This document shows, piece after piece, positions 1 to 64,000 of a DNA stretch of 64,000 bases. Positions within the stretch are counted from its first letter, which is position 1; every line of letters begins with the position of its first letter. The notes beneath the pieces are model-generated. The model saw nothing but the letters and a program-made list of their open reading frames with translations. It had not been told where the DNA came from and searched no databases. The position numbers and the translations under genes were made by a program. The DNA lies in contig MTND01000027.1 in NCBI GenBank assembly GCA_002010305.1, forward strand, positions 50,514 to 114,513, written 5' to 3'. Origin of the DNA: Archaeoglobi archaeon JdFR-42 (lineage in GTDB: Archaea; Halobacteriota; Archaeoglobi; Archaeoglobales; JdFR-42).

Positions 1-677
1 TGATGGGCCATGAAAATTTGTTCAGGGCTATGGTAAAAGAACCTGAAGAAGTCCATTCTCTATTGAACAAAATAACTGAGTACTCTATTAAGTATCACAC
101 TGCATTTAAAGGGCTGGTTCATGCTGTAGTAGCCCTCGATCCAGTAGCTGCTGTAGATACAACATCACCAAGACAGTATAAAGAGTTTGTAAAGCCATAT
201 CTAGAGAAAGATCTAGCTGCAATAGCCAGTGCTGGGATGATACCCATAAATCACCCTTGTGGGGATACAACTGGAATCCTGCCTATGACTGCAGATGTCA
301 TCCCTGAAGGCTCTCCGGGAGCTATTCATGCGAATTATGGCAATGTTGAGACCAGACCCATGAGCCTGAAATATTTCAGAAGTGTTGTCGGGGAATCTGT
401 TCCACTCGATCCTGATGATCCATACAGTATCATGTTACTGGCTGTAAAAAAAGAAGTCGGAGATAGAGTCTGTATATGCGGCAACATAGATCCTATAACA
501 GTACTACTAGAGGGCACTCCAGATCAAGTAAAAGCAGTTGTGAGAAGAAATATAGAATATGGAGCTGAAGGAGGAGGTTTCATAGTGGTTCCTGCCTGTG
601 ATACGAACCCCCACACTCCTGCTGAGAACTTTAGGGCTCTGGTTGATGCTGCACGAGAGTATGGTTCCTATGAATAG
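1..677 (+). CDS. URO-D superfamily methylcobamide methyltransferase (MtaA/MtbA-like), C-terminal ~225 aa; 5' end outside window
   Basis: ORF 3..677 is open to the window edge. H-x-C (INHPCGD) and a distal Cys (VPACDTNP) resemble the Zn site of MtaA-type URO-D-fold methyltransferases. An MtrH-like gene follows directly. Confidence 0.6.
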   Translation, partial: MGHENLFRAMVKEPEEVHSLLNKITEYSIKYHTAFKGLVHAVVALDPVAAVDTTSPRQYKEFVKPYLEKDLAAIASAGMIPINHPCGDTTGILPMTADVIPEGSPGAIHANYGNVETRPMSLKYFRSVVGESVPLDPDDPYSIMLLAVKKEVGDRVCICGNIDPITVLLEGTPDQVKAVVRRNIEYGAEGGGFIVVPACDTNPHTPAENFRALVDAAREYGSYE

Positions 678-741
678 GTAGAATCTATGGTGGAAATAAA
701 AGTTACCTTCTGAGAAACTACAGTAACTGACTGGTGGGTGT

Positions 742-1650
742 ATGTTCAGATTCTTGAAAGAGCAGAAGATTTGGGACGTATATGGCGTGAAAGTTGGAGG
801 TCAACCCGGGATTCGACCAACAGTCATGATCGGTAGCATTTTCTATGAGGGTAGCCCTCTCGTAGAAGATGAGAAAAAAGGAAAATTCAATAAAGAAAGA
901 GCAAGAGAGCTGCTGGAAAAAGAAGAAGAGCTATCAAAATCTACAGGAAATCCTCGTATGATAGATGTTGTAGGTAGTACTTCAGAGGCTCTTGTGAGAT
1001 ATATAGATTTTGTTGCTGAGGAGACTGATTCACCTTTTCTGATCGATGGTGCTACTGTAGAGGTGAGAGTTGAGGCAACAAAACATGTTGGTGAAACAGG
1101 ACTTGCTGAACGGGCCATTTACAATTCCATCAGCCTGCATTGTAAAGAAGAGGAAGTAGAAGTCATCAAGGATGCCGGGATAGAGTCAGCTATTTTGCTC
1201 TGTTACAATCCAAAAAAACCCACGGTGGAGGGTAGATTAGAGTCATTGGATGTGATTTTGAAAATGGTTAAAGAAGCTGAGATCAAGAAACCTCTGGTTG
1301 ATCCATGTATTCTGGATTTGCCAGATCCAGGTCCAGTGGCAAAAACTGTATATCGAATTAAAAAGAGTTATGGCCTACCTACAGGTTGTGGGGCTCATAA
1401 TGCAGTGGATCAGTGGAGAAGGAGAAAAAAAATGGATTCAAGAACCTATGCTATAACTACGGCAGTGGCTAATGTTTTCCCTATCATGATGGGTGCTGAC
1501 TATGCGCTTTATGGGCCTATTGAAAAAGCTGAAGATATGTACACTGCTTGTTCTCTGGCAAACGCATATGTTGCTTATTCTATGAAAGTAGATGAAGGAA
1601 TGCCACCCGAATCGAGAGATCATCCTCTATACAGAATCTTTAAAACTTAA
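742..1650 (+). CDS. mtrH: MtrH-like pterin (H4MPT/H4F):corrinoid methyltransferase
   Basis: GVKVGGQPGIRPTVMIGSIFY, TGNPRMIDVVG and SPFLIDG match the conserved MtrH N-terminal blocks. No other mtr subunits are adjacent. Confidence 0.75.
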   Translation: MFRFLKEQKIWDVYGVKVGGQPGIRPTVMIGSIFYEGSPLVEDEKKGKFNKERARELLEKEEELSKSTGNPRMIDVVGSTSEALVRYIDFVAEETDSPFLIDGATVEVRVEATKHVGETGLAERAIYNSISLHCKEEEVEVIKDAGIESAILLCYNPKKPTVEGRLESLDVILKMVKEAEIKKPLVDPCILDLPDPGPVAKTVYRIKKSYGLPTGCGAHNAVDQWRRRKKMDSRTYAITTAVANVFPIMMGADYALYGPIEKAEDMYTACSLANAYVAYSMKVDEGMPPESRDHPLYRIFKT

Positions 1651-1654
1651 TATC

Positions 1655-1664
1655 TTTTTTATTT
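1655..1664 (+). terminator. oligo-T tract after mtrH-like stop
   Basis: A T6 run starts 5 nt after the TAA at 1648-1650, as in archaeal intrinsic termination signals. Confidence 0.35.
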
Positions 1665-1778
1665 AAAAATAGTGGTCTATAAAAAAATGAAAACAAAGTG
1701 AATTCATCATCGTTTATATTTTTTAGCTGTATTCTCTCACCTGTTATTCCTTTTTGTTCATTATCGGGAAATAACGAA

Positions 1779-2312
1779 TCATTCTTTCGAGAGTTTGATT
1801 TCCGGTGTTATCCTTTCAGTCAGACAATAATAGGCAGGGCATCTTTCTTTTGTTATTTGGAGTAATTTATCAATTTCTTCATCGTTTGCCTCAGTTTTAA
1901 CAGCTATGTTGAAAGTTATTTTATCCAGAATTGGACTATCTGATAGGCCAAAACTTCTGGACATATCCATATGAGCATCTGCAGAGATAGCCAGTTCATC
2001 CAGTGTAATCCCTTCCATAGCAGCCCATTTTGCAAAAGTAGCAGCAAAACAAGCAACAGCACCCATTATACAGTACTGAACTGGATTGGGAGCGGTTCCA
2101 CCTCCACCTAGAAAAGACGGCTCATCGGCATAAAACGTAGTCTTCCCTCCCTCAAACTGAAGTTCTGATTCAAATTGAGGCCCCGACTCACCCAGTCTCC
2201 ATCTACCTGCAATTTTCATGGTCTTTTTAGCAGATACCGAATCTTTTTCAGCCTCTTTCAGTGTATGACTAAACTTTTCCAGATCAACTCTATTTACTTT
2301 CATCTTACTCAC
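1779..2312 (-). CDS. osmC: OsmC/Ohr family peroxiredoxin-like protein (likely ATG start at 2303)
   Basis: OsmC-fold length with two conserved Cys regions (NPVQYCIMGAVAC, KERCPAYY). The track start at 2312 is GTG; an ATG lies 3 codons downstream. Confidence 0.7.
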   Translation of the reverse strand: MSKMKVNRVDLEKFSHTLKEAEKDSVSAKKTMKIAGRWRLGESGPQFESELQFEGGKTTFYADEPSFLGGGGTAPNPVQYCIMGAVACFAATFAKWAAMEGITLDELAISADAHMDMSRSFGLSDSPILDKITFNIAVKTEANDEEIDKLLQITKERCPAYYCLTERITPEIKLSKE

Positions 2313-2320
2313 TACTTTTG

Positions 2321-2328
2321 TATATTTA
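2321..2328 (-). promoter_or_regulatory. TATA-like box for osmC
   Basis: Minus strand reads TAAATATA about 20 nt upstream of the ATG at 2303, directly downstream of the palindromic repeats. Confidence 0.35.
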
Positions 2329-2338
2329 GTTATATTAT

Positions 2339-2421
2339 TTGTAAACCTCGTTTACTACTTGTCAACAAAGTTGACAATATGGCAAACTTCGTTTACTATT
2401 TGTCAGCATAGCTGACAATAT
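2339..2421. repeat. Tandem pair (41-bp period) of composite palindromic elements, subfamily I
   Basis: Unit A is 2341-2380 (GTAAAC-CTC-GTTTAC TACT TGTCAAC-AAA-GTTGACA ATAT). Unit B is 2382-2421 (GCAAAC-TTC-GTTTAC TATT TGTCAGC-ATA-GCTGACA ATAT). The units are 34/40 identical, and the P2 parts (2359-2377, 2400-2418) are perfect 8-3-8 palindromes. Confidence 0.8.
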
Positions 2422-2425
2422 CGTC

Positions 2426-2746
2426 TTATCCTATAACAACCACTTTATCCGAGACCTCTATTAGCTTCACAAGATCGTTCATAGTGGAGATTGGGCAGAG
2501 ACCTTCTTTCTGTTGTCGTATTTTAAGACATGTTCCACAAGCAAGAATTTCTCCACCAACTTCCAAGAATTTTTCCATCTCTGCCCGTACGTTAAATGTT
2601 CCTTCTTGGATGTTCTCTACCTCTACACCAGATCCTAGAAGAAATACTTTTACCTCATGTCCTGCTAATGTTGACGCAACAGCCAGTCTAAAACCATTCC
2701 ATGCTTTTTCAGGATCGTTTGTATTGATTATCAAACTTAATTTCAT
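2426..2746 (-). CDS. DsrE/DsrF-like sulfur-relay family protein
   Basis: About 106 aa with the small DsrE-like fold pattern (KLSLIINT..., FLLGSGV, ILACGTC). Its start overlaps the ArsR stop (ATGA). Confidence 0.55.
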   Translation of the reverse strand: MKLSLIINTNDPEKAWNGFRLAVASTLAGHEVKVFLLGSGVEVENIQEGTFNVRAEMEKFLEVGGEILACGTCLKIRQQKEGLCPISTMNDLVKLIEVSDKVVVIG

Positions 2747-3120
2747 CTCTTCACCTCATTTACAATTCTTTCTAATTTCCCAATGTGATCTAACAAAACC
2801 TCTCGCATTAAATCACAGGCTTTCAGAATTCTTTCATCTGAAATCCTGTATGTTACACTGCTTCCATGTCTTTTTGCCTCTAAGATTCCCTTCTCTCTCA
2901 TTACTGCAAGATGTTGCGAAACACTGGATTGAGGTAAATTCATCAGCTTGACAAGCTCGTTTACTGTCCTCTCGTTCTCTCTCAGTAGATCTATGATCTC
3001 AAGGCGCCTAGGATTTGTAAATACTTTGCATATGTTCGCATGGACTTCATAAATTTTCTGTTTTTCCATATATTTGGATATTGCGATATTTATGTATTTA
3101 AAGATTATGGTATCATGCAT
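2743..3120 (-). CDS. ArsR/SmtB family wHTH transcriptional regulator (probable start at M18, 3069)
   Basis: FTNPRRLEIIDLL...VNELVKLMNLPQSSVSQHLAVMREKGIL is the classic ArsR HTH. Confidence 0.8.
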   Translation of the reverse strand: MHDTIIFKYINIAISKYMEKQKIYEVHANICKVFTNPRRLEIIDLLRENERTVNELVKLMNLPQSSVSQHLAVMREKGILEAKRHGSSVTYRISDERILKACDLMREVLLDHIGKLERIVNEVKR

Positions 3121-3132
3121 CCCTGGAAACTC

Positions 3133-4812
3133 TCATTCGTGAGCGAAAATAGCAGTAACCTTTTCCTTGAACTGTTCAATCCTGACAAATCCAAATCTTT
3201 CAAACTGAACAACTCTATCTATTTCGTTCTTTACACTTGTTTCTACTACACCTTCTATTAGATCTCCTTCTTTATGAACTACACACGGGAGATTATCTTT
3301 TGCAGGTAACCAATGTACAATGTTCTTCCCTCTACGGACAGCATCGAGCTCATACCCAACAAATTCTGCAATGGGCGGATCTAAGGATATAATTCGAATA
3401 TTACACAGATCTTTGAGTCTGAAGATATCTCCATTTTGGAATTTCTGGATGTCAGAATAAGAAATTACAACCTCACTTTCTGTTTTTAAGATTCGCTCTC
3501 CATCCTTTTTTGGATTCAGTGGTATTCTTGCAGTTCCACCCTCGAATCCGTGTATAATAACCTTTACAGGGTCCCATACAAAAAAATATCTATTGGCCAC
3601 AGGATCTATCAGCTTCCTATTTTCTGCATACAGGTTTTTCATACTGACACTTATGTCGTTCTCTCCTACCCCAAGCTGTACAAAAAAATTCCGAATAGCC
3701 TCAGGTGTAATTCCCCTTCGTTTCAAAGCTACCAGAGTAGGAAGGCGGGGATCATCCCATCCTGTGTACTCTCCACTCTCTATTTTCCTTTTCAACACAC
3801 TGGTCGAGAATTTTCCAAATTCATGTATCTTTACCCGACCCCATAGTTTCACAAAGGGATAGTCCCATCCAAAATAATTGTAAATGTATTGCTGTCTCCT
3901 CTCAGAATCCATCAGATCTTTTCCTCTCAGAATGTGAGTTACACCGTTAATTCTGTCTTCTATAGCAGATTCAAAATCGAGGGTAGGCCAGACATTATAT
4001 TTATCTCCTACCAGAGGGTGGGGTATTTTAACTATCCTGAAGGCAACCCAATCTCGAAGGGCAGGGTCTTTATGGGCCATATCAGTTTTAACTCGTATTA
4101 CCACTTCACCCTCGTCATATTCTCCACTCAACATATTCTCCCATATTGTTAGTGTATCTTCAGTGGCACAATTTCTGTGAGAGCATGGTCTTCCAGCATC
4201 TTTAAATTTCTTAAATTTTTCCCGTGAACAAAAACATGCATAGGCCTTTCCCATTTTCATCAGCTTTTCCACATGCTCGTAATAGATCCCCATTCGCTTG
4301 GAAGCATACAAAACTCTATCTGGTTTAGCAGAAAGCCATTCGCAGTCCTTTAAATACTGCTCATAAGCCTCTAGCATAGGTCGTTTGTTTTTAGGGTCAG
4401 TGTCATCGAATCTCAGAATAAAAGTCCCATCGTAGAGGGAAACATATTCGTGGTTTATCACAATACCTCTGGCACTTCCAAGAGTAGCCGGACCATTGGG
4501 ATTGGGAGCAAACCTCATCACTACACCCTTATCTGCCATAGGAAGTGGTGGTAGTCCTCTCTCTCTCTTCTCTTTTTTCTCCTCCATCAGTTCTGGAGCA
4601 AGATTGATGAGTCTCTCTTCAATCTCCTCTCTCTTAATTGATGAGATCTCATCAATAAGTTCGTCCACCACAGATAGAATTTCTCCAATTCTGGGTTTTA
4701 ACTCTGGATTCTCTCCAAGGATTTTTCCAATAACTGCTTTTCTCTCTGGTTTACCGTATTTCAGGGCATTGTATAGTACGAATTTAAGAGCTATCTTTTT
4801 AATATCATCCAT
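3133..4812 (-). CDS. gltX: Glutamyl-tRNA synthetase, archaeal type
   Basis: 559 aa. RFAPNPNGPATLGSARG (HIGH-equivalent), FILRFDDTDP and KFSTS (KMSKS-equivalent). Confidence 0.9.
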   Translation of the reverse strand: MDDIKKIALKFVLYNALKYGKPERKAVIGKILGENPELKPRIGEILSVVDELIDEISSIKREEIEERLINLAPELMEEKKEKRERGLPPLPMADKGVVMRFAPNPNGPATLGSARGIVINHEYVSLYDGTFILRFDDTDPKNKRPMLEAYEQYLKDCEWLSAKPDRVLYASKRMGIYYEHVEKLMKMGKAYACFCSREKFKKFKDAGRPCSHRNCATEDTLTIWENMLSGEYDEGEVVIRVKTDMAHKDPALRDWVAFRIVKIPHPLVGDKYNVWPTLDFESAIEDRINGVTHILRGKDLMDSERRQQYIYNYFGWDYPFVKLWGRVKIHEFGKFSTSVLKRKIESGEYTGWDDPRLPTLVALKRRGITPEAIRNFFVQLGVGENDISVSMKNLYAENRKLIDPVANRYFFVWDPVKVIIHGFEGGTARIPLNPKKDGERILKTESEVVISYSDIQKFQNGDIFRLKDLCNIRIISLDPPIAEFVGYELDAVRRGKNIVHWLPAKDNLPCVVHKEGDLIEGVVETSVKNEIDRVVQFERFGFVRIEQFKEKVTAIFAHE

Positions 4813-5780
4813 CAGAATTCCCTCGATATTAGAAATTCTGCAAGTTCAATGAGAGTTCTTTTTGCATCAGAGTCTTCTAAGATATCCAGCTGAGAAATCC
4901 CCTTATCTACGAGCTGACGAGCCTTTTTCAAAGAGTAATCCACTGATCCGCATTCTTTCAGAATATCAACTGCATTTTGAATCTCCTCTTCTGTAGCAGA
5001 TTTTTTCCCGTAAATCTCGATATTAACTCCTCGATTCAGAGCATCGATCATTACCAGTGTTTTCTTTCCTTGGAGGATATCACTTCCCCAATCTTTCCCA
5101 AGCTTTTCTTTGCTTCCAATTAGATCCAAGACATCATCATATATTTGAAAACCCATTCCAACATATTCTCCAAATTTCCACATCTTCTCCGTTACCTTGG
5201 TACTGCAATCGTTAAGTAATGGGCCTATGGAAGATGAAGCGGCATACAATACAGCGGTTTTTTTCCTGATCATCTCCAGATAGTCCTTCTCTTTTACAAT
5301 AGGCATTTTTTCGAAGCTCATATCCATGTGCTGTCCTTCACATATTTTCACACATACATCAGCAAGCATGTGGATGGCTTGGACAACCCTTTCTGGATTG
5401 GATTTGGATTGTGTAAGAATTCTAAAAGCCTCTGCGAATAAAGTATCTCCTGCCAAGATAGCAGTGGGAACATCCCAACGGGTGTGAACCGTCTGAACTC
5501 CTCTACGGTAGAGGTCGTCGTCCATTATATCATCATGTATCAGAGTGAAATTATGGATGGTTTCAATGGCTACTGCCGCAGGGATCACAAGGTTAACATC
5601 TCCGTTTACGGCTTCAGTTGCCAGAATTGCCGTTACTGGGCGTAATCGTTTTCCCCCTGCCATTATAAGGTGTCTACTTGCTTTATAAAGTTCTTTCGGC
5701 TCTCCCATTGGAAGATATTCTTTGATAGCTTCTTCAATGATGCTGGATCTTTCTTTAATCGAGTTTTTCAGTGCTCCCAT
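4812..5780 (-). CDS. idsA: Geranylgeranyl/short-chain (E)-prenyl diphosphate synthase
   Basis: Two Asp-rich motifs, LIHDDIMDDD and FQIYDDVLD. The ATG at 5780 lies 1 nt after the idi2 stop; the track start at 5798 is an upstream extension. Confidence 0.85.
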   Translation of the reverse strand: MGALKNSIKERSSIIEEAIKEYLPMGEPKELYKASRHLIMAGGKRLRPVTAILATEAVNGDVNLVIPAAVAIETIHNFTLIHDDIMDDDLYRRGVQTVHTRWDVPTAILAGDTLFAEAFRILTQSKSNPERVVQAIHMLADVCVKICEGQHMDMSFEKMPIVKEKDYLEMIRKKTAVLYAASSSIGPLLNDCSTKVTEKMWKFGEYVGMGFQIYDDVLDLIGSKEKLGKDWGSDILQGKKTLVMIDALNRGVNIEIYGKKSATEEEIQNAVDILKECGSVDYSLKKARQLVDKGISQLDILEDSDAKRTLIELAEFLISREF

Positions 5781-5781
5781 A

Positions 5782-6867
5782 TCATCGCCCTCGCACAAAC
5801 TTTTTTATATCTACTCCTCTTTCTTCGAGAAAATCTTTCAACATTCCGCTGACTAGAAGAGACACATTTCTCAGCTGAATCAGTTCTCTACACCCGGTTA
5901 AAAACATGACTGTTTTCAATCCAAGTATAAATGTATTGAGGACCCGTTCAACTGCTTTATGATCTGTGGCTGCAGCTTTTAGAACAGGAAGTGCCACTCC
6001 CGCCATGTCTGCACCTATTGCAATTGACTTGGCCACATCTATTCCGGTTCGAATACCACCTGTTGCAATAGTCGGCAGGAACTCTGATGACTCAATGACA
6101 GTTAAAGCTGTTGGGATACCCCAATCCCAAAACTGGACTCCAAGCTCTTTCTGAATACTGTTTTCAGGAGATCTGAATACTTCCACTCCAGCCCATGATG
6201 TGCCGCCTTTTCCACCGACATCAATGGCTGAAACACCAATCTCTTGAAGTATCATAGCAGTTTCTCTGGAGATTCCAGAACCCGTCTCTTTCACGATAAC
6301 TGGTACATCAAGTATTCCAACTACTTTCTCGATGGTAGAAATACATCCTGAAGACTCTACATCCCCTTCTGGCTGTATTGCTTCTTGAAGGAAGTTTAAA
6401 TGGATGGCTACGGCATCAGCATCTATCATTCCTACTGCTTTTTCTACAAATTCTGCTCCAAATTCCCTGACCTGAGGCATTCCTACGTTGGCATATATAA
6501 AAGCATCTGGAGCATGCTCTCTCACAACAGTAAAACTCTCCTTCTGGGATGAATCTTCTATGGCAGCTCTTTGGGAACCAACTCCCATGCCAAGTCCAAG
6601 GTTCTGGATTGCAAGGGCTATGTTTCTATTTATTCTGGTTGTTTCCGGATGACCTCCTGTCATTGAGGCTACCATTATCGGAGCAGAGAATTTATGTCCA
6701 AGAAATTCTGATTCCATCTTGATGGCATCAAGATCTACTTCTGGTAAGGCATTATGAATAAATTGAATATCTTCGAATCCCGTGTAACTGGACTCCACAT
6801 TTTTTTCAAGACAAATTCTTATGTGGTCGAGTTTTCTGTTTGACGTTAGTCCGGCCTTCTTCTTCAT
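5782..6867 (-). CDS. fni: Isopentenyl-diphosphate delta-isomerase type 2 (FMN-dependent)
   Basis: TIM-barrel IDI-2 blocks: APIMVASMTGG, GVGSQRAA, VIVKETGSGIS, IDVGGKGGTSWA. Confidence 0.9.
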   Translation of the reverse strand: MKKKAGLTSNRKLDHIRICLEKNVESSYTGFEDIQFIHNALPEVDLDAIKMESEFLGHKFSAPIMVASMTGGHPETTRINRNIALAIQNLGLGMGVGSQRAAIEDSSQKESFTVVREHAPDAFIYANVGMPQVREFGAEFVEKAVGMIDADAVAIHLNFLQEAIQPEGDVESSGCISTIEKVVGILDVPVIVKETGSGISRETAMILQEIGVSAIDVGGKGGTSWAGVEVFRSPENSIQKELGVQFWDWGIPTALTVIESSEFLPTIATGGIRTGIDVAKSIAIGADMAGVALPVLKAAATDHKAVERVLNTFILGLKTVMFLTGCRELIQLRNVSLLVSGMLKDFLEERGVDIKKFVRGR

Positions 6868-6868
6868 T

Positions 6869-7636
6869 TCAATCCCTTTCTCCTGTTATAACCGTGCCAA
6901 CGTTCTCACCAGTCATAAATCTTTTTATGTTCCCTTTTTTGAGTCCATTGAATATGTTGATCTCTACTCCATATCGGGTTAGATGGAACAGGGATGATAG
7001 CTTGTTTCGCATACCACCTGTGACATCATTGTCACTTCCTCTAACATATTTTATGACATCATCATAATTTTTTGGAGTTATTCTTTCTATAAAATTGCCT
7101 GAGTCATCAAATATGCCATCAACGGAAGTAGCCATCCCGATGCGGGAAATCATGAGTTGTTTACCAAGAAATCTCGCGATTTCATCACCTGAAAGAGGAA
7201 TGTATTGATTAGACATATCATAAACCATGTCTCCATGTAGTACTGGAATAAATCCCCTTTGTAATGCCACGATGAGAAGAGTCATATCGAAAATGTGTAT
7301 CTTTCCATCTCGAGTAATAACACTTGTGAAAGGGTGTATCGGGAGTGCATATAAGTTATTCTTCCTCATCTCTTCCATAACAAACCAGTTCAATTTTCTA
7401 CATGCTATATGAGTCTCTAGAATTTTATCTCTGCTCTGAGTTTCGACAACCCGATATTTCTTTACATGAGCATGGCCAAAAGAGCCGACACCATGAATTA
7501 AAATAAAATTTTTGAAGTCCTTCAGCTCTCCTATGGTTCTCTCGAGAGATTCTTTATTAAGCGATTCAAATCCTGATTTATCAGTTAAGATACTGCCACC
7601 AATTTTTAAAATAGTATCGAGTCCAGAGTTATCCAT
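6869..7636 (-). CDS. Isopentenyl phosphate kinase (amino-acid kinase fold)
   Basis: ILKIGGSILTDK, HGVGSFGH and DVTGGM motifs. Located between idi2 and mvk. Confidence 0.8.
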   Translation of the reverse strand: MDNSGLDTILKIGGSILTDKSGFESLNKESLERTIGELKDFKNFILIHGVGSFGHAHVKKYRVVETQSRDKILETHIACRKLNWFVMEEMRKNNLYALPIHPFTSVITRDGKIHIFDMTLLIVALQRGFIPVLHGDMVYDMSNQYIPLSGDEIARFLGKQLMISRIGMATSVDGIFDDSGNFIERITPKNYDDVIKYVRGSDNDVTGGMRNKLSSLFHLTRYGVEINIFNGLKKGNIKRFMTGENVGTVITGERD

Positions 7637-8519
7637 GGATTTTCAACCCCTCATTTTCAAGAGAGACTAAGAAAGTATCTGGATACAGAGATTTCAGCAT
7701 TTTATAATCTTCTTTACTCCCGAGAGTAATAACAGAGCCCCCTCCACCAGCTCCTGTAAGTTTACCCCGTTTACCATGACGTTCTACATCTGTGATGATA
7801 GCATCTATGGATTCTGAGCTGACGCCTATCGATTTCAGCAAACCCTGATTCATCCCAAATAGGAAGTTAATTTCGTCAAGATCTCCAGTTTTAATGGCTT
7901 GAATTCCTCGTAGGGATATCTGATCAATGGCATCAAATATCGGTTCTATGATATCCGGAAATCTATTTCTTAATTCAGCCACTTTTTCTACCATTTTTTT
8001 TGTGTTTGATTCTTGACCTGTGTAGATTATAATGATATTCAGTCCTTTTATGTCAATTTTTTCACGTTCAGGGATCTGATACGCTCCACCAAAAGTTGAA
8101 ACAAACGGATCCGTTCCACTGGCAATGCCCTGAACTCTCTTTTCCACTTTTCTTGCCAGTTCATAAATCTCATCTCTTCCAAGCCCTATATTGAATTCTT
8201 CATTTGTAGCTCCAATAACTGCAACTGTCACAGCAGCAGAGCTTCCAAGACCAGAAGAAACAGGAATTTCTGAGGTAATGTGAAAACGACACCCTTTGAT
8301 GGGGTGTATCTCCTGAATCAGGTGTATAGCTTCGGTCACGTATGGGTGAGTTATTGCATCGAGTCCAGTGGTTCCTATAGGTGACTCAATAACGAAATCA
8401 GGATGTCTTTCAATTTTCACGAAAGTTCGAAGGTTAATTGCACTTACCACGGCGTGTCTCCCATATACAACAGCATGCTCTCCAAACAAGAAAACTTTTC
8501 CCGGGGCAGAGCAAATCAA
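7629..8519 (-). CDS. mvk: Mevalonate kinase (GHMP kinase)
   Basis: APGKVFLFGEHAVVYG and the GHMP motif PVSSGLGSSAA. Confidence 0.9.
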   Translation of the reverse strand: MICSAPGKVFLFGEHAVVYGRHAVVSAINLRTFVKIERHPDFVIESPIGTTGLDAITHPYVTEAIHLIQEIHPIKGCRFHITSEIPVSSGLGSSAAVTVAVIGATNEEFNIGLGRDEIYELARKVEKRVQGIASGTDPFVSTFGGAYQIPEREKIDIKGLNIIIIYTGQESNTKKMVEKVAELRNRFPDIIEPIFDAIDQISLRGIQAIKTGDLDEINFLFGMNQGLLKSIGVSSESIDAIITDVERHGKRGKLTGAGGGGSVITLGSKEDYKMLKSLYPDTFLVSLENEGLKIHG

Positions 8520-8522
8520 GGC

Positions 8523-9311
8523 TTATCCCCGCCTGAAAACCAATCCTCCGTAGCCGACGACACTGGTTTTATCAGCTACCTCTCCACTGGTGGTATAATC
8601 CACGAGTTCAGCTATGGCCCCAAGCTTGTTGGATATATGCATGACAGTGGCAATGGGTCCATAACCACACACTGTTGCCTGTCTCTCATACAGGCGCTTA
8701 TAAAATAAGTTGAGATCTAAAGATTGAATCGCCTCAATAATATGCCTGTCTATGGTTTGGGCCATATCCTCAGGAAGGTAATGTGACATATCACTAGATG
8801 CGATAATAGTCACCAGTTTCCCGGTTGTCTTTGAAGCTTCGAGAATCTCATCCCCAACATCTTTCGCAGTTTCAACATCCTGCATTGCCATACATATCGG
8901 TACGATATTTATCTCTCCAAACAGATACTGTAAAAAAGGGAGCTGAACTTCAATGGAATGTTCGTATCTGTGGGCAATCTCATCAGTATCTATGATCTTT
9001 TTTGGCAATGCCTCTACGAAATCACGATCAACCCTTGCGGTACCCAAAGGAGTTTCCCAGTCCTCAGAAGAAACCGCTACACCAGAACCATATCCGGTAT
9101 GATTGGGGCCTATAATAACAAATACATCAGAAGGAGGTACAAGGGAGTATACCTTTCCTGCTGTTTTACCTGAGTAAATATACCCTGCATGAGGGGAGAC
9201 CGCTCCAATCACTTTTTCGTCGGGAGAATGGTCTACATACTTACCAATAATTTCTTTTAACGATTTAGGGTCCGATGAATAAAACTGTCCCGCAACAACA
9301 GCCTTTCTCAT
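8523..9311 (-). CDS. MEMO1-family / AmmeMemoRadiSam system protein B
   Basis: AVVAGQFY, VSPHAGYIYSG, IIGPNHTG and EHSIEVQLPFLQ are signature Memo-like blocks. Confidence 0.8.
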   Translation of the reverse strand: MRKAVVAGQFYSSDPKSLKEIIGKYVDHSPDEKVIGAVSPHAGYIYSGKTAGKVYSLVPPSDVFVIIGPNHTGYGSGVAVSSEDWETPLGTARVDRDFVEALPKKIIDTDEIAHRYEHSIEVQLPFLQYLFGEINIVPICMAMQDVETAKDVGDEILEASKTTGKLVTIIASSDMSHYLPEDMAQTIDRHIIEAIQSLDLNLFYKRLYERQATVCGYGPIATVMHISNKLGAIAELVDYTTSGEVADKTSVVGYGGLVFRRG

Positions 9312-9320
9312 CTCATCCTC

Positions 9321-9935
9321 CTACAGATCGGCCTCAAAGTCTTCAACAGTGTATGGAAATTCATCTTTACCCATCTCTTTTAATGTTTGTTTGGTTAATA
9401 ACCAATATATGAGGGCTAAAGCCTTTCTACCCTTGTTGTTGGTAGGAATGACCAGATCTACATCAGAGATGGAGTTATTTGTATCGCATAGAGCTATGAC
9501 AGGGATTCCAACGTTTGACGCCTCAGTCACCGCTTGGGTATCGATGGCAGGGTCTGTTACTAGGACTATGTCGGGTTCCATATAATTCTTAAGGGCCGGA
9601 TTTGTCAGAGTGCCAGGGATAAATCTGTCAACTACTGCACTAGCTCCAATGGCTCTTGCAAACATTTTTGCAGGTTTCTGACCATATTGTCTCGCACTAA
9701 CAGCTAAAATTCTGTCGGGGGGATACTTGGAAAGCATTTTTGCTGCCATTCTAATCCGTTCATCAGTCTTTTGTATGTCAAGTACGTATAACCCATCGTT
9801 TCTGACTCTGTAGATGAACTTCTTCATCTCTCTAGTTTTAATCTGGGTTCCTATGTGCACACCAGATGCTAGATACTCATCTGCAGGAATAAGGTATTCG
9901 TAATCCGATTCCCGAACATTTTCATATTTTTTCAT
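9321..9935 (-). CDS. rps2: 30S ribosomal protein S2
   Basis: [39 protein letters not shown]. Confidence 0.95.
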
Positions 9936-9945
9936 TTCATCACCT

Positions 9946-11145
9946 TTATATGTGGATCATCCTTGGGTGATCAAGATATTCCTCGATCCGGATCAATTCA
10001 TTGAGTTTAGCAATCCTTTCGCCTCCAACTACACCTGTTTTTATTAAAACTGCATTAAATGCGACACTCAAATGCGCGATGGTATCATCGGTGGTCTCTC
10101 CGGATCTATGAGAGACTATGATTTTGTAGTCGTTCTCCTTTGCCAAAGAAATGGCTTTAAATGTATCCGTGAGAGTGCCGATTTGATTGGGTTTTATGAG
10201 GACTGAATTGGCAGCACCCATTTCTATACCTTTCTTTATTCTCTTCACATTTGTTACAAATAGATCATCACCACAAACCATACACTTTACTCGTTTGTTT
10301 AGCTCAACAAACCCTTCGAAATCATCTTCATGGAAAGGATCCTCGATATATAGCAGTTCATATTTCTCAGCAAGATTGGTTATATGTTCGATCTGTTCTT
10401 CTGGGGTTAATTTTTTGTCCCGATACACGTATTCAGATCCGTTCCAGAGACTGGAAGCTGCTATGTCCACACCAATCCGTACATCCACTCCTGTTGACTC
10501 TACCACCTGATCTATAGCTTCAGAAAGTAATTCAAAGGCCAATTCATCATTTATACTTGCTGCCCAGGCTCCCTCATCCCCCTTTCCGGCAAAAATACCT
10601 TTTTTCTTAAATATGTTTTTCAGTTCTTGATGAACTGCCGAGTTTATTTGTACTGCTTCAAAAAAAGATTCTGCTCCCACAGGGATAATCAGGAATTCCT
10701 GAATATCTGTAGAGTCCATGGCATGAGCACCACCCCCGATCACGTTACCTAGTGGGTATGGTAGTTGATTTGCATATATGCCTCCAAGGTAAGTAAACAG
10801 TGGTAATCCAAAACCATCAGCAGCAGCCTTTGCAACTGCCAGAGATGTAGCAATAGCGAAATTACCCCCTATATTTGAAAAGTTATCAGTTCCATCGAGG
10901 TTTCTGAGAACTTCGTCTATGGTGATCTGATCCGAAACATCCATTCCAATCAGTTCATCTCGAATTTTTTTTCCTATTTCGGGTAGATTGGAGACATCAA
11001 CAACAACGGCTTCATCTTTCCCAACACTGGCTCCACTGGGGGCCATTGCAGATCCATAACTGCTTGTGGTGAAAATCTCGGCTTCTACGGTCTTATTTCC
11101 TCTGCTATCAAATACAACTCTGAATTGCACATCTTCGATAATCAC
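9946..11145 (-). CDS. eno: Enolase (short archaeal form)
   Basis: [31 protein letters not shown]. Confidence 0.9.
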
Positions 11146-11153
11146 ACAACCAC

Positions 11154-11408
11154 CTATAACAATCCCTTATCTTCCAACCAGATGAACCTATCTCTTCTTC
11201 TTCTAACTGTTATGGGTATAACCCCTTTATTAAATTCTTCCATGGCAATTTCAATGGGGTTTGTTCTGTCTGTTTTAATAAGAACAGGTGCCCCCATGGC
11301 TATCTGGAGGGCTCTTGCTCCTATAATGCGTGCTTTCTCGAACCGGGTGTATCCGGTTGGAAAACTTTTACTACTTTTTCTGGATTTATCGTCGGTTTTT
11401 ATCTCCAA
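11154..11408 (-). CDS. rpoK: DNA-directed RNA polymerase subunit K (Rpo6); start uncertain
   Basis: [23 protein letters not shown] core. The track ORF N-terminus (to 11477) overlaps tRNA-Pro, so the true start must be downstream. A TTG at 11408 is preceded by GAGGTGGT. Confidence 0.75.
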
Positions 11409-11427
11409 ACAACCACCTCGGTTCAAA

Positions 11428-11504
11428 TGGTGGGGTCGCTGAGATTTGAACTCAGGTCTCGGCGCCCCGAACGCCAAAGGATATCCAGGCTACCCCACGA
11501 CCCC
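11428..11504 (-). tRNA. tRNA-Pro (anticodon CGG), CCA encoded
   Basis: Folds by hand into a cloverleaf. Acceptor GGGGUCG/CGACCCC, D-loop with GG, anticodon stem UGGCG/CGCCG, loop UUCGGGG (U33, CGG, G37), T-arm CUGAG-UUCAAAU-CUCAG, discriminator A plus CCA. Confidence 0.9.
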
Positions 11505-11510
11505 ACCTTA

Positions 11511-11690
11511 TCAGTCAACCAGCTCTCCAAAGACCTCTTTATGAGTGAGAAACATACGCCTACAGCAGTACCTTTCAATTTCAAGGTCGTCTAGAACTTT
11601 ACCGGGAGGTTCTTCTCGAATACGTTGCTGATACTCCTCCCAATACTGTCCAATAACTTTTCCACAAGTGAAGCATCGTACGGGAAACAT
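11511..11690 (-). CDS. rpoN: DNA-directed RNA polymerase subunit N (Rpo10)
   Basis: MFPVRCFTCGKVIG...RYCCRRM zinc-binding pattern. The ATG at 11690 sits just after the rps9 stop; the track start at 11738 would overlap rps9. Confidence 0.9.
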   Translation of the reverse strand: MFPVRCFTCGKVIGQYWEEYQQRIREEPPGKVLDDLEIERYCCRRMFLTHKEVFGELVD

Positions 11691-11694
11691 AGCT

Positions 11695-12093
11695 TCACCT
11701 GTAGGACTTCTGTCTCCTCTTCCTTGCGCCACGACCACCGACTTTCTTGCTCTCCTTTCTTCTGCTATCGTTCACCAGCAAAGTTCTGTCATATTTCACG
11801 TATGCGTCCCTGAGTTCATGATCATCAGACCATTTAACGAGTCCCCTGGCTATGGCTGTACGTGCTGCCTCAGCCTGTCCTATAATCCCCCCACCTTCCA
11901 CATGAACCTCTATATCCACTTTTGATGCTATATCCTTTGCAATTACAAGAGGCTCCATTATCTTAATTCTTGCAAATTCTGGTTGAATCAGCTCAACAGG
12001 TCTTTTATTTACTCTAATTCGCCCTTTTCCATTTCGTATGGTAGCCCTTGCAACGGCAGTTTTACGTTTACCGCTGGTATTGACAATCTTCAT
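11695..12093 (-). CDS. rps9: 30S ribosomal protein S9
   Basis: [28 protein letters not shown]-terminal KSYR. Confidence 0.95.
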
Positions 12094-12557
12094 ACTTTCA
12101 CCTCGTATCCAAGGAACCTACTAACTTCAAGTAAGGAAACAGCTTTCCCGGATTTCACCCTATTCTCGAATAAGGCTTCTCCGATTTTTATATGGTCTCT
12201 GTCAGCAACTTCTGCTGGGATACCAATAAAAGCTCTAAAGTTACTGAGAGCTTCTCTCCCTTTAACGGTTTTATGTGGTAACATACCCCTGACAGTCCTT
12301 TTCAGGATTCTTTCCGGGTGTTTTGGAAAATGAGGTCCATAATCCTTAGAGCCCTTATCATGTTTAATTTTATATCTCCTGAATATCTCTTCTTGATCTC
12401 CGCTGATCAGAACTTTCTCTGCGTTAACTACTACTATTTTTTCACCGTTTAGAAGACGCTTTGCAATGATACTGGCCAATCTGCCAAGAACATGCCCCTC
12501 CCCATCAATAACTATAAAATCATCACCCAGTAAACTAAGAGACCGTTTGACATTCAT
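12090..12557 (-). CDS. rpl13: 50S ribosomal protein L13
   Basis: [29 protein letters not shown]. Confidence 0.9.
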
Positions 12558-12561
12558 AAGA

Positions 12562-12933
12562 TCACTCCATTATTATGATACCTGATCCATCAGGGTTGGA
12601 TTCCAGTAGTTCACCAATACTTATAGCTTTCCCTCCAGCCCTTATGATTTTCTCCCTTGCTTTCGCCGAGAAATTAAAGGCGGCTACCGTGACTGGTCTA
12701 TCAATCTTCCCTGCAGCAAGCACCTTACCCGGTACTATAACAACATTTCCTCCATATCTCTGGATTTTACTAACGTTGATCTCAGCCATTTTTCTAGTAG
12801 GCCGTAATAGTTTTCGAGCAACATCCTTCCACAGAGGTGCATTATTATCTCTTGCTGCTTTAAGCAGTGTGTCTGCCAATTTTTTTATTTCTGGATTCGT
12901 CTTTCTTTCAATGTACTTCTGTAACTTTGCCAC
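12562..12933 (-). CDS. rpl18e: 50S ribosomal protein L18e (GTG start at 12933 preferred over track start 12999)
   Basis: RKTNPEIKKL..., RPTRKMAEINVSKI, VIVPGKVLAAG. The GTG at 12933 is preceded by GGGGTGA at SD-like spacing. Confidence 0.85.
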   Translation of the reverse strand: MAKLQKYIERKTNPEIKKLADTLLKAARDNNAPLWKDVARKLLRPTRKMAEINVSKIQRYGGNVVIVPGKVLAAGKIDRPVTVAAFNFSAKAREKIIRAGGKAISIGELLESNPDGSGIIIME

Positions 12934-13266
12934 CGAGTCACCCCGCTTCTGTATTCCTACTGTCAACCGATATTTAAATTTAACTGTAAGTATCAACATA
13001 ATTAAAAAACTGTAAACATGTATGTTACACCACCCATAATGTAAACTGATAAATTATAGCTCTTGGTTTGCTATATGTTTTCAAATGAACTGGAAACACC
13101 AGAATCTTCATGTCAATATATACAGTTTTGGTAGGATCTTATCAATTGCCAACCTGTTTGAAATGGAATTGTGCGCATAGAATATCTGAAAATGTTATCT
13201 GAATTATTCACTTTTTGGAGAAAAAATTATATAGGAGTAAATCCAAAAACTAAATGTTTCATTTTC

Positions 13267-13322
13267 GGGGCAGAAGGCATTGCATCCATCCCCTCCGATG
13301 TCCCATGCCCCCTTTTCTTTTT
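13267..13322 (+). other. Isolated GC-rich stem-loop followed by T-tracts (candidate small RNA or attenuator)
   Basis: GGGGCA (13267-72) pairs with TGCCCC (13306-11). There is an inner GCAUC/GAUGU helix, followed by CTTTTCTTTTT. A TATA-like AATTATATA lies about 35 nt upstream. Confidence 0.3.
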
Positions 13323-13384
13323 ATTATTGATAAAAGATTTTCTTGAGATGAGATTATCTAATTCGACTTTGTTATTATTGGGCA

Positions 13385-14407
13385 ATGTTTATCTACCATT
13401 CTATGGATAGTATACTTAAAATGTCTATGGTGAAAGTACAGGAACTCACTAAAGTGTTTAACGGACTAGAAGCAGTTAAGAAAATCTCGTTTACAATAGA
13501 AGAGGGTGAGATTTTTGGGTTACTCGGTCCAAATGGAGCTGGAAAAACTACCACTATATCTATCCTATCTACACTATTATCTCCGACCTATGGAACTGCT
13601 TGGATTAATGGTCATAATGTGATCACAGATCCCGATGGAGTAAGGAAGTCTATAGGGGTTGTGTTTCAAGACCCGAGCCTTGATGATGAGCTAACCGCTT
13701 ATGAGAATATGGATTTTCACGGAAGGATGTACAGACTTCCACGATCAGAACGTAAAAAAAAGATAGAAGAGATGCTTACACTGGTTGACTTGTGGAACCG
13801 AAAAGACGATCTTGTTAAAACTTTTTCAGGTGGAATGAAAAGAAGACTTGAGCTCGCCAGAGGTCTTCTTCACTCTCCTAAGGTGTTATTCTTGGATGAA
13901 CCCACTCTCGGTCTCGATCCTCAAACTCGTCGTCATATATGGGAGTATATTGAAAGGCTCAACCGGGATGTTGGAATTACGATAATCCTCACAACCCACT
14001 ACATGGAAGAGGCTGACAAATTGTGCGATAGAGTTGCGATTATGGATGCAGACAAGATAATCGCCATGGATACTCCGGAAAACTTAAAAAATCTAATTAG
14101 AGGCGATCTTGTAATTGTTAAAGGTAACAACGCAGGTAAGTTGAAGTTAATTTCAGAGACAATTGAATGGGTTAGGTTTATCGGCGCTCATGATGGGATG
14201 GTTACCTTTAGTGTTGATGAAGCGGAAAAAAGAATTGCAAACCTGATCATAATGGCTCATGAAGCTGGAGTTCAGGTAGATAGTATTCAGATCAGACGGG
14301 CAACTCTTGAGGATGTATTTCTCCATTTTACAGGTAGAAATCTGAGAGCAGAAAAGAGTAATGGGATAGAAAAAATGAGAATGGCATGGAGAGCTATGAG
14401 GAGATAA
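13385..14407 (+). CDS. ABC transporter ATP-binding protein (ABC-2/DrrA-like); true start probably 13421 or 13427
   Basis: Walker A GPNGAGKTT, signature FSGGMKRRL, Walker B VLFLDEPT. Confidence 0.9.
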   Translation: MFIYHSMDSILKMSMVKVQELTKVFNGLEAVKKISFTIEEGEIFGLLGPNGAGKTTTISILSTLLSPTYGTAWINGHNVITDPDGVRKSIGVVFQDPSLDDELTAYENMDFHGRMYRLPRSERKKKIEEMLTLVDLWNRKDDLVKTFSGGMKRRLELARGLLHSPKVLFLDEPTLGLDPQTRRHIWEYIERLNRDVGITIILTTHYMEEADKLCDRVAIMDADKIIAMDTPENLKNLIRGDLVIVKGNNAGKLKLISETIEWVRFIGAHDGMVTFSVDEAEKRIANLIIMAHEAGVQVDSIQIRRATLEDVFLHFTGRNLRAEKSNGIEKMRMAWRAMRR

Positions 14408-14409
14408 AT

Positions 14410-15156
14410 ATGGAAGTAGTGTATACATTGTGGCTCCGAAGTATAAAACGATATGTACGATCAAAAAGCCGGCTTATCGGGAGCTTGGGCATGCCATTCT
14501 TTTTTCTAGCTATCTTGGGAATGGGATTAAATTCTCTTTTCACTGTGCCTGGATATGGAAAAGGGTATATGGCATTCATAACTCCAGGGGTTGTGGCAAT
14601 GACCATTTTATTCACATCCATGTTTTCTGGAATCCAAGTAGTGTGGGATAAGAGATTCGGATTTCTTAAAGAGACTCTGGTGGCCCCAGTGAAGAGAACA
14701 GAAATAATGCTAGGGCAGACTTTTGGAGGTGCGACTGTAGCTTTAATTCAGGGATTGCTAATTCTCAGTTTATCCTATTTCCTTGGGGTACACTTCTCTC
14801 TTATGAGTTTTCTCATTGCTTTGCCTTATATGGTATTGACAGGAATCTCTTTTACGGCATTAGGGATTGCTTTTGCATCTCAGATGGAGGATATGCATGG
14901 ATTTCAGCTCATAATCAATTTTATCGTATTTCCTGTATTCTTCCTCTCAGGAGCGTTGTTCCCTCTTGAGGGACTGCCTTCTTGGTTAAGAAACCTTGCT
15001 CTTGCTGATCCCCTTACCTATGGAGTAGAGGGTATGAGATTCGGTCTTTTGGGGGTTTCTCAAATCTCTCCGGTTACCAGTATTGTAGTCTTGACATCTT
15101 TTTCCTTTGCTACCGTCTTGGTTGGTGGTTTTCTATTCAGCAGAATCAGACTTTGA
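14410..15156 (+). CDS. ABC-2 type transporter permease
   Basis: Six predicted hydrophobic spans. The ATG at 14410 follows AGGAG and the upstream stop by 3 nt. Confidence 0.8.
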   Translation: MEVVYTLWLRSIKRYVRSKSRLIGSLGMPFFFLAILGMGLNSLFTVPGYGKGYMAFITPGVVAMTILFTSMFSGIQVVWDKRFGFLKETLVAPVKRTEIMLGQTFGGATVALIQGLLILSLSYFLGVHFSLMSFLIALPYMVLTGISFTALGIAFASQMEDMHGFQLIINFIVFPVFFLSGALFPLEGLPSWLRNLALADPLTYGVEGMRFGLLGVSQISPVTSIVVLTSFSFATVLVGGFLFSRIRL

Positions 15157-15207
15157 TTCGACATAGATCCATAAAGTTTATATAAGATTCAACCTTTTTA
15201 TGGCATC

Positions 15208-15552
15208 ATGGCCAAATTTACGTTGGTATTAACAAGCTCTCCTTACAACAGTCAGAACGCCTATAATGCCCTCAGATTCATTCTAGCATCCTTAGCAGAG
15301 GATCATGTGGTCAGGTTGTTCCTCCTTGGTGATGGAGTCTATCTCGCTCAGAAAGATCAGAAAGGCCAGACGTATCAGCTTGAAAAAATGCTGAGAGAGT
15401 GTATTGAGTTTGGATGTAACGTCATGGCATGTGGGGTATGCTGTGATGAGAGGGGTGTAACTCTTGAAAATATGGTAGAGAACGTGAAAATCGCTTCTAT
15501 GACTGATCTGGTAGGATGGGTAACTGATTCAGATAGCGTTCTGAATTTTTAA
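15208..15552 (+). CDS. DsrE/DsrF-like family protein (second paralog)
   Basis: FTLVLTSSPY, FLLGDGV, VMACGVCC; same architecture as 2426-2746. Confidence 0.5.
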   Translation: MAKFTLVLTSSPYNSQNAYNALRFILASLAEDHVVRLFLLGDGVYLAQKDQKGQTYQLEKMLRECIEFGCNVMACGVCCDERGVTLENMVENVKIASMTDLVGWVTDSDSVLNF

Positions 15553-15795
15553 TTCAATGTTTTATAAAAACGGATTATTGAATGACCAACTCTCTTGTTT
15601 TTATTATAACAATACTTAGTAAGAAAAATACTTTATCGAAATTTTTCTGGATCAATTCTAATTAATGAGACTAGGCACATAATTCGAGATTGATGAGTAA
15701 AAGAGGTGTACAGGCTCTAAATAAACAATAAATCATTGTGGATTATCGAAACCTTTATTAACAATAGTGATTAATTGGTTATCGACGGTGATGGT

Positions 15796-17184
15796 ATGTT
15801 TAAGAAGAAGACCTTTGAAGACGGTACAAAAGTGTTTTTGAATCCAGACGAGATGCCTACTGAATGGTACAACATTCTGCCAGATCTACCTCGACCGCTG
15901 GATCCACCGATAAATCCCCAGACCAAGGAACCCATCAGTCCAAGTGACCTTGAGCCGATCTTCCCGAAATCTCTCATAGGTCAGGAGGTATCAGACCAGC
16001 GATGGATCAAGATTCCTGAGGAAGTCCTTGAAGTGTATAGATTGTGGAGACCAACTCCGTTATACAGAGCTAAAAGGCTGGAAAAGATGCTGGGTACACC
16101 TGCAAAGATATACTACAAGTGGGAAGGAGTTAGCCCTCCAGGCAGCCATAAACCCAATACCGCTGTTGCACAGGCCTATTATAATATGGTAGATGGCACA
16201 GAAAGGTTAACAACAGAAACAGGAGCAGGACAATGGGGAAGCGCTTTGAGTTTTGGATGTGCCTTTTTTGATTTACAGTGTACAGTATATATGGTGAAAA
16301 TCAGTTATCAGCAGAAACCATATCGGAGGTTATTGATGGAGACATGGGGTGCCGAAGTAATACCAAGTCCCTCAGATAAGACTCAGTCCGGGAAGAAAAT
16401 ACTTGAAGAGGATCCAGATTCTCCTGGAAGCCTTGGTATAGCCATTAGTGAAGCTGTAGAAGATGCGGCCACTCATGACAATGCTCATTACTCTCTTGGA
16501 AGCGTGCTTAACCATGTAATGCTGCATCAGACCATTATCGGACTGGAAGCTAAGAAACAATTTGAGGCAATAGGAGAATATCCAGATATTGTCATAGGCT
16601 GTGTTGGTGGAGGTAGCAATTTTGCAGGGACAGCTTATCCTTTTGTTTACGACAAGCTGAAAGGTAAATCCGATGTCAGGATTATTGCGGCAGAGCCAAC
16701 TGCTTGCCCTACGCTCACTAAAGGGATTTACGCCTATGATTTCGGGGATACGGTAGGTCTTACACCCTTATTGAAGATGTACACCCTTGGTCATGATTTT
16801 GTTCCGGCACCTATCCACGCTGGAGGTCTCAGATATCATGGTGATGCACCAACTCTCTGTCTCCTCTACGATGAGGGTATCATTGAGGCAAAAGCGGTTC
16901 CACAGAATCCTACATTTGATGCTGGTGTCATGTTTGCACGAGCAGAAGGCTTCATTCCAGCACCTGAAACCAACCATGCTATACGAGTTGCCATTGATGA
17001 AGCACTGAAATGCAAGGAGACTGGAGAAGAAAAAGTGATACTGTTCAACAACAGTGGTCATGGTCACTTTGATCTTAGGGCGTATGAGGGTTACTTCGCT
17101 AAGAAACTGGAAGACTACGAGTATCCAGTAGAGAAGATCAAAGAGTCCTTGGAGAAACTCAAAGCGATGGGATTTAACCATTAA
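15796..17184 (+). CDS. TrpB2-type tryptophan synthase beta-like PLP enzyme
   Basis: [14 protein letters not shown]-terminus typical of TrpB2, HKPNTA (PLP Lys), [11 protein letters not shown]. No other trp genes nearby. Confidence 0.8.
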
Positions 17185-17185
17185 A

Positions 17186-17204
17186 TTTTTCCTTTTTCTT
17201 TTTT
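17186..17204 (+). terminator. T-rich tract after trpB2
   Basis: TTTTTCCTTTTTCTTTTTT begins 2 nt after the stop. Confidence 0.4.
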
Positions 17205-17297
17205 GGTTTAATTAGTTAATTAAAAATCAAGTCGTTGGTTAGCAATTCATTTCTCTGTTAGAATGGCTCTAAATTTTAAAAAAGAAAATGGGTCTGA

Positions 17298-18461
17298 TTA
17301 TCTGAGCTCGTCCCACCGTCCTCTGCCTCCACCACCTCTCTGTATCAGAACCAGAATCAAGACTATCACTACGACTATCACTCCAATACCAACCCCTCCA
17401 ATTAGAAGCATAAGTTTTCTCTGTTTGGCCGCTTCTTCCTGCAATCGCTTTTGTTCCTCTTCTTTCTTCTTTTCCTCTTCTTGTTTTTTCTTGATTATGT
17501 CGTCTCTGAGTTTTATTGCTTCAGCTTTTATGGTATCAGAACCACTTATCGCTTTCTCAGCAAGCTCCTTTGCCTTGTTGTAATTACCTGCATCATACTG
17601 CTCTTGTGCATCGTCCACTTTGGATTTTATATCGTCCAGCAAGAATTTAAGAGTGGTTATAGAAGCACCTTCCCGTTCTGCCTCTAAAAGGGCTGTAGTG
17701 GCACTTTGAATTGACTCATCCGCTTTATCTATGGCATATTTTGCCATTGCTTTTTCAGCCTCTGTTGTCGCCTCACTTACTTTGTTTTCAGCCTCTTCAA
17801 TTTTTTGACTGGCAATGTCATAATCTCCAGCTTTTTTTGCGTTTACAGCCTCTTCTCTGAGATCCTTGGCCTCTTTAATGACCTCTTCAGCTTTTGTCAC
17901 ATCTGCACCATAATCTTTAGCGCCATCTATAACGATCTCAGCATTTGCAATATCGTCATCTAGGTTTGATATTTTGCTATCAAACAGTCCTGGATTAACA
18001 GCCTTAACGATTATGGGGTCAAGGAGATCTTCCTGACTATCTATCACGAATTTGACTAGTGTTATATTCTTAGTAAAAGACGCTACTGCAGGGACTTTCC
18101 CTGTCAATGTGAACTCAATACTTGAAATCCCATCATTAGTGTACCCAATTTCATCTGACAAAAAGCTTTCACTACTCTCGATAGGTCTTGAACCTCCTAT
18201 CTCTAGATTAATAGAGCCCACCCACTGGGCATTTTCCAGATCGGTAATGAAAGTAATAGGAGTTTTCCGTTTAGCGAGAACAGATGGCGGATCGGGATAT
18301 ATTGTCACTTTAACCTGTACAGTCTCACCTTCCTGATAAAAATCCTTAGATGGTATCAAAATAGTGGTCACTTTAAAATCATCAGCTTTCAGTCCATTTA
18401 CTGGAAGGACAGAAAGCAACAAAATTAACAGCAAAATACCTGTTCTAACTCTCATTTCCAT
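17298..18461 (-). CDS. Signal-peptide, coiled-coil, C-terminally TM-anchored envelope protein (unknown family)
   Basis: N-terminal RTGILLLILLLSVLPVNG, then a beta-rich ~150 aa region. Helical repeats follow with recurring AGDYD.A / AGNYNKA motifs, then a KE-rich stalk, the TM LMLLIGGVGIGVIVVVIVLILVLI and the tail QRGGGGRGRWDELR. Confidence 0.6.
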   Translation of the reverse strand: MEMRVRTGILLLILLLSVLPVNGLKADDFKVTTILIPSKDFYQEGETVQVKVTIYPDPPSVLAKRKTPITFITDLENAQWVGSINLEIGGSRPIESSESFLSDEIGYTNDGISSIEFTLTGKVPAVASFTKNITLVKFVIDSQEDLLDPIIVKAVNPGLFDSKISNLDDDIANAEIVIDGAKDYGADVTKAEEVIKEAKDLREEAVNAKKAGDYDIASQKIEEAENKVSEATTEAEKAMAKYAIDKADESIQSATTALLEAEREGASITTLKFLLDDIKSKVDDAQEQYDAGNYNKAKELAEKAISGSDTIKAEAIKLRDDIIKKKQEEEKKKEEEQKRLQEEAAKQRKLMLLIGGVGIGVIVVVIVLILVLIQRGGGGRGRWDELR

Positions 18462-18472
18462 CCCCTCCTCCT

Positions 18473-19624
18473 TTAAAATAATGGCTCAATATCTTCATCA
18501 AATAATTGCATCTTTCTCTCTTCTCTAATCTTTTCAGCCTCCTTAATACCTTCTTTCGCTTCTGAAGCTATTTTTTGAAGTTCTTTCACTCTCGGGACTT
18601 CAGTTACGTTTGCAAGAAGCACTACAGAGGCTATATACTTACTCCTTGTGGGGTAATCTCCAGCTCTGACTTCAACTCCGTTAATGTTACCTTCAAGCCA
18701 GCTCTTGGCTTTTTCAATTCCCTTTCTATCCAGATATTCGTGAGGACCTGCCACTAGAATTAAGGCTCTCTCAGCACTATGTATCTCACAAGGGATTGTT
18801 AATCGACCCAATGCAGCACGTCTAACGAGGGACGCAATCTTGGTGGCTGTATCACTCTCAAAGGCCTCTTCTTTTTCTCTGGAGAAAAAACTTCGTTTTT
18901 TCCGATTCTCTGCTATATAAGCAGCATATCCAATGGATGAAATTCCACCGCCCCTAAGGGTGTTTATGATTTCTGAGCTATCCACTACCATTTCTCCTAT
19001 CTGATCGATGTCGGATCCTTCTCCGGATCTGAAGAGGATTCCAAGCCTCCGGACGATCTCTTCGTTAATCTTTCTGTATGAGTCCCTGAGTGAGATCCCT
19101 TCATATTTCCAGGCTCCATTATCAAATAAAATTAAATTATCGGTTTCTTTAACCAGTGTCACCATTGAGCGAGCAGCATTGAGGGAGTAAAGGGAGCCTT
19201 CTTCTGGAGCTGGAAGAACTCCGAAGGCGTAAACCGGTTCAGAATACATTTTTGAAAGATAGTGCGCCAGAACAGGAGCTCCACCAGAGCCTGTTCCACC
19301 ACCCAGACCTGCAATAATTAGAAATGCATCAACATCGTGAGTTCCCATATTGTCTATTTCACTTAGAATAGTCTCTATCTCTTCCCGGGTAATTTTGGCA
19401 CCCATGGCATTATCAGTTCCCACACCATGTCCCTTGACGTAGGTCTGCCCTATGAGTATTCTATGTCTCATCGGAACATTTTTCAGCCCGAGGAGGTCTG
19501 TTCTTGCTGTGTTCACTGCTAGAGCTTGCATCTTGGTTTTATGGGTTGTTCGTTTCTCATGCTCAAGGAACAGATCCAGTATTTTGCCACCTGCTTGTCC
19601 AAAGCCAATTGCGAATACTCTCAT
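18473..19624 (-). CDS. cetZ: CetZ-like tubulin/FtsZ-superfamily GTPase
   Basis: T1 GFGQAGGK, T4 signature GLGGGTGSGGAP, VVDSSEIINTL (T7-like), acidic C-terminal tail DEDIEPLF. GGAG lies 8 nt upstream of the ATG. Confidence 0.85.
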   Translation of the reverse strand: MRVFAIGFGQAGGKILDLFLEHEKRTTHKTKMQALAVNTARTDLLGLKNVPMRHRILIGQTYVKGHGVGTDNAMGAKITREEIETILSEIDNMGTHDVDAFLIIAGLGGGTGSGGAPVLAHYLSKMYSEPVYAFGVLPAPEEGSLYSLNAARSMVTLVKETDNLILFDNGAWKYEGISLRDSYRKINEEIVRRLGILFRSGEGSDIDQIGEMVVDSSEIINTLRGGGISSIGYAAYIAENRKKRSFFSREKEEAFESDTATKIASLVRRAALGRLTIPCEIHSAERALILVAGPHEYLDRKGIEKAKSWLEGNINGVEVRAGDYPTRSKYIASVVLLANVTEVPRVKELQKIASEAKEGIKEAEKIREERKMQLFDEDIEPLF

Positions 19625-19680
19625 GTTAGATCTCCGTTGATTGTTGTTAGGTATTGATATTTAACTTTTTGGAACTTCTA

Positions 19681-19731
19681 TTGACAAAGTTATAAAGCTA
19701 TGCTTTACGAATTGTTATCTGTAACTGACAA
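19681..19731. repeat. Composite palindromic element, subfamily II (order P1-P2 on + strand)
   Basis: P1 at 19690-19710 is TTATAAAGC-TAT-GCTTTACGA. P2 at 19712-19731 is TTGTTATCTGTAACTGACAA. An extra TTGACAA half-site lies at 19681-19687. Confidence 0.75.
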
Positions 19732-19771
19732 AGGTGTGAAGATCAGCACTCTAGGCTGTAAATCTATAGCG

Positions 19772-20791
19772 TCATGCAAAGTCTTCAAGGGAGAGTCCTT
19801 TAATACCCGAGAACATAACCACTACTGACAGGTATTTCGATTTAGGGATAGGAAAATCGCCCCATCGAACCTCAGCCATTGGAGCTAGATCTTCTAGAGT
19901 TGTAATACATCCAAAAAATCCGTCCATGGTTATCTCCATTGGAGGACCGGTTATGATAATTAAAACACTACGTGCAGATTTGAAATCAGATCTTACACTG
20001 AGGTTATCATAAATGGCCTCTTTCATGAGTTCCAAGACTCTAGAGGTTTTGTATCCTGCAACATCCTTTTTTCGTCTGGAGAAAATTCGATCAAGGATGC
20101 TCCGGGGGATCTTTTTCCTTGCCACTCCCACTGCTGAGATCCCTCCTTTCTTAAGAGTATTGAAGAAATCTGATGTATCAATAACAACTTCAGAATGATC
20201 TTTTCGTTTGTATTCACTTTCTCCTACCACAGCAAACAGATTCATCAAATTAACGATTTTCATATTGATTTTTTTAAAATCCTCAAAAGAGGTTGCGGGT
20301 CTACCTTCCACTATGTTTTCAAAAAGAATGAGAGTATCCACCGCCTTTCCTGTATTCTGGATTTTGGAAGGAATTTTTTTAATAAAGAAATCGGGAGTAT
20401 CGATAGAAGGTACAACACCTATGGAAAACACAGGCTCTTCAAAAATCTCTTTCAATTTTTTAGCCAGTTTTTCTGCGATTATTGTTCCAAAATCACTTTC
20501 AAGGCTTAAAATTATCAAAAACGCATCGATGGGCTCCCTCTCTTCTGATAAAATATTTACAAGGGATATTAGGTCCTTTTTTTCGAGGAGATCTGTTTCC
20601 GATATGAATCCAGAAGGTATATGAAATTTCCTCTCTACAGGTACATTTTTAAGGCTTCTGAGGTGATTAATGTCGTTGTCTATCAGAAAACATCTGAACA
20701 AAGTATTCTCAGGACTTCTGATCCCCTCTTTTTGAAGGAGGTCGGCTATATTGCACCCAGCTCCACCACATCCTATGGCAAGAACTCTCAT
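19772..20791 (-). CDS. Divergent tubulin/CetZ-like paralog lacking the GGGTGSG nucleotide-binding signature
   Basis: Aligns without gaps to the neighbour around DAFLII. GLGGGTGSGGAPVLA is replaced by SLESDFGTIIAEKLA. T1-like GCGGAGCN and VIDTSDFFNTLKKGGISAVG are retained. Confidence 0.7.
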   Translation of the reverse strand: MRVLAIGCGGAGCNIADLLQKEGIRSPENTLFRCFLIDNDINHLRSLKNVPVERKFHIPSGFISETDLLEKKDLISLVNILSEEREPIDAFLIILSLESDFGTIIAEKLAKKLKEIFEEPVFSIGVVPSIDTPDFFIKKIPSKIQNTGKAVDTLILFENIVEGRPATSFEDFKKINMKIVNLMNLFAVVGESEYKRKDHSEVVIDTSDFFNTLKKGGISAVGVARKKIPRSILDRIFSRRKKDVAGYKTSRVLELMKEAIYDNLSVRSDFKSARSVLIIITGPPMEITMDGFFGCITTLEDLAPMAEVRWGDFPIPKSKYLSVVVMFSGIKGLSLEDFA

Positions 20792-20815
20792 TCGTCATCC
20801 CCATCCATATTTGTA

Positions 20816-20857
20816 TTGTCAATATAAACTGACATTTTGTAAAGCTATACTTTACAA
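20816..20857. repeat. Composite palindromic element, subfamily II (order P2-P1 on + strand)
   Basis: P2 at 20816-20834 is TTGTCAATATAAACTGACA. P1 at 20837-20857 is TTGTAAAGC-TAT-ACTTTACAA. Confidence 0.75.
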
Positions 20858-20950
20858 TAGTGTTGATGTGTATTTATTATAAGTATCTTTACTTGCCGTC
20901 ATACAAATGTAGAGAATTGAACCTATAGAACTCTTCACCTTTTGCAAACC

Positions 20951-20958
20951 TTTATATT
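20951..20958 (+). promoter_or_regulatory. TATA-like box for apgM
   Basis: TTTATATT lies about 25 nt upstream of the ATG at 20983. Confidence 0.4.
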
Positions 20959-20982
20959 TTTCTGAATGGTTGCCATCAGTAA

Positions 20983-22134
20983 ATGAGAATAAAATATTTG
21001 GTGGTTATAGGAGATGGAATGGCCGATTACCCCCTCTCTGATTTGAAGGGAAAGACACCTTTAGAGGTAGCTCATACTCCATTCCTGGACTGGATTACAG
21101 AAAACGGTGCTATGGGTATTACTTCCACTATTCCTCACGGATACGAGCCGGGAAGCGATATAGCCAATCTATCTATCCTAGGATATGATCCTGCTAGGTA
21201 TTACACCGGGAGAGGACCATTGGAAGCGCTTGGCAGAGGAATAGAAGTAGCGGAGAACTCTGTAATTTTTCGATGCAATCTGGTCTATGTAGAGAATGGT
21301 ATTATGAAAGATTATAGCGCAGGTCATATTTCTTCCAAAGAAGCAAAAAGGGCTCTCAAAGAGTTATCAGAGTTTTTAGATGAGAATGTACGATTGATTC
21401 CAGGGGTCAGTTACAGGAATTTACTGGTGGTTCATGGGAAATTTGGAGATATAATAACATACCCCCCCCATGATATAGTTGGTAGATCTATTACAGAGCA
21501 TTTTCCTCAAGGAGATCCAGAACTTGGAGAGATACTCACAACATTGATGAAAAAGTCCATTGAAATACTTCCGGAGATAACTAATAAGGCAAATATGATC
21601 TGGCCTTGGGGAGGTGGAAAACCAGCACACCTTCCCCCCTTTTCAAAAAAATATGGTGTCAGTGGTGGTATGATATCTGCAGTAGATCTTCTCAGGGGGA
21701 TTGGAAGGGCGGCAGGGATGGAAGTTATTGAAGTCCCTGGAGTAACAGGATATATCGATACCAATTATGAAGGAAAGGCGAAATATGCCATAGAAGCTCT
21801 TGAAAGGATGGATTTCGTCTACGTTCATGTGGAAGGAATTGATGAGGCTTCTCATGAGGGCGATCTCGATAAGAAGATCCAGGCGATAGAAGATTTTGAC
21901 AAACGATTTCTATCGATATTGCTGGATGAAATGGATCAGGAAAGAACACGCGTTTTAGTGATGCCAGATCATGCGACTCCTTTGAAAGTCCAGACTCACA
22001 CATCCGATCCTGTGCCTTTTGCTCTGTACGGGAAAGAAAAGGATTCAACTAAATCGTTCTCTGAAAAAAATGGAAAGACAGGTGCTTTTGGCCACATAAA
22101 TGCCCTTAAACTTATGGATTTACTCATCCAGTAG
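20983..22134 (+). CDS. apgM: 2,3-bisphosphoglycerate-independent phosphoglycerate mutase, archaeal type
   Basis: VVIGDGMADYP, GSDIANLSILGYDP, HVEGIDEASHEGD, MPDHATP. Confidence 0.9.
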   Translation: MRIKYLVVIGDGMADYPLSDLKGKTPLEVAHTPFLDWITENGAMGITSTIPHGYEPGSDIANLSILGYDPARYYTGRGPLEALGRGIEVAENSVIFRCNLVYVENGIMKDYSAGHISSKEAKRALKELSEFLDENVRLIPGVSYRNLLVVHGKFGDIITYPPHDIVGRSITEHFPQGDPELGEILTTLMKKSIEILPEITNKANMIWPWGGGKPAHLPPFSKKYGVSGGMISAVDLLRGIGRAAGMEVIEVPGVTGYIDTNYEGKAKYAIEALERMDFVYVHVEGIDEASHEGDLDKKIQAIEDFDKRFLSILLDEMDQERTRVLVMPDHATPLKVQTHTSDPVPFALYGKEKDSTKSFSEKNGKTGAFGHINALKLMDLLIQ

Positions 22135-22137
22135 ATA

Positions 22138-22178
22138 TTGTAAAGCTATGATTTACAATTGTTAATTTACATTGACAG
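22138..22178. repeat. Composite palindromic element, subfamily II (order P1-P2), filling the convergent apgM/cobT-like spacer
   Basis: P1 at 22138-22158 is TTGTAAAGC-TAT-GATTTACAA. P2 at 22159-22178 is TTGTTAATTTACATTGACAG. Positions 22152-22177 match the reverse complement of the 23322 copy at 25/26. Confidence 0.8.
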
Positions 22179-22180
22179 AT

Positions 22181-23248
22181 CTAACGCTGGAGACCTTTTT
22201 CAATTACTGCAGTATACTCTTTTTCAATTTGTTTCAATACAGTATTGCCGTCTAGTCCAGATAACAGGGCCAAAAGGACTGAGCCACCTGCACCGACCCC
22301 TTCCTTAACAAATCCCTCACTGTAGGCTCTTAATCCTGGTTTTGCAGATGCATCGAGACCGGGGTCAACAGCTACCATAGGCATATCCACTATGGAGGTG
22401 ATATCCGATGATTCATCTTCTGCCACGTATATGGTGGTGGCAAGGATACACCTTTTGAACCCGTCCTTGTCTATACTTTCCAGTAATTTTCCGACAGTTG
22501 CCATTTGCGTCCCTCCAGCCAGGACCACAGGGACGTTAGAGCCTTTCACAAGCCCAATGGTTGCTACCATCATGGGATCTCCGAATTTTACAAGAGCTTC
22601 CATGGGATCAGTATCTCCTGGCTGAAGATTCTCTCTTTTGAGAGCATCTGCCACAACTCTCTTTTTCAAGTCAGTAGGGTTCTCAGGCATGCTACTGGAG
22701 ACAAAGGACTCAACACCGAGTGCCCTTAATACAGCCAGAGCCGTGGTTGTCCCTCCAGGAATGCTCTCGCCGATCACAAGGAAATCGCATATTTTTGAAA
22801 ACTCTTTTCCGAGGATCTCTGATCTTTCCATACTCTCTCTAACAACTTCATGATCCATTGCACTTTTCTCAGAAATGTTATTTCCAGGGGGCATCTCTAG
22901 TGTTAGATATGGAATCTTGGGTTTGATGATACATCCTGATTCAACTACAAAGAATGGCGTCTTCGTTGTTCTCAACATAGAATATGTCATCAATGCTGGA
23001 GTTGGTTTACCATCCGGAGTAGCTGGGACACCAGGTATAGATTTACATTTTCCGTAATACAGTAACTCAGCATCAGCAGGAGGGGTGTATTTGATTAAAT
23101 CAGGGTTCTCTCCCGCTACGGTAATCCCAGGAATCTCAGCTGTCATTGTATTGGATATAACCGCTATAAAAAGAGGTCTTTTCTCTGATAATGTCTCAAT
23201 AATCTTTTTTCCTTCTTGACTTTTCTGGATAAATCTTACTTCTTGCAT
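22181..23248 (-). CDS. UPF0284/TIGR00303-like protein (archaeal CobT-type phosphoribosyltransferase candidate)
   Basis: ISNTMTAEIPGITVAGENP and GESIPGGTTTA blocks. I prefer the ATG at 23248; the track TTG start at 23341 runs into the palindromic element. Confidence 0.55.
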   Translation of the reverse strand: MQEVRFIQKSQEGKKIIETLSEKRPLFIAVISNTMTAEIPGITVAGENPDLIKYTPPADAELLYYGKCKSIPGVPATPDGKPTPALMTYSMLRTTKTPFFVVESGCIIKPKIPYLTLEMPPGNNISEKSAMDHEVVRESMERSEILGKEFSKICDFLVIGESIPGGTTTALAVLRALGVESFVSSSMPENPTDLKKRVVADALKRENLQPGDTDPMEALVKFGDPMMVATIGLVKGSNVPVVLAGGTQMATVGKLLESIDKDGFKRCILATTIYVAEDESSDITSIVDMPMVAVDPGLDASAKPGLRAYSEGFVKEGVGAGGSVLLALLSGLDGNTVLKQIEKEYTAVIEKGLQR

Positions 23249-23321
23249 GGTGACATGAATAATCAAAAGAATAAAAAAAGTTTTGGGATGTAATACATAT
23301 GTTTTACAAAAGTCCCTAATT

Positions 23322-23362
23322 TTGTCAATGTAAATTGACAATTGTAAAGCTATGCTTCATGA
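23322..23362. repeat. Composite palindromic element, subfamily II (order P2-P1)
   Basis: P2 at 23322-23341 is TTGTCAATGTAAATTGACAA. P1 at 23342-23362 is TTGTAAAGC-TAT-GCTTCATGA (right arm degenerate). Confidence 0.8.
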
Positions 23363-23444
23363 TTTTACTAGCTCTGTTAAAGGGACTATAAATCTATGAT
23401 TTGTCGAGTTATCAACTTTTACAGTCAAATTGGATTTTTGACTT

Positions 23445-24335
23445 TCAGTATCCGATCTCATCTAGGCGTTCCCTCAGGATGGATGCAGATATTTTCAGTC
23501 TCTCCAGCTCATCCTGAGTGAGTTCGTACTCTACGATCTCTTCAACACCATCCTTTCCAAGGATTGCTGGTACTCCAAGAGCCACATCAGTGATACCATA
23601 CTCTCCATTGAGGGTTACGCTTGTAGGGAACTCCTCGTTGGTATCTTCCAGTACTGCTTTTATCATCCTTGCCACACAGTTAGCAGGCGCATAAAAAGTT
23701 GCTCCTTTTCGTTTTATGATTTCCATACCTCTTTCCCGTGTTTTTTGTTCAATAGAATCCCAATCAACATCCCCGTTATCGATTTTAGATATACTCTTTG
23801 TAACCACCATGCTATCCCCGTGTTCTCCTAAAACATATGCTTTCACTTTCTTTGCCCCGGATAACAGCAATTGTTCTTTAAGCCTCATCGTATCATGGAT
23901 AGACCCCATCCCGAAAACTTCGCCTCTTCGCTTCCCACTTTCTTTATAGGCAACATAAGTAAGCAGATCCAAAGGATTTGTTATCATCAGGATCAGAGAA
24001 TTAGGGGCATACTCAATGACATTTTTTACTATGTCTTTTATAATACTAACATTGGTGCTTGTCAGATCTAGTCTTGTCATCCCAGGTTTTCTGGCCATAC
24101 CGGCCGAAATGGCTACAATATCTGAGTTTTTTATGAGACCATAGTCGTTGCCGCCGACGATTTTAACGTTTTTATCAATGGCAACAGCAGAAGTGCTTAG
24201 GTCCATCGCTTCTCCTTCTGCCAGTTCTTTAACGACATCAACGAGAGCAATACTTTCAATATCTATCATGTGAAGGCATGCAAAGGCAGATGTAGACCCT
24301 ATTCGTCCGGCGCCTATGAAACCTATTTTTGTCAT
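23445..24335 (-). CDS. mdh: Malate dehydrogenase (LDH-like MDH)
   Basis: GFIGAGRIGST Rossmann motif, AGMARKPGMTRLDL, ITNPLD, GEHGDS. Confidence 0.85.
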   Translation of the reverse strand: MTKIGFIGAGRIGSTSAFACLHMIDIESIALVDVVKELAEGEAMDLSTSAVAIDKNVKIVGGNDYGLIKNSDIVAISAGMARKPGMTRLDLTSTNVSIIKDIVKNVIEYAPNSLILMITNPLDLLTYVAYKESGKRRGEVFGMGSIHDTMRLKEQLLLSGAKKVKAYVLGEHGDSMVVTKSISKIDNGDVDWDSIEQKTRERGMEIIKRKGATFYAPANCVARMIKAVLEDTNEEFPTSVTLNGEYGITDVALGVPAILGKDGVEEIVEYELTQDELERLKISASILRERLDEIGY

Positions 24336-24437
24336 TTTTATCCCATCCTGTTTTTTGGAACCATTGAGCTAACGAATATACCCAATTTAATGATTTCGAT
24401 ATATCATGTTTTAATCTTACTGCTGGATTCAGATTAG

Positions 24438-24779
24438 CTAATCAATTAAGGGAATCATACATAAAAGAATGAAATCATCCTCTCCTGTGTTTTTGTACTG
24501 GTGCAATGTATCTGGAGGCACAAAAACAACCATGTCTTTTGTTAGTTCGAATTCTCTATCTCCAATTCTTACTATTCCTTTTCCCTCAAGTACATAATTC
24601 TCATGTTCCCAGGGGTGAGAATGAAGGGGTGTATGTCCGTTGGGTTTGATTATAAATCGTCGCATGGCGAAAGTTTGGGCTCCAACAGTTTTATCGACCA
24701 GCCACTGCAATTCAACATTTTTTGCTCCACTCATATCCATTTTTTCTAGTTTTACTTCGTTTACTTTGCGGACAACCAT
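24438..24779 (-). CDS. Cupin domain protein
   Basis: GHTPLHSHPWEHENYVLEG ... FVPPDTLHQ two-motif cupin pattern. Confidence 0.75.
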   Translation of the reverse strand: MVVRKVNEVKLEKMDMSGAKNVELQWLVDKTVGAQTFAMRRFIIKPNGHTPLHSHPWEHENYVLEGKGIVRIGDREFELTKDMVVFVPPDTLHQYKNTGEDDFILLCMIPLID

Positions 24780-24807
24780 AAGAACTCACCCTTATCTCAT
24801 TGCTCCT

Positions 24808-25521
24808 TTACACTCCAAGGTATGCTTTACGTATTTCCTGAATATCAATGCACTCCGAGGGCTCTCCTTCTTTAACCACTTGTCCATTTTCAATTATATA
24901 GGTGTAGTCTGCAGTATGATATGAAACCAACACATTTTGTTCAACGAGAAGGATTGTGATTTCAAGTTCTTCTCTCAATTTTTTCAAAGTGTCCATAACC
25001 TGTTCCACGACAATTGGTGCAAGCCCTTGGCTGGGCTCATCCAGCATGATCAGTTTTGGACGGGTCATCAAGGCCCTGGCGATGGCCAGCATCTGTTGCT
25101 GTCCTCCACTGAGAGTTCCTGCTTTCTGAGTGCTTCGTTCTTTAAGAATTGGGAACAGGGTATAAACAATTTCCAGAGAGTCATCCAGTCTCTCTCTGGC
25201 CTGTTTTGTGTACGCACCAAGAATCAGATTCTCTTTTACAGTCATTCCACCGAAAAGATGTCTTCCCTCAAGAACCATGGACAACCCCCTCTCAACTTTT
25301 TTATGTGGAGGGAGCATAGTTACATCATCGCCATCATACGTGATTTTTCCGTTCCAGGGTTGTATCATTCCCATAATCGCCCTAAGTATAGTGGTTTTTC
25401 CAGCTCCATTTGGCCCTATGATCGTCGTGATGGATTGTTTCTCGGCTTTAATGGTAATACCCCATAATATTTGCATGGGCCCATATCCAGTTTCAAGATT
25501 TTCAGCCTCTAGCATCTCCAC
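24808..25521 (-). CDS. livF: Branched-chain amino acid ABC transporter ATP-binding protein LivF
   Basis: GPNGAGKTT, LSGGQQQMLAIARAL, LIMLDEPS. Confidence 0.9.
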   Translation of the reverse strand: MEMLEAENLETGYGPMQILWGITIKAEKQSITTIIGPNGAGKTTILRAIMGMIQPWNGKITYDGDDVTMLPPHKKVERGLSMVLEGRHLFGGMTVKENLILGAYTKQARERLDDSLEIVYTLFPILKERSTQKAGTLSGGQQQMLAIARALMTRPKLIMLDEPSQGLAPIVVEQVMDTLKKLREELEITILLVEQNVLVSYHTADYTYIIENGQVVKEGEPSECIDIQEIRKAYLGV

Positions 25522-26281
25522 TCTCTCCTATAGTCTGAGATGTACCAAAATACACTTCAGCAACTTCTTTCATTTTCAGGACCTCCATAGTAGCACCTTC
25601 AACCATTTTTTTCCCTTCGTTCATCACCATAACTCTTTCAGCGAATTTCATTACTGCAGGGATAACATGCTCCACCATGGCAACAGCCGCAATTTTTTCT
25701 TCTTCTTTAATTTTCTTTATCAAACTCACGATTTTGTCCACATCATTGGGATTCATTCCTGCGACCACTTCATCTAAGAGGAGTAACTTAGGTTTCATAG
25801 CGAGGGCTCTTGCCAGTTCCAGAAGTTTTTTCTCAACAGCAGTAAGTTTATCAGCCAGCTCAAGTCTTTTATCGCCAAGTCCTACTAAATCAATATAGTG
25901 GTCTGCAATGCTCATTGCTTCATCTACAGACATCTTTTCACCATGGGCTCCAAACATGGCTCCGACAGCAACGTTCTCTCTAACAGTAGCAGACCTAAAA
26001 GGTCTTGGAATCTGAAAAGATCTTGCAATACCGAGGGGCGCTCGCTTGAAGGCAGGTAGCTCTGTGATATCTTGATCTTCTAGGAAGATTCTCCCTTCAT
26101 CTGGCATATAGACACCGCTGATTAAGTTGAATAGTGTTGTTTTTCCACTGCCGTTTGGCCCTACTATTCCTATGCTATCTCCATGTTTGATCTCCAGAGA
26201 GACTTCATTTACTGCTACAAGGCCCCCGAATCGTTTGGTTACCTTTTCCAGTTTGAGCAATACCATTTTTAACACCCTCAA
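25502..26281 (-). CDS. livG: Branched-chain amino acid ABC transporter ATP-binding protein LivG
   Basis: GPNGSGKTT, RSFQIPRPF, LLLLDEVVAGMNP. Confidence 0.9.
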   Translation of the reverse strand: MRVLKMVLLKLEKVTKRFGGLVAVNEVSLEIKHGDSIGIVGPNGSGKTTLFNLISGVYMPDEGRIFLEDQDITELPAFKRAPLGIARSFQIPRPFRSATVRENVAVGAMFGAHGEKMSVDEAMSIADHYIDLVGLGDKRLELADKLTAVEKKLLELARALAMKPKLLLLDEVVAGMNPNDVDKIVSLIKKIKEEEKIAAVAMVEHVIPAVMKFAERVMVMNEGKKMVEGATMEVLKMKEVAEVYFGTSQTIGESGDARG

Positions 26282-27279
26282 ATAACATATTTCGAAAATC
26301 TGGACCCTTTCAGCTTTCTTTTAATGTACCCCACTACTCCATCAGGAAATACTGTGACGATAAGTACAAGGAGGGGTGCGACCACCAGTAGTTGAAATCC
26401 AGGCAACACAGTAGCAAGGTAATATCTGAGAATCCCGTATATCAGACCTCCTACCACTGGCCCAGCAAGGGTTCCAGCTCCACCCAGCATTACAATCACT
26501 ATGGCCTCAACAGTATAGATAATATTAAAGACATCTTCTGGAAAGACATAGGTTAGCTTCAGTGTCCATGCTGATGCTCCAATAAGACCAGCGAATACCG
26601 CACTCATTCCAAAAGCCATAACCTTGTATTTTGTTACGTTCACCCCCATAACTTTAGCAGCATCTTCGTCCTCTCTTAAAGCCATCAGAGCGTAACCAGC
26701 CCTGGTGTGAAGAGTGTATACTGTAAGAATGGCTGCAAGAATTCCTATGGCAAAAATGAGAATATCAGAAGCAAATGTGGACAGGTAATTGGCCATTTCT
26801 GAACCAAACGAGTCTCTTAATTGAGAGGATATGATTATACCTTCAGATCCACCCCATAGTCTCGCTCCCTCGATGAGGTATTTGAAACCTTCGCTTACTC
26901 CAATGGTTGCTATAGCAAAATATGCCCCTCTCAGTCTGAGAGCAATAGCTCCCACAGCCATTGAGAGTAAGATCGAAAATATAACCGCCATCAGAAATCC
27001 AACAACAATTATCCCACTACCGAGACCATCGTCGGTGAAAAGAGAGAAGGCCAGGGCCATTCCGTAAGCCCCCAGGCCGAGAAAAGCGACATAACCGAAA
27101 TCTACATACCCAGTCATTCCAAGAAACATATTAAGGGCTTGTCCGAGAACAACGTAAAACATGATAAACGCTATGGGCTGCCAGAGACCTGGAATGGATA
27201 ATCCAGCACCGAGCAGTACTATATAGAGCGTTAGAACCGGAAGTAATGGTTGGATATATTTTTTCATCTCATTCACCAC
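26278..27279 (-). CDS. livM: Branched-chain amino acid ABC transporter permease LivM
   Basis: Polytopic membrane protein with GQALNMFLGMTGYVDFG, typical of LivM. Confidence 0.85.
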   Translation of the reverse strand: MVNEMKKYIQPLLPVLTLYIVLLGAGLSIPGLWQPIAFIMFYVVLGQALNMFLGMTGYVDFGYVAFLGLGAYGMALAFSLFTDDGLGSGIIVVGFLMAVIFSILLSMAVGAIALRLRGAYFAIATIGVSEGFKYLIEGARLWGGSEGIIISSQLRDSFGSEMANYLSTFASDILIFAIGILAAILTVYTLHTRAGYALMALREDEDAAKVMGVNVTKYKVMAFGMSAVFAGLIGASAWTLKLTYVFPEDVFNIIYTVEAIVIVMLGGAGTLAGPVVGGLIYGILRYYLATVLPGFQLLVVAPLLVLIVTVFPDGVVGYIKRKLKGSRFSKYVI

Positions 27280-28159
27280 CCATCAGTCCAGTAGGTTTAA
27301 CCAGTAGAATTACTAAAAGAGCACTGAACGCCACGAATCTCGTAAGACTAAAGGGCTCTACACCTGGGATCAGTCCGAGGATTGTGTATGAACCGTTCTC
27401 CAGCAGGCCAAAAATAAAACCTCCAATAAAAGCACCCCATGGAGATCCAAGACCTCCCAGAACTGCGATAACAAAGGCCTTAAGGGTGTATTCACCTCCC
27501 ATGTATGGATTAATGCCCACTGGAATAAAGAGAGTAAGTAGAATACCCCCTATCACTGTCATGGCTATTCCTATCCCGAAACTCATGGCATAAATTCGAG
27601 ATACATCTATCCCACAAACCATTGCACCTTCCCTGTCTTCTACCACTGCACGAATTGCTGCACCAATACGGGTCCTTTGAAAAAGCATGTACAGGATCAG
27701 GGCTATTATGACGGAAGAAAAAAAGGCCAGAAGTTTTGTATTGGGGATTAAAGTAATACCAAAATCGACCTGGCCAATGTTCCAGCTAAAGCCTCTATGA
27801 TCAGGACCCCAGAAAAATTTAGCTACCTCCTCAATGAAAATACCAATACCAAAGGTAGCAAGAAGAGATGCAAGTTCTGGAGCTCCTATCAATCTCCGAA
27901 TAACAATATAAAAAATGCCAAGACCCAGAGCAAGACCTATTACGAGAGCTACAGGAATGGACAAAATCGGATTAACAGAGTATAATACAAACATCCAGTA
28001 GGCAACATAAGCACCTACCATTATAAAAGCCCCATGACCCACATTCACTATTTTCAAAACACCAAAAATCTGACTTAGACCCATGGTAGCAAGACCATAA
28101 ACGGCTCCAAGTATAATTCCATATAATAAATTCCCAGCTAACTGTTCAAAGAATACCAT
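27269..28159 (-). CDS. livH: Branched-chain amino acid ABC transporter permease LivH
   Basis: Polytopic; GLATMGLSQIFGVLKIVNVGHGAF is typical of LivH. Confidence 0.85.
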   Translation of the reverse strand: MVFFEQLAGNLLYGIILGAVYGLATMGLSQIFGVLKIVNVGHGAFIMVGAYVAYWMFVLYSVNPILSIPVALVIGLALGLGIFYIVIRRLIGAPELASLLATFGIGIFIEEVAKFFWGPDHRGFSWNIGQVDFGITLIPNTKLLAFFSSVIIALILYMLFQRTRIGAAIRAVVEDREGAMVCGIDVSRIYAMSFGIGIAMTVIGGILLTLFIPVGINPYMGGEYTLKAFVIAVLGGLGSPWGAFIGGFIFGLLENGSYTILGLIPGVEPFSLTRFVAFSALLVILLVKPTGLMGGE

Positions 28160-28188
28160 AGTATCACCATAATAAAAAAAGAAAAGGG

Positions 28189-29571
28189 TTACTTAGTGGC
28201 CATCTTACCCTGTTCCTTCTCTTCCCAAGTTGGAATCGGGTAATATGGTTCTCCAGTAGCTGCCTCGGGTGGCCATATAATAACTTTCTTTCCACCCTGC
28301 CACTGGAAAAGCACCATCTCATGCCCTAACTGTTTACCTGTTGTCGGATCGATCTTGAACTCTCCGAAGAATGTTATCATGTGGAGGTTATTAAATGCAT
28401 TTCTAATGGCATCTGAATCGGTGCTCTGTGCATTTTCAATGGCTTTTGCTATGGCAAGAATTGCAGCACCAGCCTCAGCGGCATGGTAGCTTGGTGTTTT
28501 ATCCTCTCCAGCCACCTCCTTGAAGTACTGCATGAACTCGTCCTGAGTCGGGCCGAAGTACTCAATTCCTTTGGCTTTTGCTGCTTCGGGGCTATACTTT
28601 ACTCCCACTTCCCACTGACCAGGACCAACAATCCCTTCTGCTTTAACACCTAGAGCATCATAGAATTTGGGCAGTGCAGGTGCTACGATGATAGATACCA
28701 ATTTGGCATTTATCTTCAATTCAGCCAGTTGAGTCGCGAGCAACTGACCATCGGCAAAATGTCCACCACCAAGGATTATATCCGGCTCTGCTGCTTTCAT
28801 TTCAGACAATAATGGAGTAAGATCTGTTGGGTTACGTGGATATGTTTTATCGAAGACCACTTCGAATCCAAGTTGCTCTGCATATTCTTTAGCTCCTTTG
28901 AACACAGCTTTAGAGAATTCAGAGTCCTCATAAACGAATGCAACTCTCTTTGCAGTCGGATCAATGGCCTTTACCATATCAAGGGCTCCAGTCTGATATT
29001 TGCTGGCTGGACTCAGGGTCTGCACCACGTAAGTGTATCCCTGTTCAAAGATCCTATCACTGGCACCTCCATGACTCATATACACTTTTCCATTTTTGTC
29101 AGCAATTGGTGCAGCAGCAAGAGTTAGGCCCGAACTGTATGGTGCAAGAAGGACATCTACTTTATCCACAGTAATCAGACGATCATATAAACTTTGAACC
29201 GTCTCTTTTTTAGCTTCATCATCGTAATACTTGAACTCTACTTTTACTTTCTTCCCCCCGATATCGATACCACCGTTAACATCGTTCAGCCATTTTAGTG
29301 CCGCTTGAATACCCCATAAAGACATTTGACCCTCATTCGCATATTTTCCAGATAAACTCAGAGTTCCACCTATAACAATCTTTTCAGGAACTTTGGCTTC
29401 AGGAGATGGTGTTGCTTCGGGAGCGGGCTTAGATTCTGGAGTGGGTGTCGGTGCTGGCTGTTTTTCTGCGCATCCAAGTATAAACAGCGACATTGCCACT
29501 ATCACTAATACCACAAAAGTCTTTTTCCAATTCATATCAAACCCCCATGTCATTCTCTTGAAATAAGACAT
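28189..29571 (-). CDS. livJ: Leu/Ile/Val-type periplasmic-binding-fold substrate-binding lipoprotein (likely start 29535)
   Basis: Lipobox-like LFILGC, then a Pro/Thr/Glu linker and a type I PBP fold (GGTLSLSGKYA). First gene of the livJHMGF operon. Confidence 0.85.
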   Translation of the reverse strand: MSYFKRMTWGFDMNWKKTFVVLVIVAMSLFILGCAEKQPAPTPTPESKPAPEATPSPEAKVPEKIVIGGTLSLSGKYANEGQMSLWGIQAALKWLNDVNGGIDIGGKKVKVEFKYYDDEAKKETVQSLYDRLITVDKVDVLLAPYSSGLTLAAAPIADKNGKVYMSHGGASDRIFEQGYTYVVQTLSPASKYQTGALDMVKAIDPTAKRVAFVYEDSEFSKAVFKGAKEYAEQLGFEVVFDKTYPRNPTDLTPLLSEMKAAEPDIILGGGHFADGQLLATQLAELKINAKLVSIIVAPALPKFYDALGVKAEGIVGPGQWEVGVKYSPEAAKAKGIEYFGPTQDEFMQYFKEVAGEDKTPSYHAAEAGAAILAIAKAIENAQSTDSDAIRNAFNNLHMITFFGEFKIDPTTGKQLGHEMVLFQWQGGKKVIIWPPEAATGEPYYPIPTWEEKEQGKMATK

Positions 29572-29649
29572 TCTTTGAATGGATGTTTATATAAAATATA
29601 AAGTTTTTGAAATCAAATCATATACTTCTCAGATATTATTCAAAAGGTT

Positions 29650-29684
29650 CTTACGTTATTTTTCTGATCTCTTACATTATTTTT
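29650..29684. repeat. Direct repeat pair CTTACRTTATTTTT, 21-bp period, upstream of livJ
   Basis: 29650-29663 is CTTACGTTATTTTT and 29671-29684 is CTTACATTATTTTT (13/14 identical). Confidence 0.5.
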
Positions 29685-29739
29685 TTAAAGAGAAAAACCA
29701 CTGAAATTTAACAAAACCTCCAAGAAAGGTTTAATGAGA

Positions 29740-29788
29740 TGCTAGATTAAAGGCTAATATGCAATCTATCCTGCCCATTAATCTAGCA
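29740..29788 (-). terminator. 11-bp perfect inverted repeat just downstream of the aIF2-beta stop
   Basis: TGCTAGATTAA (29740-50) and TTAATCTAGCA (29778-88) with a 27-nt loop; T-rich on the minus strand afterwards. Confidence 0.3.
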
Positions 29789-29794
29789 AAGGAC

Positions 29795-30205
29795 TCAGAA
29801 AGACCTTACAGATTGCTGTGCCCCGCACGCCTCACATTTAAGGAAAAGAATTCGACCTTCTTTAACTAGCTTCGTATCAGGTCGTTTGCACTCCCTGCAC
29901 ATAACATAAGTCTCAACATAATTTTCAATCTCTCTGTTTACCTCATCCTCGTCAAATACTCCTTGAAGAATCGCTCGTTTCCCATCAAGGACTCCTGCAG
30001 TTCCAAGGGATCTCAGCAGGTATTTAAGAAGGTGCTGAGGATCTCTATTTATTGCATCTGCAACATCTACAAAATTCTTAATCACAGTTTTACTCCCTTC
30101 CTTGTATCGCTTAGCTCTCGGGAGCTCGAAACGCTCTTTTTTCAAAACTTTTTCAGGCATCTCAGTATAAGCCTTTTCCAGTAAACTGTTGTAGTCATAT
30201 TCCAT
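29795..30205 (-). CDS. eif2b: Translation initiation factor aIF2 beta subunit
   Basis: YNSLLEKAY, C-terminal zinc ribbon CRECKRPDT...CEACGA. Confidence 0.9.
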   Translation of the reverse strand: MEYDYNSLLEKAYTEMPEKVLKKERFELPRAKRYKEGSKTVIKNFVDVADAINRDPQHLLKYLLRSLGTAGVLDGKRAILQGVFDEDEVNREIENYVETYVMCRECKRPDTKLVKEGRILFLKCEACGAQQSVRSF

Positions 30206-30209
30206 GATC

Positions 30210-32324
30210 TCACCTCTCTATTGGCCGATAATGTCCTGGATGAGGAGTGTATACCTCTCCATCCTTGTTCAACCTACTTAAAATTTCCCGTGTCCTTTCA
30301 CGAGGTACTCCATGATCTTCTGCTCTTCTGAAGATTTCTTCTTCAGGCACACCCCTATAGGACTTCCCCAGTTCTATAGAAAGCTCTTGATCCAGTTCAC
30401 GAATTATTCCTTTTATGGTTATTATTCTGTCTCGTTGACTTTTGGGAGTCCCAACAGCCAGTATATCTATATCGATTTGCTGGGTTTCAGGATCCAGAGC
30501 TATCTGAGACAGACATTTTCTCACTATCTGGATCACATTTTCCGCATCCTCGATGGTTATGATATCGCTCAGTCTCACTCTTGCACTCGCCTCTGCAAGT
30601 CTGACCAGTGCTTCAAGTTGTCTGGCAGTAATCGGGATTGCTGATTTTGCATCCTTAACGCTGTTCCTCATACTCACATAGAATTCTATAATCCTTTCTT
30701 TTGCCTCTTCACTTAAAACGGGAAATACCATCCTCTTTGCGTAGGCTATATACTTTCTTAGCAATTCGGGGTCTATTTCTGGCATTATAGGTCGAGATCT
30801 GCTATCCACATAATCCTGACTATATTCTGTAGTCACTAGGCTGTTCATTTTTTGAAGAATCTCTCCAACATAATGAGAGTTCAGAATATGAGTAGCAATA
30901 TCTCTGTCTCTATATTCATCAGGATCATCCGTAAGAGTAAAAATCAAATCGAACCTAGATAGCAGAGATGGGGAAAGATTGATCTGATCTCCTATTGGGA
31001 CATATTTATCGAATCTTCCATATTTTGGATTGGCAGCTGCAAGTATTGCACATCTGGCTTTAAGAATTGCATTAATCCCTGCTTTAGCAACACTGACCGT
31101 TTGTTGCTCCATCACCTCATGTAATGCACCTACATCATCAGTTCGCATTTTATCGATCTCATCTATCAGAGCAATGCCCTTATCTGCCATAACAAGAGCT
31201 CCTGCTTCCAATGTCCAGCGACCATCAAATTCATCTTTAACAGCCGTTGCAGTTAAACCCGCGTAGGTAGTCCCTTTTCCAGTGGTGTAGACTCCTCGGG
31301 GTGCAATACGATGAACATACCTCAACAATTGGGATTTTGCCACTCCAGGATCTCCTACCAGCAATACATGAATGTCCCCTCTAATTCTGGTTCCATCGGG
31401 AAGGACCTTTGGCAATCCTGAAAAAAGCTGTAGAGCAATAGATTTTTTCACTTCCTCGTATCCATAAATCGAAGGAGATATTGATCTAACAATTTTATCA
31501 AAAATGTGAGGATCCTCTTTAAGAGATAAGATGGCCTCTTCATCCTCTTTAGTAATTTCAAGCTCTTCGTACTCCTGCTCTAGTATTTCAATGGAGTTTC
31601 CCTCAAGAATGATATCCATCACAGGAGTTTTTTGATGAGAGACTTTTCTAACGTTAGCCATCAAAATGCCATTTATAATCACCCGATCTCCAGGGTTAAT
31701 GACTCCTGTGAGGTCATCATGAAGGATAACATCAAGTGTCTGAGGTTGTTCACCTCCTTTAAGATTTTCAGGATATTCCTGAATTTTAACCCGCTGAGAA
31801 TCTGCAGTAATGGATTTTTCCGGGATGAGATAAAAAGGACCTTTCCGTCTGCACTCGATACATTCATGAGGCTCTCTGAGTTTTCCTCCGTTTTGTTCCA
31901 CATAATTTATGTGGCCTTCTGGACACCGGAACGCTCCAAGGATTATTTTTGGTCTCACCTCAGTTATTTTCCTAACGATCCCTTCCACAGCAATCAGTTT
32001 CCCTATATGCCCACTCCTCAAATTCCGGATATCTATTTTACGAGGAATAGGAAGGTTTATTATCCTTGGATGGGCACCTGATAGATCAATCCCCTGAGAG
32101 TTATCCGTGATTTCAAGTCCTTTTTCTGCGTGAGCAAGCACTTCAGCAGGGTATTCAAGCAGTTCTTCAGCTATTTCATGCCTGAAAATGGAAATATCAG
32201 TGAAATTGATGAAGAGAGATTTGTCTCCACTCCCATTATCTCTTATTCTAAGGGCGAGTCTATTAACTTCATCCTGATAATATGTTTCGAAAAATTCTTT
32301 CCATATCTCAGGATCACTTCTCAT
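30210..32324 (-). CDS. mcm: MCM replicative helicase
   Basis: Zn motif CPEGH...CIECR, Walker A GDPGVAKSQ, Walker B IDEIDKM, SRFDLIF arginine finger region. No intein. Confidence 0.95.
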   Translation of the reverse strand: MRSDPEIWKEFFETYYQDEVNRLALRIRDNGSGDKSLFINFTDISIFRHEIAEELLEYPAEVLAHAEKGLEITDNSQGIDLSGAHPRIINLPIPRKIDIRNLRSGHIGKLIAVEGIVRKITEVRPKIILGAFRCPEGHINYVEQNGGKLREPHECIECRRKGPFYLIPEKSITADSQRVKIQEYPENLKGGEQPQTLDVILHDDLTGVINPGDRVIINGILMANVRKVSHQKTPVMDIILEGNSIEILEQEYEELEITKEDEEAILSLKEDPHIFDKIVRSISPSIYGYEEVKKSIALQLFSGLPKVLPDGTRIRGDIHVLLVGDPGVAKSQLLRYVHRIAPRGVYTTGKGTTYAGLTATAVKDEFDGRWTLEAGALVMADKGIALIDEIDKMRTDDVGALHEVMEQQTVSVAKAGINAILKARCAILAAANPKYGRFDKYVPIGDQINLSPSLLSRFDLIFTLTDDPDEYRDRDIATHILNSHYVGEILQKMNSLVTTEYSQDYVDSRSRPIMPEIDPELLRKYIAYAKRMVFPVLSEEAKERIIEFYVSMRNSVKDAKSAIPITARQLEALVRLAEASARVRLSDIITIEDAENVIQIVRKCLSQIALDPETQQIDIDILAVGTPKSQRDRIITIKGIIRELDQELSIELGKSYRGVPEEEIFRRAEDHGVPRERTREILSRLNKDGEVYTPHPGHYRPIER

Positions 32325-32437
32325 GATTAGTTATTTGTAAACGATTGAATATAATTTGTAGTTTATGACAGTAAACCGAAAGTAATAATAAGCAATGTGG
32401 GTGGTGGAAATGCAGTTTTCCATTTTCCTATGGAGGT

Positions 32438-33271
32438 CTATTCGTCCTCATCCATATTGATACCATATATACTCTCAATGTTGTCCACATGAACTGTATG
32501 GATCAGATCCTCATCAACTCCTCTTGCCAACATTTCTTTTGTTCGTCTTGGAACTGTTTTGGGACCAAGCACCGCTCCAGGTCTGTTTTTATCGTCCATA
32601 TAGTCACTTTCCATTACAAATCTAGGTCCTGCTTTAATGGCATCAAAGATCCCTTTTCCAGATATTACTGACGGAAACAGTCCTAACTCTTTAAAGCCTT
32701 CGATATCTGGGGGAGCAAAATGTTTTATTACCTTTTCTGGCTGAATACCTGTTCTTTTTGCCATATCTCTGATCTCCATCATACCTTCCTTTGTATATCT
32801 TTCAGTGTGGATTTGGACAGGACAGTTTGCATCCCTTGCAAGGGTAAAGGCATGGTGCATGACCTCCATACTTGCATCCCAGACCTCTTTACTCACCGGA
32901 TAGTGGGGACGTCCTGATTTAAGGGCAACGGCCTTTCCTTCTATAATAAGCTGTATCGCTACCTCTAATCCATCCATCATGATGTTTTTTGCCCTCTCTA
33001 GGCTATGGTATTGCGTTAGAATCGTCAGTTCTGCTGGATGGACTCCTATGACTGCATAAGCTCCTGGAACAATTTTTCTGGCCTGATCGACCATTTTCAG
33101 ATGTTTCTGGAAAATTTCGTTATAGTCTCTTCCTCTCGCTGGTGTGAGATTATAATGAGTTGAAAGTTTAGATACTAGAAACACATGGGTCCCTCCAGCT
33201 TTTCTGAATTGTTTAATGGCTTCTAGCCCAAGGTGATCATGGATATGCATATGGTTATCTGTTATGTACAT
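32438..33271 (-). CDS. TatD-related metal-dependent hydrolase
   Basis: ITDNHMHIHD N-terminal HxH, amidohydrolase-fold length, IHTE. Confidence 0.65.
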   Translation of the reverse strand: MYITDNHMHIHDHLGLEAIKQFRKAGGTHVFLVSKLSTHYNLTPARGRDYNEIFQKHLKMVDQARKIVPGAYAVIGVHPAELTILTQYHSLERAKNIMMDGLEVAIQLIIEGKAVALKSGRPHYPVSKEVWDASMEVMHHAFTLARDANCPVQIHTERYTKEGMMEIRDMAKRTGIQPEKVIKHFAPPDIEGFKELGLFPSVISGKGIFDAIKAGPRFVMESDYMDDKNRPGAVLGPKTVPRRTKEMLARGVDEDLIHTVHVDNIESIYGINMDEDE

Positions 33272-33402
33272 GATTAAAACCTGCCAAGTTTTCCATTAAA
33301 TTTTTATTAGATATCAATTTTTACGTTTCCATTCTCCATTTGTATGTCTATCTATAACCAAAAATAATTTAAACACGATGATTGTACACCAATCGGTGAG
33401 AT

Positions 33403-34677
33403 ATGATGGAGAGATCATCTAGGATCACAGGATTTTATAAACTTCCTCCTGAAGAGAGATTGAAACTCGTTAGAGATTTTGCTGGGCTTAATGAGGAAGA
33501 GATAACAGCTATCTTTACCACCGGTTCTCTCAGGATTGAACAGGCAGATCGTATGATCGAGAACGTTATAGGTACTTTTGAACTCCCTCTTGGAATAGCT
33601 ACTAATTTTAAAATAGATGGTAGGGATGTTCTCATACCCATGGCAATCGAAGAACCAAGTGTGGTGGCTGCAGCCAGCAATGCTGCAAGAATGGCTCGAC
33701 ATAAAGGAGGTTTTTTCACATCGTCTACCGGTCCCCTAATGATAGGCCAGGTACAGGTTACAGATGTAGCTGATCCATTTGGAGCGAAAATGGAGTTGCT
33801 AGCGAATAAAGACGCCATCATTGAAAAAGCCAACGAACAGGATCCTTTACTTGTGAAGTTAGGTGGAGGATGTAAGGACATACAGGTAAGGGTTCTGGAT
33901 ACCATCCGGGGTCCAATGGTAATCCTTCATCTCCTAGTGGACTGTAGAGATGCTATGGGTGCAAACGCCGTCAATACCATGGCTGAGGCAGTTGCCCCTC
34001 TGGTAGAAAGGATTACAGGTGGGAGGGTGTATCTCAGAATTATTTCAAATCTTGCCACATTCAGACTCGCCAGAGCTAAAGCTATTTTTGATAAAGAAGC
34101 TATAGGTGGCGAAGAAGTAGTTGAAGGCATTCTCAATGCTTATGCTTTCGCAAAGGCTGATCCTTATCGATGTGCCACCCATAATAAAGGTATAATGAAT
34201 GGAGTCACAGCAGTGGTTCTTGCTACTGGGAATGATACCCGAGCTGTAGAAGCTGGAGCCCATTCCTACGCAGCCTTCAATGGAGGTTATACGTCTCTTA
34301 CAACATATGAAAAAAATAAAGACGGGGATCTGGTAGGGACCATAGAGTTGCCTGTTGCAGTTGGACTCATAGGTGGGGCTACGGCGGTACATCCAGTGGC
34401 AAAGGCGTGTGTTAAGATATTGGGAATTAATACAGCGGATGAACTCTCCAGAATAATAGCAGCAGTGGGTTTGGCTCAGAACTTTGCCGCTTTAAGAGCC
34501 CTTGCTACGGAAGGAATTCAAAGGGGCCATATGACCCTCCATGCAAGGAACATAGCAGTTATGGCAGGGGCCAGAGAAAACGAGGTTGACATGGTTGTGG
34601 AAGAACTGGTAAACCTTCGAAAAATCCGGATAGATGTAGCAAAAGAAATTCTGGAAAAGATCAGAGGAAACAAATGA
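33403..34677 (+). CDS. hmgA: HMG-CoA reductase, class II (bacterial/Pseudomonas mevalonii type)
   Basis: [42 protein letters not shown] is nearly collinear with class II enzymes. About 424 aa with no membrane domain. Confidence 0.85.
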
Positions 34678-34688
34678 ACGAAAAGGTA

Positions 34689-34719
34689 ATATTGTCAGCT
34701 ATGCTGACAAATAGTAAAC
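34689..34719. repeat. Composite palindromic element, subfamily I; inverted copy of 2391-2421
   Basis: ATATTGTCAGCTATGCTGACAAATAGTAAAC is 31/31 identical to the reverse complement of 2391-2421. It contains the perfect palindrome TTGTCAGC-TAT-GCTGACAA (34692-34710). Confidence 0.85.
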
Positions 34720-34760
34720 CTTCATACAATATGATAAAAAATCTCCAGGAGTTGGAATAA

Positions 34761-35642
34761 ATGGATGGCATGGTAGTGTATATTGATGGAAAATTTGTTC
34801 CAAAAGATGAGGCGAAGATATCTGTATATGATCACGGTTTCCTGTACGGTGATGGTGTGTTCGAAGGAATCAGGGCATACGATGGAAGAGTATTCAGGCT
34901 TGATGAGCATGTAGACAGGATGTTCGACTCTGCCAGAGCTATTGACTTAGAAATGCCCGTTTCTAGAGAAAAACTGAAGTCTATTATACTTGAATGTCTC
35001 AGAAGGAATAACCTTCGAAATGCATATATCCGTCCCATCGTTACCAGAGGAGTGGGTGATCTTGGACTTGATCCAAGAAAATGTAAAAAGCCTTCTCTGA
35101 TAGTAATAACTCAAGAGTGGGGAGCCATGTATGGAGACCTGTATGATCGTGGTCTGAGTGTTGTTACTGTGTGTATCAGACGGAACTCATATGATGCTCT
35201 ACCCCCTAACATCAAATCTCTGAACTATCTTAATAATATACTGGCTAAAATTGAGGCCAACGTGAAAGGAGGAGACGAAGCTATAATCTTGGACAGCAAT
35301 GGATTTGTATCGGAAGGTTCTGGAGACAATATTTTTGTGATTAAAAAAGGAGTTGTAACAACGCCTCCAACAGTTAACAATCTAAAAGGAATCACTAGAG
35401 AAGTTGCTATAGAAATTATTGAGGAGATCGGACTGCCATTCAAAGAGGCCAACCTTGGGTTGTTTGATTTATATACTGCGGATGAAATGTTCGTAACAGG
35501 TACGGCAGCAGAAATTGCACCCATAACGCGTATAGATGGGAGACCAGTTGGTGATGGAAAAGTTGGAAAGATTACTAAGCGTTTGATGGAAGAGTTCAAA
35601 AAAAGGACAGAAGTAGAGGGGACGCCAATTTATGAGGGATGA
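34761..35642 (+). CDS. ilvE: Branched-chain amino acid aminotransferase (fold type IV PLP)
   Basis: [51 protein letters not shown] upstream. Confidence 0.85.
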
Positions 35643-36145
35643 AACCCATGAGGATAACCCTTGATCTAGAAATTAAGGATGTTCCTGGAGAGCTGATTAA
35701 GGTTCTCCATCCTATTTCAGACCATGGTGGAAATATCATAAGTATTGTACATAATCGCGATAAATCTACTCCGCGAGGTCGGGTTCCAGTAAAAATAACT
35801 TTTGAGATAGATAGGAAGCTTTTTGAAGGTGTTATGCGTGATTTGAAGGATAGAGAGATTGATATAATCAGAGTGGGTGAACAGCGTCTTCTGGAAAAAA
35901 AGACAGTGTTGCTTATCGGCCATATAGTCCATACTGATTTAACAGACACCATAGATCGGATAGATTCCACAGGGTTTGCCGAAGTGGTTGACTTGCAGTT
36001 AACAATGCCGGATCTAAACTATCCATCTGCAGCATTGGTGACTGTCTCAGCAACAGGGAAAAAAGAGCTAGGAAAGGCTCTGGAGATACTAAAAGATGTT
36101 GGTAAAAAGAAGAAAATTCTTGTAATAGAACCTGTAGAAACATGA
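35639..36145 (+). CDS. ACT-domain regulatory protein (precedes hom, overlapping stops/starts)
   Basis: [27 protein letters not shown] is an ACT-like beta-alpha-beta start. Translationally coupled on both sides. Confidence 0.5.
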
Positions 36146-37137
36146 GGGATTGGATGCAGAGAATTGTTCTGGTGGGATGTGGAGTTGTAGGACAGGGGTT
36201 CCTTGAAATAATCTCGAGAAAAAGAAATATTTTAAAAAGAATGGGTCTGGACTTTAGAATTGTAGGAGTCATTGATTCTTCAGGGGGAGTGATAGACGAG
36301 AATGGGATTGACCCTCTCAAGATACTTGAGATTAAAAAAAGGGGGAATTTACCCGAGGGAATACGATTCGAAGATGTCATTAATTCCGTTGATTTCGATA
36401 TAGGAATAGAGGTTACTCCTACTAATCCTGACACCGGGGAACCTGGTCTCTCTTATATAAAGGCCATGATAGAACGAGGTGTTGATGTTATAACGTCTAA
36501 TAAGGGGCCTCTAATTGTAGCCTATAAAGATCTGATGCGTCTGGCTAGTAAAAATGGAGTTCAATTCAAATTTGAGGCTACTGTAGGTGGAGCTATGCCT
36601 GTGATCAGCCTGGTTGAGAGAAGTCTTGCAGGAAACCAGATACTGTCCATTGAGGGGATATTTAATGGTACCTCCAACTATATACTTTCCCGGATGGAAA
36701 AAGAGCTCCTCCCTTACAGTCAGGTCCTCCTCGAGGCTCAGGAATTAGGGATTGCTGAGAAAGATCCTACTTTTGATGTAGAGGGAATTGATACTGCAGG
36801 AAAGTTGGTGATACTAGCAAATGCCATCATGGGGATCGATGCAGGCATTAAAGACGTAGAAATTACAGGGATAACAGGCATAACCACAGAGGCTATGGAT
36901 CTTGCTCAGAGAAATGGATATGCTATTCGGCTTATTGGAGAAGCAAACAGAGAAGGACAGTTAAAAGTATCCCCAAAACTTATACCAAGGTTTCATCCTC
37001 TTGCTCTGGATGGTACACTGAATGCCGCCCTGATTCAGACAGATCTAGCGGGTGAAGTGTTTATTATTGGGAGAGGAGCGGGTAAAATAGAGACTGCCAG
37101 TGCAATACTGAGCGATTTGATATCTATATCAACATGA
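36142..37137 (+). CDS. hom: Homoserine dehydrogenase
   Basis: VGCGVVGQG Rossmann motif, NKGPL, FEATVGGAMPVI, GIFNGTSNYILS. Confidence 0.9.
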   Translation: MRDWMQRIVLVGCGVVGQGFLEIISRKRNILKRMGLDFRIVGVIDSSGGVIDENGIDPLKILEIKKRGNLPEGIRFEDVINSVDFDIGIEVTPTNPDTGEPGLSYIKAMIERGVDVITSNKGPLIVAYKDLMRLASKNGVQFKFEATVGGAMPVISLVERSLAGNQILSIEGIFNGTSNYILSRMEKELLPYSQVLLEAQELGIAEKDPTFDVEGIDTAGKLVILANAIMGIDAGIKDVEITGITGITTEAMDLAQRNGYAIRLIGEANREGQLKVSPKLIPRFHPLALDGTLNAALIQTDLAGEVFIIGRGAGKIETASAILSDLISIST

Positions 37138-37868
37138 ATCCATTCGATACAGCAAGGATTCTTATAAGCACACCTTTTTTGTTGTATGCCTGTTACACAG
37201 ATATAAAGGAGAGGAGAGTAACTAATAGAGTATGGATTATAATGGGAACTCTAGGGCTGTTCATCGATGCTATTGAACTCCCCTCTCTCGGATGGTCGTT
37301 TATCAAGTTCTTCCTCTTTCAGGTGGTGTTCATATTTGTTCTTGCATATCTCATGTATTATCTCGGGGCTTACGGAGGTGCAGATGCAAAAGCTCTAATG
37401 GCCCTCTCTCTGATGTTTCCATTTTATCCCGCTATATCCAGCTATTTTCCAGTTTTTAGAACACAGGTAGGGATATTCGCCTTTACAGTATTTTCAAATG
37501 CTGTTGTTCTGAGTCTAGTCCTTCCAATATTGATGTTTGTAAGAAATTTTGTGTTATTAAAAAAGGATTTCTTAAAGAATCCCTACTACTCAGTAGTTGG
37601 GTATCAGGTGGATGTTGATAAAATTCCATTTCACGCAAAATTACTCGAATATCCAGAAAATGGGAGACTTGTAAGATCAAGGAGAGGAATATGGCTTACT
37701 TCAGATCTGGAAAAAGAACTCAAAGCTATGAAACTAAAAGGTGTGGAGAAAATATGGATTACTCCCGGCATACCTTTCCTGATACCAATAACTATTGGAT
37801 TTTACACAGCCCTTTTTGTAGGCGATATTCTCTTCACATTTTTAAGCAAGATCATTCCTATGGTTTAA
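37134..37868 (+). CDS. A24-family prepilin/preflagellin (archaellin) signal peptidase
   Basis: Polytopic. First catalytic Asp context YTDIKERRV and second GAYGGADAKAL. Confidence 0.75.
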   Translation: MNPFDTARILISTPFLLYACYTDIKERRVTNRVWIIMGTLGLFIDAIELPSLGWSFIKFFLFQVVFIFVLAYLMYYLGAYGGADAKALMALSLMFPFYPAISSYFPVFRTQVGIFAFTVFSNAVVLSLVLPILMFVRNFVLLKKDFLKNPYYSVVGYQVDVDKIPFHAKLLEYPENGRLVRSRRGIWLTSDLEKELKAMKLKGVEKIWITPGIPFLIPITIGFYTALFVGDILFTFLSKIIPMV

Positions 37869-37894
37869 ATGAAGATTTCTTTGAGTAATTCTCT

Positions 37895-38395
37895 TCAACG
37901 GAACATTGGTTCTGAAGGAGTTGTTGGTGGGCTCTCTCCGAATAATTGATACATTTTCCAAGTGATGAATAGTTTACACCTGTGGATCTGTTTCATCGCA
38001 TCCATGAATATAATTTTATTCAAGCCATCGAAAAATAACTCTCTTGTAAACTGGAACTTTTGAGGATCTTCAGCACTGGGAATTATTTGAAAATCGGTCT
38101 CTAAAAAGAGAAGCTTAAATCGAATATCCCATAAAACTTCTTCTCTCTTAGGACTTGGCATGGCTTTCAAAGATTTGTAGTGTTCATCACTCAACTGAAT
38201 GGCGGAGGCTATCACTACAAGGGTCTCTCTTACCTTTGGCTGTATTACATCTATATACCCTCCTGAGCCAGGGGGAATCTCAGCGATAAAATGGTACGTG
38301 GCTTTTTCATCAACCACCCTATCTTTGTAGATGCCCTCTTCTACCAGCCAGTTTTTTACGAGATCCATCATCTTGTCAATTTCCTTTCGGCTCAT
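37895..38395 (-). CDS. Conserved hypothetical protein (possibly DUF2299/YbjN-like)
   Basis: Clean ORF of 166 aa with no recognisable catalytic motif; the family assignment is from memory only. Confidence 0.3.
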   Translation of the reverse strand: MSRKEIDKMMDLVKNWLVEEGIYKDRVVDEKATYHFIAEIPPGSGGYIDVIQPKVRETLVVIASAIQLSDEHYKSLKAMPSPKREEVLWDIRFKLLFLETDFQIIPSAEDPQKFQFTRELFFDGLNKIIFMDAMKQIHRCKLFITWKMYQLFGESPPTTPSEPMFR

Positions 38396-38615
38396 ATCGC
38401 ATCCCCATTTGAAAAAATTTAAATCCCTTCTCAGATTTTCTTAAAATTTACTGTAGTCCTATCTTCTCTGATTTCAATAACTGGTAAGTGTATTTATTTC
38501 TTTCTCAAACAAACTTCTGATCCTTTTGCTATTATCCATCAATTCTCCGTTAACCCATGAATTCAAGTATGGAGTGATGCAACATCGAAAAGTGAATTAA
38601 CATAGGGGTGAATGT

Positions 38616-38864
38616 TTACTGCTTTATATAGGTCCTGATAGCATATATCACAACTACCAGTATAGCCGCACTGTAAATCGACTGAAATATGGGTTGGTAG
38701 CGGTATGTGAACCATACTGATATAAATCGATTTATAGCAAAAAAAAGTTGGATTGCAGCAATAAGACCTAAGATTATACCAATAACAATAATCCCTTTTT
38801 TAAACAATCCTTCCACTCCATCTCTAGTGTCTTCTGAACTTCCACCTTGTGCTTCCTTATTCAT
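38616..38864 (-). CDS. Small two-TM membrane protein
   Basis: 82 aa with two hydrophobic spans. Its start overlaps the upstream stop by 4 nt (ATGA). Confidence 0.5.
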   Translation of the reverse strand: MNKEAQGGSSEDTRDGVEGLFKKGIIVIGIILGLIAAIQLFFAINRFISVWFTYRYQPIFQSIYSAAILVVVIYAIRTYIKQ

Positions 38865-39883
38865 AAGAATCTCCTCCTCCCCATTAAAAGGATCATGATA
38901 ATTGCTCCTACCGTAACCACCCCGGTAAATCCGGGTGTTTTTGGTACCAAGGTAGGACCGTATTCCATCTCACTTTTGAAACCTATACTCTCAGGAGGTG
39001 GGACTGGTGACGGGATTGGTGTAGGTCGTATGAATTTTGAGACTTCGATATTTATGGGTTGAACTTCTATGCCTTCCGGGATTGCCTTCGTGGGGGCAAG
39101 AGTCAAAGCTTTGTTATATTCACCAATTAAGATATCTCCATTCCATATTAGAGCCTCAATGACATAGTTATATCCTTCTGGTACGTAGATTGTCCCACTT
39201 TTGACCACAGTAGATTCTGGTTTTACTACGCCAGAGGATATCCACACAGAATCAGCAATCAAATTAGACTCAGCCTGTCTGGCTTTAATAAGAATGCTGA
39301 GATTGGGCGAAGGCTCGTCCTTTATATTCTCGAGGTATAAACTGACTGTTACAGTTATTGTGTCTCCAGTAATGTTTTCAATTGAAAAGTCCATTTCAGT
39401 AACTTTTAGACCCACATTCCTGATTTCTGGAACTAAAGCTTCCAGCCCACCAATATAAACACTTCCGCTCTCTACAATTTTTCCCCTATCCATAATAATC
39501 GACTTTATTTCGTATCCACCTTCCCTTTTCACAGAAATTTCTTGAGAAACCTCTATAGTCTTCTCTCCCGTTACAACCGGTAGTTCTTTTGTTACTTCGT
39601 TTTCGAGTAGCCCCGTTTCTCTATCTATGACCTTAAGAATTAGTGTAGCATCATCTGAAGTATTGCCATAATGATCAATAAGAAGGATTGCAGCGAATGT
39701 AACTCTGGAAGTGGTAACTTTAAGAGGTTTTAGATCTACATCTCTGATTATAAATCGACTTGGCTCTTTAATGATGGGTTTGTAAGTAACATCCTCGCCA
39801 AGAAGAAATGGAAGAAGGGTAAGAATAATCAGCAAGATTATTATGATTAAAAATACTTCTCGGGCTCTAAGTCTATGTTTCAT
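38861..39883 (-). CDS. Secreted/surface protein with PGF-CTERM archaeosortase sorting signal
   Basis: The C-terminus ...KTPGFTGVVTVGAIIMILLMGRRRFL is PGF plus TM plus a basic tail. Preferred start is M43 (MKHRLRAREVFLIIIILL signal anchor); the track start at 40009 is an extension. Confidence 0.65.
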   Translation of the reverse strand: MKHRLRAREVFLIIIILLIILTLLPFLLGEDVTYKPIIKEPSRFIIRDVDLKPLKVTTSRVTFAAILLIDHYGNTSDDATLILKVIDRETGLLENEVTKELPVVTGEKTIEVSQEISVKREGGYEIKSIIMDRGKIVESGSVYIGGLEALVPEIRNVGLKVTEMDFSIENITGDTITVTVSLYLENIKDEPSPNLSILIKARQAESNLIADSVWISSGVVKPESTVVKSGTIYVPEGYNYVIEALIWNGDILIGEYNKALTLAPTKAIPEGIEVQPINIEVSKFIRPTPIPSPVPPPESIGFKSEMEYGPTLVPKTPGFTGVVTVGAIIMILLMGRRRFL

Positions 39884-40192
39884 AAAGTTCAGTGGAAATT
39901 CAAGGAAAATAAATCTTTCTTTAGATACGAATGATTTTGAAGTTAATAACTGGGATAGAGAGCGTCTCATGGATGTAGGGTGTTGCTCAGAACTCAAAAT
40001 CTTCATCATATATCAGAGGGGCTTCATCATCATCGCAACACTGAGTTTAGTTTATTGAAGGAAGTTATATAAGAGTTATTTATCATTCACTTAAAAGTGT
40101 TACTTAAATGGAACTCTTAAGATTATGTCCAAAACAACGGAATATCAGAGAAATCGAAAGATTAATAACTTCAGGTAAGATTTCATGAATCC

Positions 40193-40468
40193 ATGAACAA
40201 GGGGATCGAAATAGTCATTTCAGGTATAGTTCAGGGCGTAGGTTTCAGAGCTTTTACTCGAAAAACTGCCAGAGAAATGGGGCTTAAAGGATATGTAAAA
40301 AATTTGCCGGATGGAAGAGTGTATGTTCATGTAGAAGGGGATGAGGCCGTTATTGAGAAGTTTGTCTCCCTCTTAAGGCAAGGACCTGCTTCTGCAATAG
40401 TAAAAAGTATGGAAATCAAGAACGGTGAATACACTGGTCAATTCCAGGACTTCCAGATAAGATTTTAG
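40193..40468 (+). CDS. acyP: Acylphosphatase
   Basis: [14 protein letters not shown]...[11 protein letters not shown] signature. Confidence 0.9.
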
Positions 40469-40566
40469 CATGGATATAAAAGATCCTTTTCGATGATTTA
40501 CCTGAACTTTTTTCTGTCCTGCTGAAGGGTAACTTTAATGTAGGTAAATACCTCATTCTCCTCTTG

Positions 40567-41382
40567 ATGCTTGCTAAAAGAATAATCCCCTGCCTGGATG
40601 TCACTCTCGAGAAAGGAAAGGGCAGAGTGGTGAAAGGTGTAGAATTCGTTAATCTCAGAGAAGCTGGAGATCCTGTTAAGCTTGCTCAACGGTATAATGA
40701 AGAGGGTGCAGATGAGTTGGTATTCCTAGATATAACTGCATCCCATGAAGAAAGAAGAACCATGATTGATGTGGTTGAGAAAACTGCGGAAGAGGTGTTT
40801 ATTCCTCTAACTGTTGGTGGTGGGGTAGGAACTGTAGAGGATATCGAGAACCTTTTGAGAGCCGGAGCAGATAAGGTATCTATAAATACCTCTGCTGTGA
40901 AAAATCCAGAATTTGTCAGAGAAGCTGCAGATATTTTTGGTTCTCAGTGTGTTGTTGTTGCCATCGATTGCAGGAGGAATAAAAATCTCATAGATGGAGT
41001 AACAATTATTGAGTTAGAAAATAGAGAAAAAGCATGGTATGAGGTTGTGATATATGGAGGGCGAAAACCAGTAGGAATTGATGCAGTTCAATGGGCCAAA
41101 AGAGTTGAAGAGCTTGGAGCAGGAGAGATCCTTCTTACGAGTATGGATAGAGATGGTACTAAGGACGGATTCGACATTCCTATAACTAGAAAAATTTCTG
41201 AGGAAGTAAATATACCCGTGATTGCCTCAGGAGGTGCGGGTAAGCTGGAGCATTTTTATGAAGGGTTTGTAGAAGGTAAAGCCGATGCATGTCTTGCAGC
41301 AAGTATATTTCACTTTAATGAGATTCCCATTCTACGTGTTAAAGAGTATCTTAGAAATGAGGGTGTGGAGGTTAGACTTTGA
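40567..41382 (+). CDS. hisF: Imidazole glycerol phosphate synthase cyclase subunit HisF
   Basis: [57 protein letters not shown]. Confidence 0.95.
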
Positions 41383-41684
41383 ACATTGGTGAGTTCCAGC
41401 AGCTTATGAAAGATCTGTATTTCCACAGAGATATTATGAGAGGGAAAGATAAAACTATGCTCTGGATAGTAGAGGAAGTAGGTGAGCTGGCAGAAGCTGT
41501 CAGGGAAGATGAGGTTGATATGGTTAAGGAAGAACTGGCTGATGTGATAGCCTGGATCACATCGCTTGCAAATCTGTATGATTTAAATCTGGAAAAGGTT
41601 TTATTGTCCAAATACCACGAGGTATGTCCAAGATGCAGTTCAAAACCGTGTGAGTGTGAGAGTGATGGGATTCCTGATTGTTGA
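41379..41684 (+). CDS. MazG-like all-alpha NTP pyrophosphohydrolase with Cys-rich C-terminal tail
   Basis: [10 protein letters not shown]...KEELADV (EExxE...ExxD metal motif). Tail [11 protein letters not shown]. The start overlaps the hisF stop by 4 nt. Confidence 0.65.
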
Positions 41685-42807
41685 TGAAGAAGACATTAAA
41701 GCTGGAAAAACCACAGATAAGTACTTTGTTAGATTAGAGGAGATTCTGGAGAAAAAAGGTATTAATCCACTGGTAGTAGCGGAACTTACAGTGTCCAGTG
41801 GATGGGGTGTGTTCTGTGGGCTGGAAGACGTGTTAACCCTGTTTGATGGTAAAGCTGTAGATATATATGCTATGTCAGAAGGGACAATCTTTTTTCCACA
41901 TGAGCCTGTAATCACAATAGTCGGGAACTACTTAGAGTTTGCAACACTCGAAACAGCCATCTTGGGTTTTATCAGCTCATCATCTGGGATTGCAACGAAA
42001 GCATTTAAAGTAAAACTTGCTGCAAGGGATAGGCCCGTTTATTCTTTTGGGAGTAGAAGACAGCATCCAGTTCTAGCAGCCATGGTGGAAAGATCGGCTT
42101 ACATAGGAGGTATGGATGGTGTAAGCAACGTCGCAGCAGAAAAATATCTTGGATTAGATAGCATTGGAACTATGCCTCATTCTCTTATGATCTGTATGGA
42201 CGGGAATCTGGAGGGTTGGAAGGCTTTTAACGAAGTTATGCCTTCAGATGTCCCAAGGATATATCTGATCGATACTTATGAGGATGAGAAGACCGAAGCA
42301 ATAAAACTTGTAGAAAATCTAGATAGAATTGATGCTGTTAGGCTAGATACTCCATCCTCAAGAAGAGGTAATTTTCGGAAAATCATTCAAGAAGTTCGCT
42401 GGGAGCTAGATATAAGAGGTAAGAGGGATGTAAAAATTTTTGTTAGCGGGGGGATAGATGAGAGAGCGGTTCTCGAATTGAGTGATATAGTAGACGCCTT
42501 TGGTGTTGGAACATCTGTAGCGGGGGCACCACCTATTGACTTCGCTTTTGACATAGTTGAGAAAGAGGGTAAGTTTGTAGCTAAACGAGGAAAAAGAGGT
42601 GGGATGAAGCAGGTTTTTAGAGATATGGACTCTTTTGAAGACCAGATAACCCTCTTTAAGGAGGCTGGTAATGGGAAACCTTTGCTAGAAAAGTGGATGG
42701 AAAATGGAAGGATTTTACAAAGACCATCCATGGAAAAAGCAAGAGAGTGGTCTCTTGAACAGATGAGGAGGATTAAAGAACTGGGTATTGAAAGCCAATT
42801 TCTCTAA
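41665..42807 (+). CDS. pncB: Nicotinate phosphoribosyltransferase (archaeal type)
   Basis: TDKYF N-terminus, GSRRQHP, GTMPHSL, RLDTPSSRRG, VSGGID. Confidence 0.85.
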   Translation: MGFLIVDEEDIKAGKTTDKYFVRLEEILEKKGINPLVVAELTVSSGWGVFCGLEDVLTLFDGKAVDIYAMSEGTIFFPHEPVITIVGNYLEFATLETAILGFISSSSGIATKAFKVKLAARDRPVYSFGSRRQHPVLAAMVERSAYIGGMDGVSNVAAEKYLGLDSIGTMPHSLMICMDGNLEGWKAFNEVMPSDVPRIYLIDTYEDEKTEAIKLVENLDRIDAVRLDTPSSRRGNFRKIIQEVRWELDIRGKRDVKIFVSGGIDERAVLELSDIVDAFGVGTSVAGAPPIDFAFDIVEKEGKFVAKRGKRGGMKQVFRDMDSFEDQITLFKEAGNGKPLLEKWMENGRILQRPSMEKAREWSLEQMRRIKELGIESQFL

Positions 42808-42837
42808 TGAAAGAGTTTTAAAGGATATGTAGAAAAA

Positions 42838-42987
42838 TCACTTTCCTCTCTTCTCTCTAGATTTCATCCTTAGACCTTTATAACCACACTTCCTGCAAGA
42901 TTTAGCCCTTACTGGATTTCTGGCATTACATTTCATGCAAATTTTAACATTGAGCAATCTCGCTTCTGCTTCTGGAAATCGTGCCAT
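42838..42987 (-). CDS. rpl40e: 50S ribosomal protein L40e (49 aa; absent from ORF track)
   Basis: Hand translation gives [49 protein letters not shown]. The C4 zinc ribbon is typical of archaeal L40e. Confidence 0.85.
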
Positions 42988-43179
42988 GCTCTACTCTCCA
43001 GAATACTTAGATTTATAAATGTTTTGGTCATTAGTCGATTGTTAAAATAAGTTAGGAACTAAGAATTGTACAGGTCTCATCATACATACCTTTAAATCTG
43101 TTCTCAACTTGTTTGATACGAGAGATTATCTGAAATATAAAAGCTATGTGAAATTATGCTGATTTATCTCTTCTTGATT

Positions 43180-43635
43180 TTAACGTACATTCCAGAGTCC
43201 CTCAACTATTTTTATATGCTCATCTTCCTCATGGATCAATGTCTCGAGAGAAGATAATAGCCGTCTCGCCCTATCTTTCTCGATAAATTTCTCAAGATCC
43301 GCTTTTTTAAGGTCATCATACAGGCATTGATAAAAGTCCTTGATCATGTTCTCAATCCTCCTCAAAGCATCAAGTTTTTGATTGATGAACATCTCATCAA
43401 AACCGTAATCTCTTATCTGAGTCACAGGAGGTATCTCACCCTTTAATGTTCTGATCCAGCCAGAGAGGAGGGATTTATGATATTCCGAGTCTCTGATGAT
43501 CTCATAGAGGATTTTTCTTCTTTCGACATCTTCCTCTGCAATAAATAGCTTCAGAACGATCTGACTGTTGTTTTCTTCAATTTCCAGCCCTCTTTTTATC
43601 AGACCAATTAGAACCTCTTCATTGATTTTTGCCAT
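43180..43635 (-). CDS. Hypothetical helical protein
   Basis: Clean 151-aa ORF with charged helical character. Contains SEYH and EEDEH; no confident family. Confidence 0.35.
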   Translation of the reverse strand: MAKINEEVLIGLIKRGLEIEENNSQIVLKLFIAEEDVERRKILYEIIRDSEYHKSLLSGWIRTLKGEIPPVTQIRDYGFDEMFINQKLDALRRIENMIKDFYQCLYDDLKKADLEKFIEKDRARRLLSSLETLIHEEDEHIKIVEGLWNVR

Positions 43636-43841
43636 TAAATAAACCTCCTAATTGGTTTAATACACCATGTTATTGAGTTTTAAGATTTATTTCTTTCTGT
43701 TGAATCTGAAATAAGGATTGAACTATCCTCTGGTTTTCAAAAATTTTTATCTAAAATTGTTTATTCTTCAACTATGATTTTTTTAGTTTATTTTACTTTG
43801 AAATAATAGTCTCCTCTCTATATTTTCAGATTTAATCTGTG

Positions 43842-44687
43842 TTATTCATTCACCAATCTGTCTGCAATAATCTTGGAGACCGTTATTTTGCTCACCGGTT
43901 TTTCAATGGTGTCTGTGGCGAGAACTTCCTCAACACCAGCCAGGTGCATCTTTATAAGGGCATTACCGGCAAGAACGGGATGTACGCACGCAGCCAACAC
44001 CTTATTTGCTCCGAGTTCCAGAAGAGCTCTGGCGGCAGTCGCTATCGTCCCTCCAGTAGAAATTATGTCGTCCATTATAACGACATCCTTCCCCTCTATG
44101 TCAATATTTTTAGGGTACACTTCAACTGTTTCAGAATCAATTCTCTTTTTCTCCATATAATCCCAATCAACTCCAGCTTTTTCGGCTGCTCGTTTCACCC
44201 TATTAAGAGACCCTCTGTCTGGGGAGATAAAAATGCATTTTTCATGGGAGAACGAATTGCCCAGTTCCGGCATCGCGTCAAGTTCTCTCAGTTTTTTAAA
44301 AAGGCTGGAAGATCCGCTATTATGGAGGTTCACAGTATATATTGCATCCACTCCAACACTTTCTACAGTTCTCGCGACAATTCCTATACTCAAAGGTTCC
44401 CCTTCGCAAAACCTTTTATCCTGCCTGGCGTATCCCATATATGGAATTACAGCAGAGACTTTGCTGGCTTTTTCACAGGCGTCAACCAAAAGTAGGAGAT
44501 ATATCCAATCTTCAGGAGAGGATAGACTTTGCACTACAACTGCGTGCTCTTTTTGAACATCCTTCACCCTAACAAATAATTCTCCATCTGGAAATTTTCG
44601 GTATTCAGTATGGGCAAGTCGACAATCAGCTTCTTTAGCTATTCTGGAAGATAGTAATGGTGACGCCGGTCCGGGTACTATTATCAT
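43842..44687 (-). CDS. prs: Ribose-phosphate pyrophosphokinase
   Basis: FPDGELFV, IPYMGYARQD, VVIMDDIISTGGT PRPP loop. Confidence 0.9.
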   Translation of the reverse strand: MIIVPGPASPLLSSRIAKEADCRLAHTEYRKFPDGELFVRVKDVQKEHAVVVQSLSSPEDWIYLLLLVDACEKASKVSAVIPYMGYARQDKRFCEGEPLSIGIVARTVESVGVDAIYTVNLHNSGSSSLFKKLRELDAMPELGNSFSHEKCIFISPDRGSLNRVKRAAEKAGVDWDYMEKKRIDSETVEVYPKNIDIEGKDVVIMDDIISTGGTIATAARALLELGANKVLAACVHPVLAGNALIKMHLAGVEEVLATDTIEKPVSKITVSKIIADRLVNE

Positions 44688-44803
44688 GGAACATAGTTGG
44701 TATCTTTATGATTTAAAGATTTTTGATTTGAGCTTTTAATCTCTTACGAAATACTTTCGAAACACACAGGATCCATTAAAATTTGACAAGGATATTGAGA
44801 AAT

Positions 44804-45439
44804 ATGAGAAATAAGACCTTCAACCTTATCCCAGTATCTTTCCTGAACTCTTTTCATTACTGCAAGCATCAGGTATATCTTGCAGGAGTATTAGGAATTA
44901 AACCACATTATTCTGTTAATAGACGAATTATAAAAGGGACCTTGGTTCATCGAATTATCAGAAAAACCTGTGAAAATATGGGAGATTTAATCAAGGACAT
45001 ACGATTAGCTTATACCATCTCAAAAAAAGAAGATAGAACTGTATGGGGCCGAGAAGTCCCTGTTGTAGGGAAGACATTGTATGGCATCGTCGATGAATTG
45101 TGGATTAGTCCAGATGGTGCACTAGTAATAGAATATAAACCAAGTATAAGGGCATATAAAGGACATAAATGCCAAGTGATGGGATACTGTTTTGCGTTAA
45201 TGGAATCTCTTAATGTAAGCCTAAATAGTTTTGAAATTAGAGGAAAGATAGTAAGCTGGGAGTATAGTAGTGTGCTATGGGAAAAAAGACTCTCAAAAAC
45301 GATTATAAGAAAAATTAAAAAGACTGTAGCCGAAATTTTTGATATTCTCAACGAAAAAACACCTTCAAATAGAGTAAAAAGTGGTCTCTGTAGTACATGC
45401 TCTTATCATTATTACTGTTCATATCGAGGCCTCGAATGA
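44804..45439 (+). CDS. Cas4-family PD-(D/E)xK nuclease with 4-Cys cluster (stand-alone)
   Basis: N-terminal Cys (FHYCKHQVYL), GTLVH, D...EYK (IVDEL...VIEYKPS), QVMGY, C-terminal CSTCSYHYYC. No cas genes or CRISPR array in the window. Confidence 0.65.
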   Translation: MRNKTFNLIPVSFLNSFHYCKHQVYLAGVLGIKPHYSVNRRIIKGTLVHRIIRKTCENMGDLIKDIRLAYTISKKEDRTVWGREVPVVGKTLYGIVDELWISPDGALVIEYKPSIRAYKGHKCQVMGYCFALMESLNVSLNSFEIRGKIVSWEYSSVLWEKRLSKTIIRKIKKTVAEIFDILNEKTPSNRVKSGLCSTCSYHYYCSYRGLE

Positions 45440-45466
45440 TAGTCGAGTTATGGTAAAAAGTAATCG

Positions 45467-46102
45467 CTAAAAAAGAGTGCTGTTAAATGCTGAGCTTTTT
45501 ATTTTGTCCAGAGTTTTCCAAGAATGTCTTACATAAGGTGGGAAATTTTTATGCTTCCTGTACCATTCCAGCAGAAACTCTTTTGTTTTAGGGTCGGAGG
45601 GATATCCACTACCAAAATCTACACCTTCCTTTTCTTTAAGGATCTGTATTTCTCTATCCCGTTTTACTTTGGCAACTATGGAAGCTGCCATCACTATGGG
45701 AATCTTTTCATCAGCTCTATGCAAAGAAACCACATCAGTATTGAGTTTTTCTGAAAGCTTCATTCCAAACCTCTGGCAATTGACATCAGGTGAGTCAACG
45801 TATACTATAGAACACTGAAAGTTTTTCAACAAATTATGAATACACTCAAGAATGATATCGTTGATCGTAGTACTGTTCCGTTTCATGTCGATAATCCCCG
45901 CTGAAATAGACAGGGTCGCAGTTTTTGCAAATTCGTTAATCCTTGTAAAAAGCCTTTCTCTCTTTTTTGGGGTAAGTTTTTTCGAATCCTTTAATCCTAA
46001 CGAAAGCAAATCTTCATAGGCTTCCTGAGAACATATTACCCCACCAACAACCATTGGGCCAATGACTGACCCTTTTCCAGCCTCATCAGCTCCTGCAAGC
46101 AT
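45467..46102 (-). CDS. rnhB: Ribonuclease HII
   Basis: AGADEAGKGSVIGPMVV, DSKKLTPKKRE, VDSPDV, ADEKIPIVMAASIVAK. Confidence 0.9.
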   Translation of the reverse strand: MLAGADEAGKGSVIGPMVVGGVICSQEAYEDLLSLGLKDSKKLTPKKRERLFTRINEFAKTATLSISAGIIDMKRNSTTINDIILECIHNLLKNFQCSIVYVDSPDVNCQRFGMKLSEKLNTDVVSLHRADEKIPIVMAASIVAKVKRDREIQILKEKEGVDFGSGYPSDPKTKEFLLEWYRKHKNFPPYVRHSWKTLDKIKSSAFNSTLF

Positions 46103-46709
46103 CTTTGAGGCTCCATACATCATCTTTTCTCTGGGAGTCTCTCCAGTAGAGAAGTTTTCGTGGATCTATTCCTTTGCCATCAAATACTTCTTCTCTGATG
46201 TATATGGACTCAACACTTCCGATCAGGAGATAATGGTCCCCTGGTTTTATCTCATCTACAAGTCTACATTCAATAAAGCCGATACATTCTCCTATCAATG
46301 GCACAGAAACTCTTCTGGCCTTAATTTTCGTCAATCCAAGTTCTTTGAACTTGTCTTTTTGAACTCCACTTTCCGTACCAGCTCTGAAAACTTTTTCCAG
46401 AAGGGTTGCTGGTGGGATATTGATACAGAATTCTTCGATTTCTTTAATCAATGCATATGTGTATCTTTCAGGATGCACAGCTATAGAGATAAGAGGGGGA
46501 TGAATTGAAACAGGCATGTTCCATGAGACAGTCATTATATTTCCCTGATCCATAGTCCCTGAAGTTACAAGAACCGTGAGTCGGGGAGACAGAATATGGG
46601 ACACTCTCGTGGGGAGAATTGATCTCATGTTTTCAAGAAGGTTCAGGGATTTAACATCTTCAGAATTTGTATCCTTCGTCTTGATGTTTTTCTTCATTTT
46701 ACATACCAA
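46086..46709 (-). CDS. Flavin reductase-like FMN-binding split-barrel protein
   Basis: NIMTVSWNMPVSIHPPLISIAV and HYLLIGSV are typical of PF01613-type domains. Confidence 0.65.
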   Translation of the reverse strand: MVCKMKKNIKTKDTNSEDVKSLNLLENMRSILPTRVSHILSPRLTVLVTSGTMDQGNIMTVSWNMPVSIHPPLISIAVHPERYTYALIKEIEEFCINIPPATLLEKVFRAGTESGVQKDKFKELGLTKIKARRVSVPLIGECIGFIECRLVDEIKPGDHYLLIGSVESIYIREEVFDGKGIDPRKLLYWRDSQRKDDVWSLKDACRS

Positions 46710-46723
46710 CTTATGTTTGCATT

Positions 46724-48031
46724 TTACATACCAAACTTCTTGGCCAGCTTTTTAAAGGGTATTTTTCCACTTTTCAGACTTTTCATTACATTTTTCATGG
46801 TTCTGTGATACTTCAGCAGTTCTTTAACTTCTTGGGGGCTCGTACCAGAACCTCTTGCTATTCTGTGAATCCTCGAGGTGTTAATAATCTTAGGGTTTTC
46901 CAGTTCTTCGTCAGTCATTGAGTCCATAATCACCTTGAACTTGGCCATTTTTTCCTGAGTGGTCTCGAACATATCATCTTTAACATCAAAATTGAATCCA
47001 AAAGGAAGCATATCAAATATCTTGTTGATAGGTCCCATTTTATTCATAGCTTCCATTTGTTTGTACATATCCTTCAAAGTAAATTTTCCCTTTAGGAGTG
47101 CCTTGGGGTCTAAATCTTCTTCTGCAAAAACTTCTTCAGCTTTTTCAAGAAGAGATTTGAGATCCCCCATCCCAAGAAGCCTCGAGACAAATCTCTCTGG
47201 ATCGAATTTTTCCAGATCATCAATTCTCTCCCCAGTCCCAATGAATGCTATAGGTATACTCGTCTCTTTACTGGCTGATAAGGAGCCTCCTCCCTTTGCA
47301 GTCCCATCAAATTTTGTTATAATTATCCCGGAGATACCTATGGCGTCATGAAACGCCTTAGCTTGTTTGCTGGCTAGCTGACCTATGGCAGCATCAAGAA
47401 CCAGGAATTTGTAATCTGGCTGAAAAACCTTCTCAAGGTCTATCATTTCTTTGATCAGATCTTCTTCCAGAGCATGACGTCCTGCGGTATCAGCAATGAT
47501 TACTTCATAATCTTTCAGAGCTTTTAATCCATTTTTGACAATTTTAATTGCATCTTTTTCTCTCTTCTCTCCATAAAATCCAATTCCATGTTCGCCAACC
47601 AGCTGAGATAGCTGATCGTAAGCTCCTGGCCTGAAGGTATCGGCACATATAACTGCAGTCTTCAAATTTTTATTTTTGAAATACTTGGCAAGTTTTGCGA
47701 CTGTTGTGGTTTTACCGCTCCCCTGCAACCCAACAAGCATTATTTTTTGCTTTGAAAGTGGTATCTCTACCCCCTTGCCAATTATATCAACGATTTCATC
47801 ATATAGAACTTTAATAACATGTTCTCTAGGGTTTAGGCGAGGATGAAGATCTTCAGACAGAGCTCTCTCCTTCAGATTCTTGGACAATTGCATTACATGA
47901 CGGACGTTAACATCAGCCTGAAGGAGAGCCCGTTGGATGTCCCTGACCATCTCTTCAACGAAGTACTTGTCGATTTTACTTGATTTTGCTATTTTTCTAA
48001 CGATTCCTCTGAGCGAATCTCCTAGTTTCAT
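46724..48031 (-). CDS. srp54: Signal recognition particle protein SRP54
   Basis: GLQGSGKTTT, DTAGR, TKFDGTAKGG, Met-rich M domain. Confidence 0.95.
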   Translation of the reverse strand: MKLGDSLRGIVRKIAKSSKIDKYFVEEMVRDIQRALLQADVNVRHVMQLSKNLKERALSEDLHPRLNPREHVIKVLYDEIVDIIGKGVEIPLSKQKIMLVGLQGSGKTTTVAKLAKYFKNKNLKTAVICADTFRPGAYDQLSQLVGEHGIGFYGEKREKDAIKIVKNGLKALKDYEVIIADTAGRHALEEDLIKEMIDLEKVFQPDYKFLVLDAAIGQLASKQAKAFHDAIGISGIIITKFDGTAKGGGSLSASKETSIPIAFIGTGERIDDLEKFDPERFVSRLLGMGDLKSLLEKAEEVFAEEDLDPKALLKGKFTLKDMYKQMEAMNKMGPINKIFDMLPFGFNFDVKDDMFETTQEKMAKFKVIMDSMTDEELENPKIINTSRIHRIARGSGTSPQEVKELLKYHRTMKNVMKSLKSGKIPFKKLAKKFGM

Positions 48032-49086
48032 TTATCTCCTCCAAAGTATTCTCCTGCCGTATCTACTGCTCTAGCTACCAGAATAGCGCCATTCTTTAAA
48101 TCTGCTAGACTCAATACTTCCACTGGTGTGTGGATGTATCTGGTTGGAACACTTACCACTCCCGTAGGAATTCCTTTTTTTGTCAGATGAATAGCTGTTG
48201 CATCAGTGGTACCTCCCTCTGCCACTTCAAGCTGATAGGGGATATTGTTATTTTTGGCAGTATTTTTAAGCCATTCAAGTACCTTCTTTGGAGTAATTAG
48301 ACCCCGTCCAGCAGCGTCTATCACTGTGATCATTGGCCCTTCTCCAAGTTTAACATCGGAAAACTTTTTCTCCATCCCAGGGTGGTCTGCAGGTATACCC
48401 ACTTCCGTGACGATTGCTACATCTGGTTCAACACCAAATGCCGATGTTCTGGCTCCTTTAAGGCCCACTTCTTCCTGTACAGTTCCCACAGCGACAACTG
48501 TCACATCTGATTCTATGTAGTCCAATGCTCTCAACATCATAGCAATTCCAGCTCTATCATCGAAGGCTTTCCCCGTTACTCTATCGTTAGCAAGCTCCAC
48601 CACATCTCTGTCCAGGGTTATTATAACTCCAGGCTCAATGCCCATTTTTTTTGCATCCTCTTTATCTTTTGCCCCTACATCGATAAACATATCTTCCAGT
48701 TTTATGGCTTTATTTTTCTCATCCTCTTTCATAACGTGAGGTGGTTTTGACCCAATTACTCCATATATGGGACCTGCTTCGGTATGAACCAGAACTCTCT
48801 GGCTCAGAACCACCTGAGAAAACCATCCTCCAAGTGGTGTAAATCGGATAAACCCATTTTCATCTACATGTTTTACCATAAATCCGATTTCATCCATATG
48901 GGCAGCTATCATTACCTTAGGTCTACCACCCTTTTTAATGCCGATTACGTTTCCAAGAGGATCAATCTCAACTTCATCAACCAGCTTTTCCAGTTTTTTT
49001 GCCAGTATCTCTCTTACTGGATCTTCATAACCGGATATGCCAGGAGCTCCAGAAAATTCTTTCAGTAATTTCTTCAGTTTTTCCAT
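48028..49086 (-). CDS. M42 family aminopeptidase (TET/FrvX-like)
   Basis: APGISGYE, AAHMDEIGFMV, KAFDDRAG, QEEVGLKGA. Confidence 0.85.
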   Translation of the reverse strand: MEKLKKLLKEFSGAPGISGYEDPVREILAKKLEKLVDEVEIDPLGNVIGIKKGGRPKVMIAAHMDEIGFMVKHVDENGFIRFTPLGGWFSQVVLSQRVLVHTEAGPIYGVIGSKPPHVMKEDEKNKAIKLEDMFIDVGAKDKEDAKKMGIEPGVIITLDRDVVELANDRVTGKAFDDRAGIAMMLRALDYIESDVTVVAVGTVQEEVGLKGARTSAFGVEPDVAIVTEVGIPADHPGMEKKFSDVKLGEGPMITVIDAAGRGLITPKKVLEWLKNTAKNNNIPYQLEVAEGGTTDATAIHLTKKGIPTGVVSVPTRYIHTPVEVLSLADLKNGAILVARAVDTAGEYFGGDK

Positions 49087-49095
49087 TATATCACC

Positions 49096-49704
49096 TCATT
49101 CCAGCACAGAATGTCTCATTCGAAGGTCGTCTTCATTGAGATTTTTCAATTTCATTAGTTCCGCTACTACACCGTCGAGGAAAACCAGAGAAGAGATCTC
49201 AAACAAGGTTCCAAGAGGTGCAATTCTTTTATCCTCACCTCTAGATGCGGAACTCTTGTCTTTACCTTTTATTATAAGCTTTATGTCTGCAAGTTTTGCC
49301 AGTTTCGATCCTTTTCTGGCTGTAATTGCTGCTACTTTACAGTTGACTTTTTTCTTTGCTTTTCTTCCAAGATCCACTACAGAGGTTGTTTCTCCACTTC
49401 CTGAAATGGCAATCAGCAGATCGTTCTCTCTTATTCTTGGTGTTACTGTCTCTCCCACGACATACACGTTAAATCCAAGGTGCATCAGCCGCATAGCAAA
49501 AGCTCTGGCAACAAACCCGGATCGACCGGCTCCAAGAATGAAAATATTTTCTGACTCTAGAATGGCTTTAATAAAAGACATGACTTCATCCAGATTGATC
49601 TTTTCCGCCAGATGGATAAGGTGAAGACTCAAAGTCTTTATAAATTTTATCATGATCTCTCCAGGAGTATAGCCTTCTAATGGATTTGTCTCTATACTGT
49701 TCAT
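49096..49704 (-). CDS. SIS-domain 6-phospho-3-hexuloisomerase-like protein
   Basis: ILGAGRSGFVARAFAMRLMHLG, ISGSGETTS. Confidence 0.6.
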   Translation of the reverse strand: MNSIETNPLEGYTPGEIMIKFIKTLSLHLIHLAEKINLDEVMSFIKAILESENIFILGAGRSGFVARAFAMRLMHLGFNVYVVGETVTPRIRENDLLIAISGSGETTSVVDLGRKAKKKVNCKVAAITARKGSKLAKLADIKLIIKGKDKSSASRGEDKRIAPLGTLFEISSLVFLDGVVAELMKLKNLNEDDLRMRHSVLE

Positions 49705-49752
49705 TCAAGGGGATGTTGTGGGATTATTTATAAAAAAGTTTTGAATCTCCCA

Positions 49753-51084
49753 TTATGTGATGGTATCAAGTTTTTTCATCAACTGTCTTGCTGCAATAAC
49801 AAGAGGGTCCCATACTGGACCAAAGGGAGGAGAGTAAGCCAAATCAGCAAAAAATAGATCTTCCACAGTTCCTCCTTTTTGGATAAGGGCAGCAGCAGTC
49901 CTTACACGTCCAGGAACCATCTCATAGCCAATTATCTGAGCTCCAAGCAACTTACCAGTAGGACTGGCTATCAGCTTAACGAGAATCTCTTTACCTCCTG
50001 GGTAATATCTTGGTCTTGTTTTCGTCTCAATGGTAACAGACACAGGTTCAAATCCATGCTCTCTTGCTTCTCTCTCATTAAAACCTGTTTTTCCAAGCTG
50101 TAAATCAAAGAATTTTGTAAGAGTAGTACCAAGAACTCCTGGGAACTCCATATATCTACCCGCTATGTTGGAACCAGCTACATAGCCCATTTTGTTGGCA
50201 GTAGGTGCAAGAGGATACCACACTTCTTCACCACTTATCATATGGATGGTCTGAGCACAGTCTCCTGCTGCATATACGTTTTCTACACTGGTTTCCATAG
50301 TCGAATGTGTTTTAATGGCTCCTGTTTTACCAATTTCTACTCCAAAATGACGAGCAAGTTCTACATTTGGCTTAACACCTGTAGCAAGGATAACCATATC
50401 TGCCTTATACTCCTCTTTGTCAGTTATAACAGTTTCAACTCTATCAGTTCCCTCAATAGCTTCCACTGTCTCATTAAGACGAACATCCATGTTGACTCTG
50501 AGCTCTCTTTCCATTATGCTCGCGATATCCTGATCCACAGATGGAAGAACCTGGGGCTCCCGTTCTATAACAATCACATTTTTATTCAGAGATACAAGGG
50601 CCTCAGCAAGCTCTATTTCCACATAGCTTGCTCCAACAACGACTACATCTTTACAATGTTTCAATTCTTCTCGAATTGTATATCCATCCTCGATAACATC
50701 GACGGTATAGACTCCATCCAGATCCTCTCCCGGGATTCCTAATCGACGAGGAGATGCCCCAGTAGCTATTACTAAATAATCCCACTCTTCTCTAATCTCC
50801 TGTCCGAGACAATCCACTACCACACTGCCACTATCTATCTCAATCACTCTGGAATTGGTCTTTACATTTATCTTTCTGTTTTTAATGAAAAATTCAGGTG
50901 AGTAATACGTTAAATCTTCAAGATGTCGTGAAAAACCCTCTATGAAATAAGGAATGCCGCACGGAGCATGACTGACAAATCTACCGGATTCAAAAACTGT
51001 TACTTCTGCATCATGATTGATACGTTTAATTCGTGACGCTGAGCTCATCCCTGCTGCTCCTCCACCTATAACCACAACTTTCAC
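49753..51084 (-). CDS. CoA-disulfide reductase / NADH oxidase family flavoprotein
   Basis: VKVVVIGGGAAG FAD motif, single redox Cys context SHAPCGIPYF, second Rossmann VVVGASYVEIE. The GTG at 51084 is preceded by AGGTGGT; the track N-terminal extension is rejected. Confidence 0.8.
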   Translation of the reverse strand: MKVVVIGGGAAGMSSASRIKRINHDAEVTVFESGRFVSHAPCGIPYFIEGFSRHLEDLTYYSPEFFIKNRKINVKTNSRVIEIDSGSVVVDCLGQEIREEWDYLVIATGASPRRLGIPGEDLDGVYTVDVIEDGYTIREELKHCKDVVVVGASYVEIELAEALVSLNKNVIVIEREPQVLPSVDQDIASIMERELRVNMDVRLNETVEAIEGTDRVETVITDKEEYKADMVILATGVKPNVELARHFGVEIGKTGAIKTHSTMETSVENVYAAGDCAQTIHMISGEEVWYPLAPTANKMGYVAGSNIAGRYMEFPGVLGTTLTKFFDLQLGKTGFNEREAREHGFEPVSVTIETKTRPRYYPGGKEILVKLIASPTGKLLGAQIIGYEMVPGRVRTAAALIQKGGTVEDLFFADLAYSPPFGPVWDPLVIAARQLMKKLDTIT

Positions 51085-51223
51085 ACATACCACCTGCCAA
51101 ATGACAGTTATCAGAGGAGTAGTCAGGTTGTATTTTTTATTTTTGGTGGGGAAACCACCCAGCAACAGCATAGAGAAAACAAAAAAGTTATCATATTGAA
51201 ATATTACAGTCCATCCAGATACT

Positions 51224-52861
51224 ATGATAAAAATAGACAATTGCCATGTGGTGGATGTTTTATCAGGGGAGATAATCAGAGACACCTCGATCATAATTGA
51301 AGGAAATAAGATAGACGAGATCGGAGGGGATGCGAGTTGCGATACAACTATCGATGGAAAGGGAATGTTTGCTCTTCCAGGTTTTATTGATCCGCATGGC
51401 CATCTGGAAGTGATGTACACCCCTCATAATTTCTCTCCTGCAGGAGTCATACACGGAACAACCTGCTGCATTTCTGAGACCCATGAATTCGCAAATATTT
51501 TTGGTGCAAAGGGTATAGATTTTCTGATGTCTGCTGGAAAGCAGTCCATGATCAGGATTTTTTTCACTATTGGCTCTATAACACCTCAGATACCTGAAGT
51601 TGAAGGTCCTGAGAAATTATCGCCTAAAGAAATAGAAGAATTTATGAAAAGACCAGAAGTGGTCGGTTTGGGAGAAGTTATCTCGTGGCCAAGAGTTCTT
51701 AAAAAAGACCCAGTAATGTCGAAAAAAATTGAAATTGCAAAAAAATATGGTAAGACTGTTGAAGGACATATCTCGGGAGCAAAGGGAGATAAAATACACC
51801 TACTTGCTAAGGCAGGAATAACTTCCTGTCATGAGTCTATTACAGGAGAAGAAGCCCTGATCAAACTTCAGGAAGGTTTACATGTTATAATTCGAGAAGG
51901 TTCCATAAGAAGAGAAATGGAGCGGATTGTCCCGTTTTTAAAGAACTATCCGGATTATTTCGATAGGATTATGTTATCACCTGACTGGATGGACCCCAGA
52001 GATATCTTAAAGTATGGATATATGGACCACGTAGTTACAAGAGCCATACAGATGGGATTTGAGCCTATTATTACCATCCAGATGGCGACGATAAATCCAG
52101 CCAGATATTTTGGGCTTTCTAACTTGGGAGCGATAAAAGAGGGATATATGGCAGATATTCTCCTTGTAAACGACCTCAAAAATCCAGTACCAAGATATGT
52201 TATTCTGGATGGGAAAATCTTGCTGGAAGATAGCCTCTTGACTATCAAACCTAGCTCTCTTGAAATTCCTGAAACAATACAAAATTCCGTAAGTATCTCT
52301 CCTGATCTCTCTGAAAGAGATTTTGCTTTTAACCCATCAAATTCAATGGTTCCATGCATCGAGATTGTGAACAGAACCATAACAAAAAGAATACATGTCG
52401 AAGTTAAAAATGATAATCTTCCTGATAGAATCTCAGTTATCAGACTGATTGACCGGTGGAATGGAAAAAAAAGTCCCTATGGTTTGGTAAAAGGATTCGA
52501 TATTGAGGGATTTGCATCAACATTTTCTCAGGATTGTCATAATCTTATTGTGATCGGAAGAGACCCAAGCGCCATGGCACGATGTGCCAATAGAGTTATA
52601 GAATTAGGTGGTGGGTTTGTATATTATAACGAGGGGGATCTTATAGACTTGCGAATGGATGTGGGTGGGATTGCCTCATCAAAGGATATGGAAACCCTTG
52701 CCAATTCAATAGAAAAATTTGAAGCACCTTTGAGAGATGTAACTGGACTCGAATCCCCAATTCTTACATCAGGATTTCTAACATTTTCTTCTCTTCCTTT
52801 TTTCAGGATGACGATAAGCGGGATGTATGACGTACTTAAAGGTGAAGTGATCAAACTTTGA
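51224..52861 (+). CDS. Amidohydrolase, adenine deaminase-like
   Basis: LPGFIDPHGHLE metal motif. Length and two-domain layout are consistent with Ade. Confidence 0.55.
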   Translation: MIKIDNCHVVDVLSGEIIRDTSIIIEGNKIDEIGGDASCDTTIDGKGMFALPGFIDPHGHLEVMYTPHNFSPAGVIHGTTCCISETHEFANIFGAKGIDFLMSAGKQSMIRIFFTIGSITPQIPEVEGPEKLSPKEIEEFMKRPEVVGLGEVISWPRVLKKDPVMSKKIEIAKKYGKTVEGHISGAKGDKIHLLAKAGITSCHESITGEEALIKLQEGLHVIIREGSIRREMERIVPFLKNYPDYFDRIMLSPDWMDPRDILKYGYMDHVVTRAIQMGFEPIITIQMATINPARYFGLSNLGAIKEGYMADILLVNDLKNPVPRYVILDGKILLEDSLLTIKPSSLEIPETIQNSVSISPDLSERDFAFNPSNSMVPCIEIVNRTITKRIHVEVKNDNLPDRISVIRLIDRWNGKKSPYGLVKGFDIEGFASTFSQDCHNLIVIGRDPSAMARCANRVIELGGGFVYYNEGDLIDLRMDVGGIASSKDMETLANSIEKFEAPLRDVTGLESPILTSGFLTFSSLPFFRMTISGMYDVLKGEVIKL

Positions 52862-53080
52862 TTCTTAAAACTCAGATCCTTTTTTAGTTACGTTTTTGAA
52901 CGAATAAATGAGAGTTATGAACAGAAAAGCCTCAGATCAGCTCTTGTCATCATTATTCAGGTCGCCCATCAATCATCATCGGCCAGATCTTGTTTAGTTT
53001 GAAGATATATTAATCCTTTTTCCATTACGCTTTTCAATCGTCCACATCATCTGGATAAGATTTCATTAATTTTTTATAGT

Positions 53081-55150
53081 TTGAAACCCAACATAAAGCC
53101 TGTGGAAATTATAAAAACCGCCTGTGAACTCTGCGCTTGGGCCTGTGGAATGGATGTTTACGTTGAGAATGGTAAAGTTATAAGGGTGAAGGGTAGCAAA
53201 GAGAATCCTCTCAACAGAGGAAGGCTCTGCCCTAAAGGTTCTGCTGCGGTAGACTACCTTTACAGCAAAGATAGAATTCTGCATCCTATGAAAAGAGATG
53301 GTGAAGAATGGGTCAGAATCTCATGGGAAGAAGCGATAGATGTCATAGCCGAAAAACTGAAAAAAGTCAAGGAAGAATTTAGCCCAAAATCTTTTGCTGC
53401 CATTATAGGTATGCCCATTTTGCTGGGCGGCTCTTCAACTGTGGGTTTCATCAGGCGGTTTATGGATGTGTATGGCTCACCTAACTGCTTTTCTCCTGAA
53501 AGCATGTGTTACAGGCATGAAATAATTGGGTATATTTTAACCACTGGAAAGTTTTCGGTTGCCGATCCGGAAAATGCGAAATGCATAGTAGTGTGGGCCC
53601 ACAACCCTCATGCCTCAAAACCTCCATTAGCTTGGATGATTGAACATGCTAAAAAGAAAGGAGCCAGGATTATAGTAATAGACCCGAGAAAAACTAGAGT
53701 GGCGGAAATGGCGGACATACATGCCAGAATAAGACCAGGAAGCGATACAGCCTTAGCTATAGGATTGATGAAAGTTATTGTAGAAAAAGATCTGTATGAC
53801 AAAGAGTTTGTTGAAAACTATTGCCATGGATTTGATAGTCTTAAAGAGCATTTGAAGAATTATTCTTTAGAAGAGATATCAGAGACTACATGGGTGGATT
53901 TAGAGACAATCGAGGAGATAGCTCGGTCTATAGCAACCATAAAGCCATCATGCATAGTTCAGGGAGTAAATGCTTTAGATCAGGTTCCTACTGGAGTTCA
54001 GAATGCAAGAGCTGTTGCAATGCTTCATGCCTTAACTGGAAATATTGATGTGAAAGGAGGGTTTGTTAGAGCTTCGAGGGTTCATACCAACTCACTGAGA
54101 CTTCAAGAAATGCTAGACAGTATCCCTCTTGGGATAAAAGAACACCCCCTATTTTACCAGGTTTGGGGGACTCATCTGGGAGAAGGTCAAGGTATGTATT
54201 TATATGACGCCATTCTGGAAGAAAAACCCTACCCCATCAAGGCGTTATTCATAGCTGGCTCCAATCCATTGTTAACCTGGCCTAATTCAGGAAAACTGAA
54301 AAGAGCCCTTGAAAAAGTTGAATTCCTTGTTGTGATGGATCTGTTTATGACAGAAACGGCAAAGATGGCTGACATCTTCCTTCCTGCAGCCACATTTCTG
54401 GAAAGGACAGAATTATGTGATTATTACAGCGTTATTTTTGGAATTCCGTATATGGTGCTGAGAAAAAAAGTTATTGAACCACTGGGAGAATCGAAATCTG
54501 ATGTGGAATTCTGGTTGATGCTGGCCAAACAGATGGGTTATGATAAATATTTCCCATGGAATACTCCTGAAGAGATGCTGGATTATGTCCTTGAACCAAC
54601 TGGACTAACGGTGAAGGATCTCATGGAAAAATATCCTGCCGGCTTGTGGATGGGAGAAGTGAGGTATGGAGAATATATAAAGAGGGGCTTTAAAACACCT
54701 AGTAAAAAGGTTGAGCTATATTCCGATACCCTCAAAAAATTAGGCTATGATCCTGTTCCAGATCATAAAGAGCCCACAGAAAGCATATTTTCAGATAAAT
54801 CCAAAGACTTCCCGCTGATATTAACGACTGGAGCGAGGGTTATCAACTATACTCACTCTCAGCTCAGAAATGTCGAAAAATTGAGGAAATTAAATCCAGA
54901 CCCCTTCGTTGAGATACATCCTGCCACAGCAGCCCAGTATGGAATCAAAGACGGTGAAATGGTTGTTGTGAAAACTGAAAGAGGAGAAATAGAAATAAAG
55001 GCTAAAATTACTGAAGGAATACTTCCTGGTGTAATTAACATTCCCCATGGGTGGAGTAATGCGAATGTTAATGTGTTGACTTCAGAGAAGCCTGGGGATC
55101 CGATATCTGGTTGTCCTGAGTTGAAGGCTTTGCTGGCGAAGAAAGAATAA
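53081..55150 (+). CDS. Cytoplasmic molybdopterin (bis-PGD) oxidoreductase catalytic subunit, unknown substrate
   Basis: N-terminal C-x2-C-x3-C...C (CELCAWACG...CPKG) 4Fe-4S motif and no twin-Arg signal. Candidate Cys ligand in ESMCYRH. C-terminal beta-barrel (IHPATAAQYGIKDGEMV). The TTG start is uncertain. Confidence 0.75.
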   Translation: MKPNIKPVEIIKTACELCAWACGMDVYVENGKVIRVKGSKENPLNRGRLCPKGSAAVDYLYSKDRILHPMKRDGEEWVRISWEEAIDVIAEKLKKVKEEFSPKSFAAIIGMPILLGGSSTVGFIRRFMDVYGSPNCFSPESMCYRHEIIGYILTTGKFSVADPENAKCIVVWAHNPHASKPPLAWMIEHAKKKGARIIVIDPRKTRVAEMADIHARIRPGSDTALAIGLMKVIVEKDLYDKEFVENYCHGFDSLKEHLKNYSLEEISETTWVDLETIEEIARSIATIKPSCIVQGVNALDQVPTGVQNARAVAMLHALTGNIDVKGGFVRASRVHTNSLRLQEMLDSIPLGIKEHPLFYQVWGTHLGEGQGMYLYDAILEEKPYPIKALFIAGSNPLLTWPNSGKLKRALEKVEFLVVMDLFMTETAKMADIFLPAATFLERTELCDYYSVIFGIPYMVLRKKVIEPLGESKSDVEFWLMLAKQMGYDKYFPWNTPEEMLDYVLEPTGLTVKDLMEKYPAGLWMGEVRYGEYIKRGFKTPSKKVELYSDTLKKLGYDPVPDHKEPTESIFSDKSKDFPLILTTGARVINYTHSQLRNVEKLRKLNPDPFVEIHPATAAQYGIKDGEMVVVKTERGEIEIKAKITEGILPGVINIPHGWSNANVNVLTSEKPGDPISGCPELKALLAKKE

Positions 55151-55226
55151 ATGTATTTTGATGGGTTTCAGTCAATAAACAAAAAACGAATAATCTTTTA
55201 TAATCAGTTGCCTCAACCAGTAAAAT

Positions 55227-55784
55227 ATGAGAGTGTACGTGGTTAATAATTATGGACAGTATAACCACCTAATCTACCGGACTCTCAGGGATCTGGAGGT
55301 TGAGACGCGTTTGATCTCTAACAATACCTCTCTCGACTCTTTAGAAAAACTGGATCTTGATGGTCTTATAATCGGAGGAGGACCCTCGATAGAGCGTACA
55401 GGCAATTGCCGGGAATACATCCAGAATCTGGATATACCCATTCTGGGCATATGTCTCGGTCATCAGTTGATTGCAGAAACATTTGGAGGTAAGGTAAGGA
55501 GGGGAGAGATGGGAGGTTATGCTGAAGTATATGTGCGTATTGTGGCGTATGACGAACTCTTTGAAGGATTTGATAAACAGATACGGGTATGGTCTTCTCA
55601 TGCCGACGAGGTGTATGTTATGCCAGATGAATTCAAATTGCTTGCCACTTCAGAAATATGCGACATCGAAGCAATGAGACACATAAGAAGACCACTGTAT
55701 GGTATTCAGTGGCATCCAGAAGTTGCTCATACCCAGTTTGGGGAAGAGACCTATCAAAACTTTCTCAAAATCTGTAAAAGATAA
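55227..55784 (+). CDS. guaAA: GMP synthase glutamine amidotransferase subunit A
   Basis: Class I GATase: ILGICLGHQL, QWHPE. Length about 185 aa, typical of split archaeal GuaA. Confidence 0.85.
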   Translation: MRVYVVNNYGQYNHLIYRTLRDLEVETRLISNNTSLDSLEKLDLDGLIIGGGPSIERTGNCREYIQNLDIPILGICLGHQLIAETFGGKVRRGEMGGYAEVYVRIVAYDELFEGFDKQIRVWSSHADEVYVMPDEFKLLATSEICDIEAMRHIRRPLYGIQWHPEVAHTQFGEETYQNFLKICKR

Positions 55785-56024
55785 GTGTATATCGATATGA
55801 TATGAAGGGATTGTGAGTGACTGTTTACGGAGTTGTAATACTATAAGCGCCTTTTCCACTTCTGGGTTATTCAGAGAGTGATTCAACTTGTATTAAATAT
55901 TACAGTTTTAAAATAATTGAACAGTTTTCTTTACAAATTACCGTAAACTATATATATATTTCAGTTAAACGTAAAGATAAATTGGAGAGTTAGCTATATA
56001 TGTTCAATAACAGAGGTGTTGTGA

Positions 56025-57203
56025 ATGGGTAAGAAAGCAGAAGAATTACCCCAGTATAAACAATTCGCAGAATGGATAGAGAACAGGCATGACTATGCCA
56101 AAAAGTGGCAACAGAATAACGGTGGGAAAGTGGTTGGGTACCTATGTACATATGTCCCAGAGGAAATCCTTTACGCAGGAGGAGTGCTTCCGGTCAGGAT
56201 TCTAGGGTCCCATGAACCAGAGAGTATAACAAGGCCATACCTTCATGACATGTACTGCCCTTTCTGCCATGATTGTCTGGCTCAGGGTTTAGAGGGAAGG
56301 TTTGATTATCTTGATGGAATCATGCTTGCCCAGTCATGTCTACACTTAAGACAAGTGTTTTTCACTTGGGAAGAGCGTGTCCCTGTAGACTGGAGCTATT
56401 ACATGCATTTCCCTCATGGCGTAAATAACAATCATGCTGCTGAATATCTCAAAGGAGAGCTTGAGAAATTTAAAGTTGCTGTAGAGGAATGGACAGGCAC
56501 TACCATAACCAACAAAGAGCTGGATGATGCCATTGAAGTGTACAATAAGAATCGACAGCTTATGAAACAGGTATATGAATTTAGAAAACTTGAAAACCCG
56601 CCGATTACTGGCCTTCATGCTATGGAGATGGTTATCTCCTCACAAATGGTAGATAAAAAAGAGCATAACGAAGTTCTGGAATCTCTTCTGGAAGATTTAA
56701 AGGATGCAGAAGTGGATAGGGATACCGGAACCAGGCTTATGATCATAGGAAGTGAAGATGACGACAGGGAGTTCTTTAAGATGGTAGAATACGAACAGAA
56801 TTATTCTGCTACATTTGTGTTTGAAGAACACTGTACCGGAGCGAGGTATTTCTGGGATGAGGTAAGACCTGAAGAGGACAGGCTGATGGCTATTGCAAAA
56901 AGATATGTTAACAGAGTTCCATGTCCAGCTAAGGACTGGCCGACTTATGGATTCTATGGAAGAAGAAGATTCAATTGGATTGAAAAGTGGGTAAAAGAGT
57001 TTAACGTTGACGGAGCGATCATAATGCAGCAGAAATTCTGTGATCCCCACGAACTGGACATCCCTTCTTTGAGAGAATTGCTGGATAATTTGAACATACC
57101 CCATCTGTTCCTAGAATTTGACATAACAGTCCCTGTTGGACAGTTCAGGACTCGTGTTGAGGCTTTTCTTGAGTCTATTGGGGAGGATGATTTGTTCTTT
57201 TAG
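56025..57203 (+). CDS. Benzoyl-CoA reductase/2-hydroxyacyl-CoA dehydratase family subunit (BcrC/BzdN-like)
   Basis: GKVVGYLCTYVPEEILYAGGVLPVR N-terminal block of the HgdB/BcrC family. GAGGTG SD upstream. Confidence 0.7.
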   Translation: MGKKAEELPQYKQFAEWIENRHDYAKKWQQNNGGKVVGYLCTYVPEEILYAGGVLPVRILGSHEPESITRPYLHDMYCPFCHDCLAQGLEGRFDYLDGIMLAQSCLHLRQVFFTWEERVPVDWSYYMHFPHGVNNNHAAEYLKGELEKFKVAVEEWTGTTITNKELDDAIEVYNKNRQLMKQVYEFRKLENPPITGLHAMEMVISSQMVDKKEHNEVLESLLEDLKDAEVDRDTGTRLMIIGSEDDDREFFKMVEYEQNYSATFVFEEHCTGARYFWDEVRPEEDRLMAIAKRYVNRVPCPAKDWPTYGFYGRRRFNWIEKWVKEFNVDGAIIMQQKFCDPHELDIPSLRELLDNLNIPHLFLEFDITVPVGQFRTRVEAFLESIGEDDLFF

Positions 57204-58559
57204 GTGGTGAGAGGCATGGCAAAAGAGTTTAAAGTTGAACCATTAAAGGTATGGAATGATTTTAAGAAGTACAGAGAACAGTATTACCGAGATTATCTTG
57301 AAGCAAAGGACAATGGGGCAGTCAGGTGGGCAGGTTCAGCCTGGGCCTTTGATGCAGTTCCCGCTGGTCTTGGGGAAGACGTGTATCCACTGACAGGAGA
57401 GCCATATGGTGCAACGGTTGCGTTTTTCAAGGATTTCTCCAGAAGGGCTCTTGAGAAAGCAGAAAGAGCTGGTGTACCAAGAGATCTATGTGGATATCTC
57501 AGGAATTATTGGGGTTCAATAATGATGGACAAGTATGTTCTCACCGATGGTACCGAAGTTGAACCATTCCCGAAACCCGATTTCAATTACACCATTCACA
57601 TCTGCTGTACTCATGCAAAGTGGTATCATAGGGCTGGTGAGCTGGAAGGAGATGTACCCACTTATGCCGTAGATATCTCAGTAGGCCCTGGATATCTTCT
57701 TGACGACAGAAAAATTAACTATGTGGTTAGACAGCTCGAAGACTCCATCAAGTGGATGGAACAGATAACTGGCAGAGAATATGACGACGAGCTATTGATA
57801 AAAGCAGTGCTGGCAGAAGCAGATTCCATGTCTACATGGGCAAAAATATGTAAGCTTAACCAAAATATACCTGCTCCTCTTGAAGAGAAATCAATGTTTA
57901 CTCTCTATGCTCTACTCGTTCTTCATAGAGCCGATCCGAGGGTGGCAGAACTGTACAACAAACTGTATGAAGAGACCCAAGATAGAGTAAAGAGAGGTAT
58001 AGGCGCTATAAACAACGAACAGTTCAGATTCCTGACAGACAACCCTCCACCTTGGGCTTTCCTGAATGTTTATAGATATCTGGAAAAAGAATATGGAGCT
58101 GTCTCACTTGGGTCAGTATATACTTTTGGCTTGGAAGGTGCATGGCTTGGGATGGATGAAAAAGGAGAGACATGGAGATGGGAACCAGCTCCTACACCTG
58201 AAGAAGCTGGAGTCGAGATATCCAATCGAGAAGATGCACTGCGATGGACTGCTGAGTTCAATCTCAGGTACAGGCCGGGGTGGCAGCATCCGTACTCCCA
58301 TAAAATCAGAAAAATCGAGACCCTCCAGATGATAAAGGATTGGAAAGCAGATGCAATGATCATGCACCTCAACAGAGGGTGCGAGTTATGGGCTATGTCA
58401 GAACTCGAGGTGAGAGATTATTTGGTGAAACATAATATCCCTGTTGCTACTTACGAGGGCAACATGGCAGACCCAAGAGAATTCGATGAAGCAAGGACAT
58501 GGAACGTGATAGATTCCTTTATGGAGAGCCTTGGAATCAAGAAATTATCCAAGCAGTAA
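57204..58559 (+). CDS. Benzoyl-CoA reductase/2-hydroxyacyl-CoA dehydratase family subunit (BcrB/BzdO-like)
   Basis: 451 aa, abuts the previous gene. HICCTHAKWY and MHLNRGCE Cys contexts are typical of this family. Confidence 0.65.
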   Translation: MVRGMAKEFKVEPLKVWNDFKKYREQYYRDYLEAKDNGAVRWAGSAWAFDAVPAGLGEDVYPLTGEPYGATVAFFKDFSRRALEKAERAGVPRDLCGYLRNYWGSIMMDKYVLTDGTEVEPFPKPDFNYTIHICCTHAKWYHRAGELEGDVPTYAVDISVGPGYLLDDRKINYVVRQLEDSIKWMEQITGREYDDELLIKAVLAEADSMSTWAKICKLNQNIPAPLEEKSMFTLYALLVLHRADPRVAELYNKLYEETQDRVKRGIGAINNEQFRFLTDNPPPWAFLNVYRYLEKEYGAVSLGSVYTFGLEGAWLGMDEKGETWRWEPAPTPEEAGVEISNREDALRWTAEFNLRYRPGWQHPYSHKIRKIETLQMIKDWKADAMIMHLNRGCELWAMSELEVRDYLVKHNIPVATYEGNMADPREFDEARTWNVIDSFMESLGIKKLSKQ

Positions 58560-58565
58560 AAGGAG

Positions 58566-59345
58566 GTGATCAAATTGATTACAGCCGGTATTGATGTGGG
58601 CTCTAAATATACAAAGGCAGTGGTATTAAAAAATGGGGCAGAAATTGTTGGGTATGCTAACATAAGGACTGGAATGGATCACGAGAAATCAGCCAGAGAG
58701 GCCCTTGAAGAGGCCTTGAAAGCTGCAGGGATTAACAGAGACCAAGTAGACAAAATAATAGCAACCGGATTTGGAAAAACTTCAGTGCCTTTTGCTGATG
58801 ATGAGATATCTCAGGTAGTTGCAGCTGGTAAAGGTGGGTACTTTGCCAGACCGTCTACCCGAACTGTGATTGAAGTAGGTGCTGAAGAGTCCCGTGGAAT
58901 AAAGCTCGCAGAAGATGGTAAGATCAGGGATTTCGCTCTAGCAGATAAATGTGCTGCTGGCGCAGGCTCTTTCACAGATGCTATGGCACGGTATTTAGAG
59001 GTCCCCCTTGAAGAATTTGGGCAACTCTCTCTAAGATCCAAAGGGGCGGCTGCCATGAACGCTCAATGTGTTATTTTTGCTGAGTCAGAAGTGGTCTCTC
59101 TTGTACATCAGAACGTACCTAAAGAAGAGATCTCAAGAGCGATCCATGATGCAATAGCTGACAGAGTCGCTTCTATTGTCCGGAGAGTGGGTATAGAAGA
59201 TGATGTACTAGTAGTCGGAGGCCTTGCCAATGATCCAGGGTTCATCGACTCTCTGAAAAGAGAACTGAACACAGAGGTGTATCTGCCCGAAATTATTGCT
59301 CCTGAATACATTCCAGCTTTAGGAGCAGCTCTTATGGAGGAATAA
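58566..59345 (+). CDS. BcrAD/BadFG-type ATPase (electron-activating subunit 1)
   Basis: GIDVGSKYTKAVV, ADKCAAGAGSF and NAQCVIFAESEV (cluster-bridging Cys pair). Confidence 0.8.
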   Translation: MIKLITAGIDVGSKYTKAVVLKNGAEIVGYANIRTGMDHEKSAREALEEALKAAGINRDQVDKIIATGFGKTSVPFADDEISQVVAAGKGGYFARPSTRTVIEVGAEESRGIKLAEDGKIRDFALADKCAAGAGSFTDAMARYLEVPLEEFGQLSLRSKGAAAMNAQCVIFAESEVVSLVHQNVPKEEISRAIHDAIADRVASIVRRVGIEDDVLVVGGLANDPGFIDSLKRELNTEVYLPEIIAPEYIPALGAALMEE

Positions 59346-59352
59346 ACCTGAG

Positions 59353-60252
59353 GTGGTGAAAATGGCAGAAGCAATTCAGGAAGGAGAATACTGGAGATGG
59401 CCTGAAACAGTCTGGGTTGATGAAAGCAAGAACTGGAAGGAGGCTGAGGTAATCAGCTGTGGGATCGATCTTGGCTCTGTGAGTACACAGGCAGTGATAA
59501 TGCTAGATGGTGAGCTTTATGCTTATGCAAGCTTCAGAACTGGCTCCAGCAGTCTTGACAGCTCTGAGAGAGTTGTGAAAGCGGTTCTGGAAAAGATCGG
59601 AGATCTTAAACTTGAAGACATTCACTACATTGTCGGAACGGGATATGGACGAGTTAGTATTCCCTTTGCTCATAAAACTATCACAGAGATTGCATGTCAT
59701 GGTAGGGGTGCTAATTTTCTATATGGGCCAACTGTGAGAACTATATTGGACATGGGTGGTCAGGACTTGAAGGCCATCAAAGTTGATGAAAGGGGCAAAG
59801 TAGTCAATTTCCTCATGAACGACAAGTGTGCTGCGGGAACCGGAAGGGGTGTTGAAGTAATGGCAGATCTTCTTGCAATTCCCATTACAGAAGTGGGGCC
59901 TTTATCCCTCCAGGTCGAGGAAGAGCCAGAGCCAGTCAGTACAACTTGTGTGGTGTTTGCAAAATCCGAAGTGTTGGGTCTTATGAGGAAAGGCTGGCCC
60001 AAAGAAAGAATTCTGGCTGCATATTTCAGAGCTATGGCATCCCGTGTAGTTGAGCTACTGGAGAGAGTAGGAGTAGAAGAGGACTTTGCCATTACTGGGG
60101 GTATTGCAAAGAACATTGGAATGGTAAAAAGGATCGAGAATATGCTCGGTGTAAAAGCACTGAAACCGGACTTCGACACCCAGATTGCAGGAGCGGTAGG
60201 TGCTGCTCTGTTTGGCAGAGCCCTCTATCTTAAGGGGAAAAAGAAAAAATAA
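59353..60252 (+). CDS. BcrAD/BadFG-type ATPase (electron-activating subunit 2, with N-terminal extension)
   Basis: GIDLGSVSTQAVI, NDKCAAGTGRG and STTCVVFAKSEV. Clearly a distinct paralog of the preceding gene. Confidence 0.8.
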   Translation: MVKMAEAIQEGEYWRWPETVWVDESKNWKEAEVISCGIDLGSVSTQAVIMLDGELYAYASFRTGSSSLDSSERVVKAVLEKIGDLKLEDIHYIVGTGYGRVSIPFAHKTITEIACHGRGANFLYGPTVRTILDMGGQDLKAIKVDERGKVVNFLMNDKCAAGTGRGVEVMADLLAIPITEVGPLSLQVEEEPEPVSTTCVVFAKSEVLGLMRKGWPKERILAAYFRAMASRVVELLERVGVEEDFAITGGIAKNIGMVKRIENMLGVKALKPDFDTQIAGAVGAALFGRALYLKGKKKK

Positions 60253-60278
60253 ACCTTTACTTCTTTTTTTATTTCAGG

Positions 60279-61376
60279 GTGTGGGACATGGCAACCATTA
60301 CCATCAATGGAGATAAATATGAGGTGGAGGCAGGTTCGACCATCCTTGAGGCTGCTCTTGAAAATAAGGTGTATATTCCTAATCTTTGCTATCACCCCAA
60401 CGTTTCTTCGGCTGTAGGGATGAAACCTATTCATGAGATATTTAGAGGTAAAGAAAAATTTGAGAGTGGGAATGATGAGCCATATGAAGGGTGCGGCCTT
60501 TGTGTTGTTGAAGTAACTGGGGGAGAGATAGTTAAGGCATGCCACCAAAAAGTGGAGAACGGAATGGAGATCGTTACAGAGACAGATCAGTTAACCTCTT
60601 TAAGGCAGAAGGCCCTGATAAAAATATTCTCTCATCATCCTCATGTATGCATTACCTGTGAATACAGAGAAGGTTGTGATCGCATCCAGTGTACTTTTGG
60701 AAATCCGGTAGAAGAACGCTGTTGTGATTTATTTCCAAAGTGCGAATTGAGGTTCATTGCCGAATATGTGGGTTTGAGTTCAGATACTCCAAAGTATACA
60801 TTTGAAGATTTGCCGGTAGTGGAAGAGACTCTTTATAGATGGAACTTTAACTTGTGCGTTAACTGCACCAGATGTGTCAGAGGATGCAGAGAAGTACGAG
60901 AGGCAACTGCTCTTGGATTCATTATGCAAGATGATGCCCTTGTTGGAAGAACAGGTCCAACAGATAAAGAATCTGGCTGTAAATTTTGTGGGGTGTGTGT
61001 GGAGATCTGTCCTACTGGTGTGGTACGGGACATTAAAAAACCTCCCAGGAATAAATGGAGGGATTCCGTTCAGGATAAAATGCTTGCTCCCACAAAATCT
61101 CTCTTCGAACTGATAAAAGAAAACCTGGCCACTGTACCAGAGGCACCGGGTGTATATAGGCTATATGACGAAAATCAGGAACTCATTTATATTAAAGGAA
61201 CTCCTGATCTCAAACAGGATCTGATGGAGGAAGAAGAAATCAGAGAAGAGGCGAAATTCTTTGATTACGAAGAGTATGAAATGTACACGATGAGAGAGAG
61301 TGAACTTATCCAGGAATATTTACAGAGACATGGAAGGATGCCTCCTTTAAACGATGAGCTGGATGATCTATTTTAA
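60279..61376 (+). CDS. NuoG-like multi-cluster ferredoxin (2Fe-2S + His/Cys 4Fe-4S + 2x4Fe-4S) fused to a GIY-YIG-like C-terminal domain; likely ATG at 60288
   Basis: ITINGDKYEVEAGSTILEAA...CGLCVVEV, HHPHVCITCEYREGC, CVNCTRCVRGC, CKFCGVCVEICP. The C-terminus has PGVYRLYDENQELIYIKGTPDLK...RESELIQEYLQRHGRMPPLN. Confidence 0.75.
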   Translation: MWDMATITINGDKYEVEAGSTILEAALENKVYIPNLCYHPNVSSAVGMKPIHEIFRGKEKFESGNDEPYEGCGLCVVEVTGGEIVKACHQKVENGMEIVTETDQLTSLRQKALIKIFSHHPHVCITCEYREGCDRIQCTFGNPVEERCCDLFPKCELRFIAEYVGLSSDTPKYTFEDLPVVEETLYRWNFNLCVNCTRCVRGCREVREATALGFIMQDDALVGRTGPTDKESGCKFCGVCVEICPTGVVRDIKKPPRNKWRDSVQDKMLAPTKSLFELIKENLATVPEAPGVYRLYDENQELIYIKGTPDLKQDLMEEEEIREEAKFFDYEEYEMYTMRESELIQEYLQRHGRMPPLNDELDDLF

Positions 61377-61381
61377 TTCTA

Positions 61382-61386
61382 TTTTT
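61382..61386 (+). terminator. T5 tract after the ferredoxin fusion gene
   Basis: ATTTTTCTTCC lies 5 nt after the stop. Confidence 0.25.
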
Positions 61387-61520
61387 CTTCCATAATTCTT
61401 GAAGACCCTTTCAGTTAATAAGTCTAGATCATCTATCATTTTTTATTCACCTCTATCGTAACTTTTAAGTACACCATTATATAGTGGTGGTTTGTGAAAC
61501 CATTACTAAGTGGTGGTACA

Positions 61521-62537
61521 ATGAAGATTCAAAAATCAGTTAACTTGAGTTTGATCCCAGGATTGGTCCTTTCAGTAATCTTGGCAATTGTAGGAGTCAT
61601 GGCGTCAGAATTTCTGAAGTCATACATCACCCTTTCTGCCCTGATTCTTGCCATACTATTTGGTATGCTCCTCCGTAATACTGTAGGTGTACCGGAAAAC
61701 GCTGGTCCAGGAGTAAGTTTCTCTTTACAGAGGATTCTCAGAATTGCCATCATCTTCCTTGGATTCAGATTGAGTGTCACAGAGGTATTTGGAATTGGTA
61801 TAAAAGGTCTCACAACTGTTGTAATCGTAATATCAGCTACTCTGATATTTACTACTTGGATAGGAAAACGGTTTGAACTACCGGAAACCTTAGCCATATT
61901 GATTGGCTCTGGAACAGGTATTTGTGGTGCCTCGGCAGCTATAGCTATAGGCGGGGTTATCAATGCAAGAGATAGAGATATCGCCTTTGCTGTTGCTATT
62001 GTCACTATTTTTGGTACGGTTGCCATGTTTTTATATCCAATCCTTGAAACATTTCTGCAACTCCCTGAGGTAGCATATGGTGTTTGGACAGGTTCAAGTA
62101 TCCATGAAGTTGCACAAGTTGTGGCTGCTAGTTTTGCGATAAGTACCACAAGTGGTGCTATTGCTACTGTCGTCAAGCTTTCGAGAGTATTATTTCTTGC
62201 CCCAGTAGCGGTTATTCTGGGAGTTTTATCGACCAAAAAACAAATGCAAGAAAGGGTTACCATTAAAAGCATTCCAGTTCCATATTTTGTTTTTGGGTTT
62301 ATCATAATGGTTTTGATAAATTCTGCCGGTATTATTCCTTCATACCTCTATGAAATGATCCTCAAAGGTGATAATTTTCTCTTGACGATGGCCATGGCAG
62401 CTATGGGGATGAATACAGGTATTCATGAAATTAAGGAAGTGGGTTTAAAACCCTTTTATGCTGGATTTGTATCGTGGATATTCATAGCCATTCTATCGTA
62501 TGTCCTCACAATAATCGTATTTGGTATATGGAATTAA
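61521..62537 (+). CDS. YeiH/UPF0324 family membrane protein (putative sulfate-exporter family)
   Basis: Polytopic. GSGTGICGASAAIA and WTGSSIHEVAQVVAA blocks are typical of YeiH. Confidence 0.7.
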   Translation: MKIQKSVNLSLIPGLVLSVILAIVGVMASEFLKSYITLSALILAILFGMLLRNTVGVPENAGPGVSFSLQRILRIAIIFLGFRLSVTEVFGIGIKGLTTVVIVISATLIFTTWIGKRFELPETLAILIGSGTGICGASAAIAIGGVINARDRDIAFAVAIVTIFGTVAMFLYPILETFLQLPEVAYGVWTGSSIHEVAQVVAASFAISTTSGAIATVVKLSRVLFLAPVAVILGVLSTKKQMQERVTIKSIPVPYFVFGFIIMVLINSAGIIPSYLYEMILKGDNFLLTMAMAAMGMNTGIHEIKEVGLKPFYAGFVSWIFIAILSYVLTIIVFGIWN

Positions 62538-62538
62538 A

Positions 62539-63345
62539 ATGAAGACGAAAGATTTAATAAGGCAATTAGAAATGTTGAAAAGGATGGACATTGAATTTGA
62601 CGAAGATTTCATTGCTGCTCTCAGAATTTATGGACTTACTGCCTATGAAGCAAAAGCTTATTATGTCCTGCTTACGATGGAAGAAGCTACCGCTGGAGCT
62701 GTAGCCAGAAGATCTGGAGTTCCACAGCAGCGTATTTATGATACACTCTCATCCCTTGAAAGAAAAGGCTTTATACAGTCCAGAAATACAACTCCGAAGC
62801 TATATTCTCCACTTGGAGTTAAACGTGCTTTGAATAGTAGAATTCGCCAGTTAAGAGCCGAATTCGAGGCACGGGAACAGGAACTCCTGGAGATGATACC
62901 TATTCTGGTCGAGAAAGCCCCCTTTCCTTCAGGAGATAGGAGTTCCAAGTCACATGTATGGATTTTAGAAAGTGAAAATTCAATTGTGGGGCGTATAATA
63001 GAAATGATTTCCTCTGCTCAACATGAAGTACGACTCGCAGGAGACCGACCCCTTTTCACTCTGAATTGCAAAGGTGTATTTCAGCGCTATTTGAATAAAG
63101 GGGTAACGTTGTATGCCCTTGGGACTTTTGAACGAGTGTGCAGAAAAGAGATCGAATCTGTAGGTGGAAAAATCAAAGAAGCTAAAGTTGATTACCATTA
63201 TATTCTCATTATAGATAATCTGAAATTGTTATTGGTATATTTTGATGAGGATGGAGTCCCTTCTGCCCTTTACACTGAAAACGAAGATATTGTAAATCCG
63301 CATTTACATTACTTTGAGATCCTGTGGAATAAAGGAAAGAGCTGA
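62539..63345 (+). CDS. TrmB family transcriptional regulator
   Basis: LRIYGLTAYEAKAYYVLL...GVPQQRIYDTLSSLERKGF wHTH plus C-terminal domain. The ATG lies 1 nt after the YeiH stop. Confidence 0.8.
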   Translation: MKTKDLIRQLEMLKRMDIEFDEDFIAALRIYGLTAYEAKAYYVLLTMEEATAGAVARRSGVPQQRIYDTLSSLERKGFIQSRNTTPKLYSPLGVKRALNSRIRQLRAEFEAREQELLEMIPILVEKAPFPSGDRSSKSHVWILESENSIVGRIIEMISSAQHEVRLAGDRPLFTLNCKGVFQRYLNKGVTLYALGTFERVCRKEIESVGGKIKEAKVDYHYILIIDNLKLLLVYFDEDGVPSALYTENEDIVNPHLHYFEILWNKGKS

Positions 63346-63453
63346 ATAAGCTATTTTAAAGAGGCTTCATGGGAGAAGAGGCTGGAGTTCATACAAAGGT
63401 ATATATATCAGTAAATTAGACCTTTTGTAATTAAGTAAGTTGGAGGTGTAAAT

Positions 63454-63648
63454 TTGAGATTTGAAGTCCCAGTGGAAGTAGGCAACACTTATACAGTGAA
63501 AATCGAAGACATAGGCAAAGAAGGCGATGGAATTGCCAGGGTTGACGGATTTGTTGTTTTTGTATCTAACGTTCAGAAAGATCAGGAAGTCAAAGTCATC
63601 ATTACTAAAGTGCTTAAAAGGTTTGCTTTTGCAGAAGTTGCTGAGTAA
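63454..63648 (+). CDS. TRAM-domain small RNA-binding protein
   Basis: VEVGNTYTVKIEDIGKEGDGIARVDGFVVFV. TTG start is preceded by GGAGGTG at 6 nt. Confidence 0.75.
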   Translation: MRFEVPVEVGNTYTVKIEDIGKEGDGIARVDGFVVFVSNVQKDQEVKVIITKVLKRFAFAEVAE

Positions 63649-63734
63649 CAGTTTTACTGTTTTCAGGCAATCAAAATTATAAATCTATTTTCTTTTTTCA
63701 GTTAACTTTTTTAATTATCTCTCTCAAAAGGCGT

Positions 63735-64000
63735 ATGATTTACATGAGTATCTTTGACTGGCTCAGAAAAAAAAGAGTAGTATCCTTGTCCATAGATGAG
63801 CTGAAACAGCTTATTGAAAACGAATTAGAGGAACTGGAGAAAGCAATCAGGAAAAGTCATTATATAAAGCTTGAAGAGCTTGAAGCAAACAGAAGAAAAC
63901 TCATGACCATGCTGAAAAATTTCAAGAAGGCAGAACCTGAAGAACAAATGCGTCAGAGTATAATAAGAAAACTCTTAATTGCACGGGATAAATTTGCATC
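63735..64000 (+). CDS. Hypothetical coiled-coil protein, N-terminal fragment (runs off window)
   Basis: Hand translation MIYMSIFDWLRKKRVVSLSIDELKQLIENELEELEKAIRK... stays open to the window end. No family recognised. Confidence 0.3.
   Translation, partial: MIYMSIFDWLRKKRVVSLSIDELKQLIENELEELEKAIRKSHYIKLEELEANRRKLMTMLKNFKKAEPEEQMRQSIIRKLLIARDKFA

Follow-up and report, generated by a model that had tools for sequence, protein, structure and literature searches.

A CetZ1-type gene of Archaeoglobi archaeon JdFR-42 and its conserved envelope-protein neighbour: a probable operon with a proposed tail-docking partner

The means by which CetZ filaments get to the membrane and change the shape of an archaeal cell enclosed by an S-layer only are still an open question, and a 2026 CetZ1 paper ascribed the envelope links to "yet unknown components and interactions" (PMC13644373). 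A concrete candidate was given by two genes lying together in the window (the whole analysed stretch of 64,000 nucleotides): (i) cetZ (19624 to 18473, minus strand), encoding a 383-aa CetZ1-type tubulin-superfamily GTPase as judged from Pfam, PDB match and orthologue alignment; and (ii) a gene (17298 to 18461, minus strand) for a type-I bitopic envelope protein, hereafter the partner, as judged from the ORF, an AF2 model, hydropathy/composition and a family alignment. The original prediction had placed the two genes 11 nt apart on the same strand, and coordinates and sequence confirmed this: the cetZ stop codon ended at 18473, the partner ATG lay at 18461, and the spacer AGGAGGAGGGG (18462 to 18472, minus strand), read from the sequence, was the Shine-Dalgarno sequence of the partner gene. 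A gap of only 11 nt, all of it Shine-Dalgarno, was too short to accommodate a promoter or terminator, so that an independent signal there was dismissed, as the original prediction required for a joint module. The partner had two possible starts: the ATG at 18461, giving 387 aa, and an ATG 6 nt further in at 18455, giving 385 aa (MRVRTG...), which was chosen by one public gene call and had the better spacing from the Shine-Dalgarno sequence. We put at about 60% the probability that the two genes make up a single operon encoding a CetZ1-type cytoskeletal GTPase together with a dedicated envelope partner, with docking of the partner tail proposed.

The window CetZ matched Pfam CetZ_C (8e-69) and Tubulin (4e-30), and its best PDB match was H. 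volcanii CetZ1 (4B46; 3e-126, 52% identity), against 1e-75 for 4B45 (CetZ2) and 8e-22 for 3ZID (Methanosaeta CetZ). Of these three, H. volcanii CetZ1 was the nearest by sequence, and the window CetZ was assigned to the CetZ1-type ("Halobacteria-like") subgroup. The nucleotide-binding loop was intact (GLGGGTGSGG, invariant in the alignment of CetZ1 orthologues), and GTP-dependent polymerisation and a role in cell shape are putative. The orthologue in H. volcanii, CetZ1 (HVO_2204; PDB 4B46), shared its domain composition and likewise ended in a conserved hydrophobic-acidic peptide: the window CetZ ended in LFDEDIEPLF, with the tail DEDIEPLF in place of DELESLF in H. volcanii. The H. volcanii cetZ1 gene was likewise followed by a partner homologue (ADE03000.2 / D4GVD6, annotated as hypothetical), while the host of the window, unlike that laboratory model, is an uncultured subsurface member of Archaeoglobales. 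Mutation of the C-terminal LESLF of CetZ1 abolished rod formation (bioRxiv 10.1101/2024.04.08.588506).

The partner was predicted to carry a Sec-type signal peptide for export and to be anchored by one C-terminal transmembrane (TM) helix, and it displayed the following organization: signal peptide 1–23 with the hydrophobic N-terminus GILLLILLLSVLPVNG (hydropathy/composition), Ig-like beta-sandwich 29–155, helical bundle 157–318, a last helix 294–376 spanning a K/E stretch (319–348) and the TM segment (349–373), and a predicted cytoplasmic tail of 14 residues (374–387; QRGGGGRGRWDELR) ending in WDELR. The AF2 model (mean pLDDT 91.6; disordered tail) contained helices at 157–183, 189–210, 214–263, 269–290 and 294–376, that is, hairpin bundles and one long helix rather than the one long extracellular coiled coil envisaged at the outset. 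The helical repeats proposed together with it stood in part: G(D/N)Y(D/N)xA occurred twice and was a family feature (consensus Y..G.Y..A twice), but an internal repeat was not significant by BLAST (E 0.6). The beta domain corresponded to a CARDB/DUF11-like Ig fold in Atlas, and the protein as a whole followed the family pattern of signal peptide, beta-sandwich with an (L/V)xG..P strand, Y..G.Y..A hairpins and C-terminal TM. Searches of Pfam and NCBIfam matched the partner to no family, a generic S-layer family included, and gave no PGF-CTERM match that would place it among PGF-CTERM/archaeosortase substrates. With the complete model as query, Foldseek ranked pT26-6p of Thermococcus plasmid pT26-2 first (PDB 2WB7; E 1e-6, 312 aligned columns), at a TM-score of only 0.17 and 15% identity; this match offered no functional lead. 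No publication on the partner was found, in keeping with the view that a CetZ tether of such form is undescribed.

The gene neighbourhood was compared across lineages. Of 40 Archaeoglobales relatives, 16 carried a partner homologue immediately behind the CetZ1-type gene, and in 21 the homologue had moved away from cetZ, about half of the sampled Archaeoglobaceae being unlinked; in seven other families, it was directly downstream in all genomes (48/48). A short form of the partner directly followed a CetZ1-type gene in 37 of the 39 genomes carrying it, Halobacteria included, and the other two were cut at contig ends. The pair was further present on named contigs of Methanomicrobiales, Syntrophoarchaeum, ANME-1 and many Halobacteria (loci found with a CetZ alignment, partner presence there by tblastn), as well as on metagenome contigs. 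The survey bore out the expectation of a two-component module, a CetZ1-type tubulin paired with a bitopic envelope protein, whose adjacency was retained widely across archaeal lineages. A fast-evolving surface-protein gene lying behind cetZ by chance is extremely improbable as an account of these data: surface proteins are common, the partner matches no known family and the synteny was lost in several lineages, but a homologous gene (hhalign 99.7% between long and short forms) occupied the same place in lineages as far apart as classes, the gap to cetZ ranging from –41 to +31 nt, and it co-occurred with CetZ1 across families.

That co-occurrence was followed through 300 genomes of the phylum, in which partner and CetZ1 were jointly present or jointly missing in 28 of about 31 families: both were present in about 20 families and both were missing in eight (95 genomes). 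Exceptions to the pairing were (i) one haloarchaeal family (0/9) and one genus (0/11) in which the partner was undetected despite CetZ1 and (ii) one family with a partner-like gene without CetZ1. At Natrialbaceae and Halorubrum loci, other genes directly followed cetZ1 and no partner was seen there, and the A. fulgidus partner gene directly followed the gene of a 1036-aa PGF-CTERM surface glycoprotein. Pairing of CetZ1 with the partner is not obligatory, as the unlinked Archaeoglobaceae and the haloarchaea with CetZ1 and without partner demonstrate. These exceptions suit another, rather unlikely explanation, namely that the partner, as a component of the envelope or of an S-layer stalk, is co-regulated with cetZ because both proteins are needed during cell-shape remodelling, that it never touches CetZ and that its tail binds some other cytoplasmic or membrane factor; A. 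fulgidus-type genera placing the gene behind a large surface glycoprotein instead of cetZ, the lineage keeping the partner without CetZ1 and the haloarchaea keeping CetZ1 without the partner all speak for it. Against it stand the family-by-family tracking of CetZ1 by the partner and the restriction of the adjacency to the CetZ1-type paralogue, haloarchaeal CetZ paralogues of other types having no adjoining partner.

Signals for transcription were also inspected around the pair. A palindrome with a TATA-like TTTATAA, GTAAAGCATAGCTTTATAA (19690 to 19708, minus strand), was situated 66 nt upstream of the cetZ ATG as a promoter-like element; elements of this type were counted four times in the 64-kb window versus 0 expected and about 20 times genome-wide versus 0 for a control pattern, one being ahead of each cetZ gene and none ahead of the partner gene. 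A scan for bacterial promoters and terminators, which is inapplicable to archaea, returned no more sites than shuffled sequence did and, for the minus strand of the cetZ–partner interval, nothing resembling a terminator; archaeal signals at the locus were read by eye. Oligo-T is a known archaeal termination signal, and transcription of the putative operon likely ends at the T-rich stretch TTTTCTTTTTT (17263 to 17297, minus strand, read from the sequence), starting 13 nt past the partner stop; the next gene beyond was trpB-like, on the plus strand and convergent. The JdFR-42 sequence was available only in DNA metagenome runs, and co-transcription, as foreseen for the pair, was therefore examined in the orthologous pair of H. 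volcanii, where stranded RNA-seq displayed unbroken same-strand coverage of 50–235x over cetZ1 and partner and 3–19x outside. In H. volcanii, cetZ1 and the partner gene are one transcription unit.

A second, short CetZ-family gene (339 aa; 19772 to 20791, minus strand; Pfam CetZ_C 4e-28, alignment) was found 147 nt upstream of cetZ on the same strand and was preceded by a separate copy of the promoter-like element (20837 to 20855). Its product had a degenerate GTP-binding loop (LESDFGT in place of GGGTGSG) and no C-terminal tail. Orthologues of the short CetZ gene were present in 40/40 Archaeoglobales relatives and adjoined cetZ1 in none, so a tandem cetZ–cetZ arrangement was rejected as a conserved feature; in the sister genus, 274 nt remained downstream of the short CetZ gene on its contig and contained no cetZ1 start. 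A CetZ gene with a degenerate GTP loop just upstream of cetZ is a feature of JdFR-42 absent in its relatives. An A. fulgidus-type paralogue of the partner with a DKW tail was also considered as the partner of this second CetZ and was rejected, since the paralogue occurred in three genera and the second CetZ in all relatives.

The family alignment located the strongest conservation of the partner at its very end. Across 34 sequences, only 19–27% identical overall, D384, E385 and L386 were invariant and W383 was conserved in at least 90%; W383–L386 and P124 were the only invariant or near-invariant columns. The codons for the terminal W-D-E-L-R and the stop occupied 17298 to 17315 (minus strand). 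The consensus of the tail was a C-terminal [W/F]DEL[K/R/G], or more broadly aromatic-D/E-E/K/R-L-(G/K/R), with lineage variants WDELK/R/G, YDKLG, WDKLG, RGIY and PPLG, and the tail was retained even in genomes with the partner gene unlinked from cetZ. It was absent from both inspected sequences of the one lineage having a partner-like gene without CetZ1. This loss, together with the concentration of conservation in a few cytoplasm-facing residues, counts against an envelope component that is co-regulated with cetZ and does not contact it. The basic stretch of the tail was unconserved (GGGGRGR here; KRRK, RGRRG and KKKT elsewhere) and fits the ordinary positive-inside rule. The original prediction had let a basic Gly/Arg tail dock on the acidic CetZ tail, and this has to be given up: the conserved partner end is itself acidic and hydrophobic, making simple charge pairing between the tails unlikely, and charge complementarity of the two tails followed no consistent pattern across lineages. 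The [W/F]DEL. peptide resembled the FDEDI/FDEGI stretch that, in the same lineages, lies within the C-terminal tail of CetZ.

An extreme C-terminal motif behind a TM segment and basic residues has the layout of C-terminal sorting signals, and PGF-CTERM sorting is used by Archaeoglobi, Methanomicrobia and Halobacteria alike. WDEL[K/R/G] might on these grounds be a sorting, processing or quality-control signal of the PGF-CTERM/archaeosortase kind rather than a docking site, which we consider very unlikely: a WDELR-type motif was found on exactly one of the 6228 ORFs of the JdFR-42 genome, speaking against a general sorting signal, as such signals are normally common to many substrates; the motif is predicted to be cytoplasmic by the positive-inside rule; and the loci inspected contained no linked gene for a dedicated processing enzyme.

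Comparison with known systems was made for the extracellular part. Compared with PDB, the family profile scored best against SlaB (8QOX chain B; E 6e-7), with positions 252–386 aligned to SlaB 326–473; the match covered the coiled coil and TM only and may be compositional, the N-terminal domain was not significantly similar to SlaB in profile comparison, and homology is therefore not established. SlaB, the S-layer stalk of Sulfolobus acidocaldarius, shared the build of signal peptide, Ig-like beta-sandwich, helical stalk, C-terminal TM and very short cytoplasmic end, but it has three beta-sandwiches versus one in the partner and a stalk formed by a 132-residue trimeric coiled coil versus helical hairpins in the monomer model of the partner (PMC10903991). 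SlaB further lacks a conserved cytoplasmic motif and a tubulin partner. The SlaB-like architecture counts for a dedicated envelope partner of CetZ1 as well as for a co-regulated stalk component. In Sulfolobus, slaB follows slaA, and the A. fulgidus partner gene, following a large surface glycoprotein gene, resembled that order; Sulfolobales are not known to encode CetZ.

For the pair as an operon of CetZ1-type GTPase and dedicated partner, the following mechanism is proposed. A Sec-type signal peptide would direct export of the partner, and the C-terminal TM helix would keep it anchored; an Ig-like beta-sandwich borne on a helical stalk, SlaB-like in build, would stand outside the cell, and about 14 residues ending in W-D-E-L-R would be exposed inside. 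The terminal peptide would act as a short linear motif docking on membrane-proximal CetZ1 filaments or on a filament-bound factor; in cell-shape control, this contact would tie where the filament lies inside the cell to the outer envelope or S-layer. Two steps are presumed, namely that the partner binds CetZ directly and that its ectodomain touches the S-layer, and their most specific form is possible but tentative: the partner would be a transmembrane CetZ1 coupler, with its tail peptide in the CetZ site for the tail of the neighbouring subunit and its SlaB-like ectodomain holding the S-layer. H. volcanii CetZ1 alone binds liposomes in vitro (bioRxiv 10.1101/2024.04.08.588506), and a membrane anchor may thus be unneeded.

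The proposed pair resembles two bacterial or archaeal arrangements in part. RodZ of bacteria is, as proposed for the partner, a bitopic protein that serves one shape filament (MreB) and joins it to the envelope, and its gene is frequently grouped with other shape genes; however, RodZ binds MreB via a folded cytoplasmic helix-turn-helix domain, while the cytoplasmic part of the partner comprises only 10–16 residues, MreB filaments are actin-like and CetZ tubulin-like, and RodZ and the partner have no sequence relationship. The FtsZ tethers ZipA, FtsA, SepF and haloarchaeal CdpA (PMC12126565) likewise combine a tubulin-superfamily filament, a membrane partner and a short conserved terminal peptide. 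There, FtsZ contributes the peptide, as its C-terminus, and the tether carries a folded cytoplasmic receptor, whereas the partner exposes almost only its own terminal peptide in the cytoplasm and has its bulk, by prediction, outside the cell; the polarity of recognition would be reversed if binding holds.

The gene pair recurs in Archaeoglobales, methanogens and haloarchaea, with an orthologue of the partner in the genetically tractable H. volcanii. Should the link to CetZ fail, the family would still represent a SlaB-like envelope protein that is widespread in Halobacteriota and lacks annotation. Should it hold, no transmembrane partner of a CetZ would have been described before this one, and it would be a rare case of a cytoskeletal filament being read via the few-residue tail of a mainly extracellular protein; if the ectodomain in addition holds the S-layer, one 387-residue protein would form a mechanical connection between the archaeal cell wall and a tubulin-like filament, an archaeal counterpart of integrin- or RodZ-type linkage.

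Three successive genes were read as ORFs on the minus strand of the window (17298-20791). cetZ (19624..18473, -) encoded a 383-aa protein with matches to Pfam CetZ_C (8e-69) and Tubulin (4e-30) and the C-terminus LFDEDIEPLF; in the PDB search its closest solved structure was H. volcanii CetZ1 (4B46, 3e-126), with CetZ2 (4B45, 1e-75) and Methanosaeta CetZ (3ZID, 8e-22) both far behind. Given this closeness to H. volcanii CetZ1, the protein was placed, going by sequence, in the 'Halobacteria-like' group of CetZ proteins noted in Archaeoglobales and Methanomicrobiales by Brown and Duggin (PMC9856176). The partner gene (18461..17298, -) lay downstream, its ATG separated from the cetZ stop by an 11-base gap (AGGAGGAGGGG); an alternative ATG six bases further on was chosen in one public gene call. 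A T-run was located 3' of the partner stop and the next gene was convergent, both being taken as the operon end. The window's genome assembly was 99.6%-complete and represented its own family within the order of A. fulgidus.

The partner protein matched no Pfam or NCBIfam family. Its AlphaFold2 model, built with the 34-sequence family alignment, was confident (pLDDT 91.6, pTM 0.75) and displayed an N-terminal hydrophobic helix (residues 2-16), a beta-sandwich (29-155), helices at 157-183, 189-210, 214-263, and 269-290, a long helix (294-376) spanning a Lys/Glu stretch (319-348) and the TM segment (349-373), and a disordered C-terminal tail (QRGGGGRGRWDELR). ORFs, sequence, and model thus bore out the original prediction's description of the gene pair except for the term coiled coil, the helical region being modeled as hairpin bundles and one long helix. 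Foldseek against PDB gave solely generic Ig-like or pilin sandwiches (best 2WB7, with low TM-score), and the ESM Atlas matches of the ectodomain were CARDB/DUF11-type Ig folds. The best PDB match of the family profile was 8QOX chain B (E 6e-7), namely SlaB, the S. acidocaldarius S-layer stalk, in which a signal peptide and Ig-like domains precede a long coiled coil and a C-terminal TM (PMC10903991); this match was restricted to the helical and TM part, and it was therefore treated as architecture in common rather than proven homology. A 645-aa secreted paralogue was encoded on contig C27 of the window's genome (locus L081, 1695-3632, +); it had no TM helix and no Pfam match, and it contained three tandem beta-sandwich copies (66-74% identical to partner residues 19-160) connected by PTPTP linkers, with an unrelated domain at the C-terminus. 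These tandem copies showed that the partner's beta-sandwich was an independent extracellular module.

When 1.84 billion representative proteins were searched exhaustively, only 59 matched the partner at E 1e-3 or better. Public annotations of the family read 'hypothetical' or 'coiled-coil domain-containing'. In the alignment of 34 members, each 19-27% identical to the window partner, only P124, D384, E385, and L386 were invariant and W383 was conserved in 90% or more, and the family therefore ended with [W/F]DEL[K/R] in Archaeoglobales or WDELG in a roughly 370-aa subgroup. The strongest conservation was thus carried by a handful of predicted cytoplasmic residues in the tail of a mostly extracellular protein, and this C-terminus was found on 1/6228 ORFs of the window's genome. 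The short-form homologues (260-290 aa) matched the long form at 99.7% in hhalign.

Partner homologues were present in 38/41 Archaeoglobales genomes, and in 44/46 by profile search. The partner gene was directly 3' of cetZ in 16/40 Archaeoglobales relatives, these 16 representing six genera; five other genera had at this position a flavoprotein gene (Pfam Flavoprotein) that came after the partner in other genomes, and their partner, with intact WDEL tail, was found at a separate locus. At the A. fulgidus locus (L082, 1503-6999, -), the gene for a 1036-aa PGF-CTERM surface glycoprotein, which is a candidate S-layer protein, was immediately followed by the WDELR gene, and this in turn preceded a full-length paralogue ending ...DKW. 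The WDEL gene lay between a large PGF-CTERM glycoprotein and this paralogue, which had its own conserved C-terminus ...R(R/K)DKW, in three Archaeoglobaceae genera (L082, and similarly loci L005-L009 and L011), and the order from glycoprotein gene to WDEL gene resembled slaA-slaB.

Outside Archaeoglobales, the partner directly followed a CetZ1-type gene in 48/48 genomes of seven families (Methanomicrobiales, judged from named contigs), six of which were fully sampled (47 genomes). Short homologues were likewise located directly after CetZ1-type genes in Halobacteria, ANME-1/Methanophagales, Syntrophoarchaeum, and other lineages, as borne out on named contigs, with adjacency in 37/39 genomes and the remaining two ending at contig ends; no partner gene was found beside haloarchaeal non-CetZ1 CetZ paralogues on named contigs. 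The gene-neighborhood survey that the original prediction had proposed thus recovered conserved adjacency in Archaeoglobales, Methanomicrobiales, Halobacteria, ANME-1, and Syntrophoarchaeum. Separately, a Hydrothermarchaeota MAG (L155) harbored a distant CetZ-like gene (2501-3643) and, 9 nt downstream, a gene for a 338-aa protein without signal peptide or TM helix, which ended ...LEDLLEDISPL, similar to a CetZ-type C-terminal peptide.

One 300-genome phylum sample was searched with each of the two profiles (long and short) and with the window CetZ, the results being kept as counts, not statistics, because related genomes are not independent: (i) CetZ1-type protein and partner were both present in about 20 families; (ii) both were not found in 8 families (95 genomes); (iii) CetZ1 occurred without partner in one family (9/9 vs 0/9), one genus (11/11 vs 0/11), and one single genome, the named loci suggesting Natrialbaceae and Halorubrum; and (iv) a partner-like gene occurred without detected CetZ in one family (5 genomes, 75-91% complete). 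In this last family, the gene (L077, 2536-3342, +; L078, 1976-2806, -) was not beside any tubulin gene, and the two tails inspected (...PPRKKL and ...DTRAKL) did not keep the aromatic-acidic motif.

The sequencing runs containing the window sequence were subsurface and marine metagenomes, with no RNA run found among them. Co-transcription was therefore read from the H. volcanii orthologues: in a stranded RNA-seq run, same-strand depth was 50-235 over the stretch reaching from shortly before cetZ1 to the partner end, stayed above background at the junction, and was 3-19 on either side. This continuous depth was consistent with one transcript, a single RNA molecule not being proven by depth. About 105 nt before the partner stop (place 1648 of the H. 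volcanii locus, L063), 25 of about 119 fragments in one stranded run shared an end, which may reflect either RNA processing at this position or an artefact of the library.

A second, short CetZ-family gene (19772-20791, -; 339 aa) was located 147 nt upstream of cetZ. Its G-box GGGTGSG was changed to LESDFGT, the T3 region was partly deleted, and the C-terminal tail was missing; the product is probably a pseudo-GTPase. Orthologues were present in 40/40 Archaeoglobales relatives, yet there unlinked to cetZ1. A 19-nt palindromic element with a TATA-like box inside (GTAAAGYATAGCTTTAYAA) occurred in four copies (19690-19708, 20837-20855, 22138-22156, and 23342-23360, all -) vs 0 expected in the window, and its 15-nt core in about 20 genome copies vs 0 for the control. 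It preceded both cetZ genes and a DBI_PRT-like gene and was absent before the partner gene in the window scan; a strong BRE/TATA consensus and a shared operator are both conceivable readings. The copy at 22138 was situated between two convergent gene ends.

Direct docking of the partner tail on CetZ1 would be the most economical mechanism, and we rate it tentatively as less likely than not. The proposed meeting of a basic partner tail with the acidic CetZ tail was not upheld: the basic residues varied, and the conserved peptide was itself acidic and hydrophobic. Speculatively, [W/F]DEL resembles the FDEDI/FDEGI stretch of the CetZ tail in the same lineages; the CetZ1 tail is reported to touch the neighboring subunit and to be needed for rod formation (bioRxiv 10.1101/2024.04.08.588506). 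A role of the partner as obligatory anchor was less favored, because it is unlinked in half of Archaeoglobaceae, some lineages carry CetZ1 only, and CetZ1 alone binds liposomes in vitro (bioRxiv 10.1101/2024.04.08.588506). The partner gene is not mentioned in the CetZ neighborhood study, whose analysis of non-haloarchaea was limited to cetZ genes that fall outside the Halobacteria-like branch (PMC9856176), and literature searches for the H. volcanii partner by accession numbers and the locus tag HVO_2203, presumed from gene numbering, found nothing; a 2026 CetZ1 paper still called the connecting components unknown (PMC13644373). Taken together, the strongest conservation in few cytoplasmic residues, the CetZ1-specific coupling, and the shared presence and absence across families made a dedicated functional partnership with CetZ1 the best reading of this family (probability roughly 0.6).

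Follow-up and report, generated by a model that had tools for sequence, protein, structure and literature searches.

The DNA analysed here, a 64-kb window from an uncultured deep-subsurface archaeon sampled from hot ridge-flank crustal fluid (PMC6474303), carries two abutting AT-rich palindromes, P1 and P2, in each of four neighbouring spacers. These spacers lie in a cluster that encodes CetZ, a divergent CetZ paralog, ApgM, CobT, and Ldh/Mdh (Table 1), identities that agree roughly with those proposed in a first-pass annotation. apgM is the sole gene of the cluster on the + strand. Its start is likely ATG 21019, and the 371-aa start is also taken by one gene caller. The cobT reading frame is over-extended by gene callers, with calls of 386 aa and 355 aa; the shorter call (P0127, ATG 23248) is nearer to the ~340 aa of its orthologs, and e4 P2 therefore probably lies outside coding sequence.

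Table 1. Genes, palindromic dyads (elements e1 to e4 and further arrays), and predicted promoter motifs in the window; L129 is a sister strain
Feature	Coordinates	Strand	Sequence or remark
OsmC gene	1779-2312	-	
Four-dyad array A-B-A-B	2339-2418	.	TTGTAAACCTCGTTTACTA, TTGTCAACAAAGTTGACAA, TGGCAAACTTCGTTTACTA, TTGTCAGCATAGCTGACAA; upstream of the OsmC gene
ArsR-family gene	2743-3120		
CetZ	18473-19624	-	
Predicted cetZ BRE/TATA	19658-19672	-	CCAAAAAGTTAAATA; TATA-like box -41 to -34 from ATG 19624
e1 B′, possible third dyad	19669-19687	.	TTGGAACTTCTATTGACAA
e1 P1, A-type dyad	19690-19710	.	TTATAAAGCTATGCTTTACGA; L129 copy identical
e1 P2, B-type dyad	19712-19731	.	TTGTTATCTGTAACTGACAA; L129 copy identical
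Divergent CetZ paralog	19772-20791	-	
e2 P2, B-type dyad	20816-20835	.	TTGTCAATATAAACTGACAT; L129 copy identical
Best TATA-like box of CetZ paralog	20821-20828	-	TTTATATT; centre of e2 P2
e2 P1, A-type dyad	20837-20857	.	TTGTAAAGCTATACTTTACAA; L129 reads TTGTAAAGCATAGCGTTACAA, centre flipped
Predicted apgM TATA box	20951-20958	+	TTTATATT; preceded by AAACC
ApgM		+	
e3 P1, A-type dyad	22138-22158	.	TTGTAAAGCTATGATTTACAA
e3 P2, B-type dyad	22159-22178	.	TTGTTAATTTACATTGACAG; 19/20 positions as in inverted e4 P2
Archaeal CobT, TIGR00303/UPF0284 family		-	
T/A-rich box before cobT ATG 23248	23270-23279	-	TTTTTTTATT; e4 P3 directly upstream
e4 P3, A-like dyad	23288-23309	.	ATGTAATACATATGTTTTACAA; P1-like palindrome
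e4 P2, B-type dyad	23322-23341	.	TTGTCAATGTAAATTGACAA; perfect 8-bp stem
e4 P1, A-type dyad	23342-23362	.	TTGTAAAGCTATGCTTCATGA
Ldh/Mdh		-	
Composite B + degenerate A	34692-34729	.	B TTGTCAGCTATGCTGACAA, A TAGTAAACCTTCATACAA; upstream of the gene below
Class IV aminotransferase gene	34761-35642	+	

Four Composite Palindromes in Consecutive Spacers

When up to three mismatches are allowed, the P1 sequence TTGTAAAGCTATGCTTTACAA has exactly four matches in the 64 kb, all on the + strand at the positions listed in Table 1, against none in 100 dinucleotide-preserving shuffles. P2 adjoins each copy with a gap of 0–1 nt. This motif scan bears out the coordinates that the first-pass annotation had assigned to the two palindromes, their abutting in four consecutive spacers, and their order of P1-P2, P2-P1, P1-P2, P2-P1; with four P1 matches and zero expected, chance can be set aside, and the elements are genuine and lie between genes, as had been claimed. 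The inverted match noted between e3 and e4 (25 of 26 positions) also holds, and is contained in a match of 35 nt at 86%.

The term "mirror alternation" describes the order of P1 and P2 correctly, but e4 contains a third dyad and e1 possibly another, and a strict two-part description is thus incomplete. The possible e1 dyad, B′, has two mismatches to TTGTMAA-N5-TTKACAA; it is weak, perhaps merely a stray half-site TTGACAA, and its left half runs into the conserved BRE region of the predicted cetZ promoter. With four elements, alternation would arise by chance about one time in eight, as would a constant P1 centre, and neither is significant on its own.

The constant reading of P1 on the + strand had been taken as a meaningful property. 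In sister strain L129 (~97% nucleotide identity), however, the centre of e2 P1 is ATA rather than TAT, and the constant reading is therefore not conserved. A centre that differs between strains might instead suggest recombination sites, at which inverted composites would let the paralog, apgM, and cobT invert or be exchanged like cassettes. Composites in inverted order do flank each of these three genes, the e3 and e4 copies form the 86% inverted repeat described above, and apgM is the one gene facing the other way. Recombinase cores, however, depend on a centre that is asymmetric and invariant. At e2 the 3-nt centre is inverted in one strain relative to the other, with the genes around the paralog keeping their order and orientation. 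The arrangement is identical in all assemblies of this population, and no recombinase gene occurs among gene calls and Pfam hits that cover most of ~83 kb. The genes concerned are housekeeping genes, and other promoters have a single composite of this kind, with no gene enclosed between two copies. Recombination at these sites is very improbable.

Placement Relative to Predicted Promoters

Promoter calls were made by visual inspection or with a rough consensus and are predictions from sequence alone. The BRE/TATA motif predicted for cetZ next to e1, GTTCCAAAAAGTTAAATA, is independently kept in a 56% relative (L120). Measured back from the ATG, the nearest dyad edge is at 45 nt for cetZ, 25 nt for the paralog, and 40 nt for cobT, and a TATA-like box lies inside the dyad or right after it. 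Across six arrays, three in the cluster and three elsewhere, the gene-proximal edge falls 25–56 nt before the start codon, and the assignable TATA-like boxes lie inside that dyad or 0–17 nt downstream of it. The position of the elements relative to start codons had been called inconsistent; the layout seen at the three cluster genes in fact repeats at the three further arrays. Either an A or a B dyad can be promoter-proximal, and the arrays thus have no fixed polarity, as expected for symmetric protein sites. Because e2 lies 160–200 nt upstream of the likely apgM start, it is no part of the apgM promoter. Among the arrays, only e3 is without a promoter: it occupies a convergent spacer.

That e3 takes up the entire 46-nt spacer between the apgM and cobT stop codons could point to a role in RNA, with the elements forming paired 3′ UTR or intercistronic hairpins that stabilise, terminate, or process transcripts. 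Indeed, five of seven array-bearing spacers follow a stop codon on the transcribed strand (those of e1, e3, e4, and the arrays at 2339 and 34692), and on inspection several P1 arm mismatches would become G–U pairs in a + strand transcript. In contrast, e2 and the L132 composite lie in divergent 5′-5′ spacers, upstream of both predicted promoters. The hairpins are not followed by a T-run, no strand preference relative to the upstream gene is visible, and an Rfam search of the elements returned no match. Single-stranded DNA folding gives −4.3 to −7.9 kcal/mol per composite at 37 °C; these marginal hairpins are expected to fare worse in a hot habitat, the fluid temperature of which we take to be about 65 °C. 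Weak hairpins and a hot source argue against a structure-dependent role, and action as RNA appears improbable.

A Wider Family of Paired Dyads

The P1/P2 elements are members of a wider paired-palindrome family found just upstream of predicted promoters, and most likely they are regulator binding sites rather than a new "mirror-alternating" element. Dyads of an A kind (TTGTAAA..TTTACAA) and a B kind (TTGTCAA..TTGACAA) form arrays of two to four. Over ~83 kb, made up of the window plus 9.3 kb of left and 9.6 kb of right flank, there are eight A+B composites, all intergenic; with three mismatches allowed, the remaining spacers match at background level only. Outside the cluster the composite stands upstream of OsmC, IlvE-like, and ARMT1-like genes. 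The geometry is not unique to the cluster, since the composite recurs in the window at 2339-2418 and 34692-34729 and once more just outside it. Nothing was found in support of the insulator, gene-bracketing, and recombination-site roles suggested earlier.

In the four-dyad array successive dyad centres are separated by 20, 21, and 20 bp, and the separation is 19.5–22 bp in all arrays, with one gap of 33 bp, or about three turns. Arm-to-arm spacing differs among dyads, from 19 to 22 bp, and the A-type spacer, N7 in P1, ranges from N5 to N10 over the A-type family. All four bases occur at arm position 8, yet they are complementary in 16 of 19 dyads. The 9-mer AGCTATGCT/AGCATAGCT occurs four times in 83 kb, always within these dyads and in arms of both types, and positions 34680-34719 match the inverted 2391-2430 over 40 nt at 90%.

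It is possible, though unlikely, that the family consists of lineage-specific short palindromic repeats akin to REP/BIME, spread or homogenised within the genome by template switching, gene conversion, or a dedicated HUH/Y1 enzyme, with accumulation in spacers incidental and any regulatory effect secondary. This is the main rival explanation. REPs are G+C-rich stable hairpins with a GTAG/CGTC tag, present in more than 100 homogeneous copies, mostly at 3′ ends, and accompanied by a RAYT gene; REP/RAYT systems have been described for bacteria (PMC2817692, PMC3733652). The present elements share with them an extragenic location, a palindrome size of 20–40 bp, species specificity, closely matching copies at loci far apart, and a mosaic construction, the clustered alternation of two palindrome types recalling BIMEs (PMC2817692). 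Copying would also suit the e3 copy in a convergent spacer, the covarying inner stem, the 9-mer common to both arm types, and distant copies that are nearly identical in their non-palindromic flanks and centres as well. At eight composites per ~83 kb, a ~2 Mb genome would hold well over 100, but the flank extensions added none on the left and one on the right. Unlike those of REPs, the stems are rich in A and T and of low stability, the GTAG or CGTC tag is absent, and several quite different sequence types occur in place of one homogeneous family. REPs favour 3′ ends, but six arrays are confined to a short interval immediately before TATA-like boxes. The gene calls and Pfam hits, which cover most of the ~83 kb, include no IS200/IS605-like or RAYT-like gene.

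Orthologous loci were compared, as proposed in the first-pass annotation. The elements are present in the ~97% strain, where e1 P1 and P2 and e2 P2 are unchanged beside six substitutions elsewhere in the e1 spacer, a weak sign of within-species conservation (P ~0.18). The arrays are absent from the orthologous spacers of the nearest relatives, which have only about 55–56% protein identity, as would be expected of species-specific repeats.

Proposed Operator or Upstream-Activating Arrays

Of the roles listed at the outset for the elements, the best fit is an operator array bound by an HTH protein acting as a dimer or tetramer, given the two-turn spacing of centres and the location of arrays at or upstream of TATA-like boxes. 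We put at roughly 0.5 the probability that the arrays are operator or upstream-activating sites for a putative dimeric or tetrameric regulator, a reading built on the observed sequences and positions, their spacing and recurrence, and the comparison of strains. P1 and P2 would be double-stranded DNA sites for one dyad-recognising transcription factor, or for two that cooperate. Centres about 21 bp apart, or two helical turns, would place bound dimers on one face of the helix, where they could make contact. At cetZ, the paralog, cobT, and the genes for OsmC, the IlvE-like aminotransferase, and the ARMT1-like protein, the arrays are at or just upstream of the predicted BRE/TATA, and protein bound there could block or recruit TBP/TFB, the direction of regulation being putative like the binding itself. 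Element e3 may be a recent inverted duplicate of e4 without a promoter role, or a protein roadblock between convergent transcription units.

Several observations count against operator sites. The 19–22 bp arm-to-arm range is loose for a single dimeric factor, e3 sits in a promoterless 3′-3′ spacer, the downstream genes have no obvious common functional theme, and the arrays are missing from the relatives' orthologous spacers. Distant copies are almost identical over 31–40 nt, even in the centre, which a protein would not contact, and this resembles copying more than convergent evolution of sites. Moreover, a protein that reads only the outer TTGTMAA would not demand complementarity at position 8, and an additional mutational explanation is therefore needed: near-perfect symmetry and the flipped centre may have arisen as quasi-palindromes mutated by template switching or through their hairpin loops, and would not be functional features.

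Operator arrays have precedents in archaea. Ptr2, an Lrp-family protein of Methanocaldococcus, acts at a two-site upstream activating sequence; Ss-LrpB binds three regularly spaced boxes; and TrmB/TrmBL1 recognise promoter-proximal TGM sites. As in these systems, the sites described here are dyad-symmetric and about 20 bp long, at least two are phased by whole helical turns, and they lie over or just upstream of BRE/TATA with no intrinsic polarity. The sequences of P1 and P2 differ from all of these motifs, and the alternation of two dyad types, symmetry almost to the centre, and a copy in a convergent spacer set the present arrays apart. The proposed resemblance to the Lrp box extends to the half-sites, which fit TTGYAW, with TTGTAA the same as in LrpB, but not to their separation, which is 9 bp here instead of 3.

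The A-type arm, TGTAAA..TTTACA, and the pairing of adjacent boxes also recall the TyrR boxes of Enterobacteria, TGTAAA-N6-TTTACA, in which strong and weak boxes are paired; those boxes have an N6 spacer, against N7 in P1 and a range of N5–N10 among A-type dyads. To our knowledge, the sigma-54-type activator family of TyrR is bacterial and would not be expected in archaea, and the resemblance is almost certainly a coincidence. A candidate regulator is encoded nearby: the ArsR-family gene heads an ArsR-DsrE operon (DsrE stop at 2426) that ends a few nucleotides from the four-dyad array.

Palindrome arrays in intergenic spacers

Four consecutive spacers, between cetZ, a cetZ paralog, apgM, cobT and mdh, each carry an element (e1 to e4) in which an A-type dyad (P1, TTGTAAA..TTTACAA) abuts a B-type dyad (P2, TTGTCAA..TTGACAA). 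The P1 consensus TTGTAAAGCTATGCTTTACAA has four matches in the 64-kb window at up to three mismatches, all on the + strand, and none in 100 dinucleotide-preserving shuffles; P2 has the form TTGTYAAT-N4-ATTGACAA. The positions assigned to both dyads in the first-pass annotation are confirmed, and the order P1-P2, P2-P1, P1-P2, P2-P1 on the + strand is also as described there. The inverted match of 25/26 that it reported is contained in a longer inverted repeat between e3 and e4, 86% identical over 35 nt. The two-part description is, however, incomplete: a scan for TTGT[A/C]AA..TT[G/T]ACAA dyads reveals a possible third dyad in e1 and an extra P1-like palindrome, P3, in e4.

The same architecture recurs in a four-dyad array near the left end of the window. 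A 40-nt stretch within the region 34680-34729 is 90% identical, in inverted orientation, to 2391-2430, which is part of that array. The centre of this stretch, and of P1, is the 9-mer AGCTATGCT; it or its complement occurs four times in 83 kb, always at the centres of A/B dyads and in arms of both types. A further composite lies on L132, the contig that extends the window to the right, where a luciferase-like gene and an ARMT1-like gene diverge from a common spacer. In the roughly 83 kb covered, the A+B composites number eight, of at least three sequence types and all intergenic. Arrays occupy 6 of the 29 window spacers of at least 40 nt; the remaining window spacers give background-level matches only, and the 9.3 kb beyond its left end contain no composite. 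In wider searches, the pattern TTRTAAAGCTATNNTTYAYRA proved too loose for a genome collection, where unrelated bacteria gave at least 117 isolated matches by chance. The stricter TTGTAAAGCTATRMTTTACAA gave three unrelated chance matches in a metagenome collection from which the source contig is absent.

Palindrome arrays and the genes beside them (distances run from the gene-proximal dyad edge to the ATG; for e1 to e4 the strand is that on which the dyad order is read)
Feature	Position	Strand	Setting or basis	Distance to ATG (nt)	Promoter box
e1 (B'-A-B)	P1 19690; P2 19712; possible third dyad 19669-19687	+			
e2 (B-A)	P1 20837; P2 20816	+			
e3 (A-B)	P1 22138; P2 22159	+			
e4 (A'-B-A)	P1 23342; P2 23322; P3 23288-23309	+			
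A-B-A-B four-dyad array	2339-2418		Between ArsR-DsrE operon and OsmC gene; period about 41 nt		
B-A' pair	34692-34729		Upstream of class IV (IlvE-like) aminotransferase operon		
A-B pair TTGTAAAAACATGGTTTTACAA g TTATCAACAATAGTTGACGA	L132 12583-12625		About 2.0 kb past right window end		
CetZ	18473-19624	-	Pfam	45	TATA-like, GTTAAATA at -41
Divergent CetZ paralog	19772-20791	-	Pfam	25	TATA-like, TTTATATT within P2
Cofactor-independent phosphoglycerate mutase (apgM)		+	Pfam		
CobT				40	T/A-rich, -31 to -22
Ldh/Mdh-family dehydrogenase	23445-24335	-	Pfam		
OsmC				36	Several weak A/T-rich matches, -42 to -18
IlvE-like aminotransferase				34	None above scan threshold; A-rich stretch after dyad
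ARMT1-like				56	TATA-like, TTTAAATT at -39

Several further palindromic or P1-like sequences were seen. A solitary A-type palindrome, TATTGTAAATCCGCATTTACATTA, lies at 63288-63311 inside the 3' end of a TrmB-family gene (62539-63345) and is the sole family member found in coding sequence. A perfect palindrome at 17207-17224, TTTAATTAGTTAATTAAA, occupies a convergent spacer, and its sequence bears no relation to that of the A/B dyads. A short motif, TAAATCTAT(A/G), is shared by 19755-19771, which directly follows the stop of the paralog, and 23383-23403, which follows that of mdh at a distance of about 40 nt. The motif is similar to the left arm and centre of P1 (TAAAGCTATG) and may be a degenerate extra copy of P1.

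Position relative to predicted promoters

The position of the elements relative to start codons, earlier described as inconsistent, appears consistent for six arrays: their gene-proximal edges stand 25-56 nt ahead of an ATG, with a TATA-like box of a predicted promoter there or close by. The exception is e3, which is without one. The predicted BRE/TATA of cetZ, GTTCCAAAAAGTTAAATA, is also conserved in L120, a contig of a distant relative, and e1 is therefore anchored immediately upstream of what is probably a real promoter. By its placement, e2 is assigned to the predicted promoter of the paralog and not to that of apgM, whose predicted TATA box is another 95 nt or so away. The most probable start of apgM is ATG 21019, preceded by a predicted promoter of textbook form, AAACC-TTTATATT, at 20946-20958. 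Some gene callers start the CobT ORF (22181-23341) at TTG 23341, giving 386 residues and covering P2 of e4. Another call starts at ATG 23248 and yields 355 residues, nearer the approximately 340 of the orthologs; with this start, P2 of e4 is probably intergenic.

The elements are members of a small family of paired palindromes just upstream of predicted promoters, a modest, lineage-restricted finding and not a new class of element. Their dyad symmetry (6-9 complementary positions per arm), their restriction to intergenic DNA and the helical phasing of neighboring dyads, whose centres lie 19.5-22 bp apart except for one gap of 33 bp, are those of operator and UAS arrays. Most likely they are binding arrays for a regulator, a feature of a familiar kind in a little-known organism; the probability that the A/B elements are double-stranded DNA binding sites, putative arrays for a dimeric or tetrameric regulator, we place at about 0.5. 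On this reading A and B dyads would alternate at intervals of two helical turns, over or just upstream of BRE/TATA, and the putative regulator bound to them could block or recruit TBP/TFB. The only candidate regulators, by proximity, are ArsR (2743-3120) and two TrmB proteins, one at 62539-63345 and the other just past the window. If the operator reading is correct, the arrays represent the signature of a regulon, one that would include cytoskeletal cetZ genes, in an uncultured Archaeoglobi-related archaeon of the subseafloor crust. We know of no cetZ regulators in this lineage. The arrays would also serve as DNA baits for finding the factor, 42 bp in length or 80 bp for the four-dyad array, which would make a good bait for the nearby ArsR-family protein.

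Of the elements, e3 alone has no predicted promoter beside it; it takes up the whole of the 46-nt spacer on which apgM and cobT converge, from one stop codon to the other. It may be a recent inverted copy of e4 with no promoter role, since 19 of 20 positions of its P2 agree with the inverted P2 of e4, or it may act as a roadblock between the convergent genes.

Action as RNA hairpins is improbable, less likely than either binding arrays or a repeat family. Each composite, as a single strand, forms two weak hairpins (-4.3 to -7.9 kcal/mol at 37 C, z-scores -1.5 to -3.9); no T5 run follows them, and no Rfam match was found in 19500-23600 at E<=1, so that the marks of an intrinsic terminator (hairpin plus T-run) and of a known structured RNA are both missing. 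The spacers of e2 and the L132 composite are divergent, and each of these two elements precedes both predicted promoters of its spacer; a purely RNA-level role is therefore not general. Across dyad types, position 8 of the arm takes all four bases (G-C, T-A, A-T, C-G), yet 16 of the 19 dyads keep it complementary, a covariation that does point to a structure or a copying mechanism.

Comparison of strains and relatives

Assemblies identical to the window are JGI Ga0314848_000026, GCA_003935005.1 contig RSFX01000002.1 and those built from the reads SRR3723048 and SRR12613063; SRR3723048 derives from crustal fluid of the Juan de Fuca Ridge flank (PMC6474303). One sister strain is represented by a 1.8-kb contig, L129, whose paralog has 98% protein identity and about 97% DNA identity to that of the window. 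Both dyads of e1 and P2 of e2 are unchanged in this strain. In P1 of e2, TTGTAAAGC-TAT-ACTTTACAA of the window is replaced by TTGTAAAGC-ATA-GCGTTACAA, with five differences within six positions and otherwise identical flanks. The change is most simply read as a loop inversion or template switch accompanied by two substitutions. P1 reads the same way on the + strand in the four window copies, as first noted, but the strand that carries TAT at its centre varies even between members of the species. Neither the mirror-alternating geometry nor the constant strand of P1 is a meaningful feature.

Quasi-palindromes tend to become perfect or inverted through template switching, which would account for both the near-perfect symmetry and the flipped centre. 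The two near-identical strains provide a clean natural case of a palindrome-centre flip, and a warning not to attach function to the direction in which such a centre reads. Recombination sites are very improbable, far behind binding arrays or a repeat family. A tyrosine-recombinase core (dif/lox-like) or integron attC, which calls for an asymmetric centre of conserved orientation, was rejected: the centre spans just 3 nt, and its inversion from one strain to the other came with no rearrangement. No recombinase gene occurs in the annotated neighborhood. A BLAST search of phage and archaeal viruses with e4 gave no match.

Comparison of orthologous loci gives a divided result: the arrays are kept in the ~97% strain, with the centre of e2 P1 flipped, but are absent from the corresponding spacers of relatives at ~56%. 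In L120 (56% protein identity), the spacer that separates the paralog from cetZ has no A/B element. The syntenic luciferase-like/ARMT1-like spacer of L135, a second relative (ApgM 56%), contains no A/B composite and only a weak ATTGTT-N7-AACAAT. A/B elements are also missing from 42 kb of sequence of Archaeoglobus veneficus and another Archaeoglobi-like contig. The protein database yielded no relatives of intermediate divergence: the paralog finds one strain at 98% and then nothing above 56%, and CobT and ApgM find nothing between 100% and 57%; a look-up of the 355-residue CobT call, P0127, gave no hit. Upstream of the paralog L120 has an Na/Ca exchanger, not apgM, so that synteny is not conserved there and the locus offers no comparison for a possible inversion of apgM from an ancestral co-directional cluster.

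Comparison with known operators and repeats

The Lrp-type box, to which the half-sites had been likened, has for Ss-LrpB the 15-bp consensus TTGYAWWWWWTRCAA, with half-sites TTGYAW and WTRCAA separated by 3 bp. The P1 arms of e2 and e3, TTGTAA and TTACAA, match these half-sites, but they lie 9 bp apart in a 21-bp dyad, and P2 is TTGTCA-N8-TGACAA; the separation therefore excludes the dyads from the Lrp-box family. The two-site UAS of Ptr2 and the boxes of Ss-LrpB are archaeal operator/UAS arrays. By analogy, the A/B arrays would appear most similar to these in their working, although they match none of those motifs. The A-type arms also resemble the TyrR boxes TGTAAA-N6-TTTACA, a likeness that is almost certainly coincidental.

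REP/BIME elements are extragenic palindromes of 20-40 bp, clustered and with alternating units (PMC2817692), and the REP tag is GTAG or CGTC (PMC3733652). Like them, the A/B elements are extragenic, palindromic, alternating and species-specific, and a lineage-specific repeat family of this kind is the main rival to regulator binding arrays, though we consider it unlikely. Such a family would be consistent with the near identity of distant copies, the common core AGCTATGCT, the inner-stem covariation, the convergent spacer of e3 and the absence of the elements from relatives. The resemblance does not extend to sequence: the arms start TTGT, with no GTAG or CGTC tag, the stems are AT-rich and weak rather than G+C-rich and stable, and the copies are heterogeneous, of at least three types. 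REP/BIME elements have more than 100 homogeneous copies per genome; the ~83 kb inspected contain eight composites. No RAYT (Y1 transposase) gene appears among the annotated genes of the ~83 kb, and the narrow, promoter-upstream placement also argues against a repeat family. Somewhat more doubtful still is the bolder proposal that the A/B pairs are the first archaeal REP/BIME-like system, genome-wide, copied or homogenised through template switching or a dedicated enzyme that acts on single-stranded DNA, and recruited as modules upstream of promoters; in one variant, inverted pairs around single genes may mediate gene-sized inversions. If true, the repeat-family reading would extend REP/BIME-type elements to Archaea. 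Literature searches on the motif and on archaeal REP systems found nothing relevant.

Neighboring genes

The earlier gene identities are upheld, by Pfam for CetZ, its paralog, ApgM and Mdh, and for the "cobT-like" gene by its membership in the archaeal CobT / TIGR00303 / UPF0284 family. After cetZ, across an 11-nt gap, lies a gene (17298-18461) for a 387-residue protein with no Pfam match. L120 likewise has a gene with no Pfam match in the same position after cetZ, and the product may therefore be a conserved CetZ partner. Elsewhere, a cluster encoding a corrinoid protein, a URO-D-like methyltransferase and an MtrH-like protein spans 1-1650 and positions 8126-10909 of L131, the contig that extends the window to the left. 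A 2-hydroxyacyl-CoA dehydratase / BcrAD-type activator cluster is found at 56025-60252, and a Cas4-like nuclease is encoded at 44783-45439.

What the first reader, a model, noticed from the sequence alone, without database searches (positions are those of the whole stretch)
19772..20791. Tubulin-superfamily paralog with ablated GTP-binding loops but retained T7-like acidic loop, next to a canonical CetZ
Seen: the 339-aa protein aligns without gaps to the neighbouring CetZ-like protein around DAFLII. The tubulin signature GLGGGTGSGGAPVLA becomes SLESDFGTIIAEKLA (nt 20483-20506). The Gly-rich T2/T3 region (KGHGVGTDNAMG) is replaced by an unrelated shorter stretch (IPSGFISETDLL). The N-terminal GCGGAGCN and the block VIDTSDFFNTLKKGGISAVG (versus VVDSSEIINTLRGGGISSIG) are kept. 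Established: in tubulin/FtsZ the T4 signature binds the nucleotide phosphates, and the T7 acidic residue activates hydrolysis in the next subunit. Inference: this could be a nucleotide-free partner, cap or regulator of the adjacent CetZ polymer, an asymmetric pair loosely analogous to alpha/beta specialisation. The gene is also the one bracketed on both sides by P2-facing palindromic elements.
Basis: partly seen in the sequence, partly recalled or inferred. Interest (0 to 1): 0.68.

Follow-up and report, generated by a model that had tools for sequence, protein, structure and literature searches.

The report
GTP-pocket-less CetZ paralog family
Next to a normal archaeal tubulin-like gene (CetZ) lies a conserved sister gene that has lost every loop needed to hold GTP but keeps, perfectly, the loop that triggers GTP hydrolysis in a neighbouring subunit. 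It is therefore most likely a built-in cap or regulator of CetZ filaments, not a filament-former or a dead gene.

Summary
ORF 19772-20791 (-) encodes a 339-aa protein with the full tubulin/FtsZ fold (Pfam CetZ_C 4e-28, Tubulin 3e-9; AF2 pLDDT 85; best PDB matches CetZ1/CetZ2). It is 30% identical to the canonical CetZ immediately downstream.

It is not a decaying copy. It belongs to a monophyletic family of 57 unique sequences, restricted to Archaeoglobi, including cultured Archaeoglobus profundus and Geoglobus acetivorans. The family is under strong purifying selection (dN/dS 0.015-0.09).

Across the family:
- The T3 loop is deleted in 100% of members.
- GGGTGSG is replaced by an acidic D/E-D/E-E-F stretch.
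- The ribose- and base-binding residues are lost.
- The CetZ C-terminal tail is absent.
- The T7 loop (E-V-V-x-D-T-S-D-x-F-N) is 100% invariant, which is more conserved than in real CetZs.

The paralog→CetZ tandem is kept in the window's own clade despite different flanking genes. In Archaeoglobaceae the two genes are unlinked.

Best reading (inferred, not shown): a nucleotide-free subunit that docks its T7 face onto the GTP face of CetZ and caps or regulates the polymer.

Databases label members 'cell division protein'. I found no paper describing the family. I rate it a new variant of a known kind, with moderately high interest.

The parts
19772..20791 (-). CDS of the 339-aa CetZ-derived paralog without a GTP pocket (the finding)
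   Evidence: ORF. Pfam CetZ_C and Tubulin. AF2 model pLDDT 85, pTM 0.85. Foldseek top hits are CetZ1 4B46 and CetZ2 4B45. 57-member family.
20750..20773 (-). T1-like GCGGAGCN (G7-x-G9-x-x-G12 retained)
   Evidence: G7, G9 and G12 are 98-100% conserved in the family. The canonical Q10, A11 and K14 are replaced. Coordinates verified.
20585..20620 (-). IPSGFISETDLL, the stretch that replaces the T2/T3 region (KGHGVGTD lost)
   Evidence: Canonical columns V63-D71 are gaps in 100% of family members. AF2 confidence is low here (block 61-70, pLDDT 56).
20471..20506 (-). Degenerate T4: SLESDFGTIIAE in place of GLGGGTGSGGAP
   Evidence: The canonical G108, G109, G110, T111 and G112 are 100% invariant. 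The family has D/E, D/E, E/D, F and G/D at these positions. Column entropy is 1.6-2.0, against 0.83-0.96 in canonical CetZ.
20153..20194 (-). T7 loop SEVVIDTSDFFNTL, with acidic D205 and D208
   Evidence: E201, V203, D205, T206, S207, D208 and N211 are 100% invariant in 57 sequences. This is the most conserved block of the protein (entropy 0.36). D208 aligns with CetZ E218.
19919..19945 (-). Family-specific invariant motif PPMEITMDG (S8 to H10 junction)
   Evidence: P284, E286, I287, T288, M289, D290 and G291 are at least 90% conserved. It is the second most conserved block (entropy 0.59). Canonical CetZ has P-x-E-Y-L-D-R-K-G here. Its placement on the T7-side face is inferred from general knowledge of tubulin/FtsZ structures.
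18473..19624 (-). Canonical CetZ (383 aa) with intact GGGTGSG, T3, T7 and a C-terminal tail; the proposed partner
   Evidence: Pfam. It is 70-74% identical to CetZs of A. fulgidus, A. veneficus, A. profundus and Geoglobus.
19658..19678 (-). BRE/TATA-like element GAAGTTCCAAAAAGTTAAATA upstream of CetZ; CetZ appears to have its own promoter
   Evidence: Conserved with one mismatch at the same place upstream of CetZ in L030. Promoter function is inferred.
19690..19711 (.). 22-nt near-palindromic repeat, copy 1 (between the paralog and CetZ)
20837..20858 (.). 22-nt near-palindromic repeat, copy 2 (46-67 nt upstream of the paralog ATG, just upstream of a TTTATATT box)
17298..18461 (-). 387-aa signal-peptide, coiled-coil, single-TM protein. 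It starts 11 nt after CetZ and ends in RWDELR
   Evidence: ORF. No Pfam family. Homologues follow CetZ in L029, L030 and A. profundus (27% identity, E 4e-16, same C-terminal RWDEL[RK]).

Best explanation
The gene encodes a member of a conserved, Archaeoglobi-restricted offshoot of the CetZ branch of the tubulin/FtsZ superfamily.

The protein keeps the two-domain fold. Its nucleotide pocket has been dismantled: T3 is deleted, the T4 glycines are replaced by acidic residues, and the ribose and base contacts are lost. Its C-terminal tail has been dropped. Its T7 ('bottom') polymerisation and GTPase-activating face is under very strong constraint.

Most likely mechanism (inferred):
- It cannot bind GTP.
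- It cannot offer a normal 'top' face to a further subunit.
- It can insert its T7 loop into the GTP site exposed on a canonical CetZ subunit or at the nucleotide-exposing end of a CetZ filament.
- There it would complete the catalytic site and block further addition at that end. It would thus act as a one-sided cap and GTPase-activating regulator of CetZ polymer length and turnover.

In the window's lineage it sits directly upstream of cetZ, but apparently with a separate promoter. In other Archaeoglobi it would act in trans from another locus.
For: Shown:
- Fold and family. Pfam CetZ_C and Tubulin. The profile hits only CetZ1 and CetZ2 in the PDB. AF2 pLDDT 85, with Foldseek top hits 4B46 and 4B45.
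- Family. 26 genome loci, 34 clusters at 90% identity, and about 5 clusters at 50% identity among 1.84 billion representatives. NJ bootstrap for monophyly is 100.
- Selection. dN/dS is 0.015-0.09 in 12 pairs.
- Pocket loss at family level, with T7 100% invariant.
- Constraint has moved from T4/T1 to T7 and PEEITMDG.
- No C-terminal tail in any member.
- The paralog→CetZ tandem is kept in L029 and L030 with different flanks.
- Genomes that hold the paralog also hold a canonical CetZ: A. profundus and G. acetivorans.
- The T7 motif is of the CetZ type (VVDSSE-like), not the FtsZ type.

Precedent: CetZ paralogs modulate each other's assembly in Haloferax (PMC13556191).
Against: - There is no direct evidence of binding to CetZ.
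- The gene is unlinked to cetZ in most family members.
- Distribution is patchy. No member was found for A. fulgidus, A. veneficus or Ferroglobus, so the function is dispensable.
- The T1 G-x-G-x-x-G is retained, and in the window clade so are the T6 and H7 Asn residues. A residual ligand site therefore cannot be excluded.
- The AF2 model gives no ligand information.
- Several N-domain residues are family-specific and conserved: G23, L31, F32, F56, N79, E86. They could form a new interface that I cannot assign.
Confidence: 0.5

Rival explanations
1. Obligate heterodimer or alternating co-polymer with CetZ, like alpha/beta-tubulin. The paralog's remodelled top face binds the CetZ T7 face permanently without nucleotide. 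The CetZ-GTP to paralog-T7 interface is the dynamic, hydrolysing one.
For: Tandem genes in the window clade. T7 is retained and the pocket is lost. Some family-specific conserved N-domain residues exist.
Against: The elements that make the top face are deleted or variable within the family: T3 is absent, and the T5 and former-T3 blocks have entropy 2.5-2.7. The H6 region is deleted in Archaeoglobaceae members. The genes are unlinked in most genomes. CetZ has a separate conserved promoter-like element. CetZ stays 70-88% identical whether or not the paralog is adjacent.
Confidence: 0.15
2. An adaptor or scaffold that no longer acts on CetZ. The conserved T7-side surface binds another partner, such as FtsZ1/2, SepF or a membrane protein, or serves an unrelated role.
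For: The gene is not linked to cetZ in most genomes, and neighbours differ between subclades: SpoIIM/Alba, or two M24 peptidases. Distribution is patchy.
Against: The invariant residues are exactly the catalytic and contact residues of the tubulin-superfamily T7 loop, and they are of the CetZ type. No conserved operon partner was found in 27 loci. The only recurrent same-strand neighbour is CetZ itself.
Confidence: 0.2
3. A nucleotide-independent homopolymer, i.e. a static filament.
For: The full two-domain fold is retained.
Against: A homopolymer needs both longitudinal faces conserved. Only the T7 side is. The acidic T4 replacement would face the acidic T7 of the next subunit.
Confidence: 0.08
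4. A decaying duplicate of cetZ (pseudogene-like).
For: Loss of all GTP-binding motifs.
Against: Intact ORFs in 57 unique sequences. dN/dS is 0.015-0.09. Seven T7 positions are 100% invariant. The AF2 fold is confident.
Confidence: 0.01

Closest known systems
CetZ family (Haloferax volcanii CetZ1/CetZ2, PDB 4B46/4B45; Pfam PF00091 + PF21011)
   Same: Same two-domain fold. CetZ_C domain. CetZ-type T7 loop with the acidic residue equivalent to CetZ1 E218. Archaeal (Archaeoglobi) host that also carries canonical CetZ.
   Different: No tubulin signature GGGTGSG. T3 loop deleted. T5, T6 and H7 nucleotide contacts lost. No C-terminal tail. 301-339 aa instead of about 385-395. Conservation is concentrated on the T7 face instead of the pocket.
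Long CetZ-like proteins of Methanomicrobiales (P0012-P0050; 500-950 aa; named 'tubulin/FtsZ family protein', Methanoregula/Methanomicrobium)
   Same: Same T1-H1 motif (GGAGC[RN]IA). Same loss of the KGHGVGTD T3 loop. T4 degenerate. They group with the family in 84 of 100 NJ bootstraps.
   Different: They keep half of T4 (G[LA]GG[ST][LM]) and the T6 FDNE(T)W motif. Their T7 is VLDSGE. They carry a long, low-complexity C-terminal extension. They are also uncharacterised.
ARC3 of plant chloroplasts (FtsZ-like domain protein that directly inhibits FtsZ-ring assembly)
   Same: A tubulin-superfamily-derived protein used as a regulator of the polymer formed by its GTPase relatives (abstract of bioRxiv 10.1101/2024.01.08.574726; domain scheme in PMC12232670). 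That its FtsZ-like domain lacks GTPase motifs is from my own knowledge and was not checked here.
   Different: Eukaryotic organelle protein fused to middle and MORN domains. Derived from FtsZ, not CetZ. No evidence that it works through a retained T7 loop.
One-sided FtsZ cappers: engineered interface mutants, and SulA/MciZ, which block the T7 face (SulA:FtsZ PDB 1OFU)
   Same: The concept is the same: a molecule able to use only one longitudinal interface terminates or sequesters the polymer. 1OFU appears among the fold hits as FtsZ. The mechanisms are from my own knowledge.
   Different: SulA and MciZ are unrelated folds that bind the T7 side of FtsZ. Here the proposed cap is itself a tubulin-fold subunit that would bind the opposite, nucleotide-bearing side.
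Alpha/beta-tubulin division of labour
   Same: Two paralogous subunits with unequal nucleotide chemistry; one donates the catalytic T7 residue to the other's GTP (established knowledge).
   Different: Alpha-tubulin still binds GTP structurally and both of its faces are used. Here the pocket is gone and the top face is eroded.

Membership tests
Tubulin/FtsZ superfamily | Two-domain tubulin/FtsZ fold (Rossmann-like N domain, H7, C domain) | tested here: met
   AF2 pLDDT 85, pTM 0.85. Foldseek E 3e-25 to 4B46, with TM 0.75-0.78, and hundreds of FtsZ hits. Pfam PF00091 scores 37.7 bits against a cut-off of 33.
Tubulin/FtsZ superfamily | Tubulin signature motif G-G-G-T-G-[ST]-G (T4) and GTP binding | tested here: not met
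   The window protein has ESDFGTI. The family has D/E-D/E-E/D-F-G/D, with 0% Gly at the first three positions, against 100% in 147 canonical CetZs. Actual binding cannot be tested with these tools.
Tubulin/FtsZ superfamily | T7 loop with acidic catalytic residue | tested here: met
   D205 and D208 are 100% invariant. D208 aligns with CetZ E218.
CetZ family | CetZ-type C-terminal domain (Pfam PF21011) | tested here: met
   4.2e-28, 98.5 bits against a cut-off of 21.6. PF21011 is precomputed for all family members.
CetZ family | Conserved nucleotide-site residues of CetZ: T1 GxGQAGGK, T3 KGHGVG, T5 P-x-EEG, T6 DN, H7 N | tested here: not met
   Only G7, G9 and G12 are kept. T3 is deleted. The T5 EE pair is deleted in 84-91% of members. 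The T6 DN becomes E-E, and the H7 N becomes E/D. N is kept at both positions only in the window clade.
CetZ family | C-terminal tail after the globular domain | tested here: not met
   All members end within about 10 residues of the last strand. The window CetZ has a tail of about 45 residues ending in DEDIEPLF.
CetZ family | Phylogenetic placement inside the CetZ clade | tested here: inconclusive
   The family is monophyletic on a long branch. It groups with the long Methanomicrobiales CetZ-like proteins (bootstrap 84) rather than with the adjacent CetZ. No FtsZ outgroup was used and only NJ was run. hhalign scores to canonical CetZ and to the long family are equal.
Filament end-cap / GTPase-activating regulator of CetZ (functional class, not a sequence family) | Binds CetZ through the T7 face, stimulates hydrolysis, blocks elongation | not testable with these tools
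   Needs biochemistry or complex prediction.

The most novel reading that the evidence does not exclude
This would be a natural 'T7-only' tubulin-superfamily subunit: a protein that evolved from the polymer's own monomer into a dedicated, nucleotide-free GTPase-activating end-cap. Archaeoglobi would use it to set CetZ filament length and turnover.

The evidence also fits a degeneration series:
1. canonical CetZ;
2. the Methanomicrobiales long form (T3 lost, half of T4 kept);
3. the window clade (T4 lost, base-contact Asn residues kept, still tandem to cetZ);
4. Archaeoglobaceae (everything lost, gene relocated).

This would be the first prokaryotic case of a cytoskeletal pseudo-GTPase regulator derived from the filament subunit itself. 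It would also be a ready-made tool for determining CetZ filament polarity.
Probability: 0.3. Interest if true: 0.8.

Novelty: new variant of a known kind. Interest (0 to 1): 0.6.

Why it matters
CetZ proteins control archaeal cell shape and motility, but no regulator that acts directly on the CetZ polymer interface is known. How CetZ filaments are nucleated, capped or turned over is an open question.

A conserved subunit-derived protein that has only the hydrolysis-activating face would give a concrete, testable regulator. It would also be a natural reagent for defining filament polarity.

It is also a clean evolutionary example of a cytoskeletal GTPase becoming a pseudo-enzyme while one interface stays under very strong selection.

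Two cultured hosts carry the family: A. profundus DSM 5631 and G. acetivorans. The proteins can therefore be cloned and tested directly.

Tried and rejected
1. I first concluded from tblastn of 26 GTDB loci that no family member lies next to a CetZ, and that L001 has a membrane ORF downstream instead. This was wrong for the window's clade. L001 simply ends before cetZ, and the longer contigs L029 and L030 show paralog → (53-aa ORF) → CetZ.

2. A Rossmann-type NAD/FAD site was suggested by the weak ThiF hit (E 0.053, residues 2-25) and by GxGxxG followed by an Asp at the end of beta-2. I rejected it because D38 is present in only 10% of the family.

3. The 385-aa gene that follows the paralog in L003 and L005-L007 was tested as a possible homologue of the window's membrane protein. 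It is unrelated (E 0.87) and looks like a secreted nuclease-type lipoprotein.

4. I looked for a conserved operon partner across 27 loci and found none.

5. The first AF2 run, with 6 sequences, gave pLDDT 65 and was discarded. I used the 35-sequence run instead.

6. The palindrome as a conserved regulator site: it is absent from L030, so it is lineage-specific.

7. Origin by recent tandem duplication of the adjacent cetZ is not supported. The tandem pair is only 30% identical, and the family groups with the long Methanomicrobiales proteins. The question remains unresolved.

8. Literature searches for a described GTP-less CetZ or FtsZ paralog in archaea found none. Brown & Duggin 2023 did not sample A. 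profundus or Geoglobus.

Full report
**1. The observation**

ORF 19772-20791 on the minus strand (ATG start, 339 aa) lies 147 nt upstream of ORF 18473-19624 (383 aa) on the same strand.
- The two products are 30% identical over 342 columns (E 7e-38). They align without gaps across IDAFLIILSLESDFGTIIAEKLA / VDAFLIIAGLGGGTGSGGAPVLA.
- Pfam places both in CetZ_C (PF21011) plus Tubulin (PF00091). The downstream gene scores strongly (8e-69, 4e-30). The finding scores more weakly but above threshold (4e-28; 37.7 bits against a cut-off of 33).
- NCBIfam has no model for the finding.
D208 of the paralog aligns with E218 of CetZ, the residue mutated in the published GTPase-dead CetZ1.E218A.

**2. It is a family, not an accident**

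Searches found relatives at several levels:
- A word-indexed search found five relatives at 36-98% identity.
- A scan of one genome per GTDB species found 26 loci, nearly all Archaeoglobaceae or Archaeoglobales MAGs.
- A profile search found 34 clusters at 90% identity. Source names include 'cell division protein', 'FtsZ/tubulin family protein [Archaeoglobus profundus]' and, through cluster look-up, 'GTPase domain protein [Geoglobus acetivorans]'.
- An exhaustive HMMER scan of 1.84 billion representatives found only about five clusters at 50% identity above 220 bits. A score gap then separates these from canonical CetZs and a set of long CetZ-like proteins.

All 25 complete locus-derived genes are intact ORFs of 301-328 aa starting M-[KR]-x-L-T-[IV]-G. 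Pairwise dN/dS is 0.015-0.09. This includes pairs with unsaturated dS: L015/L016 (dS 0.14, ω 0.06) and L015/L017 (dS 0.49, ω 0.06). The pseudogene reading is excluded.

**3. Anatomy at family level**

I aligned 57 unique family sequences with 147 canonical CetZs.

| Element | Canonical CetZ | Family |
|---|---|---|
| T1 | GxGQAGGK | G-x-G-x-x-G kept (98-100%); Q10, A11, K14 replaced, mostly by K/R at positions 10-11 outside the window clade |
| T3 | V-K-G-H-G-V-G-T-D | gap in 100% of members |
| T4 | G-G-G-T-G-S-G, 100% invariant | D/E-D/E-E/D-F-(G/D), no glycine at the first three positions |
| T5 | E141, E142 | deleted in 84-91% |
| T6 | D168-N169 (99%) | E-E; Asn kept only in the window clade |
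| H7 | N187 (99%) | E/D; Asn in 19% |
| T7 | 87-98% at the same columns | E201, V203, D205, T206, S207, D208, N211 all 100% invariant |

Column entropy shows that the constraint has moved.
- In canonical CetZ the most conserved blocks are T4 (0.83-0.96), T6 and T1.
- In the family they are T7 (0.36) and the family-specific TGPPMEITMD (0.59). The T4 region is relaxed (1.6-2.0).
- The former T3 and T5 regions are the most variable in the family (2.5-2.7).

No member has the C-terminal tail that follows the globular domain in CetZ. Archaeoglobaceae members additionally lack about 13 residues of the T6-H6 region, which the window clade keeps.

The AF2 model built on a 35-sequence alignment is confident (pLDDT 85, pTM 0.85). 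It has the complete tubulin/FtsZ secondary-structure order. Its best structural matches are CetZ1 (4B46, E 3e-25) and CetZ2 (4B45), followed by FtsZs. A sequence profile against the PDB finds only those two CetZ entries.

**4. Context**

The window is a metagenomic contig (JGI 3300037583; also SRR3723048). Its canonical CetZ is 70-74% identical to CetZs of cultured Archaeoglobus and Geoglobus. The host is therefore an Archaeoglobi-related archaeon of about 40% GC.

In the nearest lineage, CetZ is 88% identical and the paralog 56% identical. The same order, paralog → CetZ → membrane protein, is found on two independent contigs, L029 and L030. The surrounding genes differ: Na/Ca exchanger, SUI1, SIR2 and RuBisCO there, against apgM, cobT-like and mdh here. 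The block therefore moves as a unit.

I had first read L001 as lacking the tandem. That contig simply ends before cetZ.

In the rest of the family the genes are unlinked:
- In A. profundus the paralog is at about 0.34 Mb and CetZ at about 1.21 Mb.
- In G. acetivorans the paralog sits between a NUDIX gene and two M24 peptidases.
- None of the other 24 loci has a CetZ within 10 kb.
- No other neighbour is conserved across subclades.

The spacer between the paralog and CetZ holds a BRE/TATA-like element, GAAGTTCCAAAAAGTTAAATA. It is conserved upstream of CetZ in L030. CetZ therefore probably has its own promoter.

**5. Origin**

- NJ trees with 100 bootstraps give family monophyly 100 and an Archaeoglobaceae subclade 95. 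The window clade is thus the sister lineage and the least reduced form.
- The family groups at 84 with a large set of 500-950-aa CetZ-like proteins from Methanomicrobiales. These share the GGAGC[RN]IA T1-H1 motif and the T3 deletion, but they keep half of T4 and the T6 motif.
- Profile-profile scores to canonical CetZ and to the long family are equal.

A graded loss series is plausible. It is not proven, because there is no FtsZ outgroup, only NJ was run, and the branches are long. A recent duplication of the adjacent cetZ is not supported.

**6. Mechanism**

Shown:
- The fold is kept.
- The pocket-lining motifs are gone.
- T7 is invariant.
- There is no tail.
- Selection is purifying.
- The tandem is specific to the window clade.

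Established knowledge of the tubulin superfamily:
- T1-T6 and H7 of one subunit hold the nucleotide.
- The T7 loop of the next subunit inserts an acidic residue that activates hydrolysis.
- Both faces are needed to propagate a protofilament.

Inference: a protein with only a working T7 face can occupy the nucleotide-exposing face of a CetZ monomer or filament end. It cannot be extended further. It would therefore act as a cap and possibly as a GTPase activator. The T7 motif is of the CetZ type rather than the FtsZ type, and canonical CetZ co-occurs in the same genomes. Both points favour CetZ as the target.

Cross-regulation between CetZ paralogs has a precedent in Haloferax (PMC13556191).

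An alpha/beta-like alternating polymer is less likely, because the face it would require is eroded and variable. I give the cap/regulator reading about 0.5. Most of the remainder goes to a different partner (0.2) or a heterodimer (0.15).

**7. Literature and novelty**

- The CetZ survey of Brown & Duggin (PMC9856176) lists four tubulin-superfamily proteins each for A. fulgidus and A. veneficus. It did not sample A. profundus or Geoglobus.
- Santana-Molina et al. (PMC9871819) mention CetZ-like groups, but no GTP-less Archaeoglobi group came up in the term search of that paper.
- Makarova & Koonin 2010 describe other families.
- I found no paper describing this family.

Members are in public databases under generic names. 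This is therefore a new, uncharacterised variant of a known kind, not a new kind of system.

**8. Verdict**

- Novelty: new variant of a known kind.
- Interest: 0.6.

Noticed in passing
window 19690-19711, 20837-20858, 22138-22159, 23342-23363: A 22-nt near-palindrome (consensus TTGTAAAGCTATGCTTTACAAT) occurs once in each of four consecutive intergenic regions: paralog/CetZ, apgM/paralog, apgM/cobT-like (between convergent 3' ends), and cobT-like/mdh. All copies are in the same orientation. There are 4 matches against 0 expected, and none elsewhere in the 64 kb. It is absent from the related locus L030. It could be a regulator site or a small intergenic repeat; this is unresolved.
   Followed up: partly
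window 17298-18461 (-); L029 7174-8486; L030 4367-4867; L033 6171-7424: A protein of about 390-420 aa starts 10-22 nt after canonical cetZ in the window, L029, L030 and A. profundus. It has a signal peptide, an extracellular domain, a long coiled coil, one C-terminal TM helix and a short cytoplasmic tail ending in RWDEL[RK]. The A. profundus homologue is 27% identical (E 4e-16). It matches no Pfam family. It is absent after cetZ in A. fulgidus and G. acetivorans. It is a candidate membrane partner of CetZ.
   Followed up: partly
proteins P0012-P0050 etc. (exhaustive search): A large set of 500-950-aa CetZ-like proteins is named for Methanoregula and Methanomicrobium MAGs. They have the T3 loop deleted, a half-degenerate T4 (G[LA]GG[ST][LM] instead of GGGTGSG), a retained FDNE(T)W motif and VLDSGE T7, and long low-complexity C-terminal extensions. 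They appear uncharacterised and may be the nearest relatives of the family (bootstrap 84).
   Followed up: partly
window 19658-19678 (-); L030 3141-3161: A BRE/TATA-like element, GAA[GC]TTCCAAAAAGTTAAATA, lies about 35-55 nt upstream of the cetZ ATG. It is conserved between the two lineages although the rest of the spacer is not.
   Followed up: partly
L001 5155-5382; L030 2961-3122; L029 5661-5822: In the sister lineage a small hydrophobic ORF of about 53 aa (MNTKYVGA...) lies between the paralog and cetZ. The window has no equivalent ORF in its 147-nt spacer.
   Followed up: no
window 22181-23341 (-): The mechanical ORF for the cobT-like (DBI_PRT) gene starts at TTG. Its first 31 residues look non-native (MSIYIDKIRDFCKTYVLHPKTFFILLIIHVT). 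The real start is probably M32 (MQEVRF...), which would put repeat copy 4 about 95-115 nt upstream of the start. This was judged by eye only.
   Followed up: no
L033 8225-8596 (A. profundus CP001857): A SepF gene lies about 2 kb downstream of canonical cetZ on the same strand in A. profundus, after the membrane protein and a flavoprotein gene. In A. fulgidus the flavoprotein gene directly follows cetZ.
   Followed up: no
L013-L025, L031, L032 (for example L031 8896-9450): In one Archaeoglobaceae subclade the paralog's 3' end overlaps a convergent SpoIIM-family membrane protein gene by a few bases. An Alba gene follows, and the PolD small-subunit gene lies upstream. This is probably plain local synteny among close relatives.
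   Followed up: partly

Follow-up and report, generated by a model that had tools for sequence, protein, structure and literature searches.

Organization of the Gene Cluster and Its Surroundings

Within the window, the 64,000-nucleotide stretch of Archaeoglobi archaeon JdFR-42 DNA that we analyzed, positions 56025-61376 are occupied by five open reading frames, all on the + strand and separated by gaps of 0, 6, 7, and 26 nt. A first-pass annotation had described a five-gene, same-strand set with 0-26 nt gaps, and our ORF listing confirmed this arrangement. Its assignment of two HgdB/BcrBC-family subunits and two different BcrAD/BadFG ATPases was upheld by Pfam searches, which detected HGD-D domains in the first two ORFs, BcrAD_BadFG domains in the third and fourth, and Fer2_4 and 4Fe-4S domains in the fifth. 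None of the five ORFs is disrupted, and the cysteines expected for the Fe-S clusters have been kept in each. The gene order N, O, P, Q on a single strand, with two distinct BcrAD-type ATPases, is the arrangement of Bzd-type class I systems. Reassessment of the start sites from the N-termini of homologous proteins probably places the ATG codons of the second, fourth, and fifth genes at 57216, 59362, and 60288, respectively.

The first gene is preceded by an AT-rich intergenic region of 240 nt (55785..56024, + strand), which contains TATA-like stretches; a GAGGTG ribosome-binding motif precedes the bzdN ATG by about 8 nt, and the region is the probable promoter of the operon. A sigma-70 scan of this region returned matches at chance level, the consensus being bacterial and uninformative for an archaeon. 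Among the sequencing runs of any kind returned for this DNA, none was an RNA run. Further upstream lie genes for a class-I glutamine amidotransferase (55227-55784) and a molybdopterin oxidoreductase (53081-55150) and an adenine-deaminase-like gene, and downstream follow genes for a YeiH-type PF03601 protein, TrmB, and TRAM. The neighbors named previously were thereby recovered, as was the lack of aromatic-pathway genes: within 5 kb of the operon, there are no genes for CoA ligases, crotonases, or beta-oxidation.

Subunits of the Predicted Reductase

The first gene (56025..57203, + strand) encodes a BzdN-type subunit of 392 amino acids that resembles PDB 8s02_B and Ferp_1184 of Ferroglobus placidus and is predicted to hold the [8Fe-9S] double-cubane cluster. 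It scores 432.7 bits against TIGR03190, for which the cut-off is 453.8. Since the validated BzdN protein of F. placidus (405.2) and those of three other Archaeoglobi (395-428) also score below this value, the cut-off excludes the entire Archaeoglobi clade. The match to the BzdN chain 8s02_B amounts to 422.8 bits (E 1e-125), and the equivalents of Arg53, Arg267, Arg290, His330, Ser239, and Gln324 are conserved in the alignment to this chain (roles according to PMC11971306). Seven cysteine residues are common to both proteins; the cluster has six Cys ligands.

The BzdO-type catalytic subunit (451 amino acids; 57204..58559, + strand) scores 496.9 bits against TIGR03191, above the equivalog cut-off of 448.6, and 464 bits against the BzdO chain 8s02_A. 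Its Cys96, Cys134, and Cys393 correspond to Cys95, Cys128, and Cys380 of the structure, the ligands of the aqua-[4Fe-4S] cluster, and its Glu66 and His137 to the acid-base pair Glu65/His131. Likewise, Ser45, Trp47, Tyr98, Tyr306, and Leu310 are the counterparts of Ser44, Trp46, Tyr97, Tyr298, and Leu302. The pocket for the benzoyl thioester has thus kept the equivalents of Trp46, Tyr97, Tyr298, and Leu302; Gln274 and Leu383 of the structure are replaced by Pro and Trp, and Gly382 by Leu. These three substitutions are common to every Archaeoglobi sequence in our alignment, including that of F. placidus.

The two following genes encode the ATPase subunits, which would form a heterodimeric electron-activating module. 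The BzdP-type protein (259 amino acids; 58566..59345, + strand) was recognized by PF01869 and TIGR00241 and is 66% identical to Ferp_1186, but just 35% identical to the adjoining BzdQ-type protein (299 amino acids; 59353..60252, + strand). The latter scores 438 bits against TIGR03192, above the cut-off of 380.2, and 220 bits against MbdQ (PDB 9gai_D), its nearest solved relative. The cysteine motifs reported by the first-pass annotation can be read directly in both translations: DKCAAG is combined with CVIFAESEV in BzdP and with CVVFAKSEV in BzdQ.

Relationship to Characterized Enzyme Systems

F. placidus has the same five genes, arranged identically (Ferp_1184-1188), with identities of 69, 77, 66, 76, and 59%, the last of these between the fifth protein and Ferp_1188. 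According to PMC6500515, which cites Holmes et al. (2012) as well as Schmid et al. (2015, 2016), Ferp_1184-1187 are the benzoyl-CoA reductase used in F. placidus expression work. The genome studied here is from another Archaeoglobi family, a basal one. In our tree, its large subunit groups with that of its family mate inside an Archaeoglobi clade with 98-100% support, and BzdO falls into the Archaeoglobi Bzd clade, next to F. placidus. The subunit order N-O-P-Q is also that of the BzdNOPQ-BzdM-BzdV system of Aromatoleum (Azoarcus) sp. CIB, whose BzdNO structures have been solved (PDB 8S02, 8S1T, 8S2R; PMC11971306). At about 50-55% identity, the archaeal proteins match both the [8Fe-9S] environment of Aromatoleum BzdN and the three-Cys aqua-[4Fe-4S] site of BzdO with its Glu and His; they differ by the replacement of Gln274, Gly382, and Leu383, and their operon lacks a small ferredoxin gene. 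The Thauera-type BcrCBAD/MbdONQP enzymes (PDB 9G87/9GAI) belong to the same class and share the architecture of the ATPase, but their large subunits are distant (MbdO 50 and MbdN 94 bits; TIGR02260/02263 far below cut-offs). The operon quite probably encodes a class I (ATP-dependent) benzoyl-CoA reductase of the Bzd type, orthologous to Ferp_1184-1188.

It is extremely improbable that the genes instead specify an activator together with either a 2-hydroxyacyl-CoA dehydratase or a reductase of the double-cubane-cluster (YjiM/DCCP) type. The large subunits do share PF06050 with such proteins and give weak NCBIfam matches to HadB/HadC and to the double-cubane reductase, yet these matches stay far below the respective cut-offs (NF052456, 180.1 versus 700; NF052455, 139.9 versus 750; NF040772, 185 and 38 bits versus 350), and PDB 6ENO scores only 90 and 24 bits. 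HadBC and HadI (PDB 3O3M, 4EHT) belong to the same fold family as the large subunits and the ATPase, respectively, but PDB scores are three to four times higher for BzdN/BzdO than for HadB/C (109/147 bits), and in our tree a branch of length 5 leads to the HadB-like paralogues. Moreover, HadI is one homodimeric activator, whereas two different ATPase genes are present here, and the double-cubane site is predicted in the N subunit, while HadB has a BzdO-like three-Cys [4Fe-4S] site (PMC11971306). Both the NCBIfam and PDB scores thus support the class I bzdNOPQ layout that had been proposed over a dehydratase.

Partner Genes and the Probable Substrate

Most recognizable partner genes of the reductase are encoded on other contigs, the pathway genes being dispersed singly amid housekeeping genes. 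Orthologues of two F. placidus crotonases are present: an Oah-like protein (79% identity, contig C24) and a Dch-like protein (55% identity, contig C8). Against TIGR03189 and TIGR03200, the Dch-like and Oah-like proteins score 168 (cut-off 292.5) and 160 (cut-off 464), respectively, and their F. placidus counterparts score the same, likewise far under the NCBIfam cut-offs. Their presumed assignment as Dch- and Oah-like follows that reportedly made by Schmid et al. (2015). Both genes are found together in 18 of the 96 Archaeoglobi genomes surveyed, all 18 of which contain bzdO; one additional genome has bzdO but neither hydratase. The hydratases are kept in every sufficiently complete bzdO-positive relative; in Geoglobus and several MAGs, 4-20 kb separate them from bzdO. 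Orthologues of the Ferp_1180-type ferredoxin (contig C11) and of Ferp_1181 and Ferp_1183 exist in the genome as well. On contig C22, a CoA ligase gene whose product scores above the TIGR02262 cut-off adjoins the genes for a three-subunit Mo enzyme with 4-hydroxybenzoyl-CoA reductase alpha as its top match. Every one of these reductase-like subunits remains below its cut-off, and close orthologues of them (E <= 1e-150) were found solely in this archaeal family; we regard these C22 genes as a candidate 4-hydroxybenzoate module. No 6-hydroxycyclohexenoyl-CoA dehydrogenase (Had) was identified in the genome, the top TIGR03201 match reaching 105.9 bits against a cut-off of 338.65, and F. placidus has no TIGR03201 match at E <= 1e-20. 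The genome search suggested by the first-pass annotation recovered Dch-like, Oah-like, and benzoate-CoA-ligase-family genes, but not Had.

From the missing neighbors, that annotation had inferred that the substrate might not be benzoyl-CoA. Our data do not support this proposal: the operon has orthologues in F. placidus, nearly all catalytic and cluster-binding residues are conserved, and Dch-like and Oah-like orthologues are encoded elsewhere in the genome. The F. placidus bzd operon is likewise devoid of adjoining dch, had, or oah genes. This archaeon demonstrably employs the enzyme for benzoate, yet over 100 kb separate its operon from the dch- and oah-like genes, which are remote from the operon in the present genome too; the lack of adjacent pathway genes therefore does not imply another substrate. 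The surroundings of the two operons differ in other respects. A ferredoxin and the 177-aa Ferp_1183 protein are encoded directly upstream in F. placidus, and thiolase, DUF35, and luciferase-like genes directly downstream; these are absent here or located on other contigs. F. placidus furthermore possesses a second HGD-D pair plus ATPase beside its Oah-like gene, which this genome lacks.

A Bzd-family, ATP-driven low-potential reductase acting on another aryl-CoA or an unrelated thioester would accommodate the absence of pathway genes within 5 kb, the exchange of Gln274, Gly382, and Leu383 in the BzdO pocket for Pro, Leu, and Trp, the failure to find Had, and the case of Geoglobus acetivorans, which carries the same genes and for which no growth on aromatic compounds has been observed (PMC4600277). 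We nevertheless consider such an activity unlikely, as F. placidus degrades benzoate via an enzyme with an identical active-site variant and an equally isolated operon, the catalytic residues and the Tyr, Trp, and Leu residues that bind the thioester and the ring are kept, and Dch-like/Oah-like orthologues were detected solely in operon-carrying genomes. That the large subunits branch within the Bzd clade, adjacent to those of F. placidus, also counts against it. A placement of this kind, with the remaining pathway encoded elsewhere in the genome, had been named beforehand as the outcome speaking for an ordinary benzoyl-CoA reductase, and it is largely what we found. Throughout the Archaeoglobi clade, it is usual for the neighbors to be absent and for Dch, Oah, and BzdN to fall short of their NCBIfam cut-offs, and neither is a sign of a new substrate. 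The enzyme is probably a known one, a further Archaeoglobi version of a reductase characterized in F. placidus and structurally solved in Aromatoleum.

[quoted passage not shown] The genome corresponds to rG16, a published MAG ('Ca. Polytropus marinifundus'). Its description already mentions a benzoyl-CoA reductase, and its published metabolism centers on alkane oxidation and fermentation; this emphasis, the scattering of the pathway genes, the unrecognized Had, and the precedent of G. acetivorans would all fit such a restricted role. We judge it quite improbable, given five intact ORFs with their Fe-S cysteines, the retention of the partner genes in all sufficiently complete bzdO-positive relatives, and the cluster of ligase, Mo enzyme, and ABC-transporter genes that suggests uptake of an aromatic acid. 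This basal Archaeoglobi lineage with an alkane-type MCR seems to hold most recognizable steps of the ATP-dependent aromatic route plus the candidate 4-hydroxybenzoate module, with Had still missing.

A Model for Electron Flow and Ring Reduction

From its homology to the F. placidus enzyme and to BzdNO as solved in Aromatoleum, we infer the activity, substrate, electron donor, and physiological role of the operon in the following model. 2-Oxoacid:ferredoxin oxidoreductases would reduce the low-potential 2[4Fe-4S] ferredoxin, the Ferp_1180 orthologue, which would in turn pass electrons to the BzdP/BzdQ ATPase heterodimer at its bridging [4Fe-4S] cluster, a delivery in which the product of the fifth gene may assist. 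ATP hydrolysis would then push electrons onto the [8Fe-9S] double cubane of BzdN, from where they would move to the water-ligated [4Fe-4S] cluster of BzdO. Here, Glu66 and His137 are predicted to aid hydrogen-atom/electron transfer to the ring of benzoyl-CoA, yielding cyclohexa-1,5-diene-1-carbonyl-CoA. The Dch-like hydratase, a dehydrogenase, the Oah-like ring hydrolase, and enzymes of beta-oxidation would complete the route. Benzoyl-CoA itself could be supplied by the benzoate-CoA-ligase-family enzyme and the 4-hydroxybenzoyl-CoA-reductase-like Mo enzyme.

The Fifth Gene Encodes a Short BzdV-Like Protein

The last gene of the operon (60279..61376, + strand) specifies a protein of 365 amino acids that was initially taken for a multi-cluster ferredoxin. 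Domain searches and BLASTP bear out the Fe-S module, with an N-terminal [2Fe-2S] site and several [4Fe-4S] sites, but a plain ferredoxin it is not: a DUF7508 domain forms its C-terminus, and by its sequence it is a BzdV-like protein of a widespread, uncharacterized short form. A long form of 840-860 aa occupies the same position in most Bzd loci; in it, a GltD-like FAD/NAD(P)H module lies between the N-terminal 2Fe-2S/4Fe-4S module and a DUF7508 domain at the C-terminus. From their position and the published function, we infer that these 840-aa proteins are Azoarcus BzdV. BLASTP aligns the short protein with the long form in two blocks (residues 6-251 at 45% and residues 267-365 at 41-47% identity); the central Fer4_20 and Pyr_redox_2 (FAD/NAD(P)H) module of the long form, and presumably of the Aromatoleum counterpart, is absent. 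A tblastn search of the genome for a long-form BzdV elsewhere gave no match at E <= 1e-5.

The Cys/His pattern is invariant across 81 short-form homologues, and on three bacterial contigs the short form is linked to BcrAD ATPases. Tentatively, it may be devoted to the BcrAD-type ATPase module, serving for electron entry or for docking, with the DUF7508 domain and its conserved acidic ...DDLF end as the docking element; Ferroglobus-type archaea and several bacteria might then recharge their class I benzoyl-CoA reductases without involving NAD(P)H. This recurrent companion of BcrAD-type ATPases bears on how strict anaerobes feed electrons to a costly class I reductase.

A Bzd-Type Reductase Operon

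The five plus-strand open reading frames (ORFs) at 56025-61376 encode BzdN, BzdO, BzdP, BzdQ and a fifth protein, and they represent a known enzyme of the Bzd type that had already been recorded for this lineage; what interest remains attaches to the short BzdV-like partner and to the missing Had. The ORF listing reproduces exactly the extent, lengths and small gaps (0, 6, 7, and 26 nt) described in the first-pass annotation, and the cysteine motifs which it quoted for the two ATPases are present in the translations. Pfam assigns the first two proteins to HGD-D and the next two to BcrAD_BadFG, and finds 2Fe-2S and 4Fe-4S domains in the fifth. The recognition of the Bzd-type family was well founded, as NCBIfam equivalog models name BzdN (432.7 bits; cut-off 453.8), BzdO (496.9 bits; cut-off 448.6) and BzdQ (438 bits; cut-off 380.2), and the Thauera-type, dehydratase and double-cubane reductase models score three to ten times lower on the operon proteins. 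That BzdN falls just short is a feature of the clade as such, since the Ferroglobus placidus protein (405.2) and those of three other Archaeoglobi (395-428) also stay below the cut-off. Searched against the sequences of solved structures in the PDB, the large subunits matched Aromatoleum BzdO and BzdN with 464 and 423 bits, compared with 109/147 bits for HadB/C, 50/94 for MbdO/N and 24/90 for the double-cubane protein.

Residue roles were taken from Fuchs et al. (2025; PMC11971306) and read against pairwise alignments with the window proteins. In BzdO, all three cysteines that bind the cluster are retained, as are the Glu/His pair beside the cluster-bound water and Ser44, Trp46, Tyr97, Tyr298, and Leu302 (structure numbering); in BzdN, seven shared cysteines are retained, as are the three arginines and the histidine that surround the distal cubane and, in the channel, Ser239 and Gln324. 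BzdO differs from the structure at four positions, Gln124 to Thr, Gln274 to Pro, Gly382 to Leu, and Leu383 to Trp. The last three are common to all Archaeoglobi in a 14-sequence alignment, F. placidus included, and the other sequences in it mostly carry the Aromatoleum residues there, with the Leu383 position somewhat variable. As F. placidus shares these substitutions, the pocket is that of the F. placidus enzyme and not a new one.

Relationship to the Ferroglobus placidus Enzyme

The closest named relative of the window BzdO is that of F. placidus (77% identity), in whose chromosome all five genes recur in unchanged order (Ferp_1184-1188; 69, 77, 66, 76, and 59% identity). Ferp_1184-1187 were treated as the four reductase subunits in expression work (PMC6500515). 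In a tree of 82 Bzd-type O subunits, with two HadB-like paralogues as outgroup, the nearest neighbor of the window BzdO is the protein (90% identical) of its family mate, an Archaeoglobaceae MAG, and the two belong to an Archaeoglobi clade with 98-100% support that also contains F. placidus, Geoglobus and Archaeoglobus MAGs. BzdO scores above its cut-off in 16 of the 96 Archaeoglobi genomes, and near-threshold or truncated copies occur in three more.

The operon is flanked upstream by genes for a glutamine amidotransferase, a molybdopterin oxidoreductase and an adenine-deaminase-like protein, and downstream by PF03601, TrmB and TRAM, just as the first-pass annotation described neighbors devoid of aromatic-pathway genes. 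Its proposal of an unknown substrate, argued from these absent neighbors, finds no support. The F. placidus reductase genes likewise have no adjoining pathway hydratase, dehydrogenase or hydrolase, so that a solitary operon says nothing about the substrate, and the pocket is the same; the phylogeny suggested as a check also speaks against it, as BzdO falls within the Archaeoglobi Bzd clade with F. placidus and the HadB-like paralogues fall outside.

Ahead of the first gene lies an AT-rich spacer of 240 nt that contains a GAGGTG motif. Scans for sigma-70 promoters (a bacterial model, applied here to an archaeon) and terminators gave counts at chance level. The GC content of the operon, 0.439, lies in the top 2% of same-size windows of the genome (mean 0.402, sd 0.018); the Oah-like gene, the ferredoxin gene and the C22 MoCo gene, all discussed below, likewise exceed their own flanks by 3-4 points. 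Such a composition hints weakly at a foreign source or at strong constraint. Since the branching order in the Archaeoglobi BzdO clade mirrors the family split, we do not claim horizontal transfer of the operon.

The Remainder of the Benzoyl-CoA Pathway

A genome-wide search with the NCBIfam models for dch, oah, and had (TIGR03189, TIGR03200, and TIGR03201) gave no match over the cut-offs. We dropped these cut-offs as a test of absence, as F. placidus misses them at almost equal scores, and the models can therefore not decide for the Archaeoglobi lineage. Orthology was more informative: on other contigs of the same genome, C24:10127-11092 is the orthologue (79% identical) of an F. placidus Oah/BadI/MenB-like crotonase and C8:10956-11717 that (55%) of its Dch-like crotonase, each solitary amid housekeeping genes. 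We take the F. placidus crotonases as putative Oah and Dch from their best HMM matches, their position and the assignment reportedly made by Schmid et al. In F. placidus itself, a distance of more than 100 kb separates the dch- and oah-like genes from those of the reductase, and they adjoin the ligase Ferp_1044.

Both crotonase orthologues occur in the same 18 of 96 Archaeoglobi genomes, every one of them bzdO-positive, and the only bzdO genome without both is 81% complete. Within genera, a genome that misses one of bzdO, Dch-like and Oah-like genes misses all three, and the three are spaced 4-20 kb apart in Geoglobus and in several MAGs. Related genomes not being independent, this co-occurrence is a consistent pattern rather than a statistic. 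The search for dch, had, oah, and a CoA ligase, which the first-pass annotation had advised, was thus successful for the Dch-like and Oah-like orthologues and for a ligase on contig C22; no Had was identified in the genome, and the clusters of its relatives show no SDR or Zn-ADH candidate.

Further counterparts of F. placidus genes are scattered. Contig C11 carries orthologues of Ferp_1180 (69%), the co-regulated ferredoxin of the F. placidus reductase (PMC6500515), and of Ferp_1181, and C13 that of the 177-aa Ferp_1183 protein. The genome also has genes on C3 for a thiolase, a DUF35 protein and an indolepyruvate/2-oxoacid:ferredoxin oxidoreductase, and on C4 for a hydroxyacyl-CoA dehydrogenase and a crotonase.

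PF04909 (Amidohydro_2), a family that includes aromatic-acid decarboxylases and hydratases, recurs near bzd or Oah-like genes, at C24:12830-13606 (locus L048) in the window's own genome, in Archaeoglobus MAGs (L052:7091-8697) and on one bacterial contig (L142:797-1642). An additional BcrAD ATPase adjoins the Oah-like crotonase in F. placidus (L047:111-3224), Geoglobus (L051:17300-19926) and a MAG (L052:17101-17886). Further dehydratase-like ORFs accompany it in the first two, and those of F. placidus encode a pair of HGD-D-type proteins (418 and 366 aa); the window's genome holds no close counterpart of either large subunit.

A Candidate Feeder Module

A run of genes at C22:27019-40074 (L050:6019-19074) encodes 2Fe-2S, MoCo (810 aa) and FAD (324 aa) proteins, a ligase, MobA, XdhC and a Liv-type ABC transporter. 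The ligase belongs to the benzoate-CoA-ligase family (390.8 bits; cut-off 375.25) and comes after the genes for the three subunits of a Mo enzyme of the xanthine-dehydrogenase type. The best match of the large subunit is 4-hydroxybenzoyl-CoA reductase alpha (681 bits vs. a cut-off of 995), and all three subunits score below the NCBIfam cut-offs. The FAD subunit holds a four-cysteine insert, which we rejected as diagnostic of 4-hydroxybenzoyl-CoA reductase because aldehyde oxidases also have it. By its gene content, the run fits a candidate module for the activation and dehydroxylation of 4-hydroxybenzoate to benzoyl-CoA. Among the 96 Archaeoglobi searched, close orthologues (E <= 1e-150) of the large subunit turned up in this archaeal family alone, and the Mo enzyme shows no co-occurrence with bzd elsewhere in the Archaeoglobi, so that it counts only as supportive.

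The Short BzdV-Like Protein

At most of 80 related Bzd loci, the gene after bzdQ encodes a 95-aa eight-cysteine ferredoxin and the next one an 830-870 aa protein, which combines an Fe-S module with a GltD-like FAD/NAD(P)H module and has the position and the predicted role of BzdV; one of two such proteins scanned also matched DUF7508 weakly. The 365-aa fifth protein of the window aligns to this long form in two blocks, residues 6-251 (45% identity) and 267-365 (41-47%), up to a common ...DDLF end, and lacks its central 490 residues. A tblastn search of the window's genome found no long BzdV at E <= 1e-5.

The short form is kept in F. placidus, Geoglobus, the family mate and an Acetothermia bacterium, and its family comprises about ninety clusters, annotated merely as 2Fe-2S proteins; the invariant Cys/His pattern of the short forms suggests five clusters. 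Look-alikes by language model and by structure connect the C-terminal domain with DUF7508 and, loosely, with GIY-YIG folds, as leads only. On three bacterial contigs (L141, L142, and L143), a short form of 360-390 aa with Fe-S and DUF7508 parts again follows BcrAD ATPases and the 95-aa ferredoxin. The Desulfomonile contig has no HGD-D gene within 8 kb of it, and on the Chitinivibrionales contig a single fusion protein of 572 aa contains both ATPases. Some Archaeoglobus MAGs (loci L056-L059, from Archaeoglobus sp. UBA234, JdFR-27, JdFR-32, and a related MAG) instead carry genes for a NuoE-like 2Fe-2S, a NuoF-like FMN and a 742-753 aa BzdV-like protein after bzdQ (10073-14675), a set predicted to be an electron-bifurcation-type module replacing the short form.

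The C termini of BzdN (57195-57203) and of the fifth protein (61355-61376) both consist of an acidic stretch and then DDLF(F). Among 81 short-form homologues, and likewise in the long BzdV-like proteins, ...DDLF is kept at the end almost without exception; speculatively, it may be a docking motif shared by BzdN and the fifth protein.

The Host Organism

The genome (2.149 Mb; 99.6% completeness, 2.15% contamination) represents its own family within the Archaeoglobi and includes a 2,748-bp contig of deviant GC. It has two divergent mcrA genes (C29:7634-9313 and C26:6862-8496; 537 and 587 bits vs. a cut-off of 768), one of which adjoins methanogenesis markers 15, 5, 6, 7, 17, and 3 (C29:1952-7055; L054). 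Marker 15 is the third BcrAD-type ATPase of the genome and no part of a reductase. The rG16 MAG from Juan de Fuca crustal fluids has been described as basal in the Archaeoglobi, with about 2.13 Mbp and two divergent McrABG operons, and its paper states that a contig of 2,748 bp was taken out; from these matching features we infer that the window's genome is this published MCR-bearing MAG. DNA of the operon is present in a 2016 subsurface metagenome run.
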